Shown: in pieces, positions 1-64,000 of the stretch
How the letters are laid out: the number at the start of each line of letters is the position of its first letter
Position numbering within the stretch: position 1 is the first letter of the stretch
From: Minisyncoccia bacterium
GTDB lineage: Bacteria; Patescibacteriota; Minisyncoccia; Phycocordibacterales; UBA918
Assembly: GCA_046293175.1 (NCBI GenBank)
Contig: JBKBPM010000001.1
Coordinates: 511,847-575,846 of the forward strand
Direction: 5' to 3'
Length of the DNA stretch: 64,000 nt
Position numbers and translations under genes: made by a program
The notes under the pieces: generated by a model
The model's database searches: none
Seen by the model: only the letters and a program-made list of their open reading frames with translations
What the model was told of the DNA's origin: nothing

Positions 1-4
1 CACG

Positions 5-574
5 TTATCCGAAATGAACTTCAACCAGCTTCAAAAAGTACTGTTCGCGAAAGTCGACGAAGTCCTGCCGCGAACGGATGTTGACTATCACTCGCTCACC
101 AAACCGCAACCTCACCTGACTCTCAATGAGCCAGGATAGGAGGATATTACCGGTCTCAAACGGGTGTATGCACCGGAACAGCGCACCAATACCCCAGGCT
201 ACATCCGCCGGCTCGCTCGCAACAGCTTGAAACGCTCCAGTGAGCACCTGCTCATAGGCGGGATAGAATACCCGATCGAGAAGTTGCTCGACCCGCTCCG
301 GCGATTGATAATCGCGAAATGTGCCACTAATACCCACCAATCTGGTCGCACGAAACTTTCCAGCCCGAGTATCCGTATCGGTAAAAATCACCCGATGACA
401 CGCCCGCATAGGAAACGGGTGTTGCGGATGTAACCAAAATGATCGAGCTACTTCAGTAGCTGCCACCACTTCCTTTGGTCTCAACGGCATCAGCTTTGGT
501 TCCTGCTCTTGGAACTTTCGCATGAATTCGTTGAGTAGGCGCGTGCTTTCAATGGGGGTCGGAATTTTGACCAT
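5..574 (-). CDS. Fic/DOC-family-like protein (degenerate HPFxxGN motif)
   Basis: 189 aa ORF. Motif ...CIHPFETGNILLSWL resembles the Fic/Doc core HPFx(D/E)GN but lacks the canonical GNGR. Complete ORF with stop at the window edge. Confidence 0.45.
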   Translation of the reverse strand: MVKIPTPIESTRLLNEFMRKFQEQEPKLMPLRPKEVVAATEVARSFWLHPQHPFPMRACHRVIFTDTDTRAGKFRATRLVGISGTFRDYQSPERVEQLLDRVFYPAYEQVLTGAFQAVASEPADVAWGIGALFRCIHPFETGNILLSWLIESQVRLRFGERVIVNIRSRQDFVDFREQYFLKLVEVHFG

Positions 575-624
575 TTAAGCCTCCCTACTCTGTTATAGTT
601 GCGTCCGCAAAATACTATACGCCG

Positions 625-1734
625 CTATTTCGCAGATGCAAGGTATTCCTCTACCACCCTGGCCACCGCCTCGGGCGTATCTTGTTCCATGAGAAGATGG
701 CGTAATTCGGCCGCTCCATGCCAGCCGCCGACGTAGGCTTTGTAGTGTTTTTTCATGACGGCGAAGTTCTTGAATGGCAGGAGCTCAACAAAGAGCTTTG
801 TGTGTTCAACGAGAACCCGCAGCCGTTCTTCGATACTAATGTACTCGATATCGGCGACACTGGTGTCTGTGGTCATAATAGTGTCGCGGTTCACGCCATG
901 CGTTGGGAGAGCGGTAAGGCGAGTCGGTAAACGACGAGTCGGGTGGAAGAACCACGGATTACCAAACAGTGCACGCCCCACCATCGCGCCATCAAGACCG
1001 TATTCAAGTGCCTTCTGGCGACCGTCTTCGGCGGAGAGAACATCGCCATTGCCGACGACCTTGGTCTCGGGAGCTATTTCGTTGCGCAGCTCTACTACGC
1101 GCCGAAGGCGTTCCCAGCGGGCCGGGACTTTGCTCATCTCCTTGCGCGTACGAGCGTGAACAGTGAGGGCCGCTGGCTTCTCACCGAGGATGACTGGTAT
1201 CCATTCTTCGACCTGATCGGTGTTGTACCCGAGGCGCGTCTTTACTGAGACGGGGATACCGCCGTCGTCGCTCTTGGCGCCCCGCTTCGCCGCCTGTATG
1301 ACCGCGCGTGCAATATCAGGTGTCTTAATCATCGCAGCGCCACAACCTTGGTCGATAATCGCTCCCGCCGGGCAGCCCATATTGATATCAATCCCATCAA
1401 ACCCGAGCTCTAAACAGAGACGTGCCGCATACTCCATATGCTCCGGGTGCCGGGTAAAGAGCTGGGCGATAATTGGCCTTTCTTCTTCACTATAGATAAG
1501 GTCGGCCATGAGCTTCACTTTGCCCTCGGGTGTGGCGCGAACGAGGCCATCAGCCGCCACAAACTCCGTCCAGGTGATATCAGCCCCTCCCTCTGTGCCA
1601 TCAGCGCGAGTATGGTGTGAGTACTTCGCGATCATCTGACGAAAGGCCGCGTCGGTGACGTCGGCCATCGGCGCGATAGCAAGAAATGGTGTTGGGAGTT
1701 GTTGCCAGAAGTTCATAGTTGTTGTACTGTACAC
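625..1734 (-). CDS. dus: tRNA-dihydrouridine synthase
   Basis: 369 aa. DINMGCPA active-site motif and the FMN-binding TIM-barrel pattern (GFDGIDINMGCP...K) typical of Dus enzymes. Confidence 0.85.
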   Translation of the reverse strand: MYSTTTMNFWQQLPTPFLAIAPMADVTDAAFRQMIAKYSHHTRADGTEGGADITWTEFVAADGLVRATPEGKVKLMADLIYSEEERPIIAQLFTRHPEHMEYAARLCLELGFDGIDINMGCPAGAIIDQGCGAAMIKTPDIARAVIQAAKRGAKSDDGGIPVSVKTRLGYNTDQVEEWIPVILGEKPAALTVHARTRKEMSKVPARWERLRRVVELRNEIAPETKVVGNGDVLSAEDGRQKALEYGLDGAMVGRALFGNPWFFHPTRRLPTRLTALPTHGVNRDTIMTTDTSVADIEYISIEERLRVLVEHTKLFVELLPFKNFAVMKKHYKAYVGGWHGAAELRHLLMEQDTPEAVARVVEEYLASAK

Positions 1735-1761
1735 GATAGTATAAAAAGCTCAAGGTGACCC

Positions 1762-2022
1762 ATGAATACCAGAGATACTGTCTGGCTGGTGGTGCGTAGC
1801 TACGCGTGGTTTGCGGCCTTGTGGGCACTCGCTTCGTTCCAGCTTAAGAATGTCGCACTGGCACTGATTCATGCTCCTGACATCGCATCCCTAGTCCAAC
1901 TCTTGGCAACAACAAAAGGTGTCTTCATGTTGCTTGAAAGCATTGCTGGATACCGCATGCTCAGCCGACCGGAAAACGAACAAGTCGCTTACCTTGAAAT
2001 CATAAAGCAACGAGTATGCTAA
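1762..2022 (+). CDS. hypothetical small membrane protein
   Basis: 86 aa ORF with a hydrophobic N-terminus, followed directly by a hairpin plus T-run terminator (2022-2060). Confidence 0.35.
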   Translation: MNTRDTVWLVVRSYAWFAALWALASFQLKNVALALIHAPDIASLVQLLATTKGVFMLLESIAGYRMLSRPENEQVAYLEIIKQRVC

Positions 2023-2023
2023 C

Positions 2024-2060
2024 GCCACCGGAGGGGCCATCTCCCTGGTGGCCTTTTCAT
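2024..2060 (+). terminator. rho-independent terminator
   Basis: Stem gccaccggagggg/ctccctggtggc followed by cttttcatttt. Confidence 0.6.
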
Positions 2061-2061
2061 T

Positions 2062-3018
2062 TTATGCATCATCAGTACTATCTGCGTCCTCTTCATTGGC
2101 GGGTGCCGTAACTTCACTAACCGGTTCACTACTCGTTGCGGTAGAGGTCGCACGACTACCCGGCGCTTCTTCATTTATAAATACCTTGTTCCCGAAGCGT
2201 AGGTCGATGTATTGAAAGCTACCTGGTTTGATATCCGAAAATTCTTTTGAGGCGAGAATGCTCTTGAGGTTCGAGATAGTTTCCTCCGAAGACATCCGTA
2301 AAGTCGCTTTGATTTCGCCACCGCCCGCCACTCCGAGGAAGACATCACGTACCATATCCGTCTCTACAAAAGCAATGGGAAGACCGAGTTCACCACTAAG
2401 CGCTTCACGCAAGGTTTCAATCGCTCGGAGATCATCGGTCGGAATCATTACGGTTCGCTCTTTGGCGTCGGTGCCAATCGTATGAAAACGTGGGAAGGTG
2501 CCGCCTTCGAGCTGTGGCGCACGAGTAAATGCATAGCCAGTGTCGTCAATAAAGTAACACTCTTCACTGTCCCGCCCCTGACACCAGAGTGCATGCGGAA
2601 TATATTCACTAAAACTGATATTGATAGCCGTGCCACTTACCCGCTCGAGCACCGGATCTTTGACCCGGGGAATAGTGCGCACTTGCTCCAAGATTTCTTC
2701 ATCTGGGTAGGTCCAGGCAAAGCGACGGGGTACGAGCCCAACGTAGTTGCCCTCGAGGAGTCCTTCGACAGTCTTTTTAACGGTCTCGTGGTTGATGGTC
2801 TCGCCACCTTCAACGGTCACGGTAGTGATAGTCAAAAATGAGACACGAGTGCCGTACCATACCGCCGTCACCAATAGAGCAATAATAACCAAAATACTCA
2901 GGCCGATGATCACCTGCCGCAGAATCGCGCGCGTACGCGGATCCCACTGGCGACGCTGCTTCTTCGCCTTCAGTGGGGCGGCAAATTTCTTTTTGACCGG
3001 AGACTTCTGTTTGAACAT
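2062..3018 (-). CDS. FtsQ/DivIB-like POTRA-domain membrane protein
   Basis: 318 aa. Basic N-terminus, single TM, then a POTRA-like segment (VSFLTITTVTVEGGETINHETVKKTVEGLLEGN...) and an acidic C-terminal tail. Not adjacent to ftsA/ftsZ. Confidence 0.45.
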   Translation of the reverse strand: MFKQKSPVKKKFAAPLKAKKQRRQWDPRTRAILRQVIIGLSILVIIALLVTAVWYGTRVSFLTITTVTVEGGETINHETVKKTVEGLLEGNYVGLVPRRFAWTYPDEEILEQVRTIPRVKDPVLERVSGTAINISFSEYIPHALWCQGRDSEECYFIDDTGYAFTRAPQLEGGTFPRFHTIGTDAKERTVMIPTDDLRAIETLREALSGELGLPIAFVETDMVRDVFLGVAGGGEIKATLRMSSEETISNLKSILASKEFSDIKPGSFQYIDLRFGNKVFINEEAPGSRATSTATSSEPVSEVTAPANEEDADSTDDA

Positions 3019-3049
3019 GGTACCCAGTGTAGCATATCAAAAAATAGAC

Positions 3050-3120
3050 AAACCGCTGTCGGGAGCAACGCTCCCGACAGCGGTTTGATTGTCTAAGTAA
3101 GGGGTCTGACCCCTTACTTA
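3050..3120. terminator. two tandem perfect hairpins (bidirectional terminator between ftsQ-like and serS)
   Basis: aaaccgctgtcgggagc-aacg-ctcccgacagcggttt (17-bp stem) and taagtaagggg-tctga-ccccttactta (11-bp stem). Confidence 0.7.
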
Positions 3121-3123
3121 CAT

Positions 3124-4386
3124 TTATCCGATCTTGGCCTTACCGAAGTAAGGTATCAGTACATCCGGAATCTTAATCGATCCATCAGCCTGCTGGAGAT
3201 TCTCGACCAGCGAGACGAGGATGCGAGGTGCTGCCACTGCGGTGTTATTGAGTGAATGAGCGTAGCGTACGGTGCCGTCAGTGTCCTTGTAACGAATATT
3301 GAACCGGCGAGTCTGGAAGTCATGGAAGTATGAAGCGGAGTGAGTCTCACGATACTTCTCTTCTTTTGGTACCCAGGCTTCGATGTCATACTTCTTGACC
3401 TGACCCTGACCGATGTCGGCACCACAGTTGAGGACCACGTGGTATGGGATACCGAGCGACTGCATAAAGTCTTCGGTATTCTTCGTGATTTCTTCGTGCC
3501 ACTTTACACTCTCTTCATGTGAGGCTTCACAGAGAACGATCTGCTCTACTTTGTAAAACTCATGCACGCGGATAAGACCCTTCACGTCTTTACTGTGACT
3601 GCCGGCTTCACGACGGTAACAGGGTGAAAAGGCGAGGAACTTTACTGGGAGCTCACTCTTATCAAGGACCTCATCACTATAAAAGCCCATACCAGAAACT
3701 TCACTGGTACCAATGAGGTAGTCATCGTCTTGGGTACGGAAGACATCGTCAGCGTCGTTCGGGAGATGTCCGGTACCGTAGAGGTTTTGCTTACGGACGA
3801 TGGTTGGCGGCAACATCTGCACGAAGTCGCGTGCCCCAAAGAAATCGTTCGCGTAATTCCATATCGCCCACATTAACCGTGCGCCATCGCCGAGCATGTA
3901 GTAGCCGCGGAAGCCGTGCACTTTAGCACCACGTTCAAAATCAACCATCTTGTGGGCAAGCATGAGCTCGATATGGTCTTTGGCCGGAAACGGAAACTTG
4001 GTTTGCTCACCCCAAGCACGCACCTCGACATTGTCGGCATCACTCTCGCCGTCTGGAACCGTCATATCGGGAATATTCGGCACCTGGAGCATCAAGGCCT
4101 TCCATTCTTCAAGGACAGGCTTTAGCTGCTCTTCTTCGGCCTGTACGGCTGCCTTCACGCTCTGCATGGCGGTGATGAGTGGTTCACGGACGCTCGCATC
4201 ACTCGCTTTGGCAATTTCATCGGACACGCGATTTTGCTCGGCTTTTTTACTCTCGATACTCGACATGAGAGAGCGGCGAGTATCATCAAGCGTCACCAGG
4301 CGATCAAGATCCACCTTGATTTTCTTTTTGACTGCCGCTGCCTTCACAATATCGAGGTTTTCGCGAATAAATTTGATGTCGAGCAT
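3124..4386 (-). CDS. serS: seryl-tRNA synthetase
   Basis: 420 aa. N-terminal coiled-coil arm and class-II core with typical SerRS sequence (MLDIKFIREN..., motif 2/3 region GxxREAGSHSKDxxGLIRVHEF). Confidence 0.95.
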   Translation of the reverse strand: MLDIKFIRENLDIVKAAAVKKKIKVDLDRLVTLDDTRRSLMSSIESKKAEQNRVSDEIAKASDASVREPLITAMQSVKAAVQAEEEQLKPVLEEWKALMLQVPNIPDMTVPDGESDADNVEVRAWGEQTKFPFPAKDHIELMLAHKMVDFERGAKVHGFRGYYMLGDGARLMWAIWNYANDFFGARDFVQMLPPTIVRKQNLYGTGHLPNDADDVFRTQDDDYLIGTSEVSGMGFYSDEVLDKSELPVKFLAFSPCYRREAGSHSKDVKGLIRVHEFYKVEQIVLCEASHEESVKWHEEITKNTEDFMQSLGIPYHVVLNCGADIGQGQVKKYDIEAWVPKEEKYRETHSASYFHDFQTRRFNIRYKDTDGTVRYAHSLNNTAVAAPRILVSLVENLQQADGSIKIPDVLIPYFGKAKIG

Positions 4387-4479
4387 ACCTTAATTTCTAC
4401 AATAATAACGTTAAAAGTATACACGAGTTTGCAAATAGATAAAGAAAAGTGTACGCTCGTTCTCAGAAAGGAGTCGTCC

Positions 4480-4980
4480 ATGAACGTATTGCTTTACGAC
4501 TCATCGCGACTGCCTCCGGCAGTACAACCGTACGCTGACGGTATGAATACTCCGGCACCTACCTATCCAGATTACCCGAAGGAAGTCGTCCATCTCGCCA
4601 AGCAGCTACGACGAATTGCCTTGCGCAAGTTCACGAATGAACACCCCGGACTGCAATGGGGCAAGTTCCCTGACTACCACGACATCATGGGTCAGGAAAT
4701 CCAACTGTTCGGTAATCAAATCCTCGAAAAGGCTGTTAATGTCGAAGATGACAAGGCGTGGGGTCGACTCTGCGCTCGCTGTCCGCGAGTCGCCTACCTC
4801 ACCGAGAAGTTCGAGGGCGGGATCACGATCACGACGCGTCAACAAGCCAAAGCGCAACGTCAGCGCATTTGGAAGTACGCCATGGCGGATCCACGAACAC
4901 TTGGCGAGATTGAGGAGTACGTCATCGGACAAGTTCGCTTCGGTATTCCGACGCGGTCAAACCACCCACCTTGTGAGTAG
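4480..4980 (+). CDS. hypothetical protein
   Basis: 166 aa reading from the internal Met (MNVLLYDSS...). The longer ORF in the track overlaps the serS start, so I use the internal start. Confidence 0.4.
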   Translation: MNVLLYDSSRLPPAVQPYADGMNTPAPTYPDYPKEVVHLAKQLRRIALRKFTNEHPGLQWGKFPDYHDIMGQEIQLFGNQILEKAVNVEDDKAWGRLCARCPRVAYLTEKFEGGITITTRQQAKAQRQRIWKYAMADPRTLGEIEEYVIGQVRFGIPTRSNHPPCE

Positions 4981-5028
4981 CGGCGGACCAGTCTCTGGTC
5001 TGCCGCGTTTTTATGCTACAATTTTTTT

Positions 5029-5910
5029 ATGGGTACCTTGCCACTACGGCAGTTACTACGGGAAGAATTCCCGGCTCTTTTGGCGGAAATCCCCCAACCA
5101 CCGAAGTCTCTCTGGGCAGTCGGCAATCTCCCTCCCCCTGATCTCACTCTCCTTGCGGTTGTTGGCTCTCGAAGTCACACCACCTACGGAAAACAGGCGG
5201 TCGAACAACTGATTGGTGGTCTTGCGGGCTACCCCGTTGGTATCGTCTCCGGTCTCGCCTTAGGGATTGATGCACTCGCGCACGAGACGGCACTGCAGGC
5301 CGGTCTCTACACGCTTGCTGTCCCGGGCAGTGGCCTCGGTGAGCAAGTCATCTACCCGGCGACCAATCGTCGCTTGGCGCAGCGCATTGTTGAAGCTGGT
5401 GGTGGACTGTTATCCGAACTCTCACCCGATACGCGCGCGGCACTGTGGACCTTTCCGCAGCGGAACCGCATCATGGCCGGGATGTGTCGGGTGACACTCC
5501 TCATCGAAGCCGGTGAGAAGTCAGGTACCCTCATCACCGCACGCATGGCCGTGGACTACAATCGCGAACTTCTCGTAGTACCCGGGAGTATCTTCTCCCC
5601 GACCTCACGTGGCTGCCACCAATTCCTCAAGCTCGGGGCCACACCCGTAACCTCGGCCGCAGACATCCTCGAAGCACTCAACATTGCACAAATTGAGGCG
5701 GAATCGAAAATTGCGAACGAGAGCAATCTCTCACCCGAAGCCATACTCGTCCTCAGCCATCTCCCTGAACCAACCGACCGCGATACCCTCATCTCCCGTC
5801 TCGGTCTCCCGACTGCTGCCGCCAATATTGTCCTCATGCAGGTTGAGCTCGAGGGACACATCGTGACAGAAGGTGGTGTCTATACAGCAATCACGCATTT
5901 TGTACGATAG
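5029..5910 (+). CDS. dprA: DNA processing protein DprA (Smf)
   Basis: 293 aa. Rossmann-like DprA core: LLAVVGSRSHTTYGKQ..., GIDALAHETAL, GEKSGTLITARMA. Confidence 0.85.
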   Translation: MGTLPLRQLLREEFPALLAEIPQPPKSLWAVGNLPPPDLTLLAVVGSRSHTTYGKQAVEQLIGGLAGYPVGIVSGLALGIDALAHETALQAGLYTLAVPGSGLGEQVIYPATNRRLAQRIVEAGGGLLSELSPDTRAALWTFPQRNRIMAGMCRVTLLIEAGEKSGTLITARMAVDYNRELLVVPGSIFSPTSRGCHQFLKLGATPVTSAADILEALNIAQIEAESKIANESNLSPEAILVLSHLPEPTDRDTLISRLGLPTAAANIVLMQVELEGHIVTEGGVYTAITHFVR

Positions 5911-6123
5911 TAGTGAAAACTTACTATCCCCAAGTAGGTTTATCCGCATAGAGTGCTGTAAAAATGTTCGCAGACAAGGAACGCGAGTAAGGCAATGCGA
6001 GCCGTATTGATAATACGGTGAGTATTGAGGAGCGAGCAGTGACGCTGTATCCGGACATTTTGGCTGTGTTCTATTGTTTGACAGAAAGTAGTAAACCTAG
6101 TATTTGTTACGGCACACACATAT

Positions 6124-8472
6124 ATGAGTACCCTCGTCATCGTAGAGTCACCAGCCAAAGCCAAAACCATTGAAAAGTACCTTGGCAAAGGCTATACCGT
6201 CATGTCCTCCATTGGGCACGTGCGGGATTTGCCAAAGACAAACAAAGACGCCGTTGATATTGAGGCGGGTTTTGTGCCGCGCTACATCATTTCGCCCGGT
6301 AAAGAAAAGGTTATTGCCGACCTCCAAAAAGCGGCCAAAAGTGCCGATCTCGTTCTCCTCGCGTCCGACCCGGACCGCGAAGGAGAAGCTATTGCTTGGC
6401 ACATAGCCGAACTCATTAAAGGAGCAAACAAAAATCTTAAACGTGTCGTCTTTCACGAAATTACCGAAGACGCCGTGAAAGAAGCTATCACGCATCCTCG
6501 CGCCATTGATGAAAATCTCAAGGAAGCGCAAGAAGCCCGTCGTGTACTTGATCGTCTCGTTGGTTACGACCTCTCAGGGCTTATTTGGAAAAAAGTGCGT
6601 TACGGTCTTTCGGCTGGTCGTGTGCAATCACCGGCCTTGCGTATCATCATGGAGCGTGAGCGCGAAATCAGAGCCTTTGTACCTGAAGATTTCTTTGTAC
6701 TCACAACCACAGCCAAAGCGGGCAATACGGTGTTGCCACTCACCTGTACTATCGAGCCAAGCGAAAAAGCTGAAGCCGATCGTATCAAAAAAGTCGGTGA
6801 AAAAGGTACCTGGGTCGTAACCGACCTCAAAGAAACCGAGGCGCGTCGCGCACCTCGTGCACCGTTTACCACCTCAACCATCCAGCAAGCCGCTTCAACC
6901 CGACTTGGATTTTCGCCATCTCGCACTATGGGAGCGGCACAAAAACTCTACGAAGCGGGACACATTACTTACATGCGTACGGACAGTACAACCTTGAGTG
7001 TGGTAGCGCAAAAGCAAATCATCGCCCACATTAGTGCCGAGTACGGCAAAGACTACCTCGCACCACGTCAGTACAAGACCAAGAGTAAGTCAGCCCAAGA
7101 AGCCCACGAAGCAATTCGTCCGACAAATATTGCCGTGAAGAGCGCTGGTCTTACTCAAGACCAAAAGGCACTCTACGAACTCATCTGGCGGCGGACCGTG
7201 AGTTCACAAATGAGTGATGCGCTATTTGCCCGCACAAAGGTTGTCGCAAACATTGCCGGTAAAGAGACGATTCCAGACTTCGCTGTCACCGGTGCTCGCA
7301 TCACCTTTGATGGTTGGCTTAAGGTGGACACCGCCTCACGTGGTGAAGATGTCGAAGTCCCAAAACTAGGTATCGGCACCGAGCTAACGGTAAAAGAAAT
7401 CGCTGTTGAAGCCAAACAAACCCAACCGCCCAACCGCTACACGGAAGCTGGTCTCATTAAGGAACTTGAAAAGCGTGGTATTGGCCGGCCATCAACCTAT
7501 GCCAGTATCATGAACACTATCACCGAACGTGGGTATGTCACCAAAGAAGGTCGTACGCTTATTCCGACCGATACGGGAGATGTGGTTTCAACGTTTCTTG
7601 AGCAGTACTTTGGTGAGTATATTAGTGATACCTTCACGAGTGAGATGGAGGACGAACTTGATGAAATCGCCGAAGGCAAGCGCACTTACGAAAAGACGCT
7701 TAAGGATTTCTATACCCAGTTTAGCAAAGACGTGGCCGCTAAAGAAGATATCCCAAAGCTCACGAATCTCGGCGCTGGTCCAAAACAATTCCCTTGCCCT
7801 ACCTGCGGTGCTGGCATGGTAATAAAGCTCGGCCGTTCGGGAACCTTCCTCTCGTGCGAACGCTACCCAGACTGTGAAGGCGCTCGCCTCATAGATGGCA
7901 ATGAACTGAAGGCCGAAGCGCCAATTGGCAAGCACCCCGAGACTGGAGAGGATATCTATGTACTTAATGGTAAATACGGACCGTATGTCCAGCTTGGTGC
8001 CACCCCAGAAAAGGTAAAGGGCAAAAAAACGGTGACACCAAAGCGCGCGAGTCTCCCGGCTGGTGTGAAGATGGAAGATGTGACGCTCGAGATGGCAACC
8101 AAGTATCTCATCTTACCCCGCGAACTCGGCACCCATCCTGACACCGGGGAACCTGTGATAGCCAACACTGGACAGTATGGTCCGTACATTGCCCACGCAG
8201 GTGATTTCCGTTCCCTTAAGGGTAACGATGATCCGTACACCATTACCTTCAAGCGCGCACTTGAGATATTGAAAGAACCAAAGCCGGGCCGCAAGGGCGA
8301 AACCATCCTCAAACAAATTGGCATCCATCCTCGCACTCGCAAACTCATCAACCTCTACGAATCAAAATCAGGACGCTACTTTCGCAAGGGTTTCAAACGT
8401 ATCAGTATTCCAGACAACATGAAGACGGAGGATATCACCCTTGAGGTGGCTCTTGAGTTACTAAAGCAATAG
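6124..8472 (+). CDS. topA: DNA topoisomerase I
   Basis: 782 aa. Toprim domain (STLVIVESPAKAKTIEKYLG), active-site Tyr region, C-terminal Zn-ribbon (CPTCGAGM...CERYPDC). Confidence 0.95.
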   Translation: MSTLVIVESPAKAKTIEKYLGKGYTVMSSIGHVRDLPKTNKDAVDIEAGFVPRYIISPGKEKVIADLQKAAKSADLVLLASDPDREGEAIAWHIAELIKGANKNLKRVVFHEITEDAVKEAITHPRAIDENLKEAQEARRVLDRLVGYDLSGLIWKKVRYGLSAGRVQSPALRIIMEREREIRAFVPEDFFVLTTTAKAGNTVLPLTCTIEPSEKAEADRIKKVGEKGTWVVTDLKETEARRAPRAPFTTSTIQQAASTRLGFSPSRTMGAAQKLYEAGHITYMRTDSTTLSVVAQKQIIAHISAEYGKDYLAPRQYKTKSKSAQEAHEAIRPTNIAVKSAGLTQDQKALYELIWRRTVSSQMSDALFARTKVVANIAGKETIPDFAVTGARITFDGWLKVDTASRGEDVEVPKLGIGTELTVKEIAVEAKQTQPPNRYTEAGLIKELEKRGIGRPSTYASIMNTITERGYVTKEGRTLIPTDTGDVVSTFLEQYFGEYISDTFTSEMEDELDEIAEGKRTYEKTLKDFYTQFSKDVAAKEDIPKLTNLGAGPKQFPCPTCGAGMVIKLGRSGTFLSCERYPDCEGARLIDGNELKAEAPIGKHPETGEDIYVLNGKYGPYVQLGATPEKVKGKKTVTPKRASLPAGVKMEDVTLEMATKYLILPRELGTHPDTGEPVIANTGQYGPYIAHAGDFRSLKGNDDPYTITFKRALEILKEPKPGRKGETILKQIGIHPRTRKLINLYESKSGRYFRKGFKRISIPDNMKTEDITLEVALELLKQ

Positions 8473-8485
8473 TTCAAGGCAAGAC

Positions 8486-8532
8486 CTCGAACTAAATCAT
8501 CAAGCACGAGGTCTCGCCTCGTGCTTTGATAT
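8486..8532 (+). terminator. tandem hairpin terminators after topA
   Basis: gacctcg...cgaggtc and agcacgagg-tctcg-cctcgtgct. Confidence 0.55.
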
Positions 8533-8721
8533 TACCGATACATTTCAACATTCTTACAAAAATCGCTGTTCGAAATCTTGCTTTGAACTTGAATTTCTAA
8601 TATAAAAAGGTGCTATTTGAAGCACCTGAGATTATTGCGCTTATTGCGCTGTTATTTTGCAATAATTAAAGAGCTAGTTGAAGGTGAGCGAGTCCGCCCA
8701 CCTTCGCGACCTGGTCTAGGC

Positions 8722-8925
8722 TCAGCTCCTCAGCGGTTCTTGGTAGACAGTTCCGCAAGTTCCGATCCGTCCAACCACCTGGACACCGGCCGGCATCTTT
8801 GCAATGGGGTACCCGCTCGGCGAGATGGTGGCCGGGGAAATGCCGTGCCACTTTTCAGCATCCGAAAGCTTGGCCGTCGGAAGGGGTCCTTGGGTGACCA
8901 TCGTATACTTTTTGGTTTTCATCAT
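8722..8925 (-). CDS. hypothetical small protein
   Basis: 67 aa. AAGGA ribosome-binding site 5 nt upstream of ATGATG. A hairpin terminator (aggtgcttcaaatagcacctttttt on the minus strand, about 8604-8630) follows. Confidence 0.35.
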   Translation of the reverse strand: MMKTKKYTMVTQGPLPTAKLSDAEKWHGISPATISPSGYPIAKMPAGVQVVGRIGTCGTVYQEPLRS

Positions 8926-9183
8926 CTGTCCTTATTTCCGTATTTCACGCGGGTGATGTTTTTACTTGCAGACCAGCAAGCTTCGGTTTACACGTTGTCC
9001 CAAACGTGTAAGTAAAATTGAACCACAAAGACGAGCACAATGCAAGAAATCCATATCTACAGTCCCAAGGGTTTACACCGTAAGAAATCTCTCATTTGCT
9101 CAGTTGGTTACAACCAGCGAAGCGAAGTAATAAAATGCGCAGATGTTAGCGTATCACTGTAGGAGATTTCTAACGGGGTGAAC

Positions 9184-9212
9184 TTGCTATTCCTACCACT
9201 CTTCCCTACAAT
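9184..9212 (+). promoter_or_regulatory. sigma70-like promoter for relA (TTGCTA-17-TACAAT)
   Basis: -35 TTGCTA at 9184-9189, 17-nt spacer, -10 TACAAT at 9207-9212. The ATG at 9219 is 7 nt downstream, so the mRNA would be leaderless. Confidence 0.45.
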
Positions 9213-9218
9213 GACTTT

Positions 9219-10766
9219 ATGCGTACTGCAAGCGACATCATCGGCAAAATGCCGAAACTAACGAGAGCAAACGAAGAGCTCATCACCAAAGCGTATGAGT
9301 ATGCTGCCAAAATGCACGCCACCCAGACCCGCTACTCGGGCGAACCATACATGACCCACCTCGCTGAAGTGGCGTACAAAATCGCTGATATGGGACTTGG
9401 ACCCCGCACGGTCGCTGCTGCCCTCCTCCACGACAGTATCGAAGACACCGAAGCCACACCTGAAGAGATCAAAGAAATCTTTGGTGAAGAAATCCTCTAT
9501 CTCGTTGAAGGAGTAACAAAGCTCTCTTCTGTCCGTTACTATGGGAAAGATCGCCACAATGAGTCACTCCGGAAGCTTTTTGTGGCAACAAGTCAGGATA
9601 TTCGAGTACTCATCATTAAGCTCAATGACCGCCTCCACAATATGGAGACACTTGGCCATGTACCCGCCGAAAAGCAACTTCGTATCGCCCGCGAGACCCT
9701 TGAGATCTATGTACCAGTCGCTCACCGTCTGGGAATGGGTAAGCTTCGCAAGGAGCTCGAGGACCTCGCTTTCTTCTATGTGTACCCAGAGGACTATAAG
9801 CGCGTGAAGCAACTCCTTGAGCAACGCGCCGGTAAGAGTAGTGAAATTCTCGAACGCGAACGTAAGTCGCTCCAAAAGCGCCTCGCTGAGGCAAAACTGC
9901 TTGATTTTAATACGTCATACCGCGTGAAAGGACTTTATAGCCTGTATCACAAATTGATGCGCAAAGACTGGGACATTAATGCCGTGTATGACCTCATGGC
10001 GATGCGAGTTGTTGTCCCAACACTCGAGGACTGCTATCGTACACTTGGTATCATTCACGACCTCTGGCGACCACTCCCTGGTCGTATGAAGGACTATATC
10101 GCCTTTCCAAAGCCAAACGGTTACCAATCAATTCATACGACCGTCACCTCAAATCATGGCACGATTATGGAAATCCAGATTCGGACCCGCCAGATGCACC
10201 AAGAAGCCGAGTTCGGTGTGGCGTCGCACCTTATCTATAAAGAGCAGGTGGCACCGAAAGCGAGCAGTACCGCCACCGGTGGCCGCTTTGCAAACCTTAT
10301 CCCATCACTCTTCCGGCCATTTTCACGACGTTCCATCCCTGAAGAAGTAGTGGATGTCAAAATCCCAGACCACAAAGAAAAAATTCCGCAGTGGATTAGT
10401 CAGATTGGCGACATGTACACCAAAGACGAAATGAGTAGCCAGTTTATGACTGACATGCGTCAAGACTTCTTCATGAACCGCATCTTTGTCTTTACCCCAA
10501 ATGGAGACGTGGTTGACCTCCCCCTTGGTGCCACCCCAATTGATTTTGCCTACGCTATCCACTCCGAAATCGGTAACCATATTTCAGGCGCCCGAGTAAA
10601 CCGCAAGTTTGTACAACTCGAAACCGAACTCAAAAACGGTGACATTGTCGAAATTGAAACCAAAGAATCAGCCAAGCCATCAAAGAAGTGGCTTGATATT
10701 GCCAAGACCTCACTCGCCCGTCGTCATATCCGCAGCGAGCTTGGCCTACCGGCGGTTGGAAAATAA
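9219..10766 (+). CDS. RelA/SpoT-family (p)ppGpp synthetase/hydrolase (short form)
   Basis: 515 aa. HD hydrolase domain (HDSIEDT), synthetase domain and TGS-like region. No ACT domain. Confidence 0.85.
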   Translation: MRTASDIIGKMPKLTRANEELITKAYEYAAKMHATQTRYSGEPYMTHLAEVAYKIADMGLGPRTVAAALLHDSIEDTEATPEEIKEIFGEEILYLVEGVTKLSSVRYYGKDRHNESLRKLFVATSQDIRVLIIKLNDRLHNMETLGHVPAEKQLRIARETLEIYVPVAHRLGMGKLRKELEDLAFFYVYPEDYKRVKQLLEQRAGKSSEILERERKSLQKRLAEAKLLDFNTSYRVKGLYSLYHKLMRKDWDINAVYDLMAMRVVVPTLEDCYRTLGIIHDLWRPLPGRMKDYIAFPKPNGYQSIHTTVTSNHGTIMEIQIRTRQMHQEAEFGVASHLIYKEQVAPKASSTATGGRFANLIPSLFRPFSRRSIPEEVVDVKIPDHKEKIPQWISQIGDMYTKDEMSSQFMTDMRQDFFMNRIFVFTPNGDVVDLPLGATPIDFAYAIHSEIGNHISGARVNRKFVQLETELKNGDIVEIETKESAKPSKKWLDIAKTSLARRHIRSELGLPAVGK

Positions 10767-10824
10767 TTACAGATCATGCAGAAGCGGCACCCTACCTATA
10801 GGTGTCACTTTTGTTGAGTGCTGC

Positions 10825-12204
10825 CTAGATTGTAAATTTTGTCACCGAATAGAGATCTTCATCTGAAGCAGGTTTCGTGGTGACCACTTCAGAGGTCGGC
10901 GCTGGCTCTACTACCGGTGTAACAGGAGCCGCTACCACAGGAGCAGATGTTGGTTCAGGCGCCCGATTACCTAGGAGTGAAGCGAGCTGGTCGCGCAGGC
11001 TTGGCTTCGCTCCACTTTCGGCTGGTGCAGTTGGTACTGGTGTCGAGGTTGATACAACAGGCTCGATAGGCTGTTCTGATACTTTGACCATTGGTGCTGC
11101 TGGTACTACTTCAGGTTCTATGACCGGCACCTCCAGCTCTTTTGGTACTTTAAGTACCTCAGGCGCAACTACAGGTGCAGCTGTCGCCTGGCTCGGTACC
11201 ACTGGTTCGAGACCAGTCGCACGCGCGAGCTCAGCCAGGGTCGCCATTTCTTCGTCTACTTCATCACTCACGACGGTGTCTTTTGATTCATCTTGGTAGT
11301 CTGCTGGTACCGCTGTACGCGCATCGCTAAACTTCTCCTGACGCATCCGTTCGAGCATCGACTCAAGATCTTCGAGTGAGAAGTAATCAATAGTGAGACG
11401 ACCACCAAACTCGGTCTTCGTGATGCTCACCCGGGTACCAAGCGTGCTACTAAATTCTTTTTCCATCTCAAGCAGTCCATCATCCACCAATTCCTTCTTG
11501 CGGACTTTTTCGGTAGCAATCCCACGCGCAATTTTTTCTACTTCACGTACCGATAGTTTCTTAAGGAGAATCTCGCGGAACACCACATCTTGCTCTTCAG
11601 GACGATCATTGAGCATGAGGAGCGTACGAGCATGCCCTTCGGTGATGTCGTTGCTGCGGAGCGCATCAAGCATGTAGTCAGGTAAGGCCAAAAGGCGAAT
11701 TGAGTTTGAGACATACTCACGACTGCGCCCCACCTTCACTCCCACCTGGGTGTGTGAGAGTCCAAATACATCCGCCAGCTGGCGAAACGCGAGCGCGCGG
11801 TCAACCGCATTAAGATCCTCACGCTGAAGGTTTTCGATAATGGCAAGTTCAAGTTTCTCTTGCTCAGTCTGCTCACCATCACGAATAATCACCGGCACAA
11901 TTTGTAACCCCGCAAGTTTACTCGCGCGTAAGCGCCGCTCTCCGGCGATGAGTTCATACTCACTGCGGAATGATCCATCTTCTCCCTGGATTTCTTTGCG
12001 GGTGACGGTGAGCGGCTGCAAAATACCGTACATCCGCACTGACTCGGCCAGTTCTTTGAGTTTTGCCTCATCAAATTCACGACGTGGCTGAAATGGGTTT
12101 GGGACAATTTTTTCAACTTCTACCCAAAAGATTGAATCACCTTGAAATGCCATGATGGAATGATAGTTAAAACACGGAAAAAGCCGAGCAAGAATGACCT
12201 CCAA
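10825..12204 (-). CDS. parB: ParB/Spo0J-family protein with long Pro/Val/Ala/Thr-rich C-terminal tail
   Basis: 459 aa. ParB N-terminal domain (IVPNPFQPRREFD..., YELIAGERRLRAS, HTH). The C-terminal about 150 aa is low complexity (PEVLKVPKELEVPVIEPEVVPAAP...). No adjacent parA. Confidence 0.75.
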   Translation of the reverse strand: MEVILARLFPCFNYHSIMAFQGDSIFWVEVEKIVPNPFQPRREFDEAKLKELAESVRMYGILQPLTVTRKEIQGEDGSFRSEYELIAGERRLRASKLAGLQIVPVIIRDGEQTEQEKLELAIIENLQREDLNAVDRALAFRQLADVFGLSHTQVGVKVGRSREYVSNSIRLLALPDYMLDALRSNDITEGHARTLLMLNDRPEEQDVVFREILLKKLSVREVEKIARGIATEKVRKKELVDDGLLEMEKEFSSTLGTRVSITKTEFGGRLTIDYFSLEDLESMLERMRQEKFSDARTAVPADYQDESKDTVVSDEVDEEMATLAELARATGLEPVVPSQATAAPVVAPEVLKVPKELEVPVIEPEVVPAAPMVKVSEQPIEPVVSTSTPVPTAPAESGAKPSLRDQLASLLGNRAPEPTSAPVVAAPVTPVVEPAPTSEVVTTKPASDEDLYSVTKFTI

Positions 12205-12322
12205 AACCGTTCTAACGCGGTTGCTCGTCCTTCCATTCTACCACACCCCACCCCACCCCACCATGGGTGTTTATAAGTTTCTGGTTTTCTGGTATGCTCT
12301 AGCGACCGTTACAGAACGTAAT

Positions 12323-12404
12323 GCCTCGGTGGCGGAATTGGTATACGCGCACGACTCAAAATCGTGTATCGCAAGGTGTGAGGGTTCGACCCCCTCCCGA
12401 GGCA
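12323..12404 (+). tRNA. tRNA-Leu(CAA)
   Basis: Hand fold. Acceptor GCCTCGG/CCGAGGC, anticodon stem CACGA/TCGTG with loop CTCAAAA, long variable arm, T-arm GAGGG-TTCGACC-CCCTC, discriminator A. Confidence 0.85.
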
Positions 12405-12439
12405 CAATGAATCCCTGTTTAGGGGTTTTGTGTCTCGGA

Positions 12440-12575
12440 GAACATGACTAGATCTCATGTTCATGAGTGGGTCGAAGAGGTTGCCAGCTATTTTTGAGTT
12501 TAGCGAAAAAATAACGACAACCTGTACCGATTCTGTAAGAATCAAGTCCCCCCTCCGGCACCATAGCAAATACAA
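12440..12575 (+). repeat. tRNA-associated structured repeat, copy G (downstream of tRNA-Leu-CAA)
   Basis: gaagaggttgccagctatttttgag...gacaacctgtaccgattctgtaagaatcaagtcccccctccggcacca. Homologous to the copies at 17935, 27423(-), 51522 and 58037(-). Stems covary between copies (ggttgcc/gacaacc here, ccttgcc/gacaagg in copy A). It ends in a diverged copy of the tRNA-Leu 3' end. Flanked by 22-nt hairpin direct repeats at 12408-12430 and 12575-12598. Confidence 0.6.
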
Positions 12576-12606
12576 AATCCCCGTTTAGGGGATTTTGTAA
12601 ACACTG

Positions 12607-13239
12607 TTAATTTCGTTTAGCTTCCACCTTAATATTCCCAAAATCAGACACTCGCAGCCAATCAGTCTTCCAACCAGTCTTCTCGAGCAGTTCCCGCACC
12701 TCACCTTCTGTATAGAGACACAGTGGTGCAGAGATCGAAAATAATTCCTGTCCTACCTTATCGAGCTTCCCCCACCTTTCTGTTATCGGCTCTTTGAGTA
12801 CTTCATAATGATTTGCAATCGCAGTCTCGGCTCCAGTCACCGAGAGATAGAACCTATCGCTCACAACGTGTAACTTCTCTAAAGCTATTCGCGCGTCTTC
12901 ATACGGCAAATAATGAAGCACGCGCTGTAACACCACCAGATTAAACCGTTCGGTATTCGTAGTCACCCAGTCACGGATATCCGCATGTATAAAATCAATA
13001 GCGTCACCGTGCGACATAGACTGTCCATGTAGCACATCTCCATAATCATCAATATCAATCGCCGTCACCGTCGCTCCCGCCGCCGCGAGAGCGCCAGACA
13101 GTCCACCTTGCCCACAGCCCACATCAAGCACACAAGGAGACACTCCCGCACCCACCATCTGCTCGACCGCCGCTAGTACCCGTTTATCAAGATCATCAAG
13201 TCGTACACTTGCGACATCCACCCCGTATTGCATCGTCAT
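12607..13239 (-). CDS. class I SAM-dependent methyltransferase
   Basis: 210 aa. Motif I LDVGCGQGGLSGALAAAGATVTAIDI. Confidence 0.7.
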   Translation of the reverse strand: MTMQYGVDVASVRLDDLDKRVLAAVEQMVGAGVSPCVLDVGCGQGGLSGALAAAGATVTAIDIDDYGDVLHGQSMSHGDAIDFIHADIRDWVTTNTERFNLVVLQRVLHYLPYEDARIALEKLHVVSDRFYLSVTGAETAIANHYEVLKEPITERWGKLDKVGQELFSISAPLCLYTEGEVRELLEKTGWKTDWLRVSDFGNIKVEAKRN

Positions 13240-13555
13240 ATACTACGTAAATCAATAACAAAATACCACCCTAGACATTCCTCGATTTTCCTATAAGCTG
13301 CTTTCAGAGCGCACCTTCACAGCGGCAAAAACAAACAAGCAGAGAAGATTAATCAAGGGGTAACAATACCAAACAGCGTGATAGACACATCGTGCTTGCC
13401 CTTGACGGCATGACCGCCAAGCAAATCACGGAAGTCGCAGAGGCGACCAAGGTAGTGGGAAGCCAAGCCCAGCAGGATGCAGCAATTCGTATTCAAATGA
13501 ACATTCACAGTGTTCTGGATACGAGCGCGCATATCAAGAGCGTCGCTTGACCTCA

Positions 13556-13600
13556 CTCCGCCGCCCTGGCTCACCTTGGGGCGGCGTATTCTTTTTACTT
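13556..13600 (+). terminator. rho-independent terminator (orphan transcription unit)
   Basis: ccgccgccc-tggctcaccttg-gggcggcg followed by tattcttttt. Terminates a plus-strand unit that contains only a 47-aa ORF (13418-13561). Confidence 0.55.
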
Positions 13601-14079
13601 TTACTTTGCGTAATATTTGCACCCTGCTACAATCAACTTATGACCTTCTGTCACACAACAACTAAGCGTATGACTACCTGGATACCACTTCGTGGCTTCG
13701 CGTTTGGCTTTGTGTGTAACTGATTATTCCCCAAATTCCGTTGTAAACAAGAACCAGGCGCCAAGCCAGGTTTGTTTTTTATAAAAACGAGGGAGTCTTA
13801 GATACGTATGTGCCGGTTATCGCCTATGCACCAAACCAAGAACTAAACCCGCTCTTCGGCTACGAATTATGGCCAACTCATCCGAAGCGCGGTACACCGT
13901 ATATTCTTCACCTCACGACGGAGGAGTACACAAGGGCACAGTCGAGTCGTATTGGCCACTGCTACGGCAAGATGGTGACTGTACACACATGTCCCGCCAC
14001 TCGCGCTTTATGCTACGCATTGTGAAGCCCCGGGCTACACTCACCGCGTTTACGCCACTGCGGTCACTTCGCAACCTTG

Positions 14080-14112
14080 ATGCCACGCTCCCGTAGCGTG
14101 GCGTTTCTTTTT
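14080..14112 (+). terminator. rho-independent terminator immediately upstream of miaA
   Basis: gccacgct-cccgt-agcgtggc followed by gtttctttttt. Confidence 0.6.
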
Positions 14113-15056
14113 TGCTCATTTTTGCTACACTGCCGCTACCAGTCATGACCAAACAACCACTCATTATCATCGTGGGACCGACTGCCTCCGGCAAAACTTC
14201 CCTATCTATCAAATTAGCGGAGGCTTTTGCCGGTGAGGTGATTTCGGCTGATAGTCGACAGGTCTACCGCGGACTTGATCTCGGCAGTGGCAAGGTGACT
14301 ACGGATGAGATGCGAGGTATACCCCACCACCTCCTTGATATCGCTGACCCCATGACCGTCTACAATGCCAGTGATTTTGTCCGTGATGCCAAGTCCGCTA
14401 TCGCCGACATTGCTGCTCGACAACACCTCCCCATCATAGCCGGTGGCACCTTCTTTTACATAGACAGTCTCCTTGGCCGTCTTTCACTCCCATCGGTACC
14501 ACCAAATGATACCCTCCGCACCGAACTTGAATATCTCAGTGTAGATGAACTTTATGCACGACTCACTGCCCTTGACCCAGTAAGATCAGAAACAGTTGAT
14601 AAAAATAATCCCCGCCGCCTCGTGCGCGCTATTGAGATAGCCACTGCCCTGGGACATGTGCCACCAACTACAATCAGTGACTCCCCTTACCGCCCACTCA
14701 CCCTTGGTATCACGATTGATAAAGAAACGCTCCACCACAACATTCATGTCCGCCTGCATGAACGATTAGATGCCGGTATGATAGCTGAGGTAGAGGGTCT
14801 TGTCGCTACCGGCATATCACACGAACGTCTCGAATCGCTTGGTCTCGAGTACCGTTATGTCTCACGTTACCTGCGGGGACTCATCGACTACGACACCATG
14901 GTCCTAGAACTTGAGACCAAAATCAGACAATTCGCCAAGCGCCAATACACCTGGCTGAAGCGCGATACCTCTATCATCTGGATTGATCCCAAGGACACTG
15001 AAGGCATTAATCCCCTCATGACAGACTTTTTAGCCGCTCCTATTCCAGCCAACTAA
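14112..15056 (+). CDS. miaA: tRNA dimethylallyltransferase MiaA
   Basis: 314 aa (the true start is possibly the MTKQ at 14145). P-loop GPTASGKT, ISADSRQVYRGLDLGSGK. Confidence 0.9.
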   Translation: MLIFATLPLPVMTKQPLIIIVGPTASGKTSLSIKLAEAFAGEVISADSRQVYRGLDLGSGKVTTDEMRGIPHHLLDIADPMTVYNASDFVRDAKSAIADIAARQHLPIIAGGTFFYIDSLLGRLSLPSVPPNDTLRTELEYLSVDELYARLTALDPVRSETVDKNNPRRLVRAIEIATALGHVPPTTISDSPYRPLTLGITIDKETLHHNIHVRLHERLDAGMIAEVEGLVATGISHERLESLGLEYRYVSRYLRGLIDYDTMVLELETKIRQFAKRQYTWLKRDTSIIWIDPKDTEGINPLMTDFLAAPIPAN

Positions 15057-15097
15057 TTTGCCTTTCGGCTGTTTTTTGCGTACTATGGTGCGCACAC

Positions 15098-15168
15098 GGG
15101 TCTATAGTTTAGGGGTAGAACATCAGTCTCCAAAACTGATGGCCGAGGTTCGATTCCTCGTGGACCCG
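15098..15168 (+). tRNA. tRNA-Trp(CCA)
   Basis: Acceptor GGGTCTA/TGGACCC, anticodon stem TCAGT/ACTGA with loop CTCCAAA, T-arm CGAGG-TTCGATT-CCTCG, discriminator G. Confidence 0.85.
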
Positions 15169-15208
15169 CATACAGAAAAACCGCCATAAGGCGGTTTTTC
15201 TGTATGCG
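15168..15208. terminator. long perfect hairpin terminator after tRNA-Trp
   Basis: gcatacagaaaaaccgcc-ataa-ggcggtttttctgtatgc. Confidence 0.75.
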
Positions 15209-15222
15209 TTTTTGAAGCTAAC

Positions 15223-16212
15223 TTAACACGAGACATTTACCTCTCCTCTTCGACCACCCCAATCACAATGCACGTGCCCTGACCCCGAATACATCATTAT
15301 AAAACTAGCTCCAACCGCCCGACATACTCTGACAATATCACATCGACCAGCTCGTCCACCAGCAGAAGTAAGATCAAGCGCTACGCCAGAAGAATGACGA
15401 GAACCGTTACCCCCACGGCTGCACGGCCGAGCAACTGTTCCTTGCTGCTGGCATCGAGGGCACTGATCCCAAAGTTCCGTTTGTCTGGCATCAGATCGGT
15501 ATGAACTGGTAACGCTAAGACTAGGCAGAGATCTTTGCATGGCTGTAAAGCGACCGGCGACGTAAGCTGTCGCCCGGTGATTGCCTTGTCCAGGTATACT
15601 TACCAAAGAACTCTCATTAAAACTACAATTACTTCCGACGGCAGGATTTGGTATAGGCATCCCCGCCGGACCAGGAATGGTGGCTGGAATAATTGTTACA
15701 TCCTCACCTCCTGGAATAGATTCATTTGGTTCAAACGTCACTGGGGTAAACGAGCCCGGGGTTGGTGTCGGCTGAGAATAACACTCCACCGTACTCCAAT
15801 AAAGCCAACCAGTCACCTGCCCATTTGGTATTTGCCCCTCTGAGCCTTCGCGTCCAACCAAACCGCGCATAATGGTGTCAACAATCAGCCACGCTGCCAG
15901 CACAATAATAAGCCCAATAAATGCATTTACAAATCGGTTCTTCGCTTCATCGAGTGCATGATGATTGCCGCCGGAGGTGACGAGGCCAAAACCAGCGTAG
16001 GCGAGGATAACCGCGAAGATAATAAAAAGAAATCCAATGAGCCAGGTGATGAGGCCGTTGGCAAGATGCACTAAGTTACAGGCTGAACAGTCTGGACCAG
16101 AACAGCCGGCGTATTCCGCCAGTGAGGTTTGAGCAATGGCCACGTCCGGCACCACCATTGGTAGAATGAGAGTAAAACTGAAGATAGCTAAAAATAGTCC
16201 GAACCGCATCAT
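15223..16212 (-). CDS. TrbC/VirB2-like two-TM pilin-type domain fused to M15-family (VanY-like) peptidoglycan peptidase
   Basis: 329 aa. Signal peptide, Cys-rich segment, then TM1-GG(N)xxxxExAK-TM2 (AYAGFGLVTSGGNHHALDEAKNR...IGLIIVLAAWLIV). Pro/Thr linker QPTPTPGSFTPVTFEPNESIPG. The C-terminus has SSYRSDARQTELW ... HSSGVALDL ... HVHCDW, matching the LAS/M15 zinc peptidase pattern (SxxR, HxxGxAxD, H). Confidence 0.6.
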   Translation of the reverse strand: MMRFGLFLAIFSFTLILPMVVPDVAIAQTSLAEYAGCSGPDCSACNLVHLANGLITWLIGFLFIIFAVILAYAGFGLVTSGGNHHALDEAKNRFVNAFIGLIIVLAAWLIVDTIMRGLVGREGSEGQIPNGQVTGWLYWSTVECYSQPTPTPGSFTPVTFEPNESIPGGEDVTIIPATIPGPAGMPIPNPAVGSNCSFNESSLVSIPGQGNHRATAYVAGRFTAMQRSLPSLSVTSSYRSDARQTELWDQCPRCQQQGTVARPCSRGGNGSRHSSGVALDLTSAGGRAGRCDIVRVCRAVGASFIMMYSGSGHVHCDWGGRRGEVNVSC

Positions 16213-16217
16213 GATGC

Positions 16218-16721
16218 TTACAATTTTACACTACCGGGACAGAAGCTAAATCGGTAATCAGCACCAGAAGCAGCTTCATCAACATACCCAGGCACACTCA
16301 CGGTGTAATCGAGTCCACACATCTGGGCCTCACTCAGGTTAAGAGTCTTTTTTAGATAGGCTTCGACCGATAGCCGACTTGCTGCGAACGGCTTTTTGAG
16401 AAGTATGATATTAAAATATTTTGTCTCAGCATCAAAAGTAACAATGTACTCGGCTGTTTGGACATCTTCAAAAGTGTTACCTAGAAAATAGTCATTTGTA
16501 TTATATGCAGCTGGAGTGACTTCAGGTAAGGCTAGAAAGTTTTCAACATCAATACTTTTACCGTTTGCTAATGGAAGGGTCACACCGCTATCACTTGGCT
16601 TCGCTACCGAATTATCTGGCCTCGTGATAGAAGCATCCTTTATTAAACTATTATAAAGGATATATACACTGATTGGGATGAAAACAACAAATATAATTGT
16701 AATGACTAAAGAAAATTTCAT
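16218..16721 (-). CDS. hypothetical membrane-anchored/secreted protein (AT-rich gene)
   Basis: 167 aa with an N-terminal TM. Codon usage is more AT-rich than its neighbours. Confidence 0.45.
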   Translation of the reverse strand: MKFSLVITIIFVVFIPISVYILYNSLIKDASITRPDNSVAKPSDSGVTLPLANGKSIDVENFLALPEVTPAAYNTNDYFLGNTFEDVQTAEYIVTFDAETKYFNIILLKKPFAASRLSVEAYLKKTLNLSEAQMCGLDYTVSVPGYVDEAASGADYRFSFCPGSVKL

Positions 16722-16730
16722 ACTAATGTA

Positions 16731-17663
16731 TTACATCCTACCACCATAGGCACGGACACAAGACGCTGCCCGATTATTGCAACCAGGACAAGTCCAGTCG
16801 CGATAACCACGTGTACGAACTAACCGCACCATCATTTGTATATTACACTGCGCACGCATACAATTTGATCGCCAATCATTACAAGCTCCGGGCGGCGGAT
16901 TGCTTCTCCACGTGGTTCGTGTTATCTGAAACGTACCACAGGCAGTTGAATTAGAACCTGGGTGTGTTTCATTATACGGTGGAGTATTTGGATTACCAGA
17001 ACTCTCAGTCATCGCAATGCAAGACATTACATTTGCCTGTACTGGTGTTAAGCCCGCTGCTTGTAGTGCCGCTACACTACAAGCACTATTTGAAGGACTA
17101 CACTGCACACCGCCACCTGGTCCACCGCCAGAGCCACCGCCAGATAAACTGCCGCCAGTAGCACCGGTAATATAGGTGTAGCTACCTGGTATAACCACCA
17201 CACGATTACCAGGAATCTCAGTATTTGGATCAAAAGTTTGTGGAGTAAAAGTCCCTGGGTCCGGGTTTGGTTGTGCCACACAACTCAGTTCATTCCACAT
17301 CCCAAGTCGTGTCTCACCATCAAGGAGTAACATGCGCATACCGGTGTCAATGAGAAGCCAGCCGGCGAGGACAATCACATAGCCAATAATCATGTTACTA
17401 ATCATTGATTTGGCATCTTCTTTGGCATGGCGATTGCCACCAGAGGTCACAAGCTTAAAGCCAGCGTAGACGATAATAATGGCAGCGACCGTACCAAGAA
17501 TGAGCACGAGCCAAGAAATCACCCGATTGACGAGTTCTACCACATAACACATCTGACAAGCCGGTTCACCCTCACCCCCACAAGGAACAAGACCCGCTGC
17601 ATAGGAAAGCAGTGGCACTGCTACGAGCACCAAAAACAATACACTGCCCCAAAATCGCTTCAT
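16731..17663 (-). CDS. TrbC/VirB2-like two-TM pilin-type domain fused to SLT-type lytic transglycosylase (VirB1-like)
   Basis: 310 aa. The N-terminal 150 aa are about 45% identical to the N-domain of 15223..16212 (VYAGFKLVTSGGNRHAKEDAKSM...IGYVIVLAGWLLIDTGMRML; linker QPNPDPGTFTPQTFDPNTEIPG). Gly-rich spacer. The C-terminus CIAMTESSGNPNTPP...STACGTFQI matches the SLT catalytic Glu-Ser ... GLMQ-type motif. Confidence 0.6.
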   Translation of the reverse strand: MKRFWGSVLFLVLVAVPLLSYAAGLVPCGGEGEPACQMCYVVELVNRVISWLVLILGTVAAIIIVYAGFKLVTSGGNRHAKEDAKSMISNMIIGYVIVLAGWLLIDTGMRMLLLDGETRLGMWNELSCVAQPNPDPGTFTPQTFDPNTEIPGNRVVVIPGSYTYITGATGGSLSGGGSGGGPGGGVQCSPSNSACSVAALQAAGLTPVQANVMSCIAMTESSGNPNTPPYNETHPGSNSTACGTFQITRTTWRSNPPPGACNDWRSNCMRAQCNIQMMVRLVRTRGYRDWTCPGCNNRAASCVRAYGGRM

Positions 17664-17767
17664 ATACTAGTCCATTTAGCGTACCACATTCCCCCCTTTG
17701 AAAATAGCCACAAACTGTGGTAACGTACAACCCACGTAGCCAATGTGCTACAGACCAAGTATCAATT

Positions 17768-17850
17768 GCGTCGGTACTCAAGTGGTCAACGAGGGGGGAC
17801 TGTAAATCCCCTGGCATCTGCCTACGAAGGTTCGAATCCCTCCCGGCGCA
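17768..17850 (+). tRNA. tRNA-Tyr(GTA)
   Basis: Acceptor GCGTCGG/CCGGCGC (one G-U pair), anticodon stem GGGGA/TCCCC with loop CTGTAAA, long variable arm GGCATCTGCC, T-loop TTCGAAT, discriminator A. Confidence 0.75.
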
Positions 17851-17895
17851 CACCAAAAAAACAGCTCAGGCAAATGCCTGGGCGATTTTTATTGT

Positions 17896-18029
17896 GTGCC
17901 GGGAAGTAAAGTGTGTGGGACACACTTTACGCGGGATTCGAAGACCTTGCCTGCTATTTTGTGAGGTACGAAACAAAATAGTGACAAGGTGTACTGAAGC
18001 TGTAAGCTTCGAATCCCTCCCGGCGCACA
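17896..18029 (+). repeat. tRNA-associated structured repeat, copy A, with a perfect 24-nt duplicate of the tRNA-Tyr 3' end
   Basis: Hairpin gtaaagtgtgt-ggga-cacactttac, then the core gattcgaagaccttgcctgctattttgtgaggtacgaaacaaaatagtgacaaggtgtactgaagctgtaagc, then gcttcgaatccctcccggcgcaca (18006-18029). The last segment matches tRNA-Tyr 17829-17852 at 22/24 positions. Confidence 0.65.
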
Positions 18030-18094
18030 ACAACTGATTAGAATGCAATGTATTTGGATCATTACCTATTCCATCGACACTGTTCGATACTCGA

Positions 18095-18787
18095 TTAAAC
18101 TATAATCGCAACGTTTAGAATCTTTGGTTCTGGAGCATATACGCCATATTGAAAAGTGGAGCTACTCACCCATTTGGTATCGAATACCGGACCACCGTAC
18201 CCACAGCCGCCTGACCAGAAACTTTCATGATCTGCTATAGAAACTTTTTTGATGGTTGACATTGTTTCTAAGTCAATAATTGAAATTGTCGTTGTGGGAT
18301 TGTAGTAATCAATTATATTTGTGAGATATCTACCCTCTGGAGACAAATCTTCACCATCAGCATAACTAATAGCAAAATCTGTCTTGAAAAAACTTTTTCC
18401 TTTTATATCAAATCCATACACTAAACTTTCTCTGGAACTATATGTTAATGTTTTCACAAAAATTATTCCCGTGAGTTGTGACCTATAGATAGGTTCAATC
18501 ACCGGACCATATGTTGGTTGTACAGAAAATTGATTTTCAAATATAGTTTGAAGCTCTGTATTTGTTGGTAAAGACGTATTTGTTGCCATTGATGACACTT
18601 GACTTGATGTTGCAATAACTGTCTCCACATTTTGAATCATCACTTTATTTTGAACGAATTCATAACCCACATACCCACCCAAAAGTGGTAGGAGTACGAA
18701 CAATGTGAGTACTAAATATTTTGATAGTGGAGTGACTTTTTTCAACGGCGCTATAAGACTCTCCTCTTCATGCTGTTGCGGTTCCAT
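18095..18787 (-). CDS. hypothetical membrane-anchored protein (AT-rich gene)
   Basis: 230 aa with an N-terminal TM (LVLTLFVLLPLLGGYVGY). AT-rich codon usage. Confidence 0.45.
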   Translation of the reverse strand: MEPQQHEEESLIAPLKKVTPLSKYLVLTLFVLLPLLGGYVGYEFVQNKVMIQNVETVIATSSQVSSMATNTSLPTNTELQTIFENQFSVQPTYGPVIEPIYRSQLTGIIFVKTLTYSSRESLVYGFDIKGKSFFKTDFAISYADGEDLSPEGRYLTNIIDYYNPTTTISIIDLETMSTIKKVSIADHESFWSGGCGYGGPVFDTKWVSSSTFQYGVYAPEPKILNVAIIV

Positions 18788-18879
18788 TCTAACAATACTA
18801 CCATGTTCGCCACTACCAATTTCGCAAAATCAGCGTATAATCTCCCCAAACTGAAACCTCAGCACAAGGGAGAAACACT

Positions 18880-19416
18880 GTGCGCCTGATCCTTAAAGTA
18901 CTACTCCTGTCTACCACCCTATCAAACGCTTCCCTGGCTGAGGGAACGTATACTCCCAAGCCGCTGCCCGCCCATCTGCAAGATTGTGTCGACGCAGCTA
19001 TCCGTGATTTGGCTCTCTCTGATGGGAAACGCGACACGATCGAGAAACTCTTCAACAAACACGTCGACCGAAACGGGCTCGGGTATCGCGTATGGAAACG
19101 TGCTTGGGCTAATGGCACGAAAAAGTGGCGAGCCAAAGCCATCGAACTCTACATCGACACGCTCATGCTCGTGGCTAAAGATGCCAAGGCGGGCGCTACG
19201 GTCATTCGGGTGGACAGTCGCTTGGCTGACCACGCAGAACGGGGTGCCAACAACGGCAACGGACTCTGGCAAATCGCCTTCAGTGCCCACCTGTCTGACG
19301 GACGCATCGTAAGCGCCGGCGCCCTGGTCACTGATCAATGCAAAGCAGTCGAGTTCATTCATGGTACCTGGGTTGGTAGACAGATCCCTGCCGCCCTGGT
19401 TGATGCGCAGCTCTAA
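18880..19416 (+). CDS. hypothetical secreted protein
   Basis: 178 aa with a signal peptide and a GTG start. A terminator hairpin ggccgcccggg...cccgggcggtc plus T-run lies at about 19425-19462. Confidence 0.45.
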   Translation: MRLILKVLLLSTTLSNASLAEGTYTPKPLPAHLQDCVDAAIRDLALSDGKRDTIEKLFNKHVDRNGLGYRVWKRAWANGTKKWRAKAIELYIDTLMLVAKDAKAGATVIRVDSRLADHAERGANNGNGLWQIAFSAHLSDGRIVSAGALVTDQCKAVEFIHGTWVGRQIPAALVDAQL

Positions 19417-19494
19417 GACCTAAGGCCGCCCGGGAGTACACTCGGGCGGTCTTTCACTTTTTCTTTCTATTATTCATAAGGTATACTGTCTTTC

Positions 19495-21048
19495 ATGACC
19501 ACCCTATCCCGCCGCCTCCTTCTGTTGACTGTTTTTATTACTGGTGCTGCTGTGCTTATTTTTGAAGTCGGCGCCATGCGTCTCCTCACTCCGTACTACG
19601 GATCATCCCTCACCGTTGTCTCAAGCGTCCTCTCGATTATTCTCCTCGCCCTGAGTCTCGGCTACTACTTTGGTGGACGACTGGCTGACCGCGCTCCGCA
19701 TCTCTCGCTGCTTATGCACATCATCGGAAGTGCAGGGGTTCTCATGCTTGGCCTCCTTTACACTGCACTATTCCTTCTCCCAAGTGTGGCTCCAGCACTT
19801 GGACAAAGCACTGGGCCACTTATTATCTCAGCCGTGATTTTCTTTTTACCAGCTTGTCTCCTTGGCGCTGACTCGCCATTTGTTTCAAAACTCCTTGCGA
19901 GCGGCACTGACAGTGAAGGAGCGGTGGTTGGGACAGTCTTCTTCCTCAGTACCATCGGGAGTATCATCGGGAGCCTTGCTGCTGGTTTCTATCTCATCCC
20001 TAGCTTTGGTCTCTCCACCACACTGGCACTGACCGGACTGGTGCTTGTGCTCTGGAGCATGGGTGTCCTTTGCCTCGTTGGTTACAAAAATAACAACCTT
20101 ACACTTCAGACCTTGGTACTCGCTGGCGCGATGATTTGTATCGCCATTCTCATTGCTGTAGTGAGTATCAAAACCCCACCACACAGTCGCGGTAAGCTCA
20201 TCTATCAGCAAGACGGTCTCTATTCACAACTGACAGTGTTTGAAGAAGAATTTCGCGGTACCACGTACCGCTTTTTAAAAAACGATAGTAACTACTCGTC
20301 AGCGATTATTCCTGGCAGCAGTGAAATGGCCTTTCCGTACGCTGCACTTGCGCTCACCTATAGAGATATGGTTACCAATGCTTCATCGTATCTCGTCCTC
20401 GGTGGTGGAGCATTCACCATTCCTCGCCATGTCCACCTCGATAATCCCAGTATCACAATTGATACGGTTGAACTCGAGCCCTATCTCCTCCCTATTGCAG
20501 CACAATATTTTGAACTGCCCACTTCTACACTGCTGCGCAATCATACGATTGATGCGCGAGTTTTCTTAGAACAAGCAACTACTACTTATGATGTGATTTT
20601 TTCTGATGTCATGAATAGTGGTCTCTTTATTCCACCTCATCTCCTCACTAAAGAGTTTTTTCAAAGTCTTAAACGGAGTCTCGCGCCAGGTGGAGTCGCC
20701 TACCTCAACTACATCGGCAGTCTCGATACCTACGGAACGAGCATGACCGGCTCGCTTATCAAAACTTTGAGCTCTGTGTTTCCAAACTACGCCCTTGTCC
20801 CCATGACGAGTACAACCGAAAAAAAATTACAAAACATTATGATTGTGGTACGACACGATAATGCACCAATTTTGTTTAGTCCTGACACCCGAATACAAAA
20901 TCGTCTCTATAGCTATGACTATCCCGTACGAGACCATCTCACCAGCATCCCAGCCGACACACTTGAAGACGAAGTGGTGTTCACTGATAATCGTCCGGGG
21001 ATGGAGCCACTGCTCGCCAAACAGTTCAGATTACACGGTGAGCAATAA
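19495..21048 (+). CDS. polytopic membrane protein fused to spermidine-synthase-like (PABS) domain
   Basis: 517 aa. About 6 N-terminal TM helices, then a PABS-like Rossmann domain (LVLGGGAFTIPRHVHLD...IDTVELEP..., DVIFSDV). Confidence 0.6.
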   Translation: MTTLSRRLLLLTVFITGAAVLIFEVGAMRLLTPYYGSSLTVVSSVLSIILLALSLGYYFGGRLADRAPHLSLLMHIIGSAGVLMLGLLYTALFLLPSVAPALGQSTGPLIISAVIFFLPACLLGADSPFVSKLLASGTDSEGAVVGTVFFLSTIGSIIGSLAAGFYLIPSFGLSTTLALTGLVLVLWSMGVLCLVGYKNNNLTLQTLVLAGAMICIAILIAVVSIKTPPHSRGKLIYQQDGLYSQLTVFEEEFRGTTYRFLKNDSNYSSAIIPGSSEMAFPYAALALTYRDMVTNASSYLVLGGGAFTIPRHVHLDNPSITIDTVELEPYLLPIAAQYFELPTSTLLRNHTIDARVFLEQATTTYDVIFSDVMNSGLFIPPHLLTKEFFQSLKRSLAPGGVAYLNYIGSLDTYGTSMTGSLIKTLSSVFPNYALVPMTSTTEKKLQNIMIVVRHDNAPILFSPDTRIQNRLYSYDYPVRDHLTSIPADTLEDEVVFTDNRPGMEPLLAKQFRLHGEQ

Positions 21049-21090
21049 ACAAAAGCCCTTCTACTAGTGGAAGGGCTTTTGTTTATTTTT
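21049..21090. terminator. bidirectional terminator shared by the 19495 gene and clpB
   Basis: aaaagcccttc-tactagtg-gaagggctttt flanked by T/A runs. Confidence 0.7.
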
Positions 21091-21091
21091 C

Positions 21092-23809
21092 TTATTTCGT
21101 TGCGAGGACTGCAGGGGCAGGCGCTGGCACCTTTTTGCTTTGAGCACTACGTGAGAGCGCTTTTTTCTTCACGTCAAAGACAAGTTCGTCTTTTTTCAGG
21201 TCTACGCGAACAGTACCGCCACGCAACATACCTTCTTGGATCATCATATTGGCAACAGGAGTAAGGATCTTACTCTGGATGACACGCTTTAGTGGGCGAG
21301 CACCAAACTTTGGATCATAGCCTTCTTTAGCAAGGTAATCGAGGACAGCATCACTAACCGAAAGCGCTATCTCCTTGCTACGCAAACGCTTCGTGACATC
21401 TTCAACCTGAAGAGACACAATACTACGCACGGTCTCAGGTGAGAGAATATCAAAGATGATAATTTCATCCAGTCGGTTGAGGAACTCTGGACGGAAGAAG
21501 TGTTTGAGACTTTCCATCACCTTGTCCTTGGCTTGAGTGTACTGCGCCTGCTCACCACGATCATGCGTGAAGCCCCAATTAGACATCCGGTCGATGTGTT
21601 CGGCACCAATGTTGGAAGTCATGATGATGACCGTGTTCCGGAAGTTGATCTTGCGTCCCTTGGCGTCAGTGAGGTGTCCAGAATCAAGTACCTGCAAGAG
21701 CACGTTAAATACTTCAGGATGGGCCTTCTCGACTTCATCGAGGAGAATCACGGAGTATGGTCGGTGGCGAACACGCTCAGCAATGTTGCCGCCTTCTTCG
21801 TGACCAACGTACCCTGGTGGCGAACCAATAATCTTTGAGACCGAGTGTTTCTCCATGAACTCAGACATATCGATGCGCACCATCGCATCTGGGTCATTAA
21901 ACATAAATTCGGCGAGCGCCCGTGAGAGCTCCGTCTTACCAACACCAGTTGGACCAAGGAAGAGGAACGAACCAATTGGACGATTTGGATCTGCGATACC
22001 AGCGCGTGAGCGCTTAATAGCATCGGCGACGAGCTTAATGGCATGATCTTGCCCAACCACCTTCTTCTTGAGGTCTTCTTCGATACGGGCGAGCTTCTCA
22101 GCTTCGGCTTCAAGCATGCGTGAGACCGGGATACCCGTCCACCGTGAGACCACGGACGCGATATCTTCTTCGGTCACCTCTTCTTTAAGGAGGCGGCGAC
22201 TGCGCTGGAGTTTCTTGAGACGCTTCTGATGCACTTCGAGTTCACGTTCGATACTTGGGATACTGTCGTAGCGGATTTCGGCAGCCCGGGCGAGGTCGGC
22301 CATCGCCTCAGCACTTTCCGCTTCAAGACGGAGCTCTTCGAGCTCTTTCTTCCGTTTACTCATAGCATCAAGGGCTTCCTTTTCATTATTCCACTTTGTT
22401 TCAAGCGCGGAGGTAGTCTCACGAAGTTCGCCGATCTCGCTATCAATTTCTTTCAGGCGATCTTTGATACGCTTCTTTTGTTCGGTCGAGAGGTCAGAAA
22501 CGCCTGATTCTTTCTTAAGTGCTTCCTTCTCAATTTCGAGACGACGAATCTGGCGATCTGATACGACGAGTTCTTCAGGCTTATTCTCAAGTGAGATACG
22601 CAGCGCCGACGCGGCTTCGTCAATAAGGTCCACTGCCTTGTCAGGCAAGAAGCGGTCGGTGATGTACCGGGACGAAAGATTGACCGCACTCACGATTGCA
22701 TCGTCAGTAATACGGACACCATGGAAGAGTTCATACTTCTCTGCGATACCACGCAAAATCGCAATTGCGTCTTCGTGCGATGGTTCGTTTACATACACTG
22801 GCTGGAAGCGACGAGTCAGCGCTGGATCACGTTCGATATGCTTTTGGTATTCTTTGAGTGTTGTCGCGCCAATGACCCGCATCTCACCGCGTGCCAGGGC
22901 GGGTTTAAGCATATTTGACGCATCCATCGAACCTTCCGCCTGACCAGCCCCCACAATCGTATGGAGCTCGTCAATAAACAAAATGATTTGGCCTTGAGCA
23001 GATTCAACTTCTTTCATTACTGCCTTAAGGCGCTCTTCAAATTCGCCACGAAACTTTGTCCCGGCAACGAGGAGACCCAAGTCAAGCGAGAGAATCTCTT
23101 TACCCTTGATAGACTCTGGTACCTGATTCTGTGCAATCTGCTGGGCGAGACCTTCAGCAATCGCGGTCTTTCCAACACCTGCCTCACCAATGAGGACTGG
23201 ATTGTTCTTGGTGCGACGAGAGAGGATCTGCACCACCCGCTGTACTTCCACATCTCGTCCAATGACTGGGTCGAGTTTGTTTTCTTGCGCGAGCTTCGTG
23301 AGGTTACGGGTGTACTTCGCAAGTGAACGAAACTTTTTTGGGGTCTCGGCATCAGAGACACGGTTCTCACGAATCTCTTTGATAGTGTTCATAACACGGG
23401 TCTTGTCGATACCAGCACGCTGCATGATTTCTATCGCTGGTCCAGGATTTTCGAGGACTGCCATAAAGAGGTGTTCAACACCCACGTACGAATCACCAAG
23501 CTGTTCAGCAAGCTGTCCGGAGTATTCAAGTGCCTTCGCGAGATCGGCCGTGAGGTAGAGCTGATACGATTGTGAGACCGTCGTCGCTGATTCCGGTCCT
23601 TCAAGTGCTTCAAGGAGGAGATCGGTGAGCGCAATAATATCAATATCCATTCGGTCGAGCACCGAAATAACCATACTCTCTTCTTGGAGAGCAAGTGCGG
23701 TCATGAGGTGAACTGGACTTACATGGTTTTGCCCGCGTTCAATGGCGAGTTCGTGAGCCTTTCTGATAGCCTCCTTCGCTTTTGATGTAAAATTGTGAAA
23801 ACTAGGCAT
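21092..23809 (-). CDS. clpB: ATP-dependent chaperone ClpB
   Basis: 905 aa. Clp N-domain, two AAA+ modules ([33 protein letters not shown]) and a long middle coiled-coil. Confidence 0.95.
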
Positions 23810-23959
23810 GACAATAGAATTATACAGTACTTCCTTGAGGGAGACGGGCGCACCGTGAGGGTGTTACAGAGAGCAGTCAATCGGGAGTGGAAGTACTCAC
23901 ATAATGCTATAAAAAACACCTTTTGTCCAACTTGAGCAACCGGTTTGGTTTTTCTTTTT

Positions 23960-25183
23960 TTATGTGGTTTTTGCTAAATGCTTTGTGAGTACCACGAGTA
24001 ATCGATCAATGTCAGCAGTGGTGGTATCAGGACCAAGGGTGAAGCGTAGCGTTGAAGTTGCCCTGACTTCGTCATTCGTCATCGCGAGCACGACCTGACT
24101 CGCTCCCCCACCCTTTGAGCTACACGCACTCTTCGTGCTCGCGGCGATACCGTGCGTATCAAGCGTAATCACCGCAAACTCGGCATCGAGGCCCGGGATA
24201 GAAATATGAATATTGTTGGCGACACGGTCGGGACCCACCGGACCATTAACAATTGCTTGTGGCAGTTGCTTCGCGATTTCCGTCAGTGCGTAGTCGCGCA
24301 CACGAGTCACCGCCTCGCTGCGGGACTGCCAATCACTCTGGGCTTCTCGGAGCGCGGTCGCAAAAGCTGCGACAAGGTGCACTGGTTCAGTACCGGGACG
24401 CAGTCCCATCTCCTGCCCACCACCACGCAAGAGTGGTGCCACGGCCACCCCTTTCTTCATCACCAGTGCACCAATGCCTTTGCCACCACCGCACTTTCCG
24501 CCATCAAGCGAGAGCAGGTCCGCCCCAATGCGCACGAGCTGACATGGGAGCCATAGTGGCGCTTGTGCACCATCCACATGGAGCAAAATCTCTGTTCCTA
24601 CTTTCTTTTCGACTTCATTAAGAAGGCGTCGCACGGCGCGTGTATCGGTAATCACTCCAACTTCACTATTCACGTAAGCAAGGGTCAAAAGGACTACACT
24701 TTTGTCGATCAGCGTACGGAGTATTGCCATATCAAGCTGTCCATCAATTTTGACTGGTGCATACACCACCTTGACGCCGAGAGCCGCGAGACCCTCAAGC
24801 GTACGAAGCGTCGCTGGATGCTCGAGCTTCGTCGAGATAATCGTCATCGATTCGTAATCACGTCCAGAGGTCCTTTGTGATTCGATCACGCCACGAATAG
24901 CGAGATTGTTACTTTCGGTACCACCGCTCGTGAACACCACTCCACTTTCCTGCACCTCAAGCGTCCGGGCGACTTCAGTTCGAAATTCCTCAAGGGCACG
25001 CTTGGCGGTCACCCCCTCTTTGTGAATACCACCCGGATTACCAAAATCCGCACGTAAAAAGTGAGTCATAGCGGCTACAGCGGCGGCCGTCATTGGGGTG
25101 GCAGCAGCGAAATCGAGATAGATACGTCTTGGAGTACGAGGTCTTACCTCGAACTGAGGTTTTAACCAGTTCGGTAATTTCAT
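23960..25183 (-). CDS. cysteine desulfurase (class V aminotransferase, NifS/IscS/SufS-like)
   Basis: 407 aa. YLDFAAATP, GNPGGIH, and PLP-lysine region. Confidence 0.8.
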   Translation of the reverse strand: MKLPNWLKPQFEVRPRTPRRIYLDFAAATPMTAAAVAAMTHFLRADFGNPGGIHKEGVTAKRALEEFRTEVARTLEVQESGVVFTSGGTESNNLAIRGVIESQRTSGRDYESMTIISTKLEHPATLRTLEGLAALGVKVVYAPVKIDGQLDMAILRTLIDKSVVLLTLAYVNSEVGVITDTRAVRRLLNEVEKKVGTEILLHVDGAQAPLWLPCQLVRIGADLLSLDGGKCGGGKGIGALVMKKGVAVAPLLRGGGQEMGLRPGTEPVHLVAAFATALREAQSDWQSRSEAVTRVRDYALTEIAKQLPQAIVNGPVGPDRVANNIHISIPGLDAEFAVITLDTHGIAASTKSACSSKGGGASQVVLAMTNDEVRATSTLRFTLGPDTTTADIDRLLVVLTKHLAKTT

Positions 25184-25298
25184 GCGGAAATCATGACACG
25201 GGCTGTTATTTCTGTAAATATCTGCTATACTGCGACCACTTATTTTAGTAGCCGCCGAACTTCCGGCATGTTTCTCAAAACCGTAGCAATTATCACGT

Positions 25299-26795
25299 AT
25301 GGCAAAAGCAGTAAAAACAACGGGCAGTATCGAAAAGCGACCACCAGTGGTTGTGGTAATGGGTCATATCGACCACGGTAAGTCGACCCTCCTCGATTAC
25401 ATCCGCAAGACCAACGTGGTTGATGGTGAAGCCGGTGGTATCACCCAGCACCTCTCTGCCTACGTCGTGAAGCACAAGACCAAAGAAGGCGCTGAGGAAA
25501 AAATCACCTTTCTTGATACTCCAGGACACGCCGCCTTCCAAAAGATGCGCCTGCGTGGTGCAGACGTAGCTGATGTCGCGATTCTTGTCGTTTCAGCCGA
25601 AGACGGTGTGAAGCCTCAGACCCTTGAAGCGCTTAATGCCATCAAAAAAGCCGATATTCCCATGATTGTTGCGATCAACAAAATCGACAAGCCAGGGGCA
25701 GACATCATGCGTACCCAGAGCAGTCTCATCGAACATGAAATTTATATCGAAGGAATGGGTGGAGATATTCCATGGGCACCAATTTCAGCGAAGCAAGGCA
25801 CGGGTGTATCTGACCTCCTTGACCTCGTCATTCTTGCGGCCGATATTCTCGAACTCCAGGGGGACACTGGTGCCACTGCTACTGGTACGGTTGTTGAGGG
25901 TAAACTTGATTCAAAGCGCGGTAACACCGCCACCTTGATCATCAAGAACGGCACCCTCAAGACCGGCCAGTTTGTCGTCTCAGGCAATTCCTTTGCACCA
26001 GTCCGCATCATGGAAGATGCTACCGGTAAGGCCATCAAGGAAGCCGGTCTCTCAGAACCAGTTGGTATTGTGGGATGGAATACCATTCCAAAAGCCGGAT
26101 CTGAATTTTATACGGTTGCCTCAAAGAAAGAGGCAGAGGTCGCCATCAATGAAATTACCACCCCGATTACGACTGCTCACAAGAAAACAAACCTCCCTAC
26201 CATTCCTGTTCTTATCAAAGCGGATGTACTTGGTACTGTCGAAGCGATTGAGCACGAACTCTCACAGTTCACTTCAGAACGTATCACTGTGCGGGTGATT
26301 GACTCGGCTGTTGGTCCAATTACTGCCAACGACGTCCAGGCGGTGAGTGCCACCAAAGACGCGATTATTGTCGGTTTTAATGTCAAGGTAGATCGCGAAG
26401 CCAAAGACCTTGCCGAACGTCTTGGTGTTGAAATCGATACCTTCTCAATCATTTACGAACTCTCTGACTGGCTTAACACCGCACTGAAGAACCGTACACC
26501 CAAGATGGAAGAAAAAGTGGTAACTGGTCACGCCAAAATCCTCAAACATTTCAGTACCCAAAAGTACACTCACGTCCTTGGTGCTCGTATTGAAGACGGA
26601 TTTTTAAAGCAGAACACCAGCGTGCGTGTTCTTCGTCGTGACATCGAAGTTGGTCGCGGTACCATCAAAAACCTCCAACAGATGAAATCTGATGTGAAGC
26701 AGGTCAACGAAGGAGAATTCGGTATGCAAGTAGATGCGAAGTTTGAAATTGCGCCGGGAGATATACTTGAAGGCTTCGAAATGATAATCAGCTAA
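25299..26795 (+). CDS. infB: translation initiation factor IF-2 (short form)
   Basis: 498 aa. G-domain [24 protein letters not shown]...[12 protein letters not shown], followed by the beta-barrel domains. Confidence 0.9.
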
Positions 26796-26953
26796 GCGTC
26801 AGTATAAAATAAGCGCTGGCTTTGTTCTCCTTCGTGAAAATCCATTCAATGTACATTACGTACACCTCATGAATTTTCACTTGTCGGCCTCGCCATCATC
26901 TCATTTTCTACAGACTCTGTAACTATCAAACTTAAAGCAATCGAAAACCTATT

Positions 26954-27382
26954 ATGACCAAACAACTCAATTACGACAAACACGATCGCGCCACCTCACT
27001 CATCCGTGAGGTAGTAGCAACGTATATCCGCAATGAGGCGAACTCCAATCCCCTCATCACGGTCACAAACGTCTCTGTCTCCCCTGATTACCGCAAGTAC
27101 ACTGTCTTTTTTACCACTATCCCAGACGGCCGCGAAGATGATGCCCTCGTCTTCCTTAAGCGGTCAGCGAGCGACATCCGGAGCTACGTGAAGAAACACA
27201 CAAAACTCAAGATCATCCCCCATCTTGAGTTCGCCGTTGATTACGGCGAACGTCATCGCCAACACATCGACGAGATTGCCGCTGATATTGATGTACAAGA
27301 AGGGGTGACACAGGAAGAAGTAATCGAACGCCTCCTCGATGCTGGAAGCAAGAAGCCAGAGGCAGAAGAAACAGACAACTAA
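26954..27382 (+). CDS. rbfA: ribosome-binding factor A
   Basis: 142 aa. RbfA KH-like pattern (RATSLIREVVATYIRNE...LITVTNVSVSPDYRKYTVFF...IPHLEF). Conserved infB-rbfA synteny. Confidence 0.8.
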   Translation: MTKQLNYDKHDRATSLIREVVATYIRNEANSNPLITVTNVSVSPDYRKYTVFFTTIPDGREDDALVFLKRSASDIRSYVKKHTKLKIIPHLEFAVDYGERHRQHIDEIAADIDVQEGVTQEEVIERLLDAGSKKPEAEETDN

Positions 27383-27422
27383 AACAAAACCACCAGCCAT
27401 TAGGCTGGTGGTTTTGTTTTTT

Positions 27423-27515
27423 GAAACCAAAGGCGGGATTCGAACTTTACAAGTTCAGTACATGTTGTCGCTCTTTTACAGAAAAGAGCTGGCAACCTTT
27501 TCGAATCCCTTGTCA
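27423..27515 (-). repeat. tRNA-associated structured repeat, copy E (downstream of tRNA-Cys), ending in a diverged copy of the tRNA-Cys 3' end
   Basis: Minus-strand read: aaggttgccagctcttttctgtaaaagagcgacaacatgtactgaacttgtaaagttcgaatcccgcctttggtttca. The plus-strand tgaaaccaaaggcgggattcgaac matches tgagaccgaggcgggattcgaac (the tRNA-Cys 3' end) at 21/24 positions. Confidence 0.6.
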
Positions 27516-27550
27516 AAATAAAACACCCTCAATCGGGTACTTTATTATTG

Positions 27551-27624
27551 AGACCGAGGCGGGATTCGAACCCGCGCGTGGCGGTTTTGCAAACCGCAGT
27601 GTTAACCGCTTCACCACTCGGTCT
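27551..27624 (-). tRNA. tRNA-Cys(GCA)
   Basis: Acceptor GACCGAG/CTCGGTC, anticodon stem GCGGT/ACCGC with loop TTGCAAA, T-arm GCGGG-TTCGAAT-CCCGC, discriminator U. Confidence 0.8.
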
Positions 27625-27716
27625 GTATGCCCGCTACTATAGCATTATATAGACTGTTTACAAACTAAGATAAATTGGTAAACGTGGATAGTATAATATC
27701 ACTATAAGTTTACCAT

Positions 27717-28211
27717 ATGGCAAAAAAACGTACCTGGACAGAAGCCCAATTAAGACAAGCAGTACATGATTCAAAGAGTATTCGCCAAGTTCTCATTATT
27801 TTGGGACTTATCCCTGCTGGAGGCAACTACCAACACGTTGGACAAACTATAAAAAAGCTTGGGATAGATGACTCACATTTTACAGGTATGGGTTGGCGAA
27901 GTGGACGAACTTTTGATTTTGTCCCTCAGCGAACACTTGAATCTATTCTTCAAAAAAACTCCGATTTTCAAAGTTTCAAATTAAAAAAACGGTTATTTCG
28001 CGAAGGTTTAAAACAACCAAAGTGCGAAATGTGCGGCTGGGCAGAAATATCAAATGATGGTAGGATTCCAGTCGAGCTCGACCACATCAATGGAGATCAC
28101 CGTGATAATCGGCTAGAGAATCTGAGAATTCTATGCCCCAATTGTCACAGTCTTCAACCAACACATCGGGGTCGAAATCAAAAGAAACCGCCGGGGTGGC
28201 GAAATCGGTAG
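27717..28211 (+). CDS. HNH endonuclease
   Basis: 164 aa. HNH motif CEMCGWAE...ELDHINGDHRDNRLENLRILCPNCH. The gene is AT-rich and its last 22 nt overlap the 5' end of tRNA-Leu(TAA). Confidence 0.75.
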   Translation: MAKKRTWTEAQLRQAVHDSKSIRQVLIILGLIPAGGNYQHVGQTIKKLGIDDSHFTGMGWRSGRTFDFVPQRTLESILQKNSDFQSFKLKKRLFREGLKQPKCEMCGWAEISNDGRIPVELDHINGDHRDNRLENLRILCPNCHSLQPTHRGRNQKKPPGWRNR

Positions 28212-28276
28212 ACGCGCAACACTTAAAATGTTGTGAGCGAAAGCTCTTATGGGTTCAAGTCCCATTCCCGGCACCA
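28190..28276 (+). tRNA. tRNA-Leu(TAA), CCA encoded
   Basis: Acceptor GCCGGGG/TCCCGGC, anticodon stem CAACA/TGTTG with loop CTTAAAA, long variable arm, T-arm ATGGG-TTCAAGT-CCCAT, A73, CCA. Confidence 0.85.
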
Positions 28277-28278
28277 TA

Positions 28279-28316
28279 ACAAAACACTCCATGGATATGG
28301 AGTGTTTTGTTATTTT
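28279..28316. terminator. perfect hairpin terminator (copy 1 of a duplicated terminator)
   Basis: aacaaaacactccat-ggat-atggagtgttttgtt followed by attttct. The arms are identical to the hairpin at 29094-29126. Confidence 0.7.
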
Positions 28317-28331
28317 CTAAACCAATCATTG

Positions 28332-28413
28332 TGCCCAGGAGAGGACTTGAACCTCCATGAGTCACCTCGCTTGCTCCTAAGGCAAGTGCGTCTACCAATT
28401 TCGCCACCTGGGC
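28332..28413 (-). tRNA. tRNA-Leu(TAG)
   Basis: Acceptor GCCCAGG/CCTGGGC, anticodon stem CTTGC/GCAAG with loop CTTAGGA, long variable arm, T-loop TTCAAGT, A73. Confidence 0.85.
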
Positions 28414-28503
28414 ACACTGATTACTTTAGCTCTGCTTCACGTTATACGTGTGTGCAAGAGTGTAGCACAGTCAGAAAGCGATTCCAAACAGCCTTTTTAG
28501 CAC

Positions 28504-28532
28504 TTGCCTTCTTTTTATTAATCTTGTATACT
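28504..28532 (+). promoter_or_regulatory. sigma70-like promoter for tRNA-Lys (TTGCCT-17-TATACT)
   Basis: -35 TTGCCT at 28504-28509, 17-nt spacer, -10 TATACT at 28527-28532. The tRNA begins 16 nt downstream. Confidence 0.5.
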
Positions 28533-28547
28533 CTCGCCACCAGAAAT

Positions 28548-28620
28548 GCCTTCTTAGCTCAGTTGGTAGAGCAGCTCCCTCTTAAGGAGACGGTCCAAGG
28601 TTCGAGCCCTTGAGGAGGCA
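28548..28620 (+). tRNA. tRNA-Lys(CTT)
   Basis: Acceptor GCCTTCT/AGGAGGC, D-arm GCTCAGTTGGTAGAGC, anticodon loop CTCTTAA, T-arm CAAGG-TTCGAGC-CCTTG, A73. Confidence 0.8.
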
Positions 28621-28678
28621 CTAAGATATAACAAAAGCACATGACAACATTGTTATGTGCTTTTGTTATAATTCCCCT

Positions 28679-29095
28679 ATGACCACCCCAGCATTCGCCT
28701 TCGGTGACGGGATCACTCCTCCTACCCCTTTTGTCCTCCTCGAACAGATTATTGAAGATCGCGGCAGTCGCTATAGCGTGAGCTACGGCCACGTACAGAG
28801 TCGCGAGGATATCAAAACCTTTCTCAAAACCCTCAAAAAAGACAAGGCCTATATGCGCGCCGATCACAACAGCTTCGCTGCTCGTATCGAACACGAAGGA
28901 GTGATCTATGAAACCAAAAACGATGATGGTGAGACTGGCGCCGGGATGGTGATTCTCCGCATGCTCCAAAAACACGATGTCAGATGCGGGGTCGTCTGTG
29001 TAACCCGCTGGTTCGGTGGCATCAAGCTGATGGGTGACCGGTTTAAACATATCCAAGACGCCACCATCATCGCTATCAACCACATGCAGTCATAA
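28679..29095 (+). CDS. YigZ/IMPACT-family (UPF0029) N-domain protein
   Basis: 138 aa from the internal Met. GSRYSVSYGHV...DDGETGAGMVILRML...VVCVTRWFGGIKLMG matches the IMPACT/YigZ core. Confidence 0.7.
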   Translation: MTTPAFAFGDGITPPTPFVLLEQIIEDRGSRYSVSYGHVQSREDIKTFLKTLKKDKAYMRADHNSFAARIEHEGVIYETKNDDGETGAGMVILRMLQKHDVRCGVVCVTRWFGGIKLMGDRFKHIQDATIIAINHMQS

Positions 29096-29130
29096 CAAAA
29101 CACTCCATCTAGATGGAGTGTTTTGTATTT
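29094..29130. terminator. perfect hairpin terminator (copy 2 of the duplicated terminator)
   Basis: aacaaaacactccat-ctag-atggagtgttttgt followed by attttgtt. Shared by yigZ-like (+) and trhO (-). Confidence 0.7.
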
Positions 29131-29135
29131 TGTTA

Positions 29136-30185
29136 CTACGCTGGTCGTAGTGGTGCTTTCTTAAATTGCGCCGGGCGAAAGAAACGGTTGTAGTAGCGTG
29201 CTATCACCTTTTTGGTGCGAGTTGGAAGCTTATCAATCAGCTCACACTTGCGCGAGCAGTAGCCGTGGTACTTCGCCATACAAGTGTCACAACCAAGGAA
29301 CAAAACATGGCAAATTTGGTTCTTACAGTGGTAGTGGGTATCACTTTTATTCACCCGACAAAGATGACAGTGCGAAATAATCTCGTCACTAATGCGTTCA
29401 GACAATCGCTCATCAAAGACGAAATTGGTACCGTGGAATTTATTCGGGAGTCCTTGCTCTTTTACCTGGTGCGCGTAGTCGATAATACCTCCCTTAAGGT
29501 GCCGAACATCAGTAAAACCGTTGTGTTTAAGCCACGCACTCGCCTTCTCGCAACGGATACCACCGGTACAGTAGAGGGCAATCTTTTTGTTCTTGTGCAT
29601 CCGAAGAAGCTCTGGAACAATCGCCAGTTCTTCTCGAAAGGTATCAACCTGTGGTAAGACAGCATTTTCAAAATGACCCACCTCACTCTCATATGCATTG
29701 CGCATATCAACTACTACCGCATCTGGATCATCAATGTACGCATTCATCTCTGCAGCTGTGAGGTAGGCACCGGTATTAGTCACATCAAAGGTTGTATCAT
29801 CAAGTCCATCAGCCACTATCTTCTTACGAACTTTTATGGTGAGTTTATAAAATGATGAAAAGTCTTTTTCTTCAACAGCAATCTTGTATGGTGTACCAGT
29901 GAGTTCCGGTAGCGATTGGAGGAAAGTATCGAGTGCGTCGAAGTTATCAGTGGGGACATTCATTTGAGCATTAATTCCCTCACTAGCCACATAGATACGA
30001 CCAAGACACTCAAGCTCCGCGAGCTTGAGAAAGAGCTGGTTCCGGAAAGCAGTCGGGTCAGCAAGCCGCACATACCGGTAAAACGAGAGGGTCGTGCGGG
30101 GACGAGCTTCACTCGCTACAGCGGCCTTTTTCTCCGCACGAGGCCGCATATCTGCCTTAATCATTGGGGTAGTAGACACAGTCAT
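29136..30185 (-). CDS. trhO: rhodanese-domain tRNA uridine(34) hydroxylase TrhO/YceA family
   Basis: About 350 aa (start uncertain). UPF0176 N-domain, rhodanese active-site loop YCTGGIRCEK, C-terminal Cys cluster. Confidence 0.7.
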   Translation of the reverse strand: MTVSTTPMIKADMRPRAEKKAAVASEARPRTTLSFYRYVRLADPTAFRNQLFLKLAELECLGRIYVASEGINAQMNVPTDNFDALDTFLQSLPELTGTPYKIAVEEKDFSSFYKLTIKVRKKIVADGLDDTTFDVTNTGAYLTAAEMNAYIDDPDAVVVDMRNAYESEVGHFENAVLPQVDTFREELAIVPELLRMHKNKKIALYCTGGIRCEKASAWLKHNGFTDVRHLKGGIIDYAHQVKEQGLPNKFHGTNFVFDERLSERISDEIISHCHLCRVNKSDTHYHCKNQICHVLFLGCDTCMAKYHGYCSRKCELIDKLPTRTKKVIARYYNRFFRPAQFKKAPLRPA

Positions 30186-30307
30186 ACACAAATCTTTATG
30201 CGCCTTATCGTACCACACAATCAAAAATAGGACAGTCAAAAGCGGTTATAGTGGTCAAAATGTGTAAAATATCCATATTTAGAGCCCTACTTGCACCGCC
30301 TCATAAC

Positions 30308-30336
30308 TTGACTTTTTGCACTAAATATGCTATTAT
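30308..30336 (+). promoter_or_regulatory. sigma70-like promoter (TTGACT-17-TATTAT) followed by an approximately 130-nt structured GC-rich leader
   Basis: -35 TTGACT at 30308-30313, -10 TATTAT at 30331-30336. The leader contains nested inverted repeats tgcctaccgg/ccggtaggtgca and cttgg/ccaag. Confidence 0.45.
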
Positions 30337-30477
30337 ACTAAGTGGAATGGGGGCAATGTGCCTACCGGCGTCCCCTTCTTGGTCTGAATGTCCAAGAGCG
30401 GCATCCGGTAGGTGCACCCGCTCACCTTGGTCACGGCAACAGCGCCGGTTGACAACAATATAGCAAAGGAACACAAC

Positions 30478-31989
30478 ATGCTGATGTATATTGCAGCGAT
30501 CCTCCTCGTCATGGGAGTCACCCTCTACTTCTACCAACAGCGACCGCAGCTCAATGGTGTACTTGCAAAAGTCACCTCAGAGCGTGAAAGCGCCATTGGC
30601 ATCAAAGGAATCGTCATTGGACCGGTACAAATGGTCCTTATCCGTTTCCTCGGTGTGCCCATTATCGCTTTCATCATTTCGGCACTTGTTGGATTGCTGG
30701 TGAGCTTTGTCATCGTTGCTTCGACGACAATGACGCTTTTCAGCGCCAGCCAACTCCTCCTCATCGGCCTTGTGGCTATGATCGGTGGCGGTATCATCAC
30801 CGCTGTGCTCATTTGGCCAGAAACTGATGATGACGGGAAACCGCTGGTTGTACCAACAAACACGGTGGCGCCGCTCACCTTCTTTGGCACCCTCTACCGG
30901 ATTTATCTGCTCGAGGGTGACTATGCCTGGTGGGGACGGAAGCTGTTCTTCAGCCGGTCGAAAGTCGCACTCCGCGACTTTACAACACGGGTAAAAGACG
31001 GTGATGTTGCTGACGGCTTCTTCAAGCGCACGCCCATTCCCTTCAACCTCTACAACGAACGACCGAAAGAAAAGGATGGGAAAACCATCATCGGAAGTTC
31101 GCTCATCGAGGGGGTGGCCAAAGGCGGGAGCCCGGTGAAAGCCGAGCTCCTGACGACATTTGTCAGCTTTGACCCCCATCGCGCTCTCCGCAACGATGAT
31201 CCGGGTCTTGAAATTGCTGAACGTGCTCGTTCGATGTTTCGGACCTGCATCAGCTATTTCACTTCGGTCGACAATGCAGTGGCTAAAGACGCCATGGCAC
31301 ACCTCATCGAAGGCAAGACTATCGTCGTGGCTTTCCTCCTGAAATCGGCCGATCAGCTGGCGGAAGGTTCAATCGTCCGGGACACGGGAGGCGAACCCAC
31401 CTACTTCATTGTCGAAGCGAAGGCAGGCGAAGACCTCAAGAATCCTAAGGATCTGAAGAAGGCGACCGCCAGGACCATTCGGGAGTACAAGAAACATCTC
31501 GATGCGCACCTGACCAAAACGATGCGTGACGCTGTCACCATCGAAGTGGAAAGGGACCAGAAAGATGGCTCAACGACCAAAGAAAAAGAGTATGTCATCG
31601 AAACCCGGTCGGTTGAGATTGGCCTCAACGAAATCCTCGAGAAGAACGGTTTCTACCTGACGTCGGCCTCGGTCGGTCATGTGGAAATCAGCGAGAACCT
31701 GTCTCGCTTGGCGGTGGCTGCTGAAATGCAGACATATGAAAACACCGTCCAGGTAAGGAGTGCCCAAGCGACTGCGGCGGCACTCGAAAAACTGAAGAGT
31801 TCTCCCGAACAGATGAATGACCCCGCCTACCTCGACAAAATCGGTATTGCTGCGGCATCCGATCCGGGAGGCAAGTCGCAATTCATTCGGGCGTCGACCG
31901 ACAACAAGCTTGCCACGGTCGGCGTCGCTGCGGCCGTGGTCAACCAACAACCGTCGCAGAAACCTGCGTCGGAAGCAGCAAAGGACTGA
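30478..31989 (+). CDS. hypothetical large membrane protein (4 N-terminal TM helices plus soluble about 350-aa domain), GC-rich island gene 1
   Basis: About 503 aa from the Met preceded by aaaggaac. No recognisable catalytic motif. Local GC is about 57-58% against about 50% in the flanks. Its stop lies 2 nt before the next gene's ATG. Confidence 0.55.
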   Translation: MLMYIAAILLVMGVTLYFYQQRPQLNGVLAKVTSERESAIGIKGIVIGPVQMVLIRFLGVPIIAFIISALVGLLVSFVIVASTTMTLFSASQLLLIGLVAMIGGGIITAVLIWPETDDDGKPLVVPTNTVAPLTFFGTLYRIYLLEGDYAWWGRKLFFSRSKVALRDFTTRVKDGDVADGFFKRTPIPFNLYNERPKEKDGKTIIGSSLIEGVAKGGSPVKAELLTTFVSFDPHRALRNDDPGLEIAERARSMFRTCISYFTSVDNAVAKDAMAHLIEGKTIVVAFLLKSADQLAEGSIVRDTGGEPTYFIVEAKAGEDLKNPKDLKKATARTIREYKKHLDAHLTKTMRDAVTIEVERDQKDGSTTKEKEYVIETRSVEIGLNEILEKNGFYLTSASVGHVEISENLSRLAVAAEMQTYENTVQVRSAQATAAALEKLKSSPEQMNDPAYLDKIGIAAASDPGGKSQFIRASTDNKLATVGVAAAVVNQQPSQKPASEAAKD

Positions 31990-31991
31990 CC

Positions 31992-33356
31992 ATGAAAGCG
32001 GTACTCGCAAGCACAAACACCAAACTGCAAGGTCTGGTGCAATCGAAGTGGATGGTCTTGGGCCTGCTTGGCCTCGGCATCATCCTGCTCATCCTCAATC
32101 TTTTTGTCGGGGGCGATTCCGCCCCCGTGAATCCGACGACAGTGGAAGCGCCGGCCGTTGATGCGGTTGAAGCACCTGCTGCTCCAGCGATCGACCTCGA
32201 GGTGAATACGGAAGGTTTCTTCGCCTCCATCGGTGAAGGAAACTTCTGGCTTGCAATGACCATCATTTTGGCGATTCTCATGACCGCCAACTGGGCTAGC
32301 AAGCTCATGAAAGAACCACCGGCAAAAGTCTTCGACAAGGCCAGCAAAACCTGGGTGGAAAATAAGAACACCAACCCAGTACCTCGCTTCAAGGCAAGCT
32401 TTGTCTGGCTCATCGCCGGCGTGCTCATGGTCGTCGTCGGATTGTGGGGAATCTACCCTGCCTTCTTCGGCGAAAACAACGAAATCTCCGAAATCTTCGG
32501 TGAACTCGGACTCTTTGACATCATCGCCGTCGGCGCGATCGCCATCACGCTCGTCGTCGGTGCTGTCAAATACATGGGGATTGCCGGCAATGCTTCTGCC
32601 TACTTCTTCATGGTGGGGTGGGTTCTCCTCGTGTTTTTCGCCATCCTCTACCTGATTGGTATCTTCCTTGCCCCTGATGCGACTACTCTCATCATCGAGG
32701 CCGTCAAGAACGATGCACAAAGCGCCGCTGCGAGCATCGTCGAAACGACCGAAGAGACCAGCTCTATCAAATGGGAGGCACTCTTCGACCCTGAGACCTG
32801 GACAAACATCGCCATCATCGCCATCCTCACATTGGCGCCGGTGGTGGTGTTCCACCAATACATCTCAAAGAACAAGCTGGTGGTGGTGCCGGTCGCCATC
32901 GTGGCAATGATGATTCTGTTCGGCAGCATCTACAAGATACTGATCGAATACGAACCGGCACGAGAGGTCATTGAAGACGTGAGCGGCGCCCTTGGCGCCG
33001 CTAACGAAAAGTTCAACCCGACCCTGGGCGAAAGTCTGAGCCTTCGGCTCTATAAAGATGATCTCGGGCGAGCCAGCACGATTTCGCTCGGGATGCACGA
33101 TGACTTGACTGTCTTTGTGCCCGAAGACGGCTATGCCCTCTGTATCGACGCAAGCGCAAGCTTCAAACGCCGTTACGAGGATCGCGGCTGGTTTGACCCG
33201 ACCCATGTGGTCGATATCACCAGCTACAACCGGAACATGGCCAACCGCCTCACAGTGGCAGAAGCCATGAAGCCGGGGCTCAAGGCCGAAGGCATCGAGC
33301 GGGTTACCTACACCATCATCCTCATGAGGACCGGTGGTGTCTGTAACCCTCAGTGA
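31992..33356 (+). CDS. hypothetical polytopic membrane protein (about 8 TM), GC-rich island gene 2
   Basis: 454 aa. Translationally coupled to the upstream gene. Followed by a strong terminator. Confidence 0.55.
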   Translation: MKAVLASTNTKLQGLVQSKWMVLGLLGLGIILLILNLFVGGDSAPVNPTTVEAPAVDAVEAPAAPAIDLEVNTEGFFASIGEGNFWLAMTIILAILMTANWASKLMKEPPAKVFDKASKTWVENKNTNPVPRFKASFVWLIAGVLMVVVGLWGIYPAFFGENNEISEIFGELGLFDIIAVGAIAITLVVGAVKYMGIAGNASAYFFMVGWVLLVFFAILYLIGIFLAPDATTLIIEAVKNDAQSAAASIVETTEETSSIKWEALFDPETWTNIAIIAILTLAPVVVFHQYISKNKLVVVPVAIVAMMILFGSIYKILIEYEPAREVIEDVSGALGAANEKFNPTLGESLSLRLYKDDLGRASTISLGMHDDLTVFVPEDGYALCIDASASFKRRYEDRGWFDPTHVVDITSYNRNMANRLTVAEAMKPGLKAEGIERVTYTIILMRTGGVCNPQ

Positions 33357-33427
33357 TGCGAGCCGTCGAATGAAACGATCGGCCCGACATCACCTGTTCT
33401 TTTGCGCCTCGAAGGCGCACCACGCAG

Positions 33428-33470
33428 CGAACCCCTCCGTCAGTCTATCGACGGTGGGGTTCTTTTTTTA
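33428..33470 (+). terminator. rho-independent terminator ending the GC-rich island
   Basis: aacccctccgtc-agtctat-cgacggtggggtt followed by ctttttttat. Confidence 0.7.
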
Positions 33471-33480
33471 TATGTCGGTA

Positions 33481-33873
33481 TTAGCAGGGACCAGAACCGG
33501 TACAAGGAGGCGGTACGTAGAGGGAAGCATCAATACAATTAGCGTTAAGTGGGTCACTCGCACAATCTAACGTATCTTGTAGACCAAAAGTCCCAGCGGC
33601 AATACCAAGGATACTGTAAGCCACGAGCATAATAAACATCCCCACTATCCCCCAGAGAATATGCATCTGGCCAGTCTCACGGGCACTACTTTCGGCACTG
33701 TGGCTGATGTACTCGTAGCAGCCGTAGAGGAAGATGAGGAGCGCAAGCCCCATCAAAAGCATTATCAGCGGGTATAAAATTACTTCATTGAGTCGCTCAA
33801 CAAAGTTATAAGCTTCACGCATACCGGGTGTTGGTCCTTGAGCGTACGCAATTGATACAAAAAATCCAAACAT
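33481..33873 (-). CDS. TrbC/VirB2-like small two-TM pilin-type protein (paralogue 5)
   Basis: 130 aa from MFGFFVSIAYAQG. Signal peptide, TM1, charged loop (HSAESSARETGQ), TM2. Confidence 0.5.
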   Translation of the reverse strand: MFGFFVSIAYAQGPTPGMREAYNFVERLNEVILYPLIMLLMGLALLIFLYGCYEYISHSAESSARETGQMHILWGIVGMFIMLVAYSILGIAAGTFGLQDTLDCASDPLNANCIDASLYVPPPCTGSGPC

Positions 33874-33934
33874 AAACAACAACAGTATAACACAAAAGCC
33901 CCGCGAGGGGCTTTTGTGTAGACTGTGTTTGGTA

Positions 33935-34312
33935 CTAGTTACCAAGAGTTGGCACCTCTGGAGTAGTGTCCAGTGAATCTTCAAGACCAAGACCATTTGA
34001 GAGAATGTTCACAATACCCCAAAAGGCGAGAATAACTACATATCCAGCAATGGCGTACATGATGAGACTGCGGCCATTTTCCTTGGCTTCTTCGTTTGCA
34101 CCACCACGAATGAAGTAGTTAAACATTCCCCACACAAACATGAGGAAACCGATGGCCAGAATAAATGGAATAACATAGCCACTAATGAAAGCAAGGATGG
34201 CTGTCATTGCGCCACCAATATCTCCACCATCGCCGCCATTGAGTACAGCTGCAGAGGCTGGAAAAGCCACCGCGAGGCTAGCCAATACAACAAGAGAAAG
34301 GAATGATTTCAT
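33935..34312 (-). CDS. TrbC/VirB2-like small two-TM pilin-type protein (paralogue 4)
   Basis: 125 aa. Signal peptide AFPASA, then FIRGGANEEAKENGRSLIMYAIAGYVVILAFWGIV matching the GGNxxAKEDAK-TM2 core of the 15223 and 16731 N-domains. Confidence 0.6.
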   Translation of the reverse strand: MKSFLSLVVLASLAVAFPASAAVLNGGDGGDIGGAMTAILAFISGYVIPFILAIGFLMFVWGMFNYFIRGGANEEAKENGRSLIMYAIAGYVVILAFWGIVNILSNGLGLEDSLDTTPEVPTLGN

Positions 34313-34477
34313 ATGATTCTAAATACGATAAAAGAAGCGGATATGTATGCTTCATATATTATTATACACGAAAAGTAAGATTTTTAAAGGGTTTCAATCC
34401 CGGGTGTGCAAAAGTTACATGAACAACAGTAATTAATCACAAGTCTTCAAAAAAAGAACAGTAGCGAGGCGCGAAAG

Positions 34478-34585
34478 CGAAGAAATGTGAGATGTGAAGA
34501 AACACGGGGCGTTTCTGCAAGACTCATTGAGCATTTTGCGAATGAAATGATGCAAAAGGCCAATGAGTGGACAGTTTCTGTAAGA
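34478..34585 (+). repeat. structured repeat, copy C (subfamily 2, orphan; between pilin-like genes)
   Basis: gtgagatgtgaagaaacacggggcgtttctgcaagactcattgagcattttgcgaatgaaatgatgcaaaaggccaatgagtggacagtttctgtaag. About 80% identical to copy D at 41943-42030. Hairpins gaaac/gtttc, actcattg/caatgagt and ttttgc/gcaaaa. Confidence 0.6.
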
Positions 34586-34651
34586 AACTTTTGTATGATG
34601 AACGTTTCTGATGCGAACCGCAACCAAGCTAATGACTTTTTATGGAGACTT

Positions 34652-34900
34652 TTAATTGCCGGTAAGAAGAGCGAGTATCCCCCAAATCGATACCATGATA
34701 ATCATCACCACCACGGCCGTGATAGCTATTGTCGTACCCTCCTCACGCTTACTTGGATCATCAGCATGAATGACCCAGGCGTCTATCATCTTCCACAGTA
34801 CAACGAGGAAGGCAATGGCAAAGATGAAGGTGATAGCCAGATTAACAAACTCCAAAAAGAAGCTTACTAGTCCAGCGAAGTCTGTCGGGGTGGAGTCCAT
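34652..34900 (-). CDS. small two-TM membrane protein, probable TrbC/VirB2-like paralogue 6 (no signal peptide)
   Basis: 82 aa. TM1, DDPSKREEG loop, TM2. Confidence 0.4.
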   Translation of the reverse strand: MDSTPTDFAGLVSFFLEFVNLAITFIFAIAFLVVLWKMIDAWVIHADDPSKREEGTTIAITAVVVMIIMVSIWGILALLTGN

Positions 34901-34921
34901 AATAATTACACAGGCTCCACC

Positions 34922-35308
34922 TTAGGCGGCGAAACTGTCAACGGTATTCCTGATAATTTCTGCAATAGCAACCGCTGCAAGAATGAGTACTCCGCCGATG
35001 ATTGCGTAGGTGAAGGTGGTGGTGGCTTCTTCGATCTGTCTCGGATTACCCTGCGCGGTTACGTACTTAAAGCCAGCCAAGATGATAAAGAGAACAATAA
35101 TCGGAATCATGAGCACCATAAAGATGTTGAGGATGGCGATAAGCAGTTCCTCGATAGAGTTTACGCGGAGTGGGTTATCGAGAGTGACTGGTTCAATCGA
35201 AGGAGTACCACCTGTAGTTTGCTGAGCCTGCACATAGGTAGTTAAAAAACCAAAAAAGAGAGTGGGAAGACACATAACCAAGAAACCAATTTTTTGAAGT
35301 ATACTCAT
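34922..35308 (-). CDS. TrbC/VirB2-like small two-TM pilin-type protein (paralogue 3)
   Basis: 128 aa. Signal peptide, then ILAGFKYVTAQGNPRQIEEATTTFTYAIIGGVLILAAVAI, which aligns with VYAGFKLVTSGGNRHAKEDAKSM... of the 16731 gene. Confidence 0.6.
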   Translation of the reverse strand: MSILQKIGFLVMCLPTLFFGFLTTYVQAQQTTGGTPSIEPVTLDNPLRVNSIEELLIAILNIFMVLMIPIIVLFIILAGFKYVTAQGNPRQIEEATTTFTYAIIGGVLILAAVAIAEIIRNTVDSFAA

Positions 35309-35330
35309 ATCTACGGTACTAAATGCATTA

Positions 35331-36632
35331 CTAATACTCCTGACTCATCCGTCCGACCGCATCCTGGGCTGCTTCACCTGGCCGGCTGCGATTCGCGAGG
35401 ATATCTTCTACCATCTGCGTGAAGATACTGTCAACCACGCGGGGTGTTGGCGATAACCAGCCGCGAGCAACCACCGCTGAGGCGTAAATAATTCTACCAT
35501 AGGTATCACCCGAACCGGCCGCGAGTGAAGATCGATGCGCTGGTGCCATCCCAAGATAATCCGCCATCGACTTAGAAAAATCAGATCCGCCAATGAGTTG
35601 CATTGCAAGATACGCTCCTGATTTGTTATTGGAAGACTTCAACAGCGAGAGACCATAAAATGTTCCATACGTGCGGCGAACCGTAGCAGCGGCACCCTGT
35701 GGTACTTCGGCGATATCGAAGTTGAGGTTTGGATTTTGAGCAGCGAGATCACGGGCTTCACTACCCTTCCCAAAATAGAGAATGAGATCTTCAGACAGAA
35801 AGGCATCCCGATCAGTAGGTTTGGCACGGTTCCAACTGTAGAGAGGGTTACTTGGACTCGCAAAATTGGTGTAGAAGGTCACCGCGGCTTCGAGTGGCAT
35901 TCGGCTCCGGTCTGGCGTCTGATTCAGACTCATAATATAGCGGTCGTCTGAACCTTCACTGACAAGACTACTGCCACCTTGGATCGTAAGCATCGAAAGA
36001 ATGAGTCCGGCATTGGTCACATTACGGTACTCACCAAAAGCAATGGGACTTAAGGTAATATTGCGATTAAAATCACGCTCAACAAAGGTCGGAACGATAT
36101 CGTTCACAATTGATTCCCATGTACGCGGAGCTGCGAGGACATTTTTACTTGAGAGAATATCCCGATTCCAGTACATCACCAGAGGGTCAATCGCAATTGG
36201 GTAACCATACACACCATCTGTCATTGCCCAAATCTCGGCCCCGTCAATGTAGAGGTTTTTAAAATCGCGGGCAGGAAAATTGTCGTACGGAATTGGTTGG
36301 ATTTTACTCCGGTACGACACCAATTCCTCGTGTGGCAATAAGAGGAGGTCGGGGCCACGTCCTTCAGCCAAAGCATTGAGCACCTCACTATCAAATGTAT
36401 CTCTACTCATCTCTTTGTATTGGATTGAACGATACGCCGGGTTGACTTTTATAATTGGTGCCATCACCGTATTAAAAGCATCATCAGGAAGAGTCCCCCA
36501 GATTTCTACGGTACCAAGCGCTACTTTGGTTGTATCAGCCGGTGGTGTATAGGTCGCTAAAAGACCAAGCGCTAACAGGCCTAAGAGACCAAAGCCGAGG
36601 ACAAGAAATAATTCAAAAGGTCTAAGTTTCAT
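35331..36632 (-). CDS. extracellular solute-binding protein (ABC transporter SBP family 1-like)
   Basis: 433 aa. N-terminal TM/signal and a periplasmic-binding fold pattern (DLLLLPHEELVSY..., PLVMYWNRDIL...). Overlaps the upstream methyltransferase gene by 4 nt. Confidence 0.55.
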   Translation of the reverse strand: MKLRPFELFLVLGFGLLGLLALGLLATYTPPADTTKVALGTVEIWGTLPDDAFNTVMAPIIKVNPAYRSIQYKEMSRDTFDSEVLNALAEGRGPDLLLLPHEELVSYRSKIQPIPYDNFPARDFKNLYIDGAEIWAMTDGVYGYPIAIDPLVMYWNRDILSSKNVLAAPRTWESIVNDIVPTFVERDFNRNITLSPIAFGEYRNVTNAGLILSMLTIQGGSSLVSEGSDDRYIMSLNQTPDRSRMPLEAAVTFYTNFASPSNPLYSWNRAKPTDRDAFLSEDLILYFGKGSEARDLAAQNPNLNFDIAEVPQGAAATVRRTYGTFYGLSLLKSSNNKSGAYLAMQLIGGSDFSKSMADYLGMAPAHRSSLAAGSGDTYGRIIYASAVVARGWLSPTPRVVDSIFTQMVEDILANRSRPGEAAQDAVGRMSQEY

Positions 36633-37252
36633 AGTTTTCGAAATGAGACACCATAGTGGTAACTACCAGCTGGGTACTCGCGTTCGTAAATAAAGTAGTT
36701 GGCTTCAAAGAGATCAATGGTGATATCACGCGGTCGCACCATCTCTGGTGTTGGACCAAGGCCATCAAAACTATCTATCCAGTCAACGACGTATACAATA
36801 CCATGTGGACGTAAGGTTCGATACACTTCAGCTATGGCAGCAGCGAGGTCTTCGATCTGGTAGAGGGTGTTAATAATCACCACAAAGTCAGCTGCCGCAT
36901 CGGGCAAATTTGTGCCGCCACGACTGGTAGCGTCTGCCCACACCACCTCAACATTATCGTAACCAAGCTCACGAGCACGCTTATAGAGTGAATTAACCAG
37001 CGGTCGCTGTACCTCCACCGCAATTACCTTGCCAGCCGAACCAACCTTACGGGCGAGGTGCGGGATGTACACACCTTGGCCAGCGCCATAATCAACCACC
37101 ACCGAACCTGGCTCGATGTGAAAGTGTGAGGACACGAGACGTGGCTCCAAAAAGCGCGGCAGTGTCACTGATTCCATACTTCTAGTATACAGCCTGGCTG
37201 CACCGACTTTTCCTACCTCTGGGGATGTGCAAAACACCAACGACGTAAACAA
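36629..37252 (-). CDS. class I SAM-dependent methyltransferase
   Basis: 207 aa (start possibly the internal Met at 37177). Motif I VVDYGAGQGVYIPHLA. Confidence 0.65.
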   Translation of the reverse strand: MFTSLVFCTSPEVGKVGAARLYTRSMESVTLPRFLEPRLVSSHFHIEPGSVVVDYGAGQGVYIPHLARKVGSAGKVIAVEVQRPLVNSLYKRARELGYDNVEVVWADATSRGGTNLPDAAADFVVIINTLYQIEDLAAAIAEVYRTLRPHGIVYVVDWIDSFDGLGPTPEMVRPRDITIDLFEANYFIYEREYPAGSYHYGVSFRKL

Positions 37253-37459
37253 AAAGCGCCCGTCGGGCGCTTTTTGTACATTCTTTTCAAAACAGATGGA
37301 TAGCGAGGCGTGAGAAAAAATTATGAGGAGGTGTCAGAGGAAGTCAGAAATTGCTTCAAGAGCAAGGCGACAAACAAAAAAAGCGACGAGGTGTACTGGT
37401 TTGTACTTTGAGTCGCTTTTTTGTGCAGTCAACGCTGCTATTGGACAATTTATGACTTT

Positions 37460-39931
37460 CTAAACGAAGACGATTGAGGCTATTGAATCGCCAGCCCTCA
37501 TCTTCATCACCCGCACTCCTTGCGTATCACGCCCTAGGGTCGGCACGTCCTTCAGCGGCAGCTTGATTACCTGGCCTTTCTTGCTCATGATAACAAGCTC
37601 ACCTTCGGCACGCTCTTCTGGATTAAGCACAATTGCACCAACTACCACGCCGGTCTTATCGGTCACTTTGGCAGTCTTGATACCCGATCCACCACGGTTT
37701 TGGACCTTGTATTCCTTAATTGGTGTCGTCTTACCGTAACCATCTTCGGTCACGACAAGGATCTCGGCCTTGTTGTCACCCTTCTTTACCACATCGGCGG
37801 AAACAACAACATCACCCTTTCCAAGCTTCATACCAGCGACACCGGCAGCAATACGACCCATTTCGCGAACATCACTCTCCTTAAAGCGAATGGATTGCCC
37901 TTTCTTGGTCACCAGCGAAATATCATCACCTTTACCCACAAACTTGGCTGCAATAAGTGAATCATCTTCCTTGAGGTTAATAGCGATCAGGCCACTACGA
38001 CGCACATCCTTGAAGGCAGCGGCGTCAGACTTCTTTGCGACACCATTTTTGGTAATCATCATGAGACTCCAATCGCCTGCCCATTCTTCTTTGCGGACCG
38101 CGAGCACTGAGGTCACGCGCTCGTCTTGCGTCATCGCAAGGAAATTCATGATTGACTTGCCCTTCGTCGCGCGGCGACCTTCTGGGATTTCGTACATCTT
38201 ACTCTGATAGACTTTGCCCTTATCAGTGAAGAAAAGGAGGTCGCTATGAGCAGAGGTAGTGATGAGGTTTGTTACCACGTCTTCTTCTTTGGTACTGAGG
38301 TCAATCACCCCTACGCCACCACGTTTTTGGGTGCGGTATTCCTCGGGGTTGGTACGCTTGACGTAACCACCTTGGGTGAGCACCAGCACACTCTCATTGT
38401 CCGCAATAAGATCCTCCTGACTCATCATCTTGACCCCACCCTTCACAATCTTGGTGCGACGATCGTCACCGTACTTTTCGGCCACCTCAAGGAGCTCTGT
38501 CTTCACGAGACCGAGCATCTTAGCCTTACTCTTGAGAATTGCTTCAAGTTCCTTAATGAGCTTCTGCACTTCCTTGAGCTCGTCTTCAATCTTCTTGCGT
38601 TCGAGGCCAGCGAGCTTCTGGAGACGCATATCGAGAATCGCCTGCGCCTGGATGGCCGAGAATTTGAACTGCTTCATGAGGCCAGCATGCGCCGTTGGCA
38701 CATCTTTGGCAGCTCGGATGAGTTTGATAATTGCATCAATATGATCAAGTGCCTTCTTGAGACCAAGGAGGATATGTTCACGGTCTTGCGCCTTCGTGAG
38801 GTCGTATTGGGTACGGCGGCGAATCACCTCAACGCGATGCTTCACGTATTCTTCAAGAATAAGCTTTAGGGACACCGTCTGTGGAATACCATCAACGAGC
38901 GCCACCATATTGTAGTGGAAGGTTTCCTCGAGTTGGGTGTGTTTGTAGAGCTTATTGAGGATCGTCTGCGGCTGAGCCCCACTCTTGAGTTCAATCACGA
39001 CTCGAATGTCGTTGGTTGATTCATCACGCATTTCGCGGATACCTTCAATTTTCTTTTCGCGAACGAGATCCGCAATCTTTTCTTGCAAGTCGGCCTTGTT
39101 CACACGGAATGGAATTGAAGTAATGATGATACTGAAGTTACCTTTTTTATCTTCTACGATTTCCGCTTCACCGCGTACAACAACCCCACCTTTACCGTGA
39201 GTGTAAGCATGAGAAATATCCTTTTGATTAAAGACGACCGCTCCCATCGGAAAGTCTGGTCCTTTAATGAACTTAAGGAGGTCGTCGGTAGTCGCGTCTG
39301 GGTTATCGACAAGATGTTCAACCGCAGCGGCAATTTCTCGGAGGTTGTGGGGCGGAATATTCGTCGCCATACCCACCGCAATACCAAGAGACCCGAGAAG
39401 GAGTAGGTTTGGTACAGCTGCTGGTAATACGACCGGTTCTTTCTTTGTACCATCGTAGTTTGGTCGCCAATCAACGGTGTCCTTTTCGAGGTCACGCAAC
39501 ATCTCTTCAGCCAAACGAGACATCTTCGCCTCAGTGTATCGATACGCAGCCGCACCATCACCGTCGATGGAGCCAAAGTTTCCTTGGCCAAGCACCAGTG
39601 GATAACGCGTCGCAAATGGTTGCGCAAGCTTTACCATCGCCTCGTATACCGAGGCGTCTCCATGGGGGTGGAAGCTACCGAGTACGTCTCCCACTACCGT
39701 CGCTGATTTCTTGAACTTGGCACTCGCCGTAAGACCATTGAGACGCATTGAGTAGAGAATACGGCGGTGGACAGGCTTCAGACCATCACGAATATCTGGC
39801 AAGGCTCGTGACGTGATCACGGACATCGCATAGTCGAGGTATGCTCGCTCCATTTCGCCCGTGATTCCCTGCGTCACAATCCCTCGTTCCGGGAATGGCA
39901 TGGTGTCAGCAACTTCAGTCTTTTTTGGCAT
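37460..39931 (-). CDS. gyrA: DNA gyrase subunit A
   Basis: 823 aa. [24 protein letters not shown], active-site region [13 protein letters not shown]-terminal beta-pinwheel repeats. No gyrB adjacent. Confidence 0.95.
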
Positions 39932-40209
39932 AACAGAACAGCGGGTCTTTTAACGATAAATAACGGCATTAGTATAACATAAATTAGAACACATCAACTA
40001 ACCCTATCTCCGTGATTACCTGCGTCGTAATACGTTCACCGTACAATCAAGTACGCCTCGTATTATCGTTCATTGCCTTCTTAGAGTAGCTGTCCAATCA
40101 TTGGTCTATTTGCTTCGCAAAGCTCCCAAATATACACAATGAGTCTTGCGAAAAGTACCCCATACTTTTCTCAACTAGGATACAGAGTCATTTGTAGCGT
40201 TCTAAGCAA

Positions 40210-40596
40210 CTATTGTGTTGTTGTAGACGCTGAGGTGGTACCAATAAGGATAGGGGTCGGAACTGGAGTTGGTTCGGTACTGGTCGAAATCAAGGTACGA
40301 ATATCAATCATCTCTGGTGATGTGGTAGCAGGTGTAGTGGTCGGCATCGTGCTCACAATTGCGCCAGCTTGTTGGCGGAGGTTTGAAAATTGATCTCGAA
40401 AGCCCGTCCACAGACCAGCGAAGGGTTTAGTACCTTCGCTTTGGGCCAGTGCTTCGGTACTACTAAACCGTGCCGGAAGGGTAAGTGTCCAAACCCCACC
40501 AACAAGCAAGGTAAAAGAGAGTGCCGTCAAAAAAGCTACCCGCTGCCGTACGGCTTTTGGTTTTTGGCGCAAATTATCCAAAGTACGAAATAACAT
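40210..40596 (-). CDS. hypothetical membrane-anchored protein with Thr/Pro-rich C-terminus
   Basis: 128 aa. TM LTALSFTLLVGGVWTL. C-terminal TTTPATTSP... Confidence 0.4.
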   Translation of the reverse strand: MLFRTLDNLRQKPKAVRQRVAFLTALSFTLLVGGVWTLTLPARFSSTEALAQSEGTKPFAGLWTGFRDQFSNLRQQAGAIVSTMPTTTPATTSPEMIDIRTLISTSTEPTPVPTPILIGTTSASTTTQ

Positions 40597-40599
40597 AAA

Positions 40600-40640
40600 T
40601 ACGAGTAGGTTGGCGGCGGGCCTACGGCCCGCCGCTCAGA
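40600..40640 (-). terminator. GC-rich hairpin terminator downstream of the MBL-fold gene
   Basis: ggcggcgggcc-tac-ggcccgccgc. Confidence 0.55.
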
Positions 40641-40642
40641 GA

Positions 40643-41263
40643 TTAAACGGTGAGCACGGCGATATCCCCCTCCATCTCATTCACATCCTTCTTCTTCAAA
40701 GTCAGCTTATCAACCGGCGATACTCCTTCGGCACCAGCTTCTTTAAGAAAAGCCTTAAGCGCTGCTGCATCATAGTGCATCGGGATAATCAAACGGGCTT
40801 CAAGCTTGAGGGCCAGCTTCGCAGCCTGCGGTACTTCAAGCACGTCCCCGCCCCCAATTGGGATAAAGAGAATATCAATGTCACCAAACTCAGCGAGGAT
40901 CTTTGGGTCAATCTCTGGGTCTCCGAGCGCACCCAGGAATACCATATTCATTTCCTCAAGGCGGACCTGGTAGATGGTGTTGTAGTATTCACCGCCATCA
41001 TACTTGGTCTTCACCCCATAGCCACGGGCAGTCACGGTACCAATCTCGTATTCACCTGGACCCTGCACGACAAACGGTTCTTTGCTGCCATGTGAGGCAT
41101 TTTCTACCCCATTGAAGTTTGGATGATTAAGTGAGACAAAGGCGACATCAGCCCCAAACTTCACCGCATTTAATTTTGATGATTTTGCAATTGGATCAAA
41201 CGCCAGTGTGGTGTCCCCAAAGGACACCTTAAAGCACTGCCCTCCCTGATATGTGATAACCAT
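40643..41263 (-). CDS. MBL-fold metal-dependent hydrolase (UPF0173-like)
   Basis: 207 aa from MVITYQGGQCF. Beta-lactamase-fold pattern (FDPIAKSSK...GDIDILFIPIGGGDVL...IPMHYD). Confidence 0.65.
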   Translation of the reverse strand: MVITYQGGQCFKVSFGDTTLAFDPIAKSSKLNAVKFGADVAFVSLNHPNFNGVENASHGSKEPFVVQGPGEYEIGTVTARGYGVKTKYDGGEYYNTIYQVRLEEMNMVFLGALGDPEIDPKILAEFGDIDILFIPIGGGDVLEVPQAAKLALKLEARLIIPMHYDAAALKAFLKEAGAEGVSPVDKLTLKKKDVNEMEGDIAVLTV

Positions 41264-41505
41264 AGTGGCACTAGTATACAAGAGAACGAATGAAAATGAA
41301 AAGTTATTGCTGCCTCGCAAGGCAATGTCCTGCTCACAGCAGTGCTTGCTAAAATTAAAATCAAGAAATATCGTAATCCGTACCGCCGATTTTTTGCACC
41401 AAGCGCGAACCCGGGTCCTCAAGACCGACGTTCGTGGACGAACCTATCGTCCGACTGGTGCCTAGTTTCTGGCGGTGTTTGCGAAACGGGAATAAGGAGA
41501 CATCC

Positions 41506-41652
41506 ATGCCCGATTCGATTGACCGCGGCCATATCCGCGGTTCCCCCGCTGGCGGACACGTCAGCAACCACGGCCACATCGGTTCCTTCGCGTCGCCTTC
41601 GACGATGGACCAGGCCGAATTCGCCACCCCGACGGGAGGTGTCGTGATCTGA
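41506..41652 (+). CDS. small His/Gly-rich ORF with perfect Shine-Dalgarno sequence in a GC-rich (about 63%) patch
   Basis: 48 aa: MPDSIDRGHIRGSPAGGHVSNHGHIGSFASPSTMDQAEFATPTGGVVI. AAGGAG lies 5 nt upstream of the ATG. It sits in the 1.1-kb intergenic region upstream of rpsA. Confidence 0.3.
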   Translation: MPDSIDRGHIRGSPAGGHVSNHGHIGSFASPSTMDQAEFATPTGGVVI

Positions 41653-41942
41653 ACAACGATCTGACCAAAGTGAGGTGAAAGACATGAAACCGCCGAAGTA
41701 AGTTCTTCATCGCAGAATCCACGAGAAGTGCTCTGGGTAACTCTGCACTGTTCTACCAAGCAGCTTGACTGCACAAGATCTCAGAAGAGATCACATGACA
41801 GGGAGGGTATGGGTATGCATCACGCTATCCTACCCGACCGCCAATCCGCCTGCGGCCGCCAGCCGTGGGTTTTTCATTGATTCAATTTTGAAGTTAATTC
41901 AAGAAACAAAGTGGTGGTGCGCGGACAGTGCCATTAGGGATA

Positions 41943-42030
41943 GTGAGAAAAGCGTGGGACGCTTTTTGCAAGACTCATTGAGTGATTTTATGAGTGCGAA
42001 CGAAATAAAATAACCAATGAGTAGACAGCC
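41943..42030 (+). repeat. structured repeat, copy D (subfamily 2, orphan; rpsA upstream region)
   Basis: gtgagaaaagcgtgggacgctttttgcaagactcattgagtgattttatgagtgcgaacgaaataaaataaccaatgagtagacagcctctgtagga. Covaries with copy C: aagcg/cgctt here versus gaaac/gtttc in C, and attttat/ataaaat here versus ttttgc/gcaaaa in C. Confidence 0.6.
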
Positions 42031-42396
42031 TCTGTAGGAGGATTGCTCGCGAAAGTTCGCCATTGTCGGCCAGAAAGGCCTCTGTGGCTCACTTTACATA
42101 TATATTGTTTTCTGGTATATTCCCCGCACCGAAAGGTATTAATAGTTTCCTAGCGACACACGTTAACCCTGAGCTTATGGGTATGGCCGGTGAATAATTC
42201 TACGAATTTTTCACTTTGCGAAATGGTAGCTCAGACGCGTGTCGTCGGAATAAATAAGTAAGCATAAGACTTACAGAATCGAGACAGATTCGCGAAGTGA
42301 CGAAATTTCAAATGAGCCGTACTTTGCGGTACGGCGAGTGCCGAAATTGATGACACGACAAAGAAGCTGGCCGATTGTGGAAGTCGCTACAGTTAT

Positions 42397-43485
42397 ATGT
42401 CAGAAGTTATTGAAGTAAACAGCGTGATGAACAATCTCGCTGCCAACATTCCTCCGTCACCACAAGAAGGTGCGTTGGTAGAAGGTACCGTATCAGCCAT
42501 CGGTCGTGCTCGCGTTTATGTCGAGCTCGCACCATTTGGTACTGGTCTTATCTTTGGCCGTGAGTACATGAACGCTCGCGACATTCTCCGCAAAGTCTCG
42601 GTTGGAGACACCATCGCGGCAAAAGTGGTTGACGTCAACAACAAGGACGGCTACATCGAGCTCTCACTCAAGGAAGCTCGTCAGGCGCTCATCTGGGCTG
42701 ATGCGGAAGAAGCGGTGAAGAAGGGTACGGTTATGAGTCTCGAAGTGAAGGAGGCCAACAAGGGTGGTCTTATCATGGAATGGCAGGGTATCCAGGGCTT
42801 CCTCCCAGCGTCACAGCTTGGACCAGACAATTACCCACGCGTTGATAACGGCGACAAGGACAAGATCCTCATGGCGCTTAACTCACTCATTGGTAAGCAT
42901 CTCTCAGTGGTGATGATTACTGCAGATCAGAAGGAGCACAAGCTCATCTTCTCAGAAAAGGGTCACCAGGAACGTGAAGAGAAGGGCGAGAAGGTTGGCA
43001 AGTACGAAGTCGGTGATGTTCTCTCTGGAGAAGTTACCGGTGCGGTAGACTTCGGAGTCTTTGTGAAGATTGAACAGGGTCTTGAAGGACTCGTTCACAT
43101 CTCTGAACTTGATTGGGGTCTCGTTGAGAACACCCGCTCACTCTACAAGGTAGGTGACAAGGTCAAGGTCAAGGTGATTGAAGTGAAGGACGACAAGATT
43201 TCTCTCTCAATCAAGCAGCTCCGTGAAAACCCATGGACTGATGCCGCAAACAAGTTTGCCAAGGATCAGGTCGTACCAGGTGTTGTCATCAAGTACAACA
43301 AGCATGGAGCGCTTGCTTCTATCCAGGAAGGTGTAGCGGGTCTCGTCCACATCTCTGAATTCGAATCAGAAGAAAAGATGAAGGCTACGCTCTCACTTGG
43401 TGGAGTCTACAAGTTCAAGATTGCGCTCTTTGAGCCATCTGAACAGCGTATGACGCTTACATTTAAGGATGTAGCTCAGAGTTAA
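42397..43485 (+). CDS. rpsA: 30S ribosomal protein S1 (short, 4 S1 domains)
   Basis: 362 aa with repeated S1 OB-fold signatures (GxV..v...G.fV.l..g..Glvhisel). Confidence 0.9.
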   Translation: MSEVIEVNSVMNNLAANIPPSPQEGALVEGTVSAIGRARVYVELAPFGTGLIFGREYMNARDILRKVSVGDTIAAKVVDVNNKDGYIELSLKEARQALIWADAEEAVKKGTVMSLEVKEANKGGLIMEWQGIQGFLPASQLGPDNYPRVDNGDKDKILMALNSLIGKHLSVVMITADQKEHKLIFSEKGHQEREEKGEKVGKYEVGDVLSGEVTGAVDFGVFVKIEQGLEGLVHISELDWGLVENTRSLYKVGDKVKVKVIEVKDDKISLSIKQLRENPWTDAANKFAKDQVVPGVVIKYNKHGALASIQEGVAGLVHISEFESEEKMKATLSLGGVYKFKIALFEPSEQRMTLTFKDVAQS

Positions 43486-43499
43486 GCAATTACTCTCGC

Positions 43500-43535
43500 G
43501 CAACAAAACCCCGCGCCTCTGGCGCGGGGTTTTGT
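43500..43535 (+). terminator. rho-independent terminator after rpsA
   Basis: aaaaccccgcgcc-tctg-gcgcggggtttt. Confidence 0.7.
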
Positions 43536-43587
43536 TACACTTCGGAAAATCTATCTCAAACTACCTAAAATGAAGTAAAATAGTCTC

Positions 43588-45090
43588 ATGAAGAAAATCG
43601 AGGTCTATTATGACGGCGACTGTCCGATGTGTACGGCTTTTGCAGACAATCTCAATTCATCATCAAAATCTGATACATTTGACCTCAATAATATCCACGA
43701 AAATTCTCTAGCCGGCGTTACACTTGAAGACCTATCTAAAGAAATGTATGTAAAAGATACCGATGGCACATTGTACAAAAGTGCTGATGCTATTTTAAAA
43801 GTTATTGGCACGTTTCCGAAATGGCGGTGGGTCGAAAAACTAGGTCGCTTACCAATCATCAATGGAGGTTTGCATATTGGTTACAAGCTAGTATCACAAA
43901 ATCGCTATTACCTTTTTGGTGGTATGGGTCGCCTATTTTGGCTCAAGGCTGTTCTGGCGGTAGGTTTTATTGCCGGTCTCCTCTTATCGACAAAACTTTG
44001 GTTAACCGACAGAACCTACCCACTGACACCTGTACTTTCTAACCTGCCACAACCCATTTTCCCATTTGATTATATTTTGTATGGCAGTCTAATTGTATGT
44101 TTATTTTTTACAATTTTTCATAGAAATTTCAAACGATTCTTGATTGGATCAATCGTTTTGGTGGCTTTCCTTCTTTTCCTTGATCAGTCGCGGTTGCAAC
44201 CCTGGGTCTATCAGTACACAACGATGCTACTTGTGTTAAGTGTCTTTTCTTGGCAGGTTAACGACCGCAGAAGCGTACCGTATTTACTCAATATTAGTCG
44301 CTTCGTTGTCGCTACTATTTATTTTTACAGTGGTCTACAGAAACTAAATCCTGAATTTATCGTTTTGACCTTTCCCTGGATGATGCAGCCTATAACTCAC
44401 CAACTTTCACTAACTTCGAGCGATGTCATACTGATGGGAATTACTGTCCCTATTATTGAAATGCTTATTGGACTCGCTTTACTAACTTGCCGATTTAGAA
44501 ATTACGGAATTTTCTTAGCTACTATGATGTGTCTATTTGTCCTTACTACACTTGGGCCAACTGGACATCATTGGAATACTGTCGTCTGGCCTTGGAATAT
44601 AGCTCTTCTCATCATGGTTTTTGTGCTATTTTACCGCACCCAACAATTATCATTGCTTAACTTACTAAGCATTATAAAACAGCCGCTCGGCATCACTACC
44701 ATTATTATATTTGGCATTATGCCCATGACATACTTTTTCCACATTTGGGACTCATACCCTTCTTGGTCTCTCTATTCTGGAACCACTAATCTAGCGAAAA
44801 TAGTACTGCCTGATGAAATGGTTGGTCGTCTACCTGCAGATATCCAAATGCTTATTGTTTTGTCACCAGAAGATAAAGCGACACTCTCTATATCTGATTG
44901 GTCATATCATGAATTAAAAGTTCCTCCCTATCCAGAAACACGTATTTACAATAATATTGGGCATCATTTCTGCACAAAATATGCCCCTGGCGATGTAGAT
45001 GTGTCAATTGTTATGCGAGGTAGAACGGGATGGACTCATGTTGCAGGTAAGAGTACATCCACTTGCCAACAATACTCAAAAGCACCCTAA
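43588..45090 (+). CDS. DCC-family thiol-disulfide oxidoreductase (DUF393) N-domain fused to about 380-aa polytopic membrane domain (HTTM-like?)
   Basis: 500 aa. The N-terminal YYDGDCPMC motif is typical of DUF393/DCC. At least 8 TM helices follow. The gene is markedly AT-rich (about 38% GC) compared with its neighbours. Confidence 0.5.
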   Translation: MKKIEVYYDGDCPMCTAFADNLNSSSKSDTFDLNNIHENSLAGVTLEDLSKEMYVKDTDGTLYKSADAILKVIGTFPKWRWVEKLGRLPIINGGLHIGYKLVSQNRYYLFGGMGRLFWLKAVLAVGFIAGLLLSTKLWLTDRTYPLTPVLSNLPQPIFPFDYILYGSLIVCLFFTIFHRNFKRFLIGSIVLVAFLLFLDQSRLQPWVYQYTTMLLVLSVFSWQVNDRRSVPYLLNISRFVVATIYFYSGLQKLNPEFIVLTFPWMMQPITHQLSLTSSDVILMGITVPIIEMLIGLALLTCRFRNYGIFLATMMCLFVLTTLGPTGHHWNTVVWPWNIALLIMVFVLFYRTQQLSLLNLLSIIKQPLGITTIIIFGIMPMTYFFHIWDSYPSWSLYSGTTNLAKIVLPDEMVGRLPADIQMLIVLSPEDKATLSISDWSYHELKVPPYPETRIYNNIGHHFCTKYAPGDVDVSIVMRGRTGWTHVAGKSTSTCQQYSKAP

Positions 45091-45115
45091 CATACCTGGG
45101 TGGCGGCAAATTGTT

Positions 45116-45700
45116 TTAGTTGTACTTATTCATCGCGCGCTCCTTCCCTTCGGTCACCAAGGAGACAATCGCCTCGACTACTACTGGGTAGAGTGCGGTA
45201 TAGATTTCGTTTTCTTCAAGACTGATTTTGCCAAGGACGTATTGCGCGAGTTCCTCACTCGTTGGCCGTATCGCCTGCCCGGTCTCACTGCCACGGGCAG
45301 CCACCCCAATCCGGACTCGTATAAAGTCCTTTGTGCCAAGTGTTTCAATAATTGACGTCACCCCATTGTGACCACCCGCACCATTGCCAAACGAAATCTT
45401 AAAATCCCCTGCCGGCAAATCCACATCGTCATAAATGACAATGAGTTGGTTGTGCTCACCTTTTTTGACGAGCTTTTTGACCGCATCCCCCGATTTATTC
45501 ATAAAGGTCTCGGGATAGAGTACCGTGACAGCTGTCTCGCCGATAGTTCCTTCACTAATCCGACCAAGATACTTTTTACTCGGCGTCGCCTCAGGCATAT
45601 CAAACGCAGTGAGAAGTACGTCACAGACGAGCCACCCGATATTGTGGCGAGTGTGCTGGTACTTTGCTCCTGGATTCCCGAGTCCAACGATGTAGAACAT
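45116..45700 (-). CDS. pth: peptidyl-tRNA hydrolase
   Basis: 194 aa. MFYIVGLGNPGAKYQHTRHNIGW. Confidence 0.9.
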   Translation of the reverse strand: MFYIVGLGNPGAKYQHTRHNIGWLVCDVLLTAFDMPEATPSKKYLGRISEGTIGETAVTVLYPETFMNKSGDAVKKLVKKGEHNQLIVIYDDVDLPAGDFKISFGNGAGGHNGVTSIIETLGTKDFIRVRIGVAARGSETGQAIRPTSEELAQYVLGKISLEENEIYTALYPVVVEAIVSLVTEGKERAMNKYN

Positions 45701-45811
45701 ACAAGAAATTGTATCATGTCATCTTATAAAATTTTTATTGACTCATTCCATTTTTAAAAAATTTGTTTTTCATTTTTGTATCGAGTATAATGATGCACAT
45801 CATTCACCACC

Positions 45812-46447
45812 ATGTCATTGTTCTCTCGTACACCAGCCCCTCACGTTATCACTACTCCTGAAGATGCGGTTGTGATTCCGCCTCAGAGCGAACATCCACT
45901 GATTGAAATCTTTCGCTTTACTCTCATTGCACTGATTATCGTCATTCCAATCCGACTTTTTGTTGCTCAACCATTTATCGTCTCCGGTGCATCGATGGAA
46001 GACACCTTCCAAAGTGGTCAGTATCTCATCGTTGATCAGGTCAGCTACAAATTCCACCAACCAAATCGAGGTGACGTCATTGTGTTCCGCTACCCGAAGG
46101 ACCCATCAAAGTTCTTTATTAAACGGGTAATTGGTCTGCCCGGTGATACGGTCAAAATTACCGGCAGTACCGTTACCATCAAAAATGAAGCCAATCCAGA
46201 TGGTTTTGTACTCGATGAGCCCTACATCAAGAGTATGCGCAATGTCAGTGATATGACCGAAGAGCTTGGTGAACGCGAGTACTTCGTCATGGGCGACAAT
46301 CGCGATCAGAGCTCAGATTCCCGCGTTTGGGGTGTCCTTCAGGAAGAACGCATTATTGGTCGGGCTTATGTTCGCCTCTTCCCACCAAATACCTTTGATT
46401 ATCTGCCTGGCGAAGCCCGGTATGAAGCCGTTACTAGCACACCATAA
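45812..46447 (+). CDS. lepB: signal peptidase I
   Basis: 211 aa. SGASMEDT (catalytic Ser box), VIVF, KRVIGLPGD, GDNRDQSSDSR boxes. Confidence 0.85.
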   Translation: MSLFSRTPAPHVITTPEDAVVIPPQSEHPLIEIFRFTLIALIIVIPIRLFVAQPFIVSGASMEDTFQSGQYLIVDQVSYKFHQPNRGDVIVFRYPKDPSKFFIKRVIGLPGDTVKITGSTVTIKNEANPDGFVLDEPYIKSMRNVSDMTEELGEREYFVMGDNRDQSSDSRVWGVLQEERIIGRAYVRLFPPNTFDYLPGEARYEAVTSTP

Positions 46448-46458
46448 CATAGACACGT

Positions 46459-47628
46459 ATGCGCATCACTCATAGTCCAACCGAGTTTTTGAAAATCGCT
46501 GCTGAGACCGCTGAACATTTTGGATTTAAAACGATTGAAGCGCTGCGCCAAGATCCAGCCTGTATCAACTGCACCGTGCCGCTTTCGCATACCATGAGTG
46601 ATGCTGACCATGGACTCGACGCGGTAAACGGTCATCTCTCACGTGCTGTCCTCACCTACTGTGAGGCTGGGCTACATGCGTTTGGTAAGCCAGTATTTCT
46701 CTATAGCGTTGATGTCACGACCGATCCGAACGAAACCGCTGTCTCTTTCCATATCTTTAATGTCGACAAGAGTATTGCCGAAGCTATCCTTATCGAGACT
46801 ACCAAGGCCCTTGCGAGTGAACTCGGTCACACCGACCAGGTGGTGCGTATAAATACTCTTGGCGACACCGAATCAATCACCCGTTATAGTCGTGAACTGA
46901 CCAACTTCCTTCGTAAGCGGGTTGATCTCATGCCCGTCGCTGCTCGTGAGCATATGAAGACCCATGCCATGCTTGCGCTGCAGAGCCTCATCGAAGAAAA
47001 CCATGATTTGGCATACAAGACACCAAATCCACTTGAATATCTTAGTGACCAAAGTCGCAAACACTTCCGTGACATCATCGAGTACCTCGATATGTCTGAA
47101 ACCGCCTACGAAATCGATCCGAAGATGCTCGGTCACCACGAGTACTACAGTGACGCTCTCTTCTCAATTGATAGTAGCAATGAAATTGAAGGGGCTCCGT
47201 TTATCATCCGTGGTGGACGGTTTGATACCTTCCTCGAACGAAAGACGAAGCGTAAGACTGGTGGCGTAGGGGCCGTTGCTATCCTCCGTGAACGACCAGC
47301 GCCAAGCCGTATCCCCCGTGCAAAAATCGAAACTCCAAGTACCTACATCATCCAGCTCGGTTTTGGACCAAAGGTACGTAGTCTCATGATCATCAACGAG
47401 CTACGTCGCGCTGGTATCTCTATTATGCAGGACCTCGCGAATGATTCCCTCTCCGCCCAGCTCCGTGACGCTGAAGCCCGAGGGGTGAAGCATGTCATCA
47501 TTATCGGGCAAAAGGAGTTCGTGGATGGTACGGTCATTCTCCGCGATATGGACGCTCGCAAGCAAGAGGCTATTCCACTTGATGCCCTCGCGAAGCGCCT
47601 GAAGCGCGTCCAGCCAGTTAATGTCTAA
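46459..47628 (+). CDS. class-II aaRS-like protein with HisRS-type anticodon-binding domain (HisS/HisZ-like, divergent)
   Basis: 389 aa. The C-terminal HGTP anticodon-binding domain is clear (YIIQLGFGPKV...HVIIIGQKEFVDGTVILRDM). A GGRFD motif resembles the HisRS GGRYD. The N-terminal catalytic motifs 1 and 2 are not recognisable. Confidence 0.45.
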   Translation: MRITHSPTEFLKIAAETAEHFGFKTIEALRQDPACINCTVPLSHTMSDADHGLDAVNGHLSRAVLTYCEAGLHAFGKPVFLYSVDVTTDPNETAVSFHIFNVDKSIAEAILIETTKALASELGHTDQVVRINTLGDTESITRYSRELTNFLRKRVDLMPVAAREHMKTHAMLALQSLIEENHDLAYKTPNPLEYLSDQSRKHFRDIIEYLDMSETAYEIDPKMLGHHEYYSDALFSIDSSNEIEGAPFIIRGGRFDTFLERKTKRKTGGVGAVAILRERPAPSRIPRAKIETPSTYIIQLGFGPKVRSLMIINELRRAGISIMQDLANDSLSAQLRDAEARGVKHVIIIGQKEFVDGTVILRDMDARKQEAIPLDALAKRLKRVQPVNV

Positions 47629-47730
47629 GAGATTGGAAGTGTTGGGGGGTCGACATGTACGTGTCGGGTTTGTATATATAACGATAAAACCTTGCAGTAT
47701 AAAGCGTACTATGGTATTCTATCGCCCACA

Positions 47731-47980
47731 TATGGCAACAAACGTAGCAGTCACTAAGAATAACAACGAAAGTAGCGCAAACGTCATCCGACGCTTCCAA
47801 AAGCGTGTTCAGGGGGCCGGTATTATCCAGAAAGTTCGCGGTGGTCGGTATCATACTCGTATTAAGAGTCGCAACGTTCAAAAAATCGCACGTCTCAAGA
47901 AGCTGGTGAAAAAAGAAACCTACGAAGAGCTCTTGAAGCTTGGCAAGGTCCAGGAACGCACACGCGGTCGCCGCAGCTAA
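47731..47980 (+). CDS. rpsU: 30S ribosomal protein S21
   Basis: 83 aa. VIRRFQKRVQGAGIIQKVRGGRYHTRIKSRNVQK matches the bS21 pattern (RRFKR..AGvl.e.r.r..Y.kP...RK). Confidence 0.65.
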
Positions 47981-47981
47981 C

Positions 47982-48020
47982 AAAAAAGCACCACTTCCTA
48001 AAGGATGTGGTGCTTTTTTA
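47982..48020 (+). terminator. rho-independent terminator after rpsU
   Basis: aaaaagcaccac-ttcctaaaggat-gtggtgctttttta. Confidence 0.7.
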
Positions 48021-48077
48021 TGACTCACAGGACTGGCCTTATAAAAGCCACAAAAAAATGGCATACTACACATATCT

Positions 48078-64000: not shown

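Follow-up and report, generated by a model that had tools for sequence, protein, structure and literature searches.

Predicted peptidoglycan-cleaving enzymes on a VirB2-like hairpin, with a cognate partner protein, in a three-gene operon of a Patescibacterium

Much of bacterial diversity belongs to the Patescibacteria, most of which are attached to other microbes. Among the VirB1-like hydrolases of Gram-positive conjugation, PrgK (pCF10), TraG (pIP501), and CwlT (ICEBs1) combine muramidase and peptidase activities in a single chain that is held by a simple TM anchor and encoded inside a transfer operon. Secretion-linked wall-degrading effectors with an adjacent immunity gene are represented by VgrG3/TsiV3 of V. 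cholerae and X-Tfe/X-Tfi of Xanthomonas.

The T4SS pilins of Patescibacteria have been described as standalone proteins of ~100 to 185 aa, usually encoded near virB4, and the features reported for them (PF18895, signal peptide, two-helix hairpin, and pilin arrays) are also found in the DNA analyzed here (Wang et al. 2023, PMC10633639; Quinonero-Coronel et al. 2025, PMC12102498). The main texts and supplements of both papers enter such proteins as "VirB2," without partner domains. The only Patescibacteria species amenable to genetics cannot do without its T4SS and pilin array (PMC10633639), and in the essential T4SS cluster of Southlakia epibionticum, lysozyme-like/cysteine-peptidase and M15B-like proteins adjoin VirB4 and six PF18895 pilins (PMC10633639, PMC12102498). 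Besides, a census found that most genomes with VirB2-like pilins are without a VirB1-type wall hydrolase (PMC12102498). We found no description of pilin-hydrolase fusions or pilin-borne polymorphic toxins in the searchable literature, which is not proof of absence.

The window, a 64-kb stretch of DNA to which all positions below refer, comes from a Paceibacteria-type Patescibacterium (CPR) and contains an operon of three chromosomal genes. Genes A, B, and C appear in the ORF list as three co-directional minus-strand ORFs; 9 nt separate A from B, and 5 nt separate B from C. The first-pass annotation had proposed two paralogous fusions with different hydrolases, and the ORF coordinates are exactly as it claimed; it had also placed tRNA-Tyr and a repeat after the operon, and both actually lie upstream, 5' of A. 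The genes and their flanks are as follows.

14112-15056: miaA (Pfam IPPT)
15098..15169, plus strand: tRNA-Trp(CCA), downstream edge of the cassette slot, with miaA next (tRNA scan, Rfam)
15167..15208, no strand assigned: 19-bp palindromic hairpin between the C stop codon and tRNA-Trp (terminator scan)
15223..16212, minus strand: gene C, pilin and VanY/M15B metallopeptidase fusion, 329 aa (ORF; Pfam T4SS_pilin, E 1.3e-8; VanY, 28.8 bits)
16218..16721, minus strand: gene B, membrane-anchored extracellular beta/alpha protein, 167 aa (ORF; AF2)
16731..17663, minus strand: gene A, pilin and lysozyme-like fusion, 310 aa (ORF; Pfam T4SS_pilin, E 1.3e-9; SLT_3, 27.0 bits)
17768..17851, plus strand: tRNA-Tyr(GTA), upstream edge of the cassette slot, divergent from the operon (ARAGORN, Rfam)
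18004-18033: 30-nt copy of the tRNA-Tyr 3' end (28/30 matches)

The palindromic hairpin is likely a bidirectional terminator closing the operon. An Rfam search of 15.0-18.2 kb returned the two tRNAs and nothing else, the 30-nt tRNA-Tyr repeat having no RNA-family match, and PADLOC gave 0 matches for A, B, C, and neighboring unassigned proteins. The cassette neighbors are housekeeping genes (miaA, parB, relA, topA, and clpB), and the GC content of the locus is unremarkable.

We compared 20 related loci (L001-L012 and L018-L025), including four distant B-family members picked blind. The order pilin-lysozyme, B, pilin-peptidase was found in 20/20, and each of the four blind-picked members lies straight after an SLT_3-type gene. 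Wherever both flanks are present, the cassette sits between tRNA-Tyr and tRNA-Trp beside miaA; tRNA-Tyr flanks it also in L002, L004, L006, L007, L009, L010, and L012, and the tRNA-Trp boundary is kept in all eight related loci scanned. Flanking tRNA genes, the 30-nt duplicate, a serine recombinase just upstream in L012, and a weak NCBIfam match to the Mbov_0395 ICE pilin-like family could all point to an integrated conjugative element beside tRNA genes, with the cassette as its VirB1/VirB2 module. However, relaxase, coupling protein, and VirB4 were not found, GC content gives no hint of it, and slot and order are kept across divergent genomes with housekeeping flanks; relaxases are also absent from most Patescibacterial T4SS loci (PMC12102498). 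Because no transfer genes were found and the cassette is syntenic with housekeeping genes, we set the conjugative reading aside as extremely improbable.

A and C share a pilin-like N-domain, being 41% identical over 167 aa by BLASTP (E 4e-37); the paralogy first estimated at ~45% over 150 aa stands with a slightly lower identity. The parts of the two proteins are listed below.

17598..17663, minus strand: signal peptide of A, residues 1-22, ending in LLSYA before AG (AF2 helix 2-22; -3/-1 small-residue rule from sequence)
17328..17552, minus strand: VirB2-like two-helix hairpin of A, residues 38-112, consisting of TM1, SGGNRHAKEDAK, and TM2 (AF2 helices 38-73 and 78-112; PF18895 residues 42-105; hhalign)
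17109..17327, minus strand: disordered Pro/Gly-rich tether of A, residues 113-185, with conserved W123/C128 and FTPxTFxPNxxIPG (pLDDT <50 at 117-124 and 151-183)
16734..17108, minus strand: Cys-rich lysozyme-like domain of A, residues 186-310, with E220-S221 and G243-T-F-Q246-I
15871..16068, minus strand: VirB2-like hairpin of C, Pfam residues 49-114, consisting of TM1, SGGNHHALDEAK, and TM2 (Pfam, BLASTP alignment to A)
15226..15597, minus strand: LAS/M15B peptidase domain of C, residues ~206-329, with R239, Q244, S271xH273xxGxAxD280, and H313xH315 (motifs, PDB profile matches)

The signal peptides end in SYA before A (protein A) and AIA before Q (protein C), a Cys cluster precedes TM1 in both, and the TM1-TM2 loop reads SGGNRHAKEDAK in A and SGGNHHALDEAK in C. 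A signal peptide, two hydrophobic helices, and a short polar loop are present in the AF2 model of A, with the same layout in C by alignment. The Pfam T4SS_pilin model PF18895 (71 positions, gathering cut-off of 26.6 bits) matched both proteins above its cut-off, with 38.4 bits in A (positions 6-68/71) and 35.2 bits in C (positions 7-71/71), and 55/55 aligned C homologues matched both PF18895 and the VanY model. A and C are predicted to be exported by Sec and held in the membrane by the PF18895 helical hairpin; the predicted topology leaves the C-terminus outside the cell, where a disordered Pro/Gly tether of ~70-85 residues bears a disulfide-rich catalytic domain. The linker motif common to A and C is QPxPxPGxFTPxTFxPNxxIPG, of which FTPxTFxPNxxIPG occurs at a frequency of 15/120 versus 0.3% by chance. 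We rejected FTPxTFxPN as a general demarcation motif, since it is enriched yet restricted to the subclade of the window (24/240 matches).

The first-pass annotation had called the N-domain TrbC/VirB2-like. This is correct as regards the sister model PF18895, which matches in full length, but not as regards the classical TrbC/VirB2 model PF04956, which stays below its gathering cut-off of 27.9 bits in both C (15.6 bits, E 0.018) and A (10.3 bits, E 0.87); E was <0.01 in 9/55 homologues and 1e-4 in a standalone paralogue. Neither PF04956 (TrbC) nor PF01464 (SLT) was accepted as an exact assignment, both scoring below cut-offs. NCBIfam gave only sub-threshold matches (Mbov_0395 pilin-like and D-Ala-D-Ala dipeptidase). 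By hhalign, 121 N-domains aligned weakly with five annotated VirB2/TrbC proteins (E 3.5e-4, probability 37%); the alignment was collinear over 63 columns and spanned TM1, loop, and TM2. Given this probability and the sub-cut-off PF04956 scores, the hairpin could serve simply as an anchor. An N-domain unrelated to VirB2/TrbC, the outcome against which the original proposal had been staked, was nevertheless not what we found, as PF18895, the weak collinear hhalign match, and an identity of 32% (E 2e-8) between the A/C N-domains and a standalone pilin encoded elsewhere in the window all indicate. The window holds four such standalone genes in an array.

33481..35308, minus strand: four small standalone pilin-like genes (Pfam T4SS_pilin, own N-domain HMM, ORFs), namely
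34922-35308, minus strand: pilin-like gene, 128 aa
34652-34900, minus strand: pilin-like gene, 82 aa
33935-34312, minus strand: pilin-like gene, 125 aa
33481-33996, minus strand: pilin-like gene, 171-aa ORF

Pfam T4SS_pilin matched the four with E values of 5e-11, 6e-4, 5e-7, and 2e-4, and the array at 33.5-35.3 kb probably encodes the pilins, major and variant, of the same system. Among the ORFs scanned across the 64-kb window, none was recognized as VirB4, VirD4, VirB6, PrgI, or VirB3, so the search for VirB4/VirD4 advised beforehand came back empty there; two large membrane proteins at 30412-33356 and 61243-62847 had no family matches. Likewise, the 10 kb on either side of the cassette in the relatives L010 and L012 yielded no T4SS ATPase and no recognizable VirB4, VirD4, VirB3, VirB6, or PrgI. 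We count as a link to T4SS that enzyme and pilin parts are neighbors in Southlakia epibionticum and fused in the window. On the other side, the absence of a T4SS ATPase nearby (window, ±10 kb in relatives) favors housekeeping autolysins that remodel the cell's own wall for growth or division, with the hairpin as a mere anchor, B as a regulator, and no tie to T4SS. To our knowledge, few autolysins are recognizable in Patescibacteria, which we also count for that explanation, and the chromosomal housekeeping neighborhood and strict synteny of the cassette agree with it, suggesting vertical inheritance.

The C-terminal domain of A scored 27.0 bits on SLT_3 (PF18896), exactly at the gathering cut-off of 27 bits. 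We collected 230 homologue clusters of A, most with PF18895 plus PF18896, and E220-S221 and G243-x2-Q246 were invariant across 65 A homologues. The domain has a lysozyme-like fold with the catalytic Glu ending the first core helix; a PDB profile search weakly favored C-type lysozyme (E 0.006), and the residue equivalent to lysozyme Asp53 is Ala. SLT (PF01464; GH23) remained below its cut-off of 21.3 bits, at 13.2 bits (E 0.068). Hence, of the SLT/VirB1-like label given at first, the SLT_3/lysozyme-like superfamily is retained and PF01464 is not. The sequence evidence supports a member of the lysozyme-like superfamily (SLT_3), a putative lytic transglycosylase or hydrolase.

For C, the M15/VanY assignment was borne out by HMM, motifs, and structures. 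C scored 28.8 bits on VanY (PF02557, cut-off of 25 bits) over residues 221-284, and the VanY model reached E 3e-16 at best among the 55/55 matching homologues; we collected 254 homologue clusters of C. The motifs Y238-R239-S-x3-Q244, S271-x-H273-x2-G-x-A-x-D280, and H313-x-H315 constitute a complete LAS set of Zn-binding, catalytic, and (in YRSx3Q) substrate-binding residues, in which R239, Q244, S271, H273, G276, A278, and D280 were invariant across 55 sequences, and HVHCDW was present in the 34 closest homologues. Profile matches included the L-Ala-D-Glu peptidase Ply500 (PDB 2vo9, E 1.5e-6), YodJ (4ox3), a VanY-type enzyme (5hnm), and LdcB (4ox5). A match to OSTC in a single-sequence PDB search was discarded as a spurious TM match; LAS structures emerged with the profile search. 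A mismatch of the C-domains with the M15 and SLT folds, which would also have counted against the original proposal, did not turn up. The two catalytic domains would be complementary, A being predicted to cleave glycan strands and the zinc peptidase C to cleave stem peptides, and this predicted pair mirrors the muramidase-plus-peptidase combination of the conjugation hydrolases.

B was first described as a 167-aa secreted protein between the fusions. Its position is as described, but it looks membrane-anchored rather than freely secreted, the AF2 model (pLDDT 76, pTM 0.66) having a helix at 2-28. B has an invariant Cys135/Cys161 pair and no Pfam or NCBIfam match, and its family comprises ~1,400 clusters (1,420) at 50% identity. 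In the loci examined, the B family gene is always directly downstream of a lysozyme-like gene. B co-varies with the C-domain of A (rho 0.76, Mantel p about 5e-4) versus rho values of 0.11 with the A N-domain, -0.07 with the C N-domain, and -0.19 with the C-domain of C. At the sequence level, B tracks the lysozyme-like domain only and behaves as its cognate partner. In structural comparison, B resembled an immunity protein only marginally. The giant LapA-repeat adhesin P0383, retrieved by a B-profile search, was judged a repeat artefact.

The modular evolution proposed in the first-pass annotation was strongly borne out by replaced C-domains, a sharp breakpoint, and a changing peptidase family. 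The window C protein is 87-97% identical to that of L001 over residues 1-150 and then 20-40% identical (sliding identity), with a sharp breakpoint in the linker; the hairpin is 93-97% identical to its L001 orthologue, and the C-domain is replaced there. In L002 and L004, ClpB is 97% identical, B only 27% and 63-66%, and C-domains are replaced. The second fusion of the loci examined is always a peptidoglycan peptidase, the family of which varies (VanY, M15_4, M15_3, or the unrelated NlpC/P60). Mean identity is 51-56% for the hairpin versus 26-38% for the enzymes, and the enzymatic parts diverge far faster than the adjoining housekeeping genes. These sequence comparisons suggest that enzyme modules are swapped between close relatives at one fixed slot. 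For housekeeping autolysins, swaps of catalytic family and partner between relatives with ClpB 97% identical are unexpected, as are a hairpin better conserved than its enzymes and the recruitment of at least five hydrolase families onto it; from the presence of at least five families on the same hairpin we argue that the hairpin has a specific role. We therefore regard autolysins as an unlikely explanation.

A conserved N-terminus, a variable C-terminus, a sharp junction, downstream small membrane-anchored genes co-varying with the catalytic domain, and hypervariability relative to the backbone would also be expected of interbacterial weapons, i.e., A and C as polymorphic toxins aimed at competitors rather than a host, with B (and D in relatives) as immunity proteins for siblings. 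D, a fourth small membrane protein, is present with all M15_4 and NlpC/P60 versions; the VanY version in the window is without D or any other partner gene, which makes it a poor fit to a strict effector-immunity model. Besides, although M15_4 and NlpC/P60 enzymes are unrelated, their D proteins share a distant relationship, which is unexpected for fold-specific immunity proteins. Furthermore, the domains seen are all peptidoglycan-cleaving, always one glycosidase plus one peptidase, whereas typical toxin loci are broader and include nucleases and deaminases; orphan CT/immunity arrays are absent, and the proteins are membrane-tethered and not obviously released. Weapons against competitors are accordingly, in our judgment, quite improbable.

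With PrgK, TraG, and CwlT, the pair shares a monoderm envelope, an N-terminal anchor, and a lysozyme/SLT-type cleaver plus a peptidase (CHAP or NlpC/P60 in those proteins), but its activities are split over two proteins, with pilin-family hairpins as anchors, a LAS/M15 peptidase, and an intervening cognate protein. Like VgrG3/TsiV3 and X-Tfe/X-Tfi, the window proteins combine a structural or trafficking N-part with a wall-degrading C-domain, a small envelope cognate protein encoded next to it, and a polymorphic catalytic module; unlike VgrG3 and X-Tfe, they have a T4SS pilin hairpin in place of the VgrG spike or XVIPCD signal, a monoderm cell, only putative delivery and toxicity, and one enzyme without a partner. 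Compared with described Patescibacterial pilins, the fusions are longer by ~200 residues, which include a catalytic domain, and lie in an operon away from any T4SS ATPase found. SEML1_0006 (two lysozyme-like domains plus a cysteine peptidase) and SEML1_0007 (M15B-like) of Southlakia epibionticum represent the same two enzyme classes together with PF18895 pilins and are essential for epibiotic growth (PMC10633639 Table S2); however, they are large (>600 and >1,100 aa), lack a pilin fusion, and lie beside virB4, whereas the window has small pilin fusions at a separate locus.

We infer, with moderate confidence, that the cassette encodes polymorphic enzymes for breaching a wall, carried on a VirB2-like scaffold and accompanied by cognate partners. 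B may bind the lysozyme domain as an inhibitor/immunity factor or chaperone, and the pilin domain may couple the enzymes to a T4SS-pilin system encoded elsewhere, with the array at 33.5-35.3 kb as its pilins. The pair would then open peptidoglycan locally at cell-cell contact, the target being the host wall in an epibiotic lifestyle and possibly the cell's own wall. T4SS assembly or host-wall attack, the roles named at the outset, would be candidate functions. Enzyme modules could be exchanged between lineages at the tRNA-flanked slot, like effector-immunity cartridges. A bolder version, which we consider doubtful, would make A and C "evolved VirB2" minor or tip subunits that the T4SS extracts from the membrane into a pilus of the standalone pilins, where tethered glycan and peptide cleavers drill host peptidoglycan and B keeps the lysozyme domain silent toward the producing cell. 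A monoderm would then possess a conjugative-type pilus armed with enzymes, its tips being exchanged to match host wall chemotypes.

As far as sequences tell, wall-cutting activities can hide inside proteins scored as "VirB2" in Paceibacteria-type genomes. The cassette is widespread and rapidly diversifying, with cognate partner proteins, which makes its products candidates for host-interface machinery, and B represents a large family without a Pfam model whose members may inhibit lysozyme domains. Should the pilin domains polymerize, no earlier case of effector domains carried by a T4SS pilin would be known. Our results suggest that the locus is a possible tool for wall breaching during life on a host.

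Three co-directional minus-strand ORFs fill positions 15223-17663 of the window: A, a pilin-like domain fused to a lysozyme-like domain; B, a small membrane-anchored protein; and C, a pilin-like domain fused to a VanY/M15B peptidase. They are separated by 9 nt (A-B) and 5 nt (B-C) and lie between two tRNA genes, as follows.

17663..16731, minus strand, A, ORF of 310 aa
16721..16218, minus strand, B, ORF of 167 aa
16212..15223, minus strand, C, ORF of 329 aa
15167-15208, 19-bp palindromic hairpin after C
15098-15169, plus strand, tRNA-Trp, converging on the C end of the operon
14112-15056, plus strand, miaA, converging on the C end of the operon
17768-17851, plus strand, tRNA-Tyr, diverging from the A end of the operon

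We recovered the three-gene layout described in the first-pass annotation, and the features it listed as shared (signal peptides, a Cys cluster, a hairpin, and a linker) were all found in A and C. The common hairpin reads TM1-SGGNxxAxxxAK-TM2 and the linker QPxPxPGxFTPxTFxPNxxIPG. The proposed N-terminal paralogy was also borne out, as the first ~160 residues are alike (41% identity over 167 aa, E 4e-37).

Pfam searches detected T4SS_pilin (PF18895) in A (38.4 bits) and C (35.2 bits; cut-off, 26.6), VanY (PF02557) in C (28.8 bits; cut-off, 25), and SLT_3 (PF18896) in A (27.0 bits; cut-off, 27), and both proteins scored under the cut-offs of the classical TrbC and SLT models. The earlier TrbC/VirB2 and SLT labels are thus retained as PF18895 and SLT_3 and dropped in their classical form. 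On these profile scores, the N-domains (the pilin-like hairpin parts) of A and C are assigned to PF18895, whose members are regarded in the literature as VirB2-like pilins of the Patescibacterial T4SS (PMC12102498, PMC10633639, PMC12857230). The M15-type peptidase suggested for C is corroborated by the VanY score, by invariant motifs, and by profile matches to solved LAS peptidases. R239, Q244, and S271-x-H273-x2-G276-x-A278-x-D280 were invariant in an alignment of 55 C homologues, H313-V-H315-C-D-W was kept in the 34 closest of them, and the C-family profile matched the Ply500 L-Ala-D-Glu peptidase (2vo9, E 1.5e-6), as well as YodJ, VanY-type, and LdcB structures. In A, E220-S221, G243, Q246, and about ten cysteines were conserved (65 homologues). 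In the AF2 model of A (mean pLDDT, 77), residues 2-22 form a signal helix and residues 38-73 and 78-112 a helical hairpin; a disordered tether follows (113-185) and leads to a compact C-domain (pLDDT, >90). Given the predicted topology (cleaved signal peptide, TM1 in, TM2 out), the Cys-rich catalytic domains of both proteins come to lie outside the cell.

We further compared the N-domain with pilins. Within the window, a standalone pilin gene of 128 aa (34922-35308) shares 32% identity with it (E 2e-8) and itself matches PF18895 at 5e-11 and TrbC at 1e-4; TrbC reached E <0.01 in 9 of 55 C-family members. When 121 N-domains were aligned by hhalign with five annotated VirB2/TrbC genes, 63 collinear columns were obtained, running from the pre-TM1 segment to the VirB2 C terminus, with an E value of 3.5e-4 and a probability of only 37%. 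An Agrobacterium VirB2 sequence served only as bait; it was 100% identical to an annotated virB2. Homology of the N-domain to classical VirB2 is plausible on these comparisons.

The standalone pilin belongs to four small two-TM pilin-like genes (33481-35308, minus strand), detected with the N-domain HMM and PF18895 (E 5e-11 to 6e-4) and encoding 128, 82, 125, and up to 171 aa, which probably form a "VirB2 array" like those described in Patescibacteria. A secreted SBP_bac_8-like protein (35331-36632) is encoded upstream of the array, and next to the array lie two adjacent genes for large polytopic membrane proteins of 525 and 454 aa (30412-31989 and 31992-33356, plus strand), which have no Pfam or PADLOC family and could, purely speculatively, be divergent, VirB6-like T4SS membrane components. 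No VirB4/VirD4-type ATPase was found in the 64-kb window, which is a housekeeping region (topA, a RelA/SpoT-like gene, parB, miaA, clpB, IF-2, gyrA, ftsA, and ftsZ). ARAGORN also calls an 89-nt tRNA-Ile with anticodon TAT (54306-54394, plus strand), both its anticodon and its length being unusual for bacteria; the call may be mistaken or may point to an unusual way of decoding AUA.

Homologues came from MAGs of Patescibacteria under the labels Parcubacteria, Paceibacteria, Kaiserbacteria, or Minisyncoccota; the best database matches to the window proteins were 89-93% identical, and the databases held no identical copies. Our own HMMs (pilin N-domain, lysozyme-like domain, M15 domain, and B) were run on six-frame translations of all fetched loci, and the order pilin fusion, B, pilin fusion was present in L001-L012 and L018-L019. 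The cassette adjoins miaA in the same backbone in all nine longer loci checked (L001, L002, L004, L006-L010, and L012), and tRNA-Tyr and tRNA-Trp flank it in 7/7 tRNA-scanned loci spanning both ends. B has no family in Pfam or NCBIfam, and when 1.84 billion representatives were searched with its profile, 1,420 B-family clusters came up at E <=1e-3 (523 at <=1e-10), nearly all of 160-200 aa. For four distant B-family members, an SLT_3-type gene lay immediately upstream of B in every short contig recovered. In the distant cassette of L018, two tandem B-family genes (5980-7101; B HMM E 8e-36 and 2e-8) lie between the pilin fusions.

In the first fusion, the catalytic domain is lysozyme-like throughout: it is SLT_3 or, where loci are divergent, was recognised by eye from the signature C..ES.G...G[LP][WM]QIN. 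The second always carries a peptidoglycan peptidase, the family of which varies between loci.

C-domain of the second fusion and coordinates of D, a fourth gene, by locus
VanY: window, L003, L012; no D
M15_4: L001 (D, 2339-2944), L005 (2900-3505), L008 (8225-8818), L010 (12543-13139)
M15_3: L006
NlpC/P60, an unrelated fold: L004 (D, 8972-9691), L007 (10915-11727), L009 (10873-11637)
LAS-like, assigned by motif: L002, L018

D follows all M15_4 and NlpC/P60 versions and none of the VanY-type fusions, the window included. It encodes a membrane-anchored protein of 200-270 aa with an N-terminal TM helix and a conserved Cys pair; D proteins are mutually homologous, distinct from B, and without a Pfam match.

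The modular evolution proposed earlier is visible in these differing peptidase families and in the comparison of C with L001, in which identity is 87-97% up to residue ~150 and 20-40% beyond it. Against the window, ClpB of L002 is 97.5% identical, whereas B is 27% identical and the C-domains of both fusions have been replaced; in L004, the values are 97% for ClpB and 63-66% (alignment-dependent) for B, with an NlpC/P60 peptidase. Judged from such identities, the cassette locus diverges far faster than neighbouring genes, and catalytic modules appear to be exchanged cartridge-like at a fixed tRNA-flanked slot. This fast and modular evolution argues against A and C being plain housekeeping autolysins. 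Its restricted repertoire, one glycosidase plus one peptidase, speaks against the cassette being a generic polymorphic-toxin locus.

Across 12 related loci compared pairwise, B divergence tracked that of the lysozyme-like domain (Spearman 0.76; Mantel p ~5e-4, by a permutation test that leaves some phylogenetic structure in) but not that of the A N-domain (0.11), the C N-domain (-0.07), or the C C-domain (-0.19); the A and C N-domains tracked each other (0.58). Since B adjoins both the C-domain of A and the N-domain of C, simple linkage fails to explain this asymmetry, and co-variation marks B as a predicted co-evolving small extracellular partner of the lysozyme-like domain.

At the slot edge, the 3' end of tRNA-Tyr recurs 177 bp further downstream as a 30-nt direct repeat (18004-18033 versus 17827-17856; 28/30 matches). 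Neither ARAGORN nor Rfam calls a second tRNA there, and a former integration or excision may have left the repeat as an att-like scar. Two membrane/secreted ORFs lie between the slot and a membrane spermidine-synthase-like gene: one (18095-18787, minus strand) resembles ORFs upstream of the L007 and L008 cassettes only in patches, and the other (18880-19416, plus strand) is 54% identical to a 182-aa ORF in L004, its position being taken in L002 and L010 by a weak MlaC-like ORF (183 and 173 aa). In L012 (767-9886), the stretch immediately preceding tRNA-Tyr and the cassette carries a Gabija-like pair, made up of an OLD-family ATPase/TOPRIM nuclease and a UvrD helicase, together with a large serine recombinase; the window has small unrelated ORFs at that position. 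This upstream region looks like a variable island.

PF18895 pilins, pilin arrays, and their essentiality have been published (PMC12102498, PMC10633639), and a 2025 census scores such proteins as VirB2 and judges VirB1 mostly absent (PMC12102498). Some sources carry Pfam-derived automatic labels, e.g., [quoted passage not shown] and the consecutive accessions PF18895 and PF18896 hint that the pilin/SLT_3 fusion may have been noticed by Pfam curators. No account of the fusions themselves, the conserved cassette, B, D, or the modular swapping turned up in the searchable literature. The cassette fusions are akin to Patescibacterial VirB2-like pilins, to Gram-positive VirB1-like hydrolases, and to specialised effector-carrying apparatus subunits. 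In Southlakia epibionticum, VirB4 and six PF18895 pilins lie in an essential cluster, where their neighbours include one lysozyme-like/cysteine-peptidase protein and one M15B-like protein (PMC10633639, PMC12102498).

Taken together, sequence analysis of both proteins and the structural model of A establish A and C as two predicted exported, hairpin-anchored proteins, each presenting a wall-cleaving domain on a long flexible tether, the two domains complementing each other. The pilin domain would couple both enzymes to a T4SS-pilin system, a link for which three things speak: the family to which the hairpin belongs, the pilin array found in the window, and the fusion here of enzyme and pilin parts that are neighbours in S. 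epibionticum. The enzyme pair may open peptidoglycan at the cell-cell interface.

Follow-up and report, generated by a model that had tools for sequence, protein, structure and literature searches.

Integrases that cross over in the T loop of a tRNA gene are expected to leave an identity block that runs from the T loop to the 3′ end of the tRNA. In E. coli, the region downstream of tyrT contains 178-bp repeats, each of which includes the last ~19 nt of tRNA-Tyr. The Patescibacteria (CPR) form a very large, almost uncultured bacterial branch of ultra-small organisms, whose tiny genomes are under strong pressure to shed non-essential DNA. The group I introns reported in Patescibacteria tRNA genes are longer than 200 nt, belong to Rfam family RF00028 and lie at anticodon-loop position 35/36 within a single tRNA gene (PMC13011429). 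Here, we analysed a 64-kb stretch of Patescibacteria DNA (the window), in which several tRNA genes are followed by copies of a structured element. No description of this element was found in the full-text literature searched, where the nearest paper was that on the group I introns at anticodon position 35/36. The window carries housekeeping genes, and DprA and several pilin-like proteins of type IV secretion are encoded in it; Rfam searches of the whole window at gathering thresholds returned 10 tRNAs only.

A preliminary description of the window had listed eight copies of the element, all of which were found at their positions (Table 1). It had considered the core to be common to every copy, which holds for copies A, E, G, B, Ser, C and D, all recognized by a covariance model, but not for copy F, which lacks UGUACUGA and P3. 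In the window, a covariance model built from 106 relatives, which were found via a sequence-pattern search of genome contigs, gave scores of 97 (A), 84 (E), 76 (G), 67 (B), 52 (Ser), 30 (C) and 18 (D) bits. With the marginal copy H, whose resemblance to C and D is also visible by eye, the copies detected by the model in the window amount to eight. The 23-nt motif GACAANNTGTACYGAWNNTGTAA occurs four times in the window, while 0.01 occurrences are expected by chance. A further candidate at 37295-37425 has two motifs in common with the family, yet it was missed by the covariance model and was rejected.

Table 1. Positions of the element copies and their parts in the window
Feature	Position	Strand	Remarks
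tRNA-Tyr(GTA)	17768..17851	+	ARAGORN; Rfam tRNA 49.6 bits
Direct-repeat copy 1 for element A (tRNA-Tyr nt 54-73 plus 2)	17831-17852	+	22-nt exact repeat
Terminator-like hairpin between tRNA-Tyr and element A	17864..17883	+	terminator-like on both strands
Copy A, complete	17894..18029	+	covariance model 97.4 bits; minimum free energy -71.6 kcal/mol, z = -9.7
Copy A: inverted copy IR-a	17894-17904	+	complement of acceptor 3′ strand
Copy A: P1 hairpin	17906-17930	+	GGG loop
Copy A: IR-b GGGATTCGAA	17933-17942	+	complement of T loop and T stem
Copy A: P2	17945-17989	+	
Copy A: linker UGUACU	17990-17995	+	
Copy A: P3	17996-18010	+	loop UGUAA
Copy A: direct copy of tRNA nt 54-73	18008-18029	+	
Copy G	12434..12563	+	after tRNA-Leu(CAA) 12323-12405; covariance model 76.1 bits
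Copy G: P1	12440-12462	+	
Copy G: IR-b GGGTCGAA	12469-12476	+	matches TTCGACCC T loop of tRNA-Leu(CAA)
Copy G: P2	12479-12522	+	
Copy G: P3	12529-12543	+	
Copy E	27423..27549	-	after tRNA-Cys 27550-27623(-); core 27431-27511; 83.6 bits; 15-nt exact tRNA repeat
Ser copy	58037..58164	-	after tRNA-Ser(CGA) 58170-58258(-); core 58054-58144; 52.2 bits; z = -5.0
Copy F	58606..58740	+	after tRNA-Glu(CTC) 58490-58562; GAATCGAA inverted; 19-nt direct repeat
Copy B	51453..51603	+	orphan without nearby tRNA, 3′ of ftsZ; 67.4 bits
Copy B: closing helix, GCGGACC with GGTTCGC	51453-51459 with 51597-51603	+	
Copy C	34462..34599	+	29.9 bits; subfamily P2 CTCATTGAG/CCAATGAG, linker UGGACAG
Copy D	41943..42053	+	C subfamily; ~350 nt upstream of ribosomal protein S1 gene; 18.4 bits, E=0.025
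Copy H	40065..40175	-	C/D subfamily; between 128-aa ORF and gyrA; model span 40065-40157; 13 bits, E=0.55, marginal

Based on the alignment of the 106 sequences, the core is a three-way junction formed by a closing helix (P0), a long hairpin interrupted by a conserved internal loop, CCW/GA (P2), and a 5-bp hairpin (P3) with an invariant UGUAA loop, which lies within the search pattern. The helices are joined by the linkers AAA/AGA and UGUACU. The unpaired bases of the core (AAA/AGA, CCW/GA, UGUACU and the UGUAA loop) are near-invariant, although for the junction and loop bases inside the search pattern this invariance reflects ascertainment. Outside the pattern, the unpaired positions A11, A14 and C21 of the alignment are at least 90% conserved while the stems vary between copies. 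An accessory hairpin, P1, is often present, with a GGG(A/G) loop in a subset of copies; about a fifth of the copies showed P1 with a GGG loop in a crude hairpin scan that often picked the terminator instead. At six loci, an optional extra domain of ~85 nt lies within the P3 loop. The element measures roughly 90-130 nt, and modules range from about 90 to 170 nt.

The compensatory changes pointed out in the preliminary description (ccttgcc/gacaagg versus ggttgcc/gacaacc, the P2b arms, and aagcg/cgctt versus gaaac/gtttc) are real, and its view of the repeats as a covarying, strand-specific structured family is borne out by the 106-sequence alignment. In this alignment, 21 of 26 pairs covary, with changes on both sides, and all seven P0 pairs do so. 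Paired cells reach 89.5%, compared with 35-48% when the 3′ partners are slid by 1-3 columns, and none of 500 shuffles attained the observed covariation score. In P2 and P3, G-U outnumbers A-C (47 versus 20), which is expected if the given strand is the folding strand. Under the model, the sense strand of copy A scores 97 bits and the antisense strand 14 bits.

P0 is linked to tRNA sequence. Its 3′ strand is T-loop-like (UUCGAAUCC) and, in most copies, repeats nt 54-73 of the tRNA gene located 10-45 nt upstream letter for letter, while its 5′ strand is the reverse complement of the same segment. Since both strands derive from tRNA nt 54-73, one directly and the other inverted, the RNA is predicted to be capped by a helix that reproduces the sequence of the T and acceptor stems of the tRNA. 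The 5′ strand changes in step with the T-loop variant found in its cognate tRNA (GGGATTCGAA, GGACTTGAA, GAATCGAA or GGACTCGAA). For 32 copies, pairing of the 5′ segment was predicted from T54 to about N72, fading past N73, and the discriminator position was paired in ~50% of the copies. No CCA is encoded after the tRNA copy, and the T-loop bases are not open but paired, either with the inverted copy or within P3, whose variable and covarying 3′ strand is formed by the bases 5′ of T54. The closing helix is kept in orphan copy B, as GCGGACC/GGTTCGC in the window and as CGAACC/GGTTCG in the relative L089.

There is also a mirror class of copies, in which tRNA nt 1-53 are fused 5′ of the core, with up to 54 nt identical, and the copies begin right after nt 53; in this class, the T-loop piece pairs with a complement that lies downstream instead. 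The left edge of the tRNA duplicate falls at T54/T55 in 37 of 43 copies. In 27 of these 43, its right edge falls at the tRNA end or up to 6 nt beyond it; further right edges are found 30-70+ nt downstream, through the terminator, and the repeat length is bimodal (~20 nt or 50-90 nt). The target-site duplication that had been put forward for these repeats is not supported in a fixed-length form, given a left edge pinned at T54/T55, a variable right edge and an inverted copy 5′ of the core that pairs with the duplicate. Some loci (L047 and L032) have inverted copies without a mismatch over 21-23 nt, which form one long palindrome with the terminator; from their sequence, such copies look DNA-templated rather than selected. 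The gap between the repeats is ~110 nt, with no longer insert in the copies read. The preliminary description had missed the 5′ inverted copy of tRNA nt 54-73, the mirror class and the wide spread of the family in Patescibacteria.

In the window, the longest exact repeats of the tRNA 3′ ends are 22 nt for Tyr, 23 nt for Ser and 19 nt for Glu, with shorter ones at Cys (15 nt) and Leu (8 nt), in agreement with the duplicates described previously. The element had been placed 100-170 nt downstream of the tRNA; it really starts 10-45 nt after it, and the core motif alone is found 80-131 nt downstream. The hairpin between tRNA-Tyr and copy A is the centre of a long imperfect palindrome, which runs from the tRNA-Tyr 3′ segment through the hairpin to the inverted copy, and the 5′ strand of copy A differs at two positions from the 5′ strand of the tRNA itself. 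Copy G has a decayed tRNA 3′ copy and is flanked on each side by terminator-like hairpins. The Ser copy directly adjoins tRNA-Ser(CGA), whose 3′ end is present as a 12-nt inverted copy and a 23-nt direct copy; the start codon of a P-type ATPase is located 25 nt past the end of this element. Copy B comprises a CUUCCUA-loop hairpin, P1 with a GGGA loop, a GCAAGA linker, P2, UGUACU and P3. Copy F, which was not detected by the covariance model in the window search, has family-type ends and a P2-like hairpin, and its middle differs, with an extra hairpin and neither of the two missing core parts; it is either a divergent relative or a separate subfamily. A variant resembling copy F sits after tRNA-Leu(TAA) in the relative L065.

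At least 117 DNA stretches in genome contigs matched the search pattern, nearly all of them in Patescibacteria MAGs, while ~17 are expected by chance according to our own arithmetic from pattern degeneracy and database size. Among the matches listed, 86 of 133 copies directly follow a tRNA gene on the same strand, about 16 tRNA isotypes adjoin copies, and the carriers represent many named Patescibacteria lineages. As far as sampled, the family is Patescibacteria-specific. Copy B is 83% identical to its positional ortholog in L089, with flanking spacers at 33% and 54%, and copy E reaches 94.5% identity with its L065 ortholog, with the neighbouring spacer at 60%. Overall, orthologous copies are 83-95% identical versus 33-60% for neighbouring spacers; neighbouring genes are about 80-85% identical. 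For only 3 of 55 dispersed copies was the nearest relative another copy of the same genome, and identical copies occur in tandem only; judging from their sequences, the dispersed copies within a genome are old. Tandem arrays (found in L109, L013 and L065) reach at least four units, and nested units were observed inside the P1 loop of another unit (L108) and between the P2 and the linker of another unit (L104).

Modules are gained and lost between relatives. The window and L065, a relative that is about 80-85% identical, differ in presence/absence or copy number at four loci. At the C locus, the orthologous intergenic site of L065 measures ~37 nt versus ~265 nt and the element is absent; at tRNA-Lys and tRNA-Leu(TAA), there is a filled/empty difference; and at tRNA-Cys, the single unit of the window (copy E) corresponds to two tandem units in L065. 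The displaced copy after tRNA-Leu(TAA) in L065 resembles the tRNA 3′ end of the window and not that of L065's own tRNA. The only other contig found to encode the neighbouring protein is 100% identical to the window and thus gives no polymorphism information. Local inversions of tRNA blocks were also seen between relatives.

No Rfam 15 family matched the element at the gathering threshold, and with copy A, copy B and the long-form copy of L055 as queries, relaxed Rfam searches gave chance-level, sub-threshold matches, none of which was reproducible; a weak Enterococcus-1 match over the full length, at 16.5 bits, did not come up again in a further search. The ribozyme and intron models of Rfam, including those for hammerhead, twister, twister-sister, pistol, hatchet and HDV-like ribozymes, did not match the element even at E up to 10; RF00028 matched the intron inside the tRNA upstream of the L055 copy and not the element. 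In the copy A region, tmRNA was not matched and YrlA matched only weakly (14 bits, E=5.1), at the position of the tRNA gene itself, and the L055 region gave a tmRNA fragment at 5 bits only. The core motif was absent from 2.9 million viral contigs, and a phage origin was discarded after blastn of the A locus against phage genomes matched the tRNA-Tyr part only. Among the ~50 larger window ORFs scanned, no integrase, reverse transcriptase or phage gene was found, and the sole transposase is of the IS1595 type, with ends unrelated to the element. In the two regions scanned, no sigma-70-like promoter precedes copies A, G, B, Ser or F. Copies A, G and E are boxed by terminator-like hairpins, so their transcription would depend on read-through. 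Since no terminator lies between tRNA-Ser and its copy, co-transcription of the Ser copy with its tRNA is plausible.

Four other readings were tried and rejected. In-silico removal of the unit followed by ARAGORN, which was applied to the reading of interrupted tRNA genes, gave a trivial direct-repeat reconstitution of the intact tRNA and one unconvincing call for the mirror-class copy of L010. For a hammerhead (CUGA...GAAA), the CUGA is unconserved (CCGA in copy G) and the strand order is wrong: as read from the alignment, the junction strands follow the order GAAA, helix, UGUACUGA, helix, none, which is unfit for this ribozyme. The inverted copy as a retroelement primer-binding site was dismissed because the CCA complement is absent and T runs precede GTGCCC... 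in L047. A guide RNA, either an omega RNA or a delocalised crRNA, was dismissed because no nuclease gene is found among the scanned ORFs and the would-be guide is base-paired.

We tentatively read the element as a chromosomal family of small structured RNA modules, selected and built on partial tRNA duplications, a reading that we hold to be well possible, if somewhat short of probable. From the sequences compared, we read it neither as an active miniature transposon nor as an integrase attachment-site relic. The module would be transcribed together with the tRNA or a neighbouring gene, as an extension at the 3′ end of that transcript. P0 would clamp the junction and thereby expose the conserved loops to a conserved partner, protein or RNA, and the tRNA-like helix may let RNase P, RNase Z and the CCA-adding enzyme define or protect the ends. 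New copies would arise rarely, via recombination at the shared T-loop sequence. Each event would place tRNA(54-73) on the 3′ side of the core or tRNA(1-53) on its 5′ side, and an intact tRNA would in all cases lie next to it. The copies would then amplify in local tandem, stay tRNA-like by gene conversion and be lost again. A further reading, which we consider clearly unlikely, is that of a tRNA-capped RNA class with at least one member per tRNA species, in which tRNA enzymes (RNase P, RNase Z, the CCA-adding enzyme and possibly the cognate aminoacyl-tRNA synthetase) act on the helix and the junction docks a Patescibacteria-specific partner. If true, there would be a parallel set of anticodon-less tRNA-like molecules outside translation, serving, for example, as amino-acid donors or sensors in organisms unable to make their own amino acids. 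A second reading of this sort would see the junction as a new ribozyme that guides T-loop insertion by base pairing.

It is also conceivable, although rather unlikely in our judgement, that the copies belong to a non-autonomous mobile element that targets T-loop DNA, or the T loop of the tRNA transcript, at position 53/54, guided internally by its UCGAA-containing 5′ segment, which would pair with the near-universal TTCGA(A/G)TCC. The survivors would be insertions that leave an intact tRNA beside them, from which two polarity classes would result: a tRNA followed by the element plus tRNA(54-73), and tRNA(1-53) plus the element followed by the tRNA. The pinned T54/T55 junction, the start of the mirror-class copies right after nt 53, the variety of isotypes among the matches listed, the nested and tandem units, the four differences from L065, and the location of copies between terminators where no promoters were found are all consistent with such an element. 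Nevertheless, recent dispersed copies are lacking, in-place conservation is well above that of the neighbouring spacers, the target duplication has no fixed length, no candidate enzyme occurs among the scanned ORFs, viral contigs give no match, and an inverted copy that matches the acceptor strand of each tRNA is not portable between sites. The mobility proposed in the preliminary description thus stands in the loose sense of gain, loss, tandem amplification and nesting, while the old dispersed copies, conserved in place and with no enzyme among the scanned ORFs, speak against it in the strict sense. Another possibility is a self-processing RNA, i.e., a small ribozyme or intron-like insert at 53/54 whose junction cleaves or ligates beside the T-loop copy, for which the chances seem small to us. 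Its compact three-way junction, the highly conserved unpaired positions outside the search pattern, the recurrence of the junction and loop bases of the pattern in every copy found, a boundary with tRNA sequence that is fixed to a single nucleotide on either side (53 and 54) and the optional P3-loop domain, typical of ribozyme peripheral elements, point in this direction, as do the many self-splicing introns of Patescibacteria tRNA genes (PMC13011429). The absence of any Rfam ribozyme or intron match, a strand order unfit for a hammerhead, a size of ~80 nt, far below that of group I introns, and the outcome of the in-silico removal argue against it.

The signature that T-loop integrases would leave, a direct repeat from the T loop to the tRNA 3′ end, is present at these loci, and the displaced tRNA-Leu(TAA) copy of L065, with its window-like tRNA 3′ end, would agree with relics of integrase-mediated elements (attL/attR) in which the core is an attachment-site arm. 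We regard this explanation as extremely improbable, given that the same core adjoins about 16 tRNA types, the element side of T54 is a variable P3 strand with no inverted T-stem-like binding site, the repeats of the examined copies are only ~110 nt apart, tRNA sequence is lacking in orphan copies, and neither an integrase in the scanned window ORFs nor a viral-contig match was found. For these reasons, the att-site remnants considered in the preliminary description are not upheld, whereas its argument that a shared core speaks against one integrase per tRNA gains support from the number of tRNA types involved. Finally, hairpins and strand bias look alike in single-stranded DNA, and the element could be a structured single-stranded DNA signal for priming, recombination or uptake, in replication or natural transformation, rather than an RNA. 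The missing promoters, the position of copies between terminators, the long perfect palindromes centred on the terminator, and the DprA and pilin-like proteins of the window would fit this idea, which we consider very improbable: in our judgement, RNA typically shows such a three-way junction and such conservation of loops and junction, the Ser copy lies within a likely transcript, and we know of no precedent for a single-stranded DNA signal tied to tRNA 3′ ends.

Despite the pressure for genome reduction, at least eight copies are present in 64 kb, and relatives carry arrays. If the modules are functional RNAs, they would rank with the commoner non-coding RNA families in this phylum and would point to an unknown tRNA 3′-end biology, e.g., processing, quality control or tRNA-like helices outside translation. 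If they are selfish, they would represent an unusual element that copies its own target in both orientations. In Patescibacteria, the annotation of tRNAs and the assembly and binning of genomes are probably affected by these partial tRNA copies and palindromes, which may also be what drives local inversions of tRNA blocks between relatives. With the covariance model, the family can be searched for directly.

Compared with known systems, the element resembles the attL/attR sites of integrative elements and cis-mobilisable elements in that an intact tRNA is followed by a nearby direct copy of its 3′ segment from the T loop, and this direct repeat does extend from a would-be crossover point within the tRNA, often as far as the tRNA end. 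It differs from them by the use of one core for ~16 tRNA types, the paired inverted copy, the ~110-nt spacing, the mirror class duplicating tRNA nt 1-53 and the RNA-like stem covariation; an integrase or longer element between the repeats, a phage-borne arm and an inverted core-type binding site were not found in the ORFs, copies and viral contigs covered. The E. coli tyrT repeats are likewise tandem units 3′ of a tRNA, each ending in a tRNA 3′ copy, as in L109, L013 and L065. However, they occupy one locus in one species and have no structured core and no inverted copy, whereas the present family is phylum-wide and associated with many tRNAs.

In the tRNA-like domain of tmRNA, YrlA, mascRNA and viral tRNA-like structures, the ends pair as a tRNA acceptor and T-stem helix and the remainder of the RNA is a different, conserved fold. 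The element shares both characteristics, the acceptor-like pairing of its ends being predicted in 32 copies. In contrast, the T loop does not stand open above a 5-bp T stem, the discriminator is paired in about half of the copies, an encoded CCA and a D-arm analogue are missing, and the helix copies the next-door tRNA instead of having a single fixed identity. The omega RNAs of TnpB/IscB have an adjacent nuclease and a free 3′ guide, neither of which was found here, the former among the scanned ORFs. The Patescibacteria group I introns are also extra structured RNAs tied to tRNA genes of the same phylum and occur upstream of some copies. The element, of ~80-130 nt, is found instead outside an uninterrupted tRNA, adjoins position 53/54 of an incomplete copy and has no Rfam match.

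Like REP/BIME, ERIC, Correia, RUP and BOX sequences, the element is multi-copy, intergenic and hairpin-forming, often located at the 3′ ends of transcription units and sometimes nested or in tandem. Those repeats show high copy identity within a genome and are restricted to narrow taxa. The constant terminal inverted repeats, fixed-length duplication and near-identical dispersed copies of MITEs were not found, the inverted repeat of each site being a site-specific copy of the local tRNA. In comparison with REP-type sequences and MITEs, the copies described here are old, with divergent stems and conserved loops, and they are kept at orthologous sites and distributed over many Patescibacteria lineages.

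All eight copies named in the preliminary description were found in the window at their places. The window has four occurrences of the 23-nt motif GACAANNTGTACYGAWNNTGTAA, compared with 0.01 expected. In copy A, which follows tRNA-Tyr, the tRNA-derived segments pair with each other, so that the element makes one closed fold, consisting of a closing helix (P0), an accessory hairpin (P1) and two further hairpins (P2 and P3). This fold has a minimum free energy of -71.6 kcal/mol, versus -36.6 in shuffled sequences (z = -9.7). The duplicated tRNA 3′ ends were confirmed as exact repeats of 22 nt (Tyr), 23 nt (Ser), 19 nt (Glu), 15 nt (Cys) and 8 nt (Leu). Additionally, each tRNA-linked copy carries an inverted exact copy, 8-12 nt long, of the T-loop region of its own tRNA; the inverted segment GGGTCGAA of copy G matches the unusual TTCGACCC of tRNA-Leu, and GAATCGAA of copy F matches TTCGATTC of tRNA-Glu.

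Features of the window, with covariance model scores for copies of the element
Feature	Position	Strand	Remarks
Copy A, complete	17894-18029	+	After tRNA-Tyr; 97 bits, antisense strand only 14 bits
Copy A, complement of tRNA-Tyr acceptor 3′ strand	17894-17904		
Copy A, hairpin P1	17906-17930		
Copy A, GGGATTCGAA	17933-17942		Complement of T loop and T stem
Copy A, long hairpin P2	17945-17989		Followed by linker UGUACU
Copy A, small hairpin P3	17996-18010		Loop UGUAA
Copy A, exact 22-nt tRNA-Tyr copy	18008-18029		T54 to 2 bases past the discriminator
Copy E			84 bits
Copy G			76 bits
Copy B			67 bits
Copy Ser			52 bits
Copy C			30 bits
Copy D			18 bits, E = 0.025
Copy H, new	40065-40157	-	13 bits, E = 0.55
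CUUCCUA-loop hairpin of copy B	51467-51487		7133-7150 in L089
Segment with AGCGAGGCG-GAGAAA	37295-37425	+	Also has GCGACGAGGTGTACTGG
Terminator-like palindromes	28275-28315 and 29091-29131		88-91% identical
HNH endonuclease ORF	27717-28211	+	Between tRNA-Cys and tRNA-Leu(TAA)
IS1595-family DDE transposase ORF	55161-56027	-	From the ORF scan
24-nt inverted repeats flanking that ORF	54077-54100 and 56052-56075		
tRNA-Ile(TAT), unusual, 89 nt	54306-54394		Inside the ~2-kb IS1595 unit (54077-56075)
Pilin-like genes	15223-16212, 16731-17663, 33935-34312, 34922-35308		Four paralogues

The alignment of 106 cores, in which ascertainment makes the motif positions invariant, supports four helices. The proposed covariation of the stems held in this larger sample, with 21 of 26 pairs changing on both sides; pairing was found in 89.5% of cells, compared with 35-48% when the 3′ partners were slid by 1-3 columns, and none of 500 shuffles reached the observed covariation. 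Outside the motif, conservation still reaches 90% or more at several unpaired positions, among them the AAA/AGA linker and some of the CCW side of the internal loop in P2. P2 and P3 contain 47 G-U pairs versus 20 A-C mismatches, an excess that fits the given strand being the folding strand; the p value of about 0.001 for the departure from 1:1 (our normal approximation) overstates the evidence because the aligned sequences are related. A long form, present in six loci retrieved from relatives (L007, L009, L038, L055, L102 and L108), carries ~85 nt of additional structured sequence in the P3 loop, downstream of TGTAA; this insert starts with GCARAGCTT...CTTGAAC and ends with ...GTTCAAGTAA.

The covariance model proposed as a check, built from this alignment and searched against the window, recovered copies A, E, G, B, Ser, C and D, together with the low-scoring copy H. 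The shared core therefore extends to these seven named copies; copy F, which was not detected, has tRNA-derived ends and a hairpin resembling P2 around a different middle. In 100 fetched loci, the model yields 151 copies, about 40 above the motif alone. It gave no match to the forward-strand segment with AGCGAGGCG-GAGAAA, a motif also found ahead of copies B and C; this segment may be a degenerate copy joined to a terminator. Inside its closing helix, copy B has a hairpin with a conserved CUUCCUA loop, whose stem changes yet stays paired between the window (TCGCCC/GGGCGA) and its relative L089 (CCGCTC/GAGCGG).

The described location on the 3′ side of tRNA genes recurs elsewhere: for 86 of 133 motif matches, a same-strand tRNA is found 66-390 nt (mostly 80-140) upstream, and about 16 isotypes are represented. 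Another 11 matches lie 32-132 nt 5′ of a tRNA; those left over are orphans or sit at the end of a contig. Of 43 copies whose repeat is well preserved, 37 have T54 or T55 as its left edge; its right edge falls 0-6 nt beyond the tRNA end in 27 and, in most of the others, lies 30-70+ nt further, past the terminator and inside the following tandem unit. The predicted pairing between inverted and direct copies runs from T54 to about N72 and fades past the discriminator. Together with the terminator hairpin and the inverted copy, the 3′ segment of the tRNA makes up a single long palindrome whose centre is the terminator loop; this palindrome is perfect in L047 and imperfect in copy A. In a mirror class (e.g., L048, L030, L010, L060 and L071), P1-P2-P3 directly follows an exact duplicate of tRNA nt 1-53, with up to 54 nt identical, and the T-loop piece after P3 pairs with a complement just downstream, with the intact tRNA ~45-55 nt later. 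Taken together, the two layouts indicate that the core always adjoins tRNA position 53/54, from either side, and that the T-loop piece is always paired. The tRNAs directly upstream of copies in L055 (1640-1716) and L007 hold group I introns (L055: Rfam RF00028, E = 1.6e-4, truncated match), in agreement with those published at position 35/36 of Patescibacteria tRNAs (PMC13011429).

Among one-genome-per-species bacterial and archaeal contigs, the motif matches at least 117 DNA stretches, compared with ~17 expected by chance (our arithmetic from pattern degeneracy and database size); no match was found among 2.9 million viral contigs. Nearly all records among the matches listed are Patescibacteria MAGs, with Kaiserbacteria, Nomurabacteria, Vogelbacteria, Paceibacteria/Parcubacteria, Minisyncoccia and 'Saccharibacteria' as carriers. 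Typical copies beside tRNAs also occur in MAGs labelled Patiriisocius (L029, L035, L059 and L108) and Acidimicrobiales (L039); the contigs in question probably belong to Patescibacteria and were misbinned, which would make the element usable as a marker for binning. At the one archaeal match, the remainder of the element is absent.

Copies are gained, lost and rearranged. Three identical 142-nt units stand in tandem in L109 and at least four units in L013; in L108, the P1 loop of one copy contains a further unit, and in L104, as read from the sequence, one seems placed between P2 and the linker of another. When filled and empty sites were compared between the window and L065, a relative ~80-85% identical, mobility in a loose sense was seen: the copy C site is empty in L065, tRNA-Lys and tRNA-Leu(TAA) carry an element (F-like in the latter) in L065 only, and tRNA-Cys has two units there versus one in the window. 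Relative to the flanking DNA, the tRNA-Leu(TAG)-tRNA-Lys block has opposite orientations in the window and in L065 (positions 6560-7000 of L065); the two near-identical terminator-like palindromes belong to this region of the window. At the tRNA-Tyr locus, copy A joins the P1 of one L095 copy to the P2 of the other, which points to recombination between units. The dispersed copies, in contrast, are old and conserved in place. Only 3 of 55 have their nearest relative in the same genome; copy B is 83% identical to its L089 ortholog versus 33% and 54% for its spacers, and copy E is 94.5% identical to its L065 ortholog versus 60% for its spacer. Orphan copy B keeps its closing helix, in which the one base that differs in L089 still pairs. 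The tRNA-Leu(CAA) gene is on the opposite strand in L116.

Deeply conserved loops and junctions with freely covarying stems, in-place conservation well above that of neighbouring spacers and the absence of recent dispersed copies argue, at the level of sequence, that selection acts on individual copies as folded single strands, RNA being the simplest case. The T-loop-like P0 strand would be an intrinsic part of this fold, which would also account for the association with tRNA genes: as this 9-12-nt sequence is common to almost every tRNA gene, the element could recombine with the adjacent tRNA and undergo gene conversion by it, and the tRNA-derived ends to either side of 53/54 could arise and persist in this way. 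The tRNA-like helix might be used by tRNA-processing enzymes, but it is not a strict mimic, since its T loop is closed, its discriminator often pairs and it lacks a CCA. Two observations count against an RNA: no sigma-70-like promoter was found ahead of the copies scanned (A, G, B, Ser and F), and copies A, G and E are boxed by terminator-like hairpins. The Ser copy is an exception, with no terminator after its tRNA, and extends up to the ATPase gene.

A non-autonomous mobile element targeting T loops would account for the many tRNA types, the nesting, the arrays and the filled/empty differences. We nevertheless consider it unlikely, as it leaves unexplained the in-place conservation, the scarcity of young dispersed copies and the tRNA-specific inverted copy, and the sole transposase among the scanned ORFs is of the IS1595 type, with unrelated ends. 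The look of the junction and its pinned position agree with a ribozyme or intron-like RNA, an improbable reading that neither models nor in-silico excision support. A structured single-stranded DNA signal is very improbable, and relics of integrase-mediated elements at tRNA genes, which agree with the extent of the direct repeat only, deserve hardly any credence.

The window is part of a bacterial chromosome and is crowded with housekeeping genes; the protein scan included SerRS, DprA, topoisomerase I, RelA/SpoT, MiaA, ParB, ClpB, IF-2, RbfA, GyrA, ribosomal protein S1, Pth, FtsA, FtsZ and TrxB, and there are 10 tRNA genes. The nearest retrieved sequences (80-85% identity) belong to MAGs that carry the labels Parcubacteria, Kaiserbacteria, Patescibacteria group or Saccharibacteria. 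The window also encodes several type IV secretion pilin-like proteins of a sort characteristic of Patescibacteria; two of the four paralogues in these 64 kb are fusions with cell-wall hydrolase domains (VanY, SLT_3), and copy C sits between two pilin-like genes. The IS1595 unit may be an insertion sequence with a tRNA passenger. The HNH endonuclease, whose ORF overlaps the start of the tRNA-Leu(TAA) gene with its 3′ end, may be a free-standing homing-type nuclease within the tRNA cluster.

No Rfam 15 family matches the element, and a full-text literature search found no description of it, the nearest paper being that on the anticodon-position group I introns (PMC13011429). There is a real chance that knowledge of its function will show the element to be new in kind. 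Its nearest known counterparts are partial tRNA duplications at integration sites, the repeats downstream of E. coli tyrT, tRNA-like non-coding RNAs and structured intergenic repeats. Compared with these, the element alone combines a junction conserved across a phylum with direct and inverted copies of the adjacent tRNA, whichever tRNA that is.

Follow-up and report, generated by a model that had tools for sequence, protein, structure and literature searches.

A probable free-standing HNH homing endonuclease gene at the 5′ end of tRNA-Leu(UAA) in a Patescibacteria chromosome

Introduction

In a 64,000-nt stretch of a Patescibacteria chromosome (the whole stretch analysed here, hereafter the window), the gene of an HNH endonuclease runs into the 5′ end of a tRNA-Leu gene within a tRNA gene cluster, which raises the question of what brought a nuclease gene to this position and what keeps it there. 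A preliminary description of the locus took the gene for a selfish, homing-type endonuclease lodged next to tRNA genes. To our knowledge, free-standing homing endonucleases are well studied in phages, but very few active ones are on record from bacterial chromosomes.

Several known nucleases share features with this arrangement. The T4 tRNA gene cluster contains SegB, a free-standing homing endonuclease, and the stop codon of segB is severed from the last codon by 5′ processing of tRNA-Arg, which has been proposed to limit expression (PMC2330249). A link of SegB with tRNAs has also been described, along with its role as a driver of segmental amplification (PMC13096335). Site specificity has been reported for the F-Tfl enzymes of T5 (Akulenko 2004, as cited in PMC2330249). 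Descriptive work has annotated HNH genes within tRNA arrays, both of phages and of mycobacteria (PMC5966550). Furthermore, HNH genes are encoded by group I introns in tRNA-Leu(UAA) of Bacteroidota and tRNA-Asn of Patescibacteria (PMC13011429). In the literature that we searched, no description was found of a chromosomal HNH gene 5′ of tRNA-Leu(UAA), in CPR or other bacteria.

Results

The HNH ORF ends inside an intact tRNA-Leu(UAA) gene

The HNH endonuclease ORF occupies positions 27717..28211 of the + strand, starts with ATG and encodes 164 aa. Immediately downstream on the same strand, ARAGORN places an uninterrupted tRNA-Leu(UAA) with encoded CCA at 28190..28276, which scores 56.9 bits with the Rfam tRNA model. 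The two features overlap by 22 nt (28190..28211), such that the last seven codons and the TAG stop of the ORF are positions 1–22 of the tRNA; the shared end reads ccg ccg ggg tgg cga aat cgg tag, and the coordinates agree with the overlap reported in the preliminary description. The flanking tRNA genes named there were likewise all placed by ARAGORN and confirmed by Rfam: tRNA-Cys(GCA) as the 5′ neighbour (27550..27623, − strand; 62 bits), and tRNA-Leu(tag) (28331..28413, − strand) and tRNA-Lys(ctt) (28548..28621, + strand) on the other side. The tRNA-Leu(UAA) forms a contiguous 87-nt cloverleaf, with the ORF at its 5′ flank between host genes, and no Rfam intron model, including group I, matched at the tRNA-Leu(UAA)/HNH locus.

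On the far side of tRNA-Cys, an exact 15-nt copy of its 3′ end (27557–27571) lies as a direct repeat at 27431..27445 (− strand), 126 nt away. The same copy is present in two further loci, L097 and L098, and is possibly the scar of a past rearrangement. A permissive Rfam scan and folding of the segment 27421–27549 revealed no tRNA or known RNA, and this copy is all that the segment contains. In most homolog loci, tRNA-Cys is the upstream neighbour of the HNH gene, on either strand.

The protein combines an HTH-like module with an intact zinc HNH nuclease

The encoded protein matches the Pfam HNH family PF01844 (22.8 bits against a cutoff of 21.4) and falls just below the cutoff of HNH_3, PF13392 (24.4 against 24.8 bits). 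A far stronger match is obtained with PHROG 10822, ‘HNH endonuclease’ (E 2.7e-46), in which residues 1–157 align to positions 2–157 of a 245-position profile. A protein search returned more than 7990 homologs, with two length classes, one of ~160–175 aa and one of ~270–287 aa that carries three copies of the N-terminal module. In an alignment of 62 homologs, 40 columns are invariant, among them C103, C106, C140, C143, D122, H123, N135 and H144.

The structural model predicted by AlphaFold (pLDDT 84.5) comprises an N-terminal HTH-like module of three helices (residues 8–48), a linker, and the nuclease domain. Specifically, model and alignment together place a zinc-bound beta-beta-alpha-Me nuclease at about residues 100–150, with CxxC motifs at 103/106 and 140/143; its strands (120–123 and 136–139) and helix (141–145) are predicted with pLDDT above 90. 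The best PDB matches in Foldseek are the McrA-type HNH domains 6ghc and 5zmm (probability 0.97), and the N-terminal module gives weak HTH matches; a sequence search of the PDB with the protein gave no meaningful match. As judged from alignment and predicted fold, the protein is an HTH-like DNA-binding module joined to a zinc HNH nuclease, with catalytic and zinc residues intact. Compared with L096, L098 and L099, the gene has a dN/dS of 0.04–0.09, by which measure it is under strong purifying selection.

Other assignments of the protein were rejected. An IscB/OMEGA nuclease is excluded by the NCBIfam IscB score (16.6 bits against a cutoff of 175), by the length of only 164 aa and by the lack of a RuvC domain, and a SegB-type GIY-YIG enzyme by the absence of any GIY-YIG match in Pfam or PHROGs, the protein being HNH. 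Assignment to a defence system would have only a sub-threshold match to the ZorE HNH domain in NCBIfam to build on (23 bits against a cutoff of 600).

The gene is patchily present at a fixed site and foreign in composition

Using the IF2 gene just upstream as a query, we collected 80 species-representative loci, all from Patescibacteria/Paceibacteria, the best IF2 match being a Candidatus Kaiserbacteria MAG with 79% identity; the host is an ultrasmall, Paceibacteria/Kaiserbacteria-like (CPR) bacterium. The common gene order is infB-rbfA-tRNA-Cys-tRNA-Leu(taa)-tRNA-Lys(ctt)-tRNA-Leu(tag), and the interval between tRNA-Cys and tRNA-Leu(taa) was assessable in 67 species-level loci. An intact HNH homolog sits exactly in this interval in six of the 67 (L003, L031, L038, L047, L066 and L079), and in all six it abuts tRNA-Leu(taa) on the same strand. 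Two more loci hold decayed copies: L059 retains only the last 22 HNH codons, beside the tRNA, and L060 a gene without the N-terminal ~50 residues. The gene is absent from L001, the closest relative found, in which a 29-nt spacer separates tRNA-Cys from tRNA-Leu, and from L002, L004–L008 and L010. In further genomes, close protein homologs (P0003, P0009 and P0011) occupy the same syntenic site. The presence/absence polymorphism for which the preliminary description called is thus found among species at a fixed site, and the degenerate copies are consistent with a cycle of invasion, decay and loss.

The base composition of the gene also sets it apart. Within the window, the HNH ORF has a GC content of 0.42 against a mean of 0.492 ± 0.042 for 53 ORFs, and a GC3 of 0.32 against 0.50 ± 0.08, and ranks fourth lowest of the 53 in GC. 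The initial impression of a gene much more AT-rich than its surroundings was therefore right in direction and somewhat overstated in degree, the difference being moderate. In 10 of 11 HNH-bearing loci (the exception being L038), the gene is AT-richer than the host IF2 gene, with gaps as wide as 0.42 versus 0.575 and 0.39 versus 0.57; on these comparisons, the composition is foreign and AT-rich. Conservation of the gene in all relatives with native codon usage, which the preliminary description had named as evidence against a selfish element, is not what we find: the gene has a patchy distribution, and its AT content exceeds that of the host in the window and in most of the compared relatives that carry it.

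The family is linked to tRNA-Leu in bacteria and phages

A metagenome scan for HNH homologs yielded 80 loci with 59–97% identity. In 76 of these 80, tRNA-Leu(taa) lies immediately downstream on the same strand; the other four are contig ends or loci for which ARAGORN calls no downstream tRNA (L097, with a tandem unit described below, and L130). The HNH stop codon falls inside the tRNA in ~49 of the metagenomic loci and no more than 15 nt upstream of it in most others. Because it recurs in 76 of 80 loci, the juxtaposition of ORF and tRNA is far beyond chance. The adjacency was also found in every full-length chromosomal homolog locus examined that had downstream sequence.

The ORFs often take their stop codon from the tRNA. 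In the short forms, a conserved segment, ...CPNCHSLQPTHRGxNQK, is followed by a C-terminal tail that is translated tRNA-Leu 5′ sequence, and such tails occur in all three frames: PPGWRNR and RGGEIGRRATLKML, both followed by a stop, GGGMVDAQHLKCCE, and ARVAE. The PPGWRNR-stop tail of the window protein is common to ~20 homologs, and others read the tRNA in the other two frames. For genome annotation, this means that gene callers run HNH ORFs into the tRNA in three frames and produce spurious C-terminal tails.

Longer homologs and phage homologs likewise lie mostly beside tRNA-Leu genes. In genomes of 66–75% GC that carry the long forms, tRNA-Leu(taa) lies 0–3 nt from the stop codon in five of five cases, convergent or co-directional. 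Phage homologs are 36–54% identical to the window protein, and all five annotated ones are located in or at tRNA clusters; in phage GodonK the HNH ORF overlaps tRNA-Glu by 10 nt, and the HNH gene of phage mistaenkt stops 1 nt short of tRNA-Leu. A set of 34 viral contigs contains ~24 loci with a tRNA nearby, and in 18 of these the closest one is a tRNA-Leu, with one anticodon or another. A search for homologs near tRNAs in other genomes, suggested at the outset, is therefore positive for the metagenomic loci, the long forms, the annotated phages and most viral contigs, and the members in CPR bacteria, in high-GC bacteria and in phages have in common that their genomic neighbourhood ties them to tRNA-Leu genes.

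Signs of inheritance and exchange

Ten HNH-bearing loci were compared pairwise; in 39 of the 45 pairs the identity of the HNH proteins is higher than that of IF2, and the two identities are correlated (Spearman 0.64). Since HNH identity tracks that of the host IF2, the gene may to a large extent have been inherited vertically and lost repeatedly, with invasions being infrequent. The two genes can rank relatives differently: in IF2 the window is closer to L003 (74% identity) than to L090 (67%), and in HNH it is closer to L090 (78%) than to L003 (66%).

Between the window and L096, dS increases with distance from the HNH gene, from 0.31 in HNH itself to 0.80 in the UPF0029 gene, which lies 0.45 kb away, and 2.04 in the rhodanese gene that follows. 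This gradient comes from a single metagenomic contig pair, other pairs being near saturation, and the low HNH value relative to the flanking genes suggests a recent gene-conversion tract centred on HNH.

In L096, L098 and L101, the ORF does not end in the complete tRNA gene itself. Specifically, it ends in a separate 22-nt copy of tRNA-Leu positions 1–22, TAG included, which is followed by a ~96-nt spacer with two hairpins and a TATAAT sequence, and then by the complete tRNA. In L097, a 118-nt unit consisting of the 22-nt tRNA copy and the spacer is present in tandem. These arrangements suggest that the 5′ end of the tRNA moves together with the ORF.

The linked tRNA differs at two anticodon-stem pairs

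We compared 81 distinct HNH-linked with 58 distinct unlinked tRNA-Leu(taa) sequences. The only strongly discriminating positions are two adjacent pairs of the anticodon stem: 30:40 is C:G in 68/81 linked and 8/58 unlinked sequences, and 29:41 is A:T in 58/81 and 18/58, respectively. The window carries both linked states, C30:G40 and A29:T41, in its anticodon stem-loop CAACA-CTTAAAA-TGTTG (28217..28233, + strand). The association is repeated in five to six independent clades, in each of which the HNH-bearing genome has C30 and its nearest HNH-less relatives, 72–82% identical in IF2, have G30. There are exceptions, L079 having the HNH gene with G30 and L001 having C30 without the HNH gene. The long forms are linked to G30-type tRNAs, so that the C30:G40 rule applies to the CPR clade specifically.

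Had the whole tRNA hitchhiked, differences would be expected at many positions, and co-conversion of the entire tRNA is accordingly disfavoured as the sole cause of the association. The restriction of the difference to two stem pairs points to these pairs as a candidate recognition site of the endonuclease and to the linked C30:G40 allele as the putative immune form.

A predicted transcript from the HNH gene through tRNA-Leu

Upstream of the ORF, there is a promoter-like motif, GTGGATAGTATAAT (27684..27697, + strand), with TATAAT at 27692–27697, ~20 nt before the HNH ATG. In an alignment of the window, L086, L090, L087 and L003, the motif is conserved among these close relatives as GTGGAyAGTATAAT at the same distance, and we infer that it is a candidate promoter of the HNH gene. 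A generic sigma-70 promoter/terminator scan called no + strand promoter for the HNH gene, missing the motif because its −35 element is weak. No promoter was seen between the HNH ORF and tRNA-Leu, and inspection by eye of several HNH-less loci found TATGAT/TATCAT-type boxes just upstream of tRNA-Leu. Beyond the tRNA, a perfect 17-bp inverted repeat, ATAACAAAACACTCCAT/ATGGAGTGTTTTGTTAT (28276..28313), lies between the convergent tRNA-Leu(UAA) and tRNA-Leu(UAG) and is likely a bidirectional terminator of the HNH-tRNA transcript. Taken together, the conserved upstream motif, the lack of an intervening promoter and the hairpin after the tRNA make it likely that one transcript runs from the HNH gene through tRNA-Leu.

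Discussion

The comparative evidence, above all the patchy presence at a fixed site and the recurrence of homologs beside tRNA genes, supports the original proposal of a selfish homing-type endonuclease. We consider it probable that the gene between tRNA-Cys and tRNA-Leu(UAA) of this Patescibacteria chromosome encodes a free-standing HNH homing endonuclease that targets the tRNA-Leu locus. In the mechanism that we propose, alleles that lack the HNH gene would be cut or nicked by the enzyme within or close to tRNA-Leu(UAA), the most plausible target being the anticodon stem-loop in the DNA of the common G30:C40 allele. Repair by recombination with an HNH-bearing copy would then bring in the gene and the adjacent tRNA sequence, with the conserved tRNA genes on both sides acting as homology arms and tRNA-Cys serving as the left arm, and the linked C30:G40 variant of the anticodon stem would render the carrier immune. 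The HNH gene would probably be transcribed from its own promoter into the tRNA, so that RNase P, in maturing the 5′ end of the tRNA, would cut off the final 22 nt of the ORF together with its stop codon; this loss may throttle HNH expression, as proposed for T4 segB. Recognition of, and immunity through, the anticodon stem and the RNase P brake are tentative parts of this scheme, with an even chance at best.

A bolder and rather doubtful extension is that the HNH gene and tRNA-Leu(UAA) form a two-part ‘gene-drive’ cassette in cellular chromosomes, in which the nuclease would cut the common G30:C40 version of the tRNA gene at its anticodon stem-loop and the cassette would bring in a cleavage-resistant C30:G40 replacement. 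Transcription of the replacement tRNA would now depend on the HNH promoter, so that a cell would pay for losing the selfish gene and invasion would reinforce itself. Phage genomes with tRNA-Leu genes could be cut as a by-product of the same specificity. If true, the family, with at least several thousand detected homologs, would be the first homing system specific for a tRNA isotype to be described in CPR bacteria, high-GC bacteria and phages alike.

By analogy, the closest mechanistic counterparts of the window gene appear to be T4 SegB and the HNH enzymes of the T5 tRNA region. SegB causes the tRNA region next to it to be inherited preferentially. Like segB, the window gene encodes a free-standing endonuclease among tRNA genes, and its ORF abuts a tRNA in such a way that 5′ processing of the tRNA would sever the stop codon; in addition, the SegB-linked segmental duplication near tRNAs resembles the 22-nt and 118-nt duplications in L096–L098. 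However, SegB is a phage-borne GIY-YIG enzyme that acts in co-infection, whereas the window gene encodes an HNH protein in a cellular chromosome, and SegB homologs show no tRNA isotype preference (PMC13096335), whereas the HNH family is tied to tRNA-Leu. The T5 enzymes (hegA/C/D/E; F-TflI, II, IV, V) are HNH proteins encoded inside a tRNA cluster, as here. Window residues 72–154 share 47% identity with the product of hegA, which is encoded in the tRNA region of T5 (E 5e-22); this similarity covers only the nuclease half, the N-terminal module being different. The ORFs of hegC and hegD each run into the tRNA that follows, with overlaps of 14 and 23 nt at its 5′ end. Unlike the window gene, those of T5 are phage genes among many tRNA isotypes.

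Members of PHROG 10822 belong to the same family as the window protein over residues 1–157, but the phage members neighbour various tRNA-Leu isoacceptors or other tRNAs. Intron-encoded HNH genes offer a further parallel: they too are homing genes associated with a tRNA gene, including tRNA-Leu(UAA), and the anticodon region is the natural target of their products. In contrast to these, the window gene flanks its tRNA on the 5′ side, and the tRNA itself is continuous.

Other explanations have to be weighed against homing. A phage-derived HNH nuclease could have spread as a passenger, by ordinary homologous recombination between the flanking tRNAs, with its nuclease irrelevant to mobility and the protein perhaps doing something else or nothing useful. 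The gene is indeed sandwiched between conserved tRNAs that can act as homology arms, and the correlation of HNH with IF2 identity fits such a history; yet dN/dS is 0.04–0.09 in a gene that is absent from most relatives. Strong purifying selection on so patchy a gene needs a selective agent, and homing supplies one. Moreover, without sequence-specific action at the tRNA-Leu gene it is hard to see why the family as a whole should keep to tRNA-Leu instead of using tRNAs at large, or why the difference in the anticodon stem should be so sharply localised, and we regard a passive spread as improbable. The purifying selection would also suit a domesticated defence or housekeeping nuclease that cuts foreign DNA, such as phage genomes with tRNA-Leu genes of their own, with the host protected by C30:G40. 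CPR phages can carry tRNA-Leu(TAA) (PMC13059738), the linked allele differs at two stem pairs, and the protein has a weak similarity to the HNH domain of Zorya ZorE. This similarity, however, stops at 23 bits where 600 are required, no partner defence genes are present, the gene occurs in only ~10% of related species and decayed copies exist, and the closest non-cellular homologs are phage genes inside tRNA clusters, the classic setting of homing endonucleases; a role in defence thus seems quite unlikely.

The remaining readings concern the origin and the reality of the ORF. Since tRNA genes are common integration sites, and the 3′ end of tRNA-Cys is repeated exactly over 15 nt at a distance of 126 nt, the gene could be cargo or a remnant of a larger integrative element, a prophage or genomic island, with a tRNA attachment site. 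However, the insert is a single gene of ~0.6 kb, the same single-gene insert is found in more than 80 loci, neither an integrase nor any other foreign gene lies between the host rbfA and UPF0029 genes, and the tRNA-Cys repeat does not bracket the HNH gene. We reject this reading, a single-gene insert without integrase making it very improbable. Finally, the ORF has no stop codon of its own and its C-terminal tail is not conserved, as would be expected of a spurious or dead ORF that overlaps the tRNA by accident. That idea is refuted by the conservation data and is scarcely credible in view of the more than 7990 homologs, the 40 invariant columns, the confident fold, the low dN/dS and the juxtaposition in 76 of 80 loci.

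What is new here, on the homing interpretation, is a homing gene of phage style that lives in the chromosomes of cells and is bound to only one tRNA isotype. However different the hosts, this large family keeps to that isotype and is accompanied by a matching change in the tRNA gene. If the proposed mechanism is true, the locus would be a natural cassette of nuclease and resistant target that acts on a tRNA gene the cell needs. The family would also provide compact (164 aa) sequence-specific nucleases, whose recognition site could be guessed from comparative data, and its activity would help to explain why tRNA clusters are rearrangement hotspots in the streamlined genomes of CPR bacteria.

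Hairpins and a 15-nt tRNA-Cys repeat around the HNH gene

There are four long, perfect hairpins in the window that share common arms, AACAAAAC...GTTTTGTT, and each lies downstream of a gene. Specifically, they are positioned after rbfA (27381-27420), after tRNA-Leu(UAA) (28276-28313), after tRNA-Lys (28627-28670) and after the UPF0029 gene (29093-29130). The family probably represents the standard bidirectional terminators of the genome, and what the preliminary description termed repeat E may be the same family.

An exact 15-nt copy of the 3′ end of tRNA-Cys (27557-27571) is located at 27431-27445, 126 nt beyond the gene and in unchanged orientation, and is also found in L097 and L098, two metagenomic loci with HNH homologs. 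Folding indicates that the segment between tRNA-Cys and the copy is unusually stable (z -3.8), and an Rfam scan of this segment matched no RNA family. tRNA-Cys itself is inverted in the window compared with most relatives. The 15-nt copy may be the scar of a rearrangement.

Additional tRNA-Leu sequences in relatives

In L096, the relative whose HNH gene is most similar to that of the window, a second gene resembling tRNA-Leu(taa) is located upstream of tRNA-Cys (L096:50-134, minus strand); it is of the G30 type (G at anticodon-stem position 30) and has an 8-nt anticodon loop. This gene may be a resident copy that the HNH-linked allele displaced and that is now decaying. L096 also contains a 118-nt unit (843-960), which separates the HNH ORF from the complete tRNA and is composed of a 22-nt 5′ fragment of tRNA-Leu followed by 96 nt that hold two hairpins and a TATAAT sequence; in L097 the unit occupies the same position as a tandem repeat (1293-1613). 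In L027, a relative's locus with infB-rbfA-tRNA synteny, the whole rbfA-tRNACys-tRNALeu(taa)-tRNALys/tRNALeu(tag) block is present as an inverted duplication (7469-8783), and its two tRNA-Leu(taa) copies have unlike anticodon stems (GAGGA versus AGACA).

Atypical tRNAs and further AT-rich ORFs

Leucine tRNAs are a class-II isotype, and a short variable arm is atypical for the 76-nt tRNA-Leu(taa) with anticodon UAA that ARAGORN identifies in L092 (3849-3924, minus strand), where it adjoins a long-form HNH gene in a genome of 71% GC. In the window, an 89-nt tRNA-Ile(tat) call (54306-54394, plus strand; anticodon TAT) has the long variable arm of a class-II tRNA, a body on which a UAU anticodon is unusual. 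Comparable 'tRNA-Ile(tat)' genes of about 90 nt are found in L082 (1635-1724), L193, L194 and L205, where they lie close to HNH homologs encoded by phages.

Two other AT-rich ORFs are encoded on the minus strand of the window, at 16218-16721 (GC 0.387) and at 18095-18787 (GC 0.362), the latter adjoining tRNA-Tyr (17768-17851). A Pfam search with both ORFs returned no match, and they are possibly further foreign genes close to tRNA.

Follow-up and report, generated by a model that had tools for sequence, protein, structure and literature searches.

The locus examined here raises the question of whether two adjacent GC-rich genes for large membrane proteins, lying behind a structured leader, belong to a foreign island or to a resident operon with recognizable relatives. 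We analysed it within a window of 64,000 nucleotides (the whole stretch of Minisyncoccia bacterium DNA under study), and related loci were collected mostly through exact-protein look-ups, as genome and metagenome scans gave only three. Taken as a whole, the observations are probably best explained by a vertically inherited operon encoding an SPFH protein (gene 1) and its likely partner (gene 2) downstream of a conserved structured leader. The gene layout is as follows, with coordinates here and below referring to the window and its forward (+) strand.

30466–30470 (+), Shine-Dalgarno sequence AAGGA of gene 1, 7 nt 5' of the ATG, read directly off the sequence
30478–31989 (+), gene 1 ORF, 503 aa
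31981–31985 (+), Shine-Dalgarno sequence AAGGA of gene 2, within the 3' end of gene 1
31992–33356 (+), gene 2 ORF, 454 aa
33403–33419 (+), smaller hairpin 5' of the terminator
33429–33469 (+), intrinsic terminator, GAACCCCUCCGUC...GACGGUGGGGUUC (hairpin 33429–33462) followed by U7 (T7 in the DNA)

The stop codon of gene 1 (TGA, 31987–31989) is followed by two nucleotides (cc) and then by the ATG of gene 2 at 31992, and orthologues show either a 4-nt overlap or a 2–3-nt gap at this junction. Indeed, a second gene begins at −4 to +3 nt from gene 1 in all 13 other distinct loci (in L003 it was called at +48), and wherever that gene was complete enough to enter alignment A7, it carries the same N-terminal motif as gene 2. 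An SD-like purine run precedes gene 1 at all loci compared, and the terminator region folds with an MFE of −53.3 kcal/mol (z −5.05). Judged by its sequence, the pair is a predicted translationally coupled two-gene membrane-protein operon. The earlier note had described the genes in these terms, which the 2-nt gap and the separate Shine-Dalgarno sequence of gene 2 bear out; its ORF coordinates, spacing and terminator were all found again, as were the long antisense ORFs over the pair (343, 241, 162, and 148 aa).

Neither protein matched a family in Pfam, NCBIfam, PADLOC, or PHROGs, so the novelty that the earlier note ascribed to both holds at the level of sequence libraries, but it does not extend to the fold of gene 1, whose product is laid out as follows.

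Residues 1–113, 30478–30816 (+), hydrophobic N-terminal region
Residues ∼120–405, 30835–31692 (+), SPFH alpha/beta domain with insertions
Residues 406–438, 31693–31791 (+), long helix after the SPFH domain
C-terminal end (+), partly helical tail

An AF2 model built from a 66-sequence alignment has the SPFH alpha/beta fold, with insertions at about residues 282–322 and 354–377, and ∼200 of its residues align with full-length cage subunits of the SPFH family; a model from 12 sequences (pLDDT 56), which this one superseded, was already SPFH-like. The succession of N-terminal anchor, SPFH domain, and long helix is the order typical of the family, although the multi-pass anchor is atypical. When the gene 1 family profile was compared with PDB sequences, the Pyrococcus horikoshii stomatin was reached at E 3e-4. 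The window protein itself had no match to Pfam Band_7 (PF01145) at E≤1, and 17 of 66 family members gave matches below threshold (best E 1.2e-3); the family comprises about 116 clusters at 50% identity. Gene 1 is, according to the model, a highly divergent membrane protein of the SPFH (stomatin/prohibitin/flotillin/HflK-C) group. Four transmembrane helices had been counted in gene 1 and about eight in gene 2 by the earlier note, and both are indeed membrane proteins, but the hydrophobic segments of gene 1 (residues 1–20, 44–82, and 90–113) correspond to three to four helices rather than a plain four, and gene 2 has about seven rather than eight. Whether there are three or four determines on which face of the membrane the SPFH domain would lie. 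SPFH scaffolds serve membrane organisation and membrane-protein quality control in all domains of life; to our knowledge, almost nothing is known of them in the ultra-small Patescibacteria, and a literature search for SPFH proteins in Patescibacteria/CPR found nothing.

Upstream of gene 1, the promoter and leader comprise the following elements.

30307–30336 (+), sigma-70 promoter from a consensus scan, −35 CTTGACTTTT (TTGACT at 30308–30313), 17-nt spacer
30328–30329 (+), TG of the extended −10
30331–30336 (+), −10 TATTAT
Near 30343 (+), putative transcription start
30337–30344 with 30425–31 (+), possible outer helix of the leader
30349–30421 (+), leader domain 1, a long imperfect hairpin in MFE folds
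Within domain 1 (+), P1, a G-rich 5' strand paired with the C-rich 3' strand CCCGCUCAC, next to an internal loop
Within domain 1 (+), P2, UGUGCCUACCGG/CCGGUAGGUGCA, then a tip of variable length
30434–30447 (+), leader domain 2, a small G+C hairpin, CGGC-AACAGC-GCCG
30448–30456 (+), conserved box GUUGACAAC, abutting the domain 2 hairpin; CUUUGACAA(C) at other loci

Although the promoter consensus scan performed no better than chance (3 found versus 4.0 expected), we took this promoter to be real because it is conserved at 14 related loci, across which the −35 (C/A)TTGACTTTT and the −10 TATGCTAtnAT are nearly invariant; the TTGACT-17-TATTAT promoter proposed by the earlier note is thereby placed at 30308–30336. 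The 5' UTR of ∼135 nt forms nested helices when folded (−55 kcal/mol, z −2.5; z −1.1 to −5.6 over the loci), in keeping with the nested inverted repeats that had been noted, and the promoter and both leader domains occur at 14 distinct loci (the hairpin not being separate in L019). The TTGACA core of the box is invariant in 14 of 14 loci, and a hairpin of varying sequence precedes or includes it in three pairing registers. This domain 2 hairpin is found at every locus but L019, which has a 6-nt U-run without a separate hairpin; the U-run after the hairpin measures 2–6 nt over the loci and 2 nt in this window.

Because RNAalifold gave just four pairs on full-leader MAFFT alignments, we assessed covariation on leaders given a GAAA tip in place of the variable one (A8) and compared the outcome with the unaltered leaders aligned by covariance model (A9). 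On A8, 82.9% of cells are paired versus 72.9% in shuffles (slid controls 37–55%), and nine pairs are changed on both sides versus 5.1 in shuffles, few of these compensatory events being independent, since most come from one clade (L009–L011) against the rest. G/C-triplet repeats in the leader also permit alternative pairing registers. The covariance model R1 matched the window at 30337–30434 (E 1.4e-5). In every one of the 12 closer loci it matched exactly once, invariably 5' of gene 1; L018 and L019, the two most divergent loci, gave no match. The Rfam check of the leader that the earlier note had called for matched no family: the Rfam 15 gathering scan of the whole window returned tRNAs only, an E≤10 scan of 30150–30600 just a mir-450 noise match, and an E≤5 scan of eight related loci no leader match bar RT-19 noise (26.7 bits versus a gathering threshold of 78). 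As a candidate regulatory RNA, the leader is conserved and structured and has no counterpart in Rfam; few cis-regulatory RNAs are known from this lineage.

Transcription would start at the conserved, strong extended −10 promoter and pass through the conserved leader, whose domain 1 is a long hairpin close to the 5' end, backed by covariation, and whose domain 2 would form a small hairpin abutting the invariant (U)UUGACAA box just 5' of the Shine-Dalgarno sequence. The reading we tentatively lean towards, at somewhat less than even confidence, is that domain 1 serves as the recognition site of a conserved trans-acting factor (a protein or a small molecule), that domain 2 together with the box controls read-through or the initiation of translation, and that the hairpin also stabilises the 5' end of the mRNA. 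Intrinsic termination is unlikely in this window because just two U precede the box.

It is less likely that the leader lacks a regulatory role and is a stable 5'-end hairpin shielding a strongly expressed mRNA, while the boxes reflect DNA-level constraints (promoter-proximal elements or a divergent trhO promoter region). Such a stabiliser would fit a hairpin that starts ∼10 nt or less from the putative transcription start, a Shine-Dalgarno sequence left unsequestered in all predicted folds, and a strong, conserved promoter with high GC3. However, GGGAGGG/CCCGCCC, GGAAU, and UUUGACAA are unchanged even where protein identity is down to 24–30%, which counts against a pure stabiliser because a stabiliser needs structure rather than sequence, and the box, ∼110 nt past the transcription start, is too distant for a promoter element.

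A genuine riboswitch, with domain 1 as a metabolite or ion aptamer and the domain 2 hairpin plus U-run as a terminator-type expression platform, is unlikely in our estimation, and less probable than a stabiliser. The order of parts would suit it (structured 5' domain, A-rich linker, G+C hairpin, UUU(U)G or, in L019, U6, and the Shine-Dalgarno sequence next), as would the covariation in the helices and a leader sequence conserved far more than the coding region. Against it, the conserved nucleotides lie mainly within helices rather than junctions, tip length spans 4–40 nt, most loci have a U-run of just 2–4 nt (2 nt here), an antiterminator pairing was looked for in the predicted folds and none was found, and neither Rfam nor the gene context gives a hint of family or ligand. 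Riboswitch and attenuator leaders and the ompA/aprE-type 5' stabiliser hairpins likewise combine a structured 5' UTR domain with a small hairpin by the ribosome-binding site; unlike them, this leader has no Rfam match, evident ligand, antiterminator, or sequestered Shine-Dalgarno sequence, and its invariant box has no identified known counterpart.

Three other roles were considered and rejected. The TTGACA box is not a second −35, as no −10 follows and in L002 and L017 the ATG is only 13–16 nt away; a leader peptide would need the AUG in GGAAUGGG, which is missing from L009–L011, L014, and L015; and an independent RNA gene (SRP RNA, 6S RNA) disagrees with the negative Rfam result and the variable tip length.

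The product of gene 2 is laid out as follows.

N-terminus (+), N-terminal anchor with the conserved motif SKW..GIILLxLNLFxGGDSAPV (alignments A2 and A7)
Residues 47–84 (+), acidic Pro/Ala-rich loop
Along the protein (+), ∼7 TM helices, predicted N-in/C-out by hydropathy and charge analysis
32952–33353 (+), C-terminal soluble domain, ∼130 aa, two Cys, predicted extracytoplasmic

Gene 2 matched nothing among PDB sequences, bears no relation to gene 1 (hhalign probability 0.8%), and brought in just one further protein by profile search. Its orthologues range from 330 to 454 aa, some having half of the protein swapped for an Ala/Glu-rich helix. It may best be seen as a fast-evolving protein of about seven TM helices that is most likely a partner or client of gene 1. 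By analogy with the solved HflK/C-FtsH, QmcA-YbbJ, stomatin, prohibitin, and flotillin assemblies, gene 1 would most likely oligomerise into a membrane ring or cage that encloses or organises a membrane-protein partner, and gene 2, coupled to gene 1 and always downstream of it, holds the operon position that NfeD has beside Escherichia coli qmcA, while not being detectably NfeD. The two genes thus offer a candidate cage-client pair for structural work.

We consider it improbable that gene 2 is instead a cryptic, extremely divergent NfeD, in which case the unit would be a classical SPFH-NfeD operon with a C-terminal OB-fold docking on the SPFH ring. The coupling and operon position do match those of ybbJ beside qmcA, the general layout, with TM helices first and a small soluble domain at the C-terminus, is like that of NfeD, and NfeD partners can diverge beyond sequence recognition, as YuaF does (PMC2636767). 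However, none of 12 gene 2 proteins matched the NfeD Pfam family (PF01957) at E≤1, and the hhalign probability against YbbJ is 0.1%; NfeD proteins have 140–150 aa and three hydrophobic stretches (PMC2636767), as against the length and ∼7 TM helices of gene 2. The combination of about three hydrophobic stretches and an all-beta OB-fold that marks NfeD is, to judge from sequence, absent from gene 2, whose C-terminal domain contains two Cys and has a predicted location outside the cell; nor does the helix replacing half of some orthologues fit.

With gene 2 taken as a non-NfeD partner, the closest known systems are E. coli QmcA-YbbJ (SPFH1/stomatin-like plus NfeD; PDB 8z5g) and the P. horikoshii PH1511/PH1510 stomatin operon. 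As in these, an SPFH gene here adjoins, and is predicted to be co-transcribed with, a membrane-protein partner gene; qmcA-ybbJ has the same gene order with a 4-nt overlap as against the 2-nt gap here. In contrast to both, gene 1 lacks a Band_7 Pfam match, has three to four N-terminal hydrophobic helices where theirs have one, and carries insertions in its SPFH domain, and the partner is a 454-aa, ∼7-TM protein without NfeD signal where theirs is a 150-aa, 3-TM NfeD. HflK/HflC-FtsH and prohibitin cages differ in that there is no second SPFH paralogue here, and none of the scanned window ORFs was identified as FtsH. A further comparison is with bacterial flotillins (FloA/FloT, YuaG-YuaF) and FliL: gene 1 lacks the long Ala/Glu repeat region of flotillins, and the genome context is neither flagellar nor sigma-W-type. 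A family invisible to Pfam, with a multi-pass anchor and a non-NfeD partner, would widen the known range of SPFH operons. A bolder reading, which we regard as doubtful, is that the leader is a new ligand- or protein-responsive RNA class, the first specific to Patescibacteria, controlling a CPR-specific SPFH cage whose 7-TM surface-protein client replaces NfeD, with the deeply conserved link to the neighbouring T4SS-pilin-like cluster and a solute-binding protein reflecting one functional cell-surface/host-interaction module in these episymbionts.

The composition of the unit bears on its origin. GC is 54.3% in gene 1 and 55.3% in gene 2 versus 48.7% in the rest of the window, so the excess described by the earlier note is present while its figure of 57–58% is not; it sits in third codon positions (GC3 0.635 and 0.705 versus a mean of 0.51, sd 0.09). 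The k-mer and codon tests suggested there gave a divided answer: by tetranucleotide composition no other 3-kb stretch of the window deviates as far as the one with the pair (z 4.4), but synonymous codon usage is ordinary (z −0.39 for gene 1, +0.13 for gene 2). In relatives the pair keeps the same neighbours, a TrhO-like rhodanese upstream and the T4SS-pilin-like cluster, SBP, methyltransferase, and GyrA downstream, where gene 1 identity is just 28–56%, the synteny holding to 28–30%; synteny and promoter-leader are conserved over genomes at 24–56% protein identity. No mobile-element genes flank the pair, whose neighbours are core genes, and the window also encodes TopA, RelA, ParB, ClpB, IF-2, and FtsZ besides GyrA. 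The GC excess recurs in seven of seven orthologous loci tested. The composition is thus atypical, but the codon usage is ordinary and the site is the same in relatives. Given the conserved synteny, the core-gene surroundings, the ordinary codon usage, and a GC excess common to orthologues, the unit is apparently an old operon, passed down vertically and specific to its lineage within Patescibacteria (Paceibacteria and relatives).

The alternative from the earlier note, a candidate two-component membrane system of an entirely new kind on a GC-rich island probably gained by horizontal transfer, might draw on the blank family searches, the deviant tetranucleotides, and a GC content 5–6 points over the window, but it is very improbable given the SPFH fold of gene 1, the synteny, promoter-leader, and GC excess common to orthologous loci, the ordinary codon usage, and core-gene neighbours without mobile elements. 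For the vertically inherited operon, the strong promoter together with the conserved GC3 excess points to probable high expression, and local GC3 enrichment can evidently be a conserved property of an operon and not a mark of horizontal transfer. Several other genes in the window reach 56–59% GC.

The two genes form a compact unit on the forward strand:
30308-30336 (+): promoter, TTGACT-17-TATTAT with an extended -10 TG
30478-31989 (+): gene 1, ORF call, 503 aa
31987-31989 (+): gene 1 stop codon, TGA
31992-33356 (+): gene 2, ORF call, 454 aa, its ATG at 31992 two bases past the gene 1 stop
33429-33469 (+): terminator closing the unit, a 12-bp G+C hairpin with seven U

The promoter, the 2-nt spacing and the terminator are as the earlier note had described them, as are several long antisense ORFs opposite the pair and a structured leader, the 135 nt downstream of the promoter being predicted to fold into nested helices (-55 kcal/mol, z -2.5). 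The AAGGA Shine-Dalgarno sequence of gene 2 is located within the end of gene 1.

Gene 1 matched nothing in sequence libraries (Pfam, NCBIfam, PADLOC, PHROGs). A word-indexed search yielded just 12 homologues; profile searching across 1.84 billion representative proteins recovered 116 full-length relatives of 400-690 aa. AlphaFold2 gave a pLDDT of 91.1 and a pTM of 0.78 with an alignment of 66 relatives (pLDDT 56 with 12 sequences), and when remote homology was sought with Foldseek on the gene 1 model, the 50 best PDB matches were all SPFH or vault-shoulder structures (best E 1.4e-7). The family profile matched the PDB sequences of P. horikoshii stomatin (E 3e-4) and prohibitin (E 1.4e-3), sub-threshold Band_7 matches were present in 17 of 66 family members, and hhalign placed gene 1 residues 144-259 on QmcA 22-121 (E 1.1e-3). 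Because these lines of evidence agree, we conclude that gene 1, as modelled, has an SPFH fold, with the following layout:
Residues 1-20, 44-82 and 90-113: hydrophobic helices
Residues ~120-405: SPFH domain with extra beta insertions
Residues 406-438: 33-residue helix, then a partly helical tail

A multi-pass anchor is unusual for the SPFH family, and whether the SPFH domain faces the cytoplasm hinges on residues 44-82 making one or two membrane passes.

Gene 2 had no match in Pfam, PDB, PADLOC or PHROGs and no similarity to E. coli YbbJ/NfeD (probability 0.1%) or to gene 1 (probability 0.8%). It has four close homologues, and a profile built from 12 partner proteins at related loci gained only one further protein. 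The hydropathy profile and the distribution of charges point to an N-in anchor, an external loop that is acidic and rich in Pro/Ala, about seven TM helices (polytopic as previously claimed, with a count below the "about 8" proposed) and, at the C-terminus, an external domain of ~130 aa containing two Cys. Conservation across loci is confined to an N-terminal motif (SKW..GIILLxLNLFxGGDSAPV) and the C-terminal Cys; TM helix number differs, and some versions have an Ala/Glu-rich helix.

The coupling of the two genes is tight and ancient. A second gene lies -4 to +3 nt after gene 1 at 13 of 13 other distinct loci recovered, the exception in spacing being L003, called at +48 nt, with near-identical L004 at +2; where complete enough to align, the downstream gene carries the same N-terminal motif. 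The gene order is that of E. coli qmcA-ybbJ, which overlap by 4 nt. In classical SPFH1, SPFH2 and SPFH5 operons the partner slot is held by NfeD (PMC2636767), and gene 2 occupies this slot without being a recognisable NfeD. By analogy with solved SPFH assemblies (HflK/C-FtsH, QmcA-YbbJ, stomatin-aquaporin, prohibitin, flotillin), gene 1 would form a membrane-attached ring or cage, and gene 2 may be the partner or client enclosed by it. What had been proposed as a novel membrane system is an SPFH scaffold operon, ordinary in kind, unusual and not recognised before in its form, with a conserved leader that is unclassified.

The promoter and structured leader are conserved: all 14 distinct loci have the elements listed below, in this order.

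Promoter and leader elements
-35: (C/A)TTGACTTTT, common to 14 loci
-10: TATGCTAtnAT, common to 14 loci
5' G-rich strand: GGAAUGGGAGGG or GAGAGGAGGG, pairs with the C-rich strand
C-rich strand: CCC(U)GCCCAC or CCCGUCCUC, 40-80 nt 3' of the G-rich strand
Inner leader helix: CCC/GGG-based, tip 4-40 nt
A-rich linker: after domain 1 (the long hairpin with helices P1 and P2), before the second hairpin
Second hairpin: variable in sequence, missing from L019
Box: (C)UUUGACAA, invariant, reading GUUGACAAC in the window; 13-25 nt upstream of the ATG
Shine-Dalgarno of gene 1: unpaired

Across twelve leaders, whose transcription start is putative, folding z ranged from -1.1 to -5.6. For a covariation test, 12 tip-trimmed leaders were aligned by sequence alone and the P1/P2 model then scored: standard pairs filled 82.9% of cells (shuffled 72.9%; slid controls 37-55%). 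Nine pairs had changes on both sides (shuffled 5.1; slid controls 2-4; 9 reached in 0 of 500 shuffles), although these compensatory changes mostly separate one clade (L009-L011) from the rest, and G/C triplets permit register slips. A covariance-model alignment of the real leader sequences gave similar pairing figures. The covariance model had a single match per locus at the 12 closer loci, in each case immediately 5' of gene 1, missed the two most divergent, L018 and L019, and found nothing elsewhere in 155 kb but one 10-bit noise match. The leader matched no known family in Rfam; it is conserved yet unclassified. We tentatively favour a reading in which a conserved trans-acting factor would recognise domain 1, with domain 2 (the small hairpin) and the box, which pairs in three different registers by lineage, tuning translation or read-through. 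That the leader is purely a stabiliser hairpin seems rather unlikely, and a classical terminator-type riboswitch slightly more so. Three other readings are rejected: the TTGACA box lacks a -10 downstream and stands only 13-16 nt from the ATG in L002 and L017, which speaks against a second promoter there; the AUG is unconserved, which counts against a leader peptide; and the negative Rfam scan and variable tip length tell against an SRP-like or any other stand-alone RNA gene.

The pair had been thought probably acquired horizontally. The window is core chromosome, with genes for TopA, RelA/SpoT, ParB, ClpB, a cysteine-desulfurase-like aminotransferase, IF-2, tRNAs, YigZ, a TrhO-like rhodanese, FtsZ, GyrA and a P-type ATPase. 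Gene 2 is identical to a 'Candidatus Paceibacteria bacterium' protein, and named gene 1 relatives are Patescibacteria, Pacebacteria or Kaiserbacteria. At loci with flanks, the block (divergent TrhO-like rhodanese, the pair, 3-8 convergent T4SS-pilin-like genes, solute-binding protein, methyltransferase, GyrA) is conserved even at 28-30% gene 1 identity (L017, L018), and such linkage argues against horizontal transfer. The pair is richer in GC, less so than the 57-58% against ~50% once given: 54.3% and 55.3% vs 48.7% in the rest of the window, the excess sitting in third codon positions (GC3 0.635 and 0.705 vs mean 0.51, sd 0.09), with other window genes reaching 56-59%. Its k-mer signal is real, the 3-kb stretch from 30501 being the window's most deviant by tetranucleotide composition (z 4.4), but the GC excess is common to orthologues: the pair stands 2.5-12 GC points above its flanks at all 7 orthologous loci tested (L001, L002, L004, L006, L010, L011, L017; in L002, 53.5% and 55.6% vs 43.7%). 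The excess thus belongs to the operon and has been inherited with it; it may stem from selection at synonymous sites where expression is high. Given this shared excess, the synteny and synonymous codon usage typical of the window (z -0.39 and +0.13), we conclude that the pair was vertically inherited.

At the loci nearest to the window the GC excess is mostly in third codon positions, irrespective of genome GC, which runs from 40 to 49%. Foreign origin is more plausible for three genes of 36-40% GC (window mean 49%) than for the SPFH pair: 16218-16721, 18095-18787 and 43588-45090, the last encoding a DCC1-like thiol-disulfide oxidoreductase joined to a MauE-like membrane domain. The window's most atypical synonymous codon usage (z -3.5) belongs to a 132-aa ORF at 8617-9015 (+), which has no Pfam match and may not be a real gene.

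After the SPFH operon come, in order:
33481-35308 (-): four small T4SS_pilin-like (PF18895) membrane proteins, convergent to the operon
35331-36632: solute-binding protein gene
36629-37252: methyltransferase gene
37460-39931: GyrA gene

This block also follows the SPFH pair at L001, L002, L003-5 and L017, with 3-8 pilin-like genes in relatives, and is kept at only 30% identity; the linkage is either functional or merely conserved gene order. Two further genes, 15223-16212 (-) and 16731-17663 (-), each join an N-terminal T4SS_pilin-like domain to a cell-wall hydrolase domain (VanY/M15 peptidase in one, SLT_3 lysozyme-like in the other), an unusual fusion. A cluster of four tRNA genes (Cys, Leu-taa, Leu-tag, Lys; 27550-28621) has an HNH-endonuclease ORF (27717-28211) between tRNA-Cys and tRNA-Leu, and L002 has an HNH_3 ORF in a similar position. 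In several genomes, the stretch separating the rhodanese gene from the SPFH operon carries inserted TA genes (PemK, RelB/YafQ) or NYN-domain genes, at sites varying by genome (L002 5140-5732; L012 122-672; L003 295-795; L011 2267-2866); small insertions are apparently tolerated here, with promoter and leader staying intact.

Follow-up and report, generated by a model that had tools for sequence, protein, structure and literature searches.

An apparently ancestral array of divergent VirB2-like PF18895 paralogues in a Candidatus Paceibacteria genome, and a probably unrelated structured element inserted in it

Tandem arrays of small pilin-like genes have been described in several Patescibacteria. 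In a recent survey, 441 patescibacterial arrays of 2-11 pilins were reported, with a paralogue identity of about 25% (Quinonero-Coronel et al. 2025, PMC12102498). Such arrays, defined there as at least two PF18895/PF04956-type genes that encode highly divergent paralogues and stand in tandem or one non-pilin gene apart, were commonest in Microgenomatia and Saccharimonadia, and the patescibacterial T4SS was reported to have affinity with the monoderm MPF-FATA class (PMC12102498). Other described arrays include the pilin series of Southlakia epibionticum ML1 and the "Sec-secreted array" of Nanosynbacter lyticus TM7x (PMC10633639, PMC12102498, PMC12857230), and patescibacterial pilin arrays have also been reviewed (PMC12857230). 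Filament formation by any PF18895 protein has not been reported in this cited patescibacterial pilin literature.

The window analysed here is a stretch of 64,000 nt from a Candidatus Paceibacteria MAG (CPR/Patescibacteria, ultra-small), part of a 676-kb contig. The four consecutive minus-strand genes of 128, 82, 125 and 130 aa that the original prediction had placed in it were confirmed as ORFs. P1 (34922-35308), already named "pilin" by NCBI, combines a putative signal peptide of about 28 aa ending in VQA with a 24-aa polar N-extension and a helix-loop-helix; P2 (34652-34900) consists of the two-helix hairpin alone, without a signal peptide; P3 (33935-34312) has a putative signal peptide ending in ASA, a Gly-rich N-terminus and a GGANEEAKENG loop; and P4 (33481-33873) starts with a short hydrophobic stretch (MFGFFVSIAYA/Q), followed by a two-helix hairpin and a C-terminal tail that contains four Cys. 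A 171-aa ORF reaching 33996 was rejected as P4 in favour of the 130-aa version, because in relatives stop codons sit immediately upstream of the conserved MFGFF start. With four consecutive genes and 17-23% pairwise identity among the six family members of the window (two fusion genes included, see below), the locus is an array in the sense of PMC12102498, and it is of an already known kind, since tandem arrays of 2-11 divergent VirB2-like pilins have been published (Wang 2023; Quinonero-Coronel 2025).

In Pfam searches with PF18895 (T4SS_pilin), P1 (42.9 bits) and P3 (30.3 bits) exceeded the gathering cut-off of 26.6, whereas P2 (20.2 bits) and P4 (21.9 bits) remained below it. The cut-off was also exceeded by the N-domains of two fusion genes, F1 (35.2 bits) and F2 (38.4 bits), which belong to a second pilin-domain locus of three genes (15223-17663, minus strand). 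F1 (15223-16212) joins PF18895 to a VanY/M15 peptidase and F2 (16731-17663) to an SLT_3 lysozyme-like domain, while the gene between them (16218-16721) encodes a 167-aa signal-anchored protein without a family match; the PF18895+PF18896 architecture is common in public data. An HMM built from P1 orthologues only, scanned against the 653 window ORFs of at least 45 aa, recovered F1, F2, P3, P4 and nothing else. The predicted homology of the array to the N-domains of the fusion genes was thereby supported, as was the count of six family members in 64 kb, all of which match PF18895 (P2 and P4 below the cut-off). Among orthologues in relatives, P4 is called as PF18895 or as "weak", and P2 is not called.

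Matches to better-known pilin families were weaker. For TrbC (PF04956), P1 reached 22.9 bits (E = 1e-4), under the gathering cut-off of 27.9, and P2, P3 and P4 were without any match in the Pfam profile search; a precomputed PF04956 match is present on some P1 orthologues. The TrbC/VirB2-like identity proposed for these proteins therefore holds in the sense of PF18895, the CPR "T4SS pilin" family, with TrbC itself sub-threshold and limited to P1. All six members match the 80-position NCBIfam profile NF045849 over the whole hairpin, with E-values from 2e-7 to 1.7e-3 (P2 1.7e-3, P4 4e-4), and their scores of 18-30.5 bits, below the 40-bit equivalog cut-off, mark them as related to this family and not as members of it. 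P2 also matched TIGR03758 (DUF3262 of ICEs; E = 2.2e-3). When aligned to the P1 family with hhalign, P3 gave E = 2.5e-5, P4 E = 7.8e-4 and P2, in register, E = 0.11, and P2 is the weakest member of the family. Searches for solved pilins with phmmer and hmmsearch yielded no relevant PDB sequence match, and hhalign against an approximate A. tumefaciens VirB2 sequence gave E = 0.33.

Kyte-Doolittle hydropathy revealed two long hydrophobic segments in all six members, and AF2 returned helical hairpins both for P1 (66 sequences; helices 52-84 and 89-127, pLDDT >90 in the hairpin) and for P2 (single sequence; helices 4-47 and 49-80, pLDDT 84), in agreement with the predicted topology. A Foldseek search against the PDB retrieved generic helical hairpins and no pilin (best E = 1.2); a helical hairpin being too simple a fold, a structural search cannot discriminate here. 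The architecture first proposed as common to the array, i.e. signal peptide, TM1, GG(N/A)xxxEEAK loop and TM2, is only partly shared. Each array protein does have two hydrophobic helices with a short polar or charged loop between them, but clear signal-peptide-like N-termini are limited to P1 (…YVQA/QQ) and P3 (…ASA/AV), two of the four, that of P4 being an 11-aa hydrophobic stretch only. The exact loop motif is found in P3 and both hydrolase fusions, and not in P1, P2 or P4.

The methyltransferase and solute-binding-protein (SBP) genes expected upstream of the array were confirmed by Pfam. The class I SAM methyltransferase (36629-37177, minus strand; Methyltransf_31/25/11) is probably the first gene of the unit; it is called as 182 aa in relatives, its position is conserved in L002-L007 and L125-L127, and there is a 4-nt overlap between its stop and the start of the SBP gene. 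The SBP_bac_8-like gene (35331-36632, minus strand; 433 aa; PF13416, E = 3.8e-10) ends 22 nt before P1 and is found directly upstream of pilin 1 in all relatives examined. Its translation shows an N-terminal hydrophobic segment and a weak MalE-like NCBIfam match, and the product is predicted to be a membrane-anchored protein with an extracellular solute-binding-protein-like domain. The apparent operon that had been proposed downstream of these two genes is supported for methyltransferase-SBP-P1-P2, but not for P3 and P4. P3 has a promoter-like site of its own (34358-34388, minus strand; TTTAAA, 16 nt, TATAAT; 10/12 matches), situated in a block that is nearly invariant in an alignment of four genomes, and between the P3 stop and the P4 start lies a hairpin (33890-33919), a perfect 13-bp palindrome (ACACAAAAGCCCC/GGGGCTTTTGTGT) whose sequence is retained in relatives, as seen in upstream translations. 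Because of the P3 promoter-like site and the hairpin separating P3 from P4, the four pilin genes are not considered one operon. Judged from these sequence features, the array comprises at least two expression units, methyltransferase-SBP-P1-P2 and P3, with P4 behind the hairpin, which is likely to act as an attenuator or partial terminator setting the P3:P4 ratio. Beyond P4, a G+C-rich hairpin followed by T7 (33429-33469, plus strand; T7 at 33463-33469) serves as terminator of the convergent membrane-protein gene 31992-33356 and delimits the pilin unit.

The expansion of the family was originally taken to suggest antigenic diversification, and the same speculation has been raised in the patescibacterial survey (PMC12102498). 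The array would then be an antigenic or phase-variable repertoire of alternative surface subunits whose switching or diversification would help the cell to evade its hosts or adapt to them. Several divergent paralogues do stand in tandem, and P3 is only 78% identical to its orthologue in the closest relative, L006 (dN 0.18), compared to 88-98% for its neighbours; the changes map to its N- and C-terminal tails, which are predicted to be exposed and vary more than any other part of the array. However, in each relative examined every paralogue has a 1:1 orthologue, with identities (72-96%) close to those of the methyltransferase and SBP next to the array, and this correspondence is kept even in relatives in which P1 identity is as low as 52%. 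Among the four, conservation is highest in P2, with 85-95% identity to its orthologues, and the order gyrA-methyltransferase-SBP-pilins is maintained across seven related loci with 4-5 pilin genes each. The dN/dS of the four genes (0.03-0.17) indicates purifying selection. No phase-variation signals were detected in the array, neither homopolymers of at least 8 nt, nor tandem repeats, nor inverted repeats bracketing a promoter that would allow its inversion; the longest homopolymer runs (A7/T7) lie outside coding regions. Purifying selection and the absence of such signals leave an antigenic repertoire unsupported, and we regard it as highly improbable. Paralogue identity as low as 17-23% points instead to an old duplication and not to ongoing gene conversion, and the individual conservation of the paralogues argues for fixed roles. 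Comparison of these loci suggests that the array is ancestral, vertically inherited and syntenic among relatives, with an ancient divergence of the paralogues that would fit fixed, different roles rather than a variable repertoire.

The explanation that we favour, with a probability of roughly 0.6, is that the four genes are divergent VirB2-like PF18895 paralogues in a chromosomal array that is passed on vertically and resembles in kind those known from other Patescibacteria, that their products are used in a T4SS-dependent filament or channel, and that the repeat is a recent, unrelated insertion. As expected for this family, the pilins would enter the membrane with the loop facing the cytoplasm and be trimmed by signal peptidase. 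A VirB4-type T4SS, encoded at another place in the genome, would extract them from their membrane pool and assemble them into a surface filament or channel that serves the epibiotic lifestyle. Each paralogue would have a fixed role that the others cannot fill: P3 is possibly the abundant subunit, and an accessory or tip position may be taken by P4, whose tail is Cys-rich, and by the hydrolase fusions. Against this explanation, no VirB4, VirB6, VirB3 or VirD4 gene was found within the 64-kb window (in Pfam scans, its larger ORFs proved to be either housekeeping genes or without a family match), the PF04956 and NF045849 scores are both below cut-off, no solved pilin was found by sequence or Foldseek, and P2, without a signal peptide, is weakly assigned. 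Moreover, PF18895 is also the N-terminal module of enzymes, so it may be a membrane anchor and not a polymerising subunit. The hairpin could then be a generic Sec-inserted two-helix anchor or export module, and the four proteins small membrane components that take part, for instance, in a surface complex with the SBP or in cell-wall remodelling, with the anchor of the VanY/lysozyme fusions as a parallel. The fusion of the domain to M15 peptidase and lysozyme-like domains here and in hundreds of database proteins would agree with such a role, as would the lack of structural or sequence matches to solved pilins and the linkage of the array to SBP and methyltransferase genes, not T4SS genes, in all ten related loci examined. 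Yet the profile similarities point to conjugative pilin-like families (TrbC, NF045849 and TIGR03758/DUF3262 of ICEs), homologous predicted pilins of S. epibionticum lie inside a T4SS cluster and are essential (Wang 2023, PMC10633639), and pilins were found near virB4 in 1135 of 1948 assemblies (PMC12102498), which makes a purely anchoring function unlikely.

The locus shows that arrays of this kind in Paceibacteria can be stable and vertically inherited, stand in a housekeeping context and be uncoupled from the T4SS cluster. That the hairpin domain also carries a peptidase and a lysozyme is relevant to the question of whether CPR "T4SS pilins" form a host-contacting filament. The array itself adds little that is new in kind, the new details being its ancestral synteny, its distance from T4SS genes, purifying selection and split expression units. 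The inserted element is the more novel item.

This element, copy C, was indeed found where a repeat had been predicted, between 34652-34900 and 33935-34312. It lies in an insertion of about 240 bp (34411-34650, plus strand; core 34490-34597) directly after the P2 stop, within the 339-bp P2-P3 gap and on the strand opposite to the pilin genes, the plus strand being favoured by G-U pairs. It scores 87.8 bits (R1) and, with an independent family model (R2), 28.6 bits (E = 5e-6). The repeat is real and structured, but it does not belong to the array, as it is antisense to it, is a member of a dispersed family, and faces an empty site in L006, the closest relative; the site is likewise empty in L002 and holds a diverged occupant in L004. 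One could still conceive of copy C as a functional part of the array, an antisense RNA, terminator or stabiliser controlling P1/P2 versus P3/P4 expression, given that it is structured, lies right between two expression units, where it begins at the P2 stop codon, and, on the strand suggested by the G-U pairs, would run antisense into P2. This seems improbable to us: L006 and L002 keep the array and the P3 promoter intact without the insertion, sister copies A, B and D adjoin unrelated genes (gyrA, rpsA-like and ftsZ), and neither a plus-strand promoter-like site nor a minus-strand terminator was found in the insertion region. A tRNA-like end, terminal inverted repeats or a clear target-site duplication were also not found at copy C. 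By comparison with relatives, the insertion appears lineage-specific, recent and not part of the pilin machinery, and the element is probably unrelated to pilin function.

The window contains eight copies of the element, about one per 8 kb. Copy A (40069-40177, minus strand) is located between a 128-aa gene and the gyrA promoter region and is absent in L002 and L004; copy B (41940-42049, plus strand; fold z = -4.6) occupies a non-coding gap of about 1.1 kb upstream of the S1 (rpsA-like) gene; and copy D (51500-51608, plus strand; 56.1 and 56.7 bits), without a tRNA link, lies in a non-coding gap of about 820 bp after ftsZ. The remaining copies follow tRNA genes, four of the ten in the window carrying an element. 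The canonical one (17891-18033, plus strand; 94.6 bits) begins 40 nt after tRNA-Tyr (17768-17851) and closes with 30 nt that repeat the 3' end of this tRNA at 93% identity; its MFE is -71.6 kcal/mol compared to -37 for shuffles (z = -8.5). Others are found after tRNA-Leu(CAA) (element 12457-12566, plus strand, 76.7 bits; tRNA 12323-12405), after tRNA-Cys (element 27425-27515, minus strand, 86.1 bits; tRNA 27550-27623, minus strand), where L006 has two tandem copies (17521-17598 and 17648-17725), and after tRNA-Ser(CGA) (element 58040-58146, minus strand, 54.1 bits; tRNA 58170-58258, minus strand), where a 23-nt 3' tail is identical to the tRNA 3' end. The family is widespread in Paceibacteria, usually about 100 nt downstream of a tRNA gene and with at least 16 tRNA identities. 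Its core is a three-way junction of about 80 nt with invariant single-stranded motifs (UGUACUGA and GUA), and covariation supports four helices, with 95% of cells paired and compensatory changes at 17 pairs. Frequent G-U pairs and reverse-strand scores of 13-14 bits, compared to 77-86 bits, show the signal to be strand-specific. With the covariance models of Rfam 15, only tRNAs reach gathering scores in the window, and copies A, B and C gave nothing meaningful at E up to 10, nor did canonical copies in three other loci (L035, L059 and L117) at E up to 1; the element thus differs from Rfam 15 families, including tRNA, even at permissive thresholds.

We lean towards regarding the embedded repeat as a diverged member of an undescribed family of structured RNAs or elements of Paceibacteria-class Patescibacteria, either a minihelix-mimicking ncRNA or a structure-dependent miniature mobile unit, with its location in the pilin array being incidental. 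If it is an integrative or mobile unit, miniature and non-autonomous, tRNA 3' ends would be its targets, and it would duplicate the stretch from T-loop to discriminator, with the three-way junction needed, as RNA or single-stranded DNA, for propagation, and with A, B and C as a subfamily that escaped tRNA targeting. This proposal, plausible though tentative, draws on the copy of the cognate tRNA T-loop-to-3'-end that follows the element as a direct repeat (median 17/20 matches versus 11/20 for non-cognate tRNAs), on tandem units and a copy number that varies between close relatives, on presence/absence polymorphism at sites A and C, on the eight copies in 64 kb, and on one locus in which 1.8 kb of cargo separates the tRNA from the core and repeat. 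On the other hand, no integrase, transposase or reverse transcriptase was found in the window or next to the copies inspected, 2.9 million viral contigs gave 0 matches, copy C shows no clear duplication or inverted repeats, and distant genomes share conserved copies at tRNA-Tyr and tRNA-Cys, a pattern resembling vertical inheritance under selection. That conservation at orthologous tRNA loci would rather suit a cellular tRNA-like ncRNA, co-transcribed with or placed beside tRNA genes, a rather doubtful but possible reading of the sequence. Its 7-bp outer stem, stacked on a 6-bp hairpin, would mimic the acceptor/T-arm minihelix, so that RNase P, RNase Z or the CCA-adding enzyme could process the RNA, and the conserved junction would bind a putative partner. 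The covarying helices, which 0 of 500 shuffles equalled, the invariant single-stranded motifs, and the strand-specific signal, in the same orientation as the tRNA in 74 of 115 cases, are in line with an RNA, but terminator-like hairpins often separate tRNA and element, only a subset of tRNAs carries it, copy number is unstable, and the long terminal helix is limited to a minority of copies. Covariation-supported, tRNA-linked, widespread across a major CPR class and absent from Rfam, the family would represent either a new tRNA-mimicking RNA class or a new miniature mobile element shaping tRNA loci in streamlined genomes.

Known counterparts exist for both possibilities. Some tRNA-like RNAs, such as mascRNA-type elements and the viral TLS, are processed by tRNA enzymes; the element resembles them in adjoining tRNA genes and in the acceptor/T-arm minihelix topology of its coaxial outer stem and hairpin. 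Small att-flanked non-autonomous integrative elements and MITEs (CIME-like, REP/BIME-like) offer the other parallel. As in tRNA-integrating elements, the tRNA 3' end is directly repeated at the tRNA-linked copies, like attL/attR, and the copies are multiple and polymorphic, but at about 80-145 nt, with no recombinase nearby, the element is far smaller than known integrative elements, and it differs from REP/MITEs in its strand-specific covarying three-way junction and invariant single-stranded motifs.

For the array proteins, the resemblance to TrbC/VirB2/TraA (PF04956) of diderm T4SS lies in size, the hydrophobic helix-loop-helix, the putative P1/P3 leader and the weak P1 profile match, whereas the match is below cut-off, virB3/virB4 are not adjacent, solved pilins are not matched, and neither cyclisation nor lipid-bound filament assembly is evident. 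NF045849, matched over the whole hairpin by the six members, is the Mbov_0395 pilin-like conjugal transfer protein of mycoplasma ICEs, also monoderm; the genes here are chromosomal and not on an ICE, form a multi-paralogue array and score below its cut-off. This match fits the affinity of patescibacterial T4SS with MPF-FATA (PMC12102498). Tandem divergent paralogues also make up the VirB2 arrays of Bartonella and Anaplasma. For those, antigenic variation has been proposed, whereas the present array combines conserved orthologues and purifying selection with no switching signals. The closest likeness is with the other Patescibacteria arrays, which share PF18895, small two-helix proteins in tandem, low identity (about 25% in the survey, 17-23% here) and a monoderm CPR host. 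The present array differs in belonging to the class Paceibacteria, in standing outside any T4SS cluster (none in the 64-kb window), in a P2 without signal peptide and a foreign structured element, and in its fixed position behind gyrA among housekeeping genes, where it shares its orientation with the genes for an SBP-like protein and a methyltransferase.

Four consecutive open reading frames on the minus strand, at 33481-35308, make up the array: P1 (34922-35308, 128 aa), P2 (34652-34900, 82 aa), P3 (33935-34312, 125 aa) and P4 (33481-33873, 130 aa), which confirms the four-gene tandem arrangement of the original prediction. A longer ORF of 171 aa for P4, overlapping P3, was ruled out because three relatives carry stop codons immediately 5′ of the conserved MFGFF start. 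All four proteins matched the Pfam family PF18895 ("T4SS_pilin"), with P1 (42.9 bits) and P3 (30.3 bits) above its cut-off of 26.6 bits and P2 (20.2 bits) and P4 (21.9 bits) below it; the TrbC/VirB2 match in P1 was sub-threshold in Pfam (22.9 bits). The same domain was found at the N-terminus of two further genes, in which it is fused to a VanY/M15 peptidase (15223-16212; 35.2 bits) or to an SLT_3 lysozyme-like domain (16731-17663; 38.4 bits), and all six members gave sub-cut-off matches to NCBIfam NF045849, which describes a pilin-like protein for conjugal transfer in mycoplasma ICEs. An HMM built from P1 orthologues alone, scanned against the full set of 653 ORFs in the window that reach 45 aa or more, recovered both fusions (E ~1e-8), P3 (2e-4) and P4 (0.02), and no other match was obtained in that set. 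In profile-profile comparison P1 was linked to P3 (E=2.5e-5) and P4 (E=7.8e-4), while the link to P2 was weak (E=0.11), though in register. P1 is 100% identical to a protein listed as "pilin" by NCBI and encoded on a 676-kb contig of a Candidatus Paceibacteria MAG.

Hydropathy revealed two long hydrophobic segments flanking a short charged loop in every member, and AF2 models showed a helix-turn-helix hairpin for P1 (pLDDT >90 in the hairpin) and P2 (single-sequence model, pLDDT 84). The proposed assignment to a TrbC/VirB2-like family with a shared two-TM architecture, homologous to the N-domains of the two fusion genes, is thus correct in substance, with three exceptions: a signal peptide, described as common to the array, is clear only in P1 and P3; an exact GG(N/A)xxxEEAK loop occurs in P3 and the fusions but in no other member; and pairwise identity among the six members is 17-23%. 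When the P1 model was compared with PDB structures by Foldseek, it matched generic helical hairpins only (best E=1.2), which is undiagnostic because a two-helix hairpin is too simple a fold. Searches of solved structures with the P1 single sequence and a 66-sequence profile gave only spurious matches to designed "Pizza" proteins, and hhalign of the P1 family against a provisional Agrobacterium tumefaciens VirB2 sequence was not significant.

In every related locus retrieved the same gene order was kept: a lactamase_B-like gene, a small protein, gyrA, a methyltransferase (36629-37177, minus strand), a gene resembling solute-binding proteins (SBP; 35331-36632, minus strand), the pilins, two convergent membrane proteins (one Band_7) and a rhodanese. 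Four pilins are present in the closer relatives and five where P1 identity is only 52-66%. Judged from these comparisons, the pilin array was already present in an ancestor and has been passed on vertically. The 1:1 orthologues of each paralogue are 72-96% identical, much like those of the methyltransferase and SBP (76-94%) and well beyond the 23-50% of the two convergent membrane proteins. Estimates of dN/dS, which are approximate because dS is near saturation, were 0.03-0.17 for the pilins, 0.01-0.09 for neighbouring genes and 0.38-0.59 for a 454-aa membrane protein. P3 is the most variable pilin (78% identity to the closest relative, against 88-98% for the other genes), and its changes fall in the tails at both termini, which are predicted to be exposed. 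A search for phase-variation signals at the array found neither tandem repeats nor inverted repeats around a promoter, and the longest homopolymers were A7/T7, outside coding sequence. The antigenic diversification proposed for the array is therefore unsupported, given the 1:1 orthologues, the low dN/dS and the absence of switching signals.

The two convergent membrane proteins (30412-33356, plus strand), one of 525 aa (Band_7/SPFH in relatives) and the other the polytopic 454-aa protein, always adjoin the array, yet they are only 23-50% identical between relatives whose gyrA is 94-98% identical; they may be surface-exposed and under diversifying pressure. The larger ORFs of the 64-kb window were scanned for T4SS components and none was found; these ORFs were either housekeeping genes (gyrA, clpB, topA, relA/spoT, parB, miaA, serS, dprA, ftsA, ftsZ, a P-type ATPase and others) or had no family match.

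The methyltransferase, SBP, P1 and P2 are closely spaced (-4, 22 and 21 nt), and the array had been placed with the first two in one operon. This single operon is not supported, as P3 is preceded by its own promoter-like site (TTTAAA-16-TATAAT), within a block nearly invariant in four genomes, and a perfect 13-bp hairpin in the P3-P4 gap, leaving 16 nt to the P4 start, separates these two genes. Given this hairpin, expression of P4 probably relies on read-through and would be lower than that of P3.

The repeat embedded between P2 and P3 (copy C, core 34490-34597) is real and structured. It aligns with copy B (41940-42049, plus strand) and copy A (40069-40177, minus strand) at ~78% column identity, with compensatory changes in three hairpins, one on the 5′ side, a long one that is bipartite and a small one on the 3′ side. 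G-U pairs of one strand become A-C mismatches on the opposite one, and this asymmetry places the structured strand of copy C on the plus strand, antisense to the pilins. A functional tie to the array, in contrast, is unsupported. The P2-P3 spacer of the closest relative (L006, 10663-10763) and of another related locus (L002) is 100 bp long and lacks the element, whereas the window carries an insertion of ~240 bp (34411-34650) that starts at the P2 stop codon and turns a TGNS C-terminus into TGN. In the more distant L004 this position is occupied by a homologous but very diverged insertion (10697-10995), and such a pattern of occupied and empty sites means that the site was either targeted repeatedly or vacated by precise loss. 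Upstream of gyrA, copy A is missing from L002 and L004. A regulatory side-effect of copy C on the P1/P2 3′ ends or by antisense transcription is conceivable but unsupported.

With a model based on copies A, B and C, weaker members of the family were detected at 51500-51608 (copy D, plus strand, in a non-coding gap), 17904-18017 (within copy E, 17891-18033, plus strand, downstream of tRNA-Tyr) and 12457-12550 (element 12457-12566, plus strand, downstream of tRNA-Leu-CAA). Two further copies, derived from repeats found earlier, lie on the minus strand downstream of tRNA-Cys (27425-27515) and tRNA-Ser-CGA (58040-58146). All four tRNA-linked copies of the window precede a repeat of the 3′ end of their tRNA. 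Copies B and D are each housed in a non-coding gap that is unusually long for a 676-kb genome (41264-42396, ~1.1 kb, and 51265-52084, ~0.8 kb); apart from these copies the gaps are free of Rfam matches and of ORFs that reach 110 aa, and a 28-nt direct repeat occurs at 51297 and 51476.

Scanned across GTDB with one genome per species, the pattern GACAANNTGTACYGANNNTGTAA matched at least 117 stretches against ~9 expected by chance (our own estimate); among the matches listed nearly all were in Patescibacteria (Paceibacteria, Kaiserbacteria, Nomurabacteria, Vogelbacteria and others). Members, widespread among Paceibacteria-class genomes, are ~80-145 nt long and share four covarying helices. The outer stem has 7 bp, and a 6-bp hairpin with the loop GUA stacks directly on it; the long arm is bipartite. 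GAAR, UGUACYGA and GUA are nearly invariant single-stranded motifs. This four-helix structure is strongly supported by an alignment of 64 copies, in which 95% of cells were paired (~81% in shuffles, 33-50% with slid partners), 17 of 27 pairs had changed on both sides, compensated cells numbered 216 (~61 in shuffles), and none of 500 shuffles matched the structure's score. The 64-sequence model, built without copies A, B and C and thus independent of them, gave 28.6 bits for copy C (E=5e-6) and 16 bits for copy B; it scored ~13 bits on the reverse strand against 77-86 bits on the forward one. Copy E and a minority of the other copies also have a long terminal helix (anti-acceptor strand), which was rejected as a general family feature (~11% of copies, ~3% in the control).

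Among 115 members with enough flank, 74 follow a tRNA gene of the same strand at no more than 260 nt (median distance 116 nt), and the preceding tRNAs have 16 different identities. The last 20 nt of the tRNA 3′ end are repeated just past the element, with a median of 17/20 for cognate and 11/20 for non-cognate pairs; at least 17/20 identity was reached by 42 of 78 cognate pairs but by 0.1% of non-cognate ones. Tandem units occur, up to three per locus, and the tRNA-Cys gene is followed by one copy in the window but by two in the closest relative. At another locus (L034, 2593-4521, minus strand) 1.8 kb with two ORFs, one for a zinc-ribbon protein of 94 aa and the other for a 287-aa protein without known family, lies between tRNA-Ser and an element core followed by a 19/20 repeat of the 3′ end of that tRNA; this stretch contains no integrase and may be a cargo-carrying version of the element.

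No Rfam 15 family matched the element at gathering or permissive thresholds, and the papers searched contained no description of it. A hammerhead-like reading of CUGA...GAA was discarded, as the junction strand order and length did not fit when inspected by hand and the Rfam ribozyme models gave no match; a phage attP origin was rejected on the zero matches of GACAANNTGTACYGANNNTGTAA among 2.9 million viral contigs. Stacked on the small hairpin, the outer stem reproduces the strand topology of a tRNA acceptor/T-arm minihelix. Two readings are considered. We slightly prefer, at a probability of about 0.45, a miniature unit, mobile or integrative, with tRNA 3′ ends as its target; somewhat less likely is a tRNA-like non-coding RNA matured by tRNA enzymes. 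Under both readings copy C entered the pilin array recently and its presence there is incidental. Of everything at the locus, the inserted element stands furthest from anything catalogued and merits separate follow-up; the pilin array itself is of modest interest.

Other observations were made in tRNA regions. A partial tRNA-Glu duplicate (58342-58470, plus strand), just upstream of the intact tRNA-Glu (58490-58562), consists of the 5′ acceptor strand and D-arm, a ~72-nt insert with an element-like hairpin (GAAAAGCGGGTGGCTTTTC) and CGAAGAC, and the anticodon arm, and has no T-arm. The tRNA at 54306-54394 (plus strand) has the anticodon UAU (Ile, AUA) but combines it with G73 and a long, class-II-like variable arm. 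In eight long genes ATA is a rare codon (19, against 169 ATT and 168 ATC); AUA recoding, considered because of this odd tRNA, was rejected since ATA aligns with ATT, ATC or Val codons in relatives. A palindromic, terminator-like sequence of 41 nt (CATAACAAAACACTCCAT...ATGGAGTGTTTTGTTAT) occurs twice, with 88% identity, at 28275-28315 and 29091-29131, on either side of a small ORF and the tRNA-Leu/tRNA-Lys cluster.

Tandem arrays of divergent VirB2-like pilins have already been published for Patescibacteria, and the present array is of that kind. A series of essential predicted pilins was reported in the T4SS cluster of Southlakia epibionticum (Wang et al. 2023; PMC10633639), while Quinonero-Coronel et al. 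(2025; PMC12102498) used PF18895 and PF04956 to identify 441 arrays (2-11 pilin genes; mean identity 25%) across 383 assemblies and also raised the possibility of antigenic variation; patescibacterial pilin arrays were highlighted in a 2025 review as well (PMC12857230). By analogy with the family, the proteins would be inserted by Sec as membrane hairpins with the K/R-containing loop on the cytoplasmic side, P1 and P3 would be trimmed by signal peptidase, and a VirB4-type T4SS, in Paceibacteria usually encoded near dnaA, would recruit the pilins into a surface filament or conduit. The paralogues are conserved and presumably non-interchangeable, which suggests a heteromeric or major/minor-subunit arrangement.

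The main alternative is that the PF18895 hairpin merely serves as a membrane anchor or export module and forms no filament. It stays in play because enzyme fusions to the pilin domain are frequent and solved pilins gave neither a structural nor a sequence match, although we consider it unlikely. The PF18895+PF18896 fusion is common in public data and is left undiscussed by the published T4SS survey. In the window the two fusions belong to a three-gene cluster (15223-17663, minus strand), in which the SLT_3 and VanY/M15 fusions are accompanied by a 167-aa signal-anchored protein without family match. Under the pilus reading these hydrolase fusions, which share their module with the array proteins, could deliver or anchor wall-degrading enzymes. 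In S. epibionticum an essential peptidase and lysozyme are encoded beside virB4, an arrangement echoed by the two hydrolase fusions of the window.
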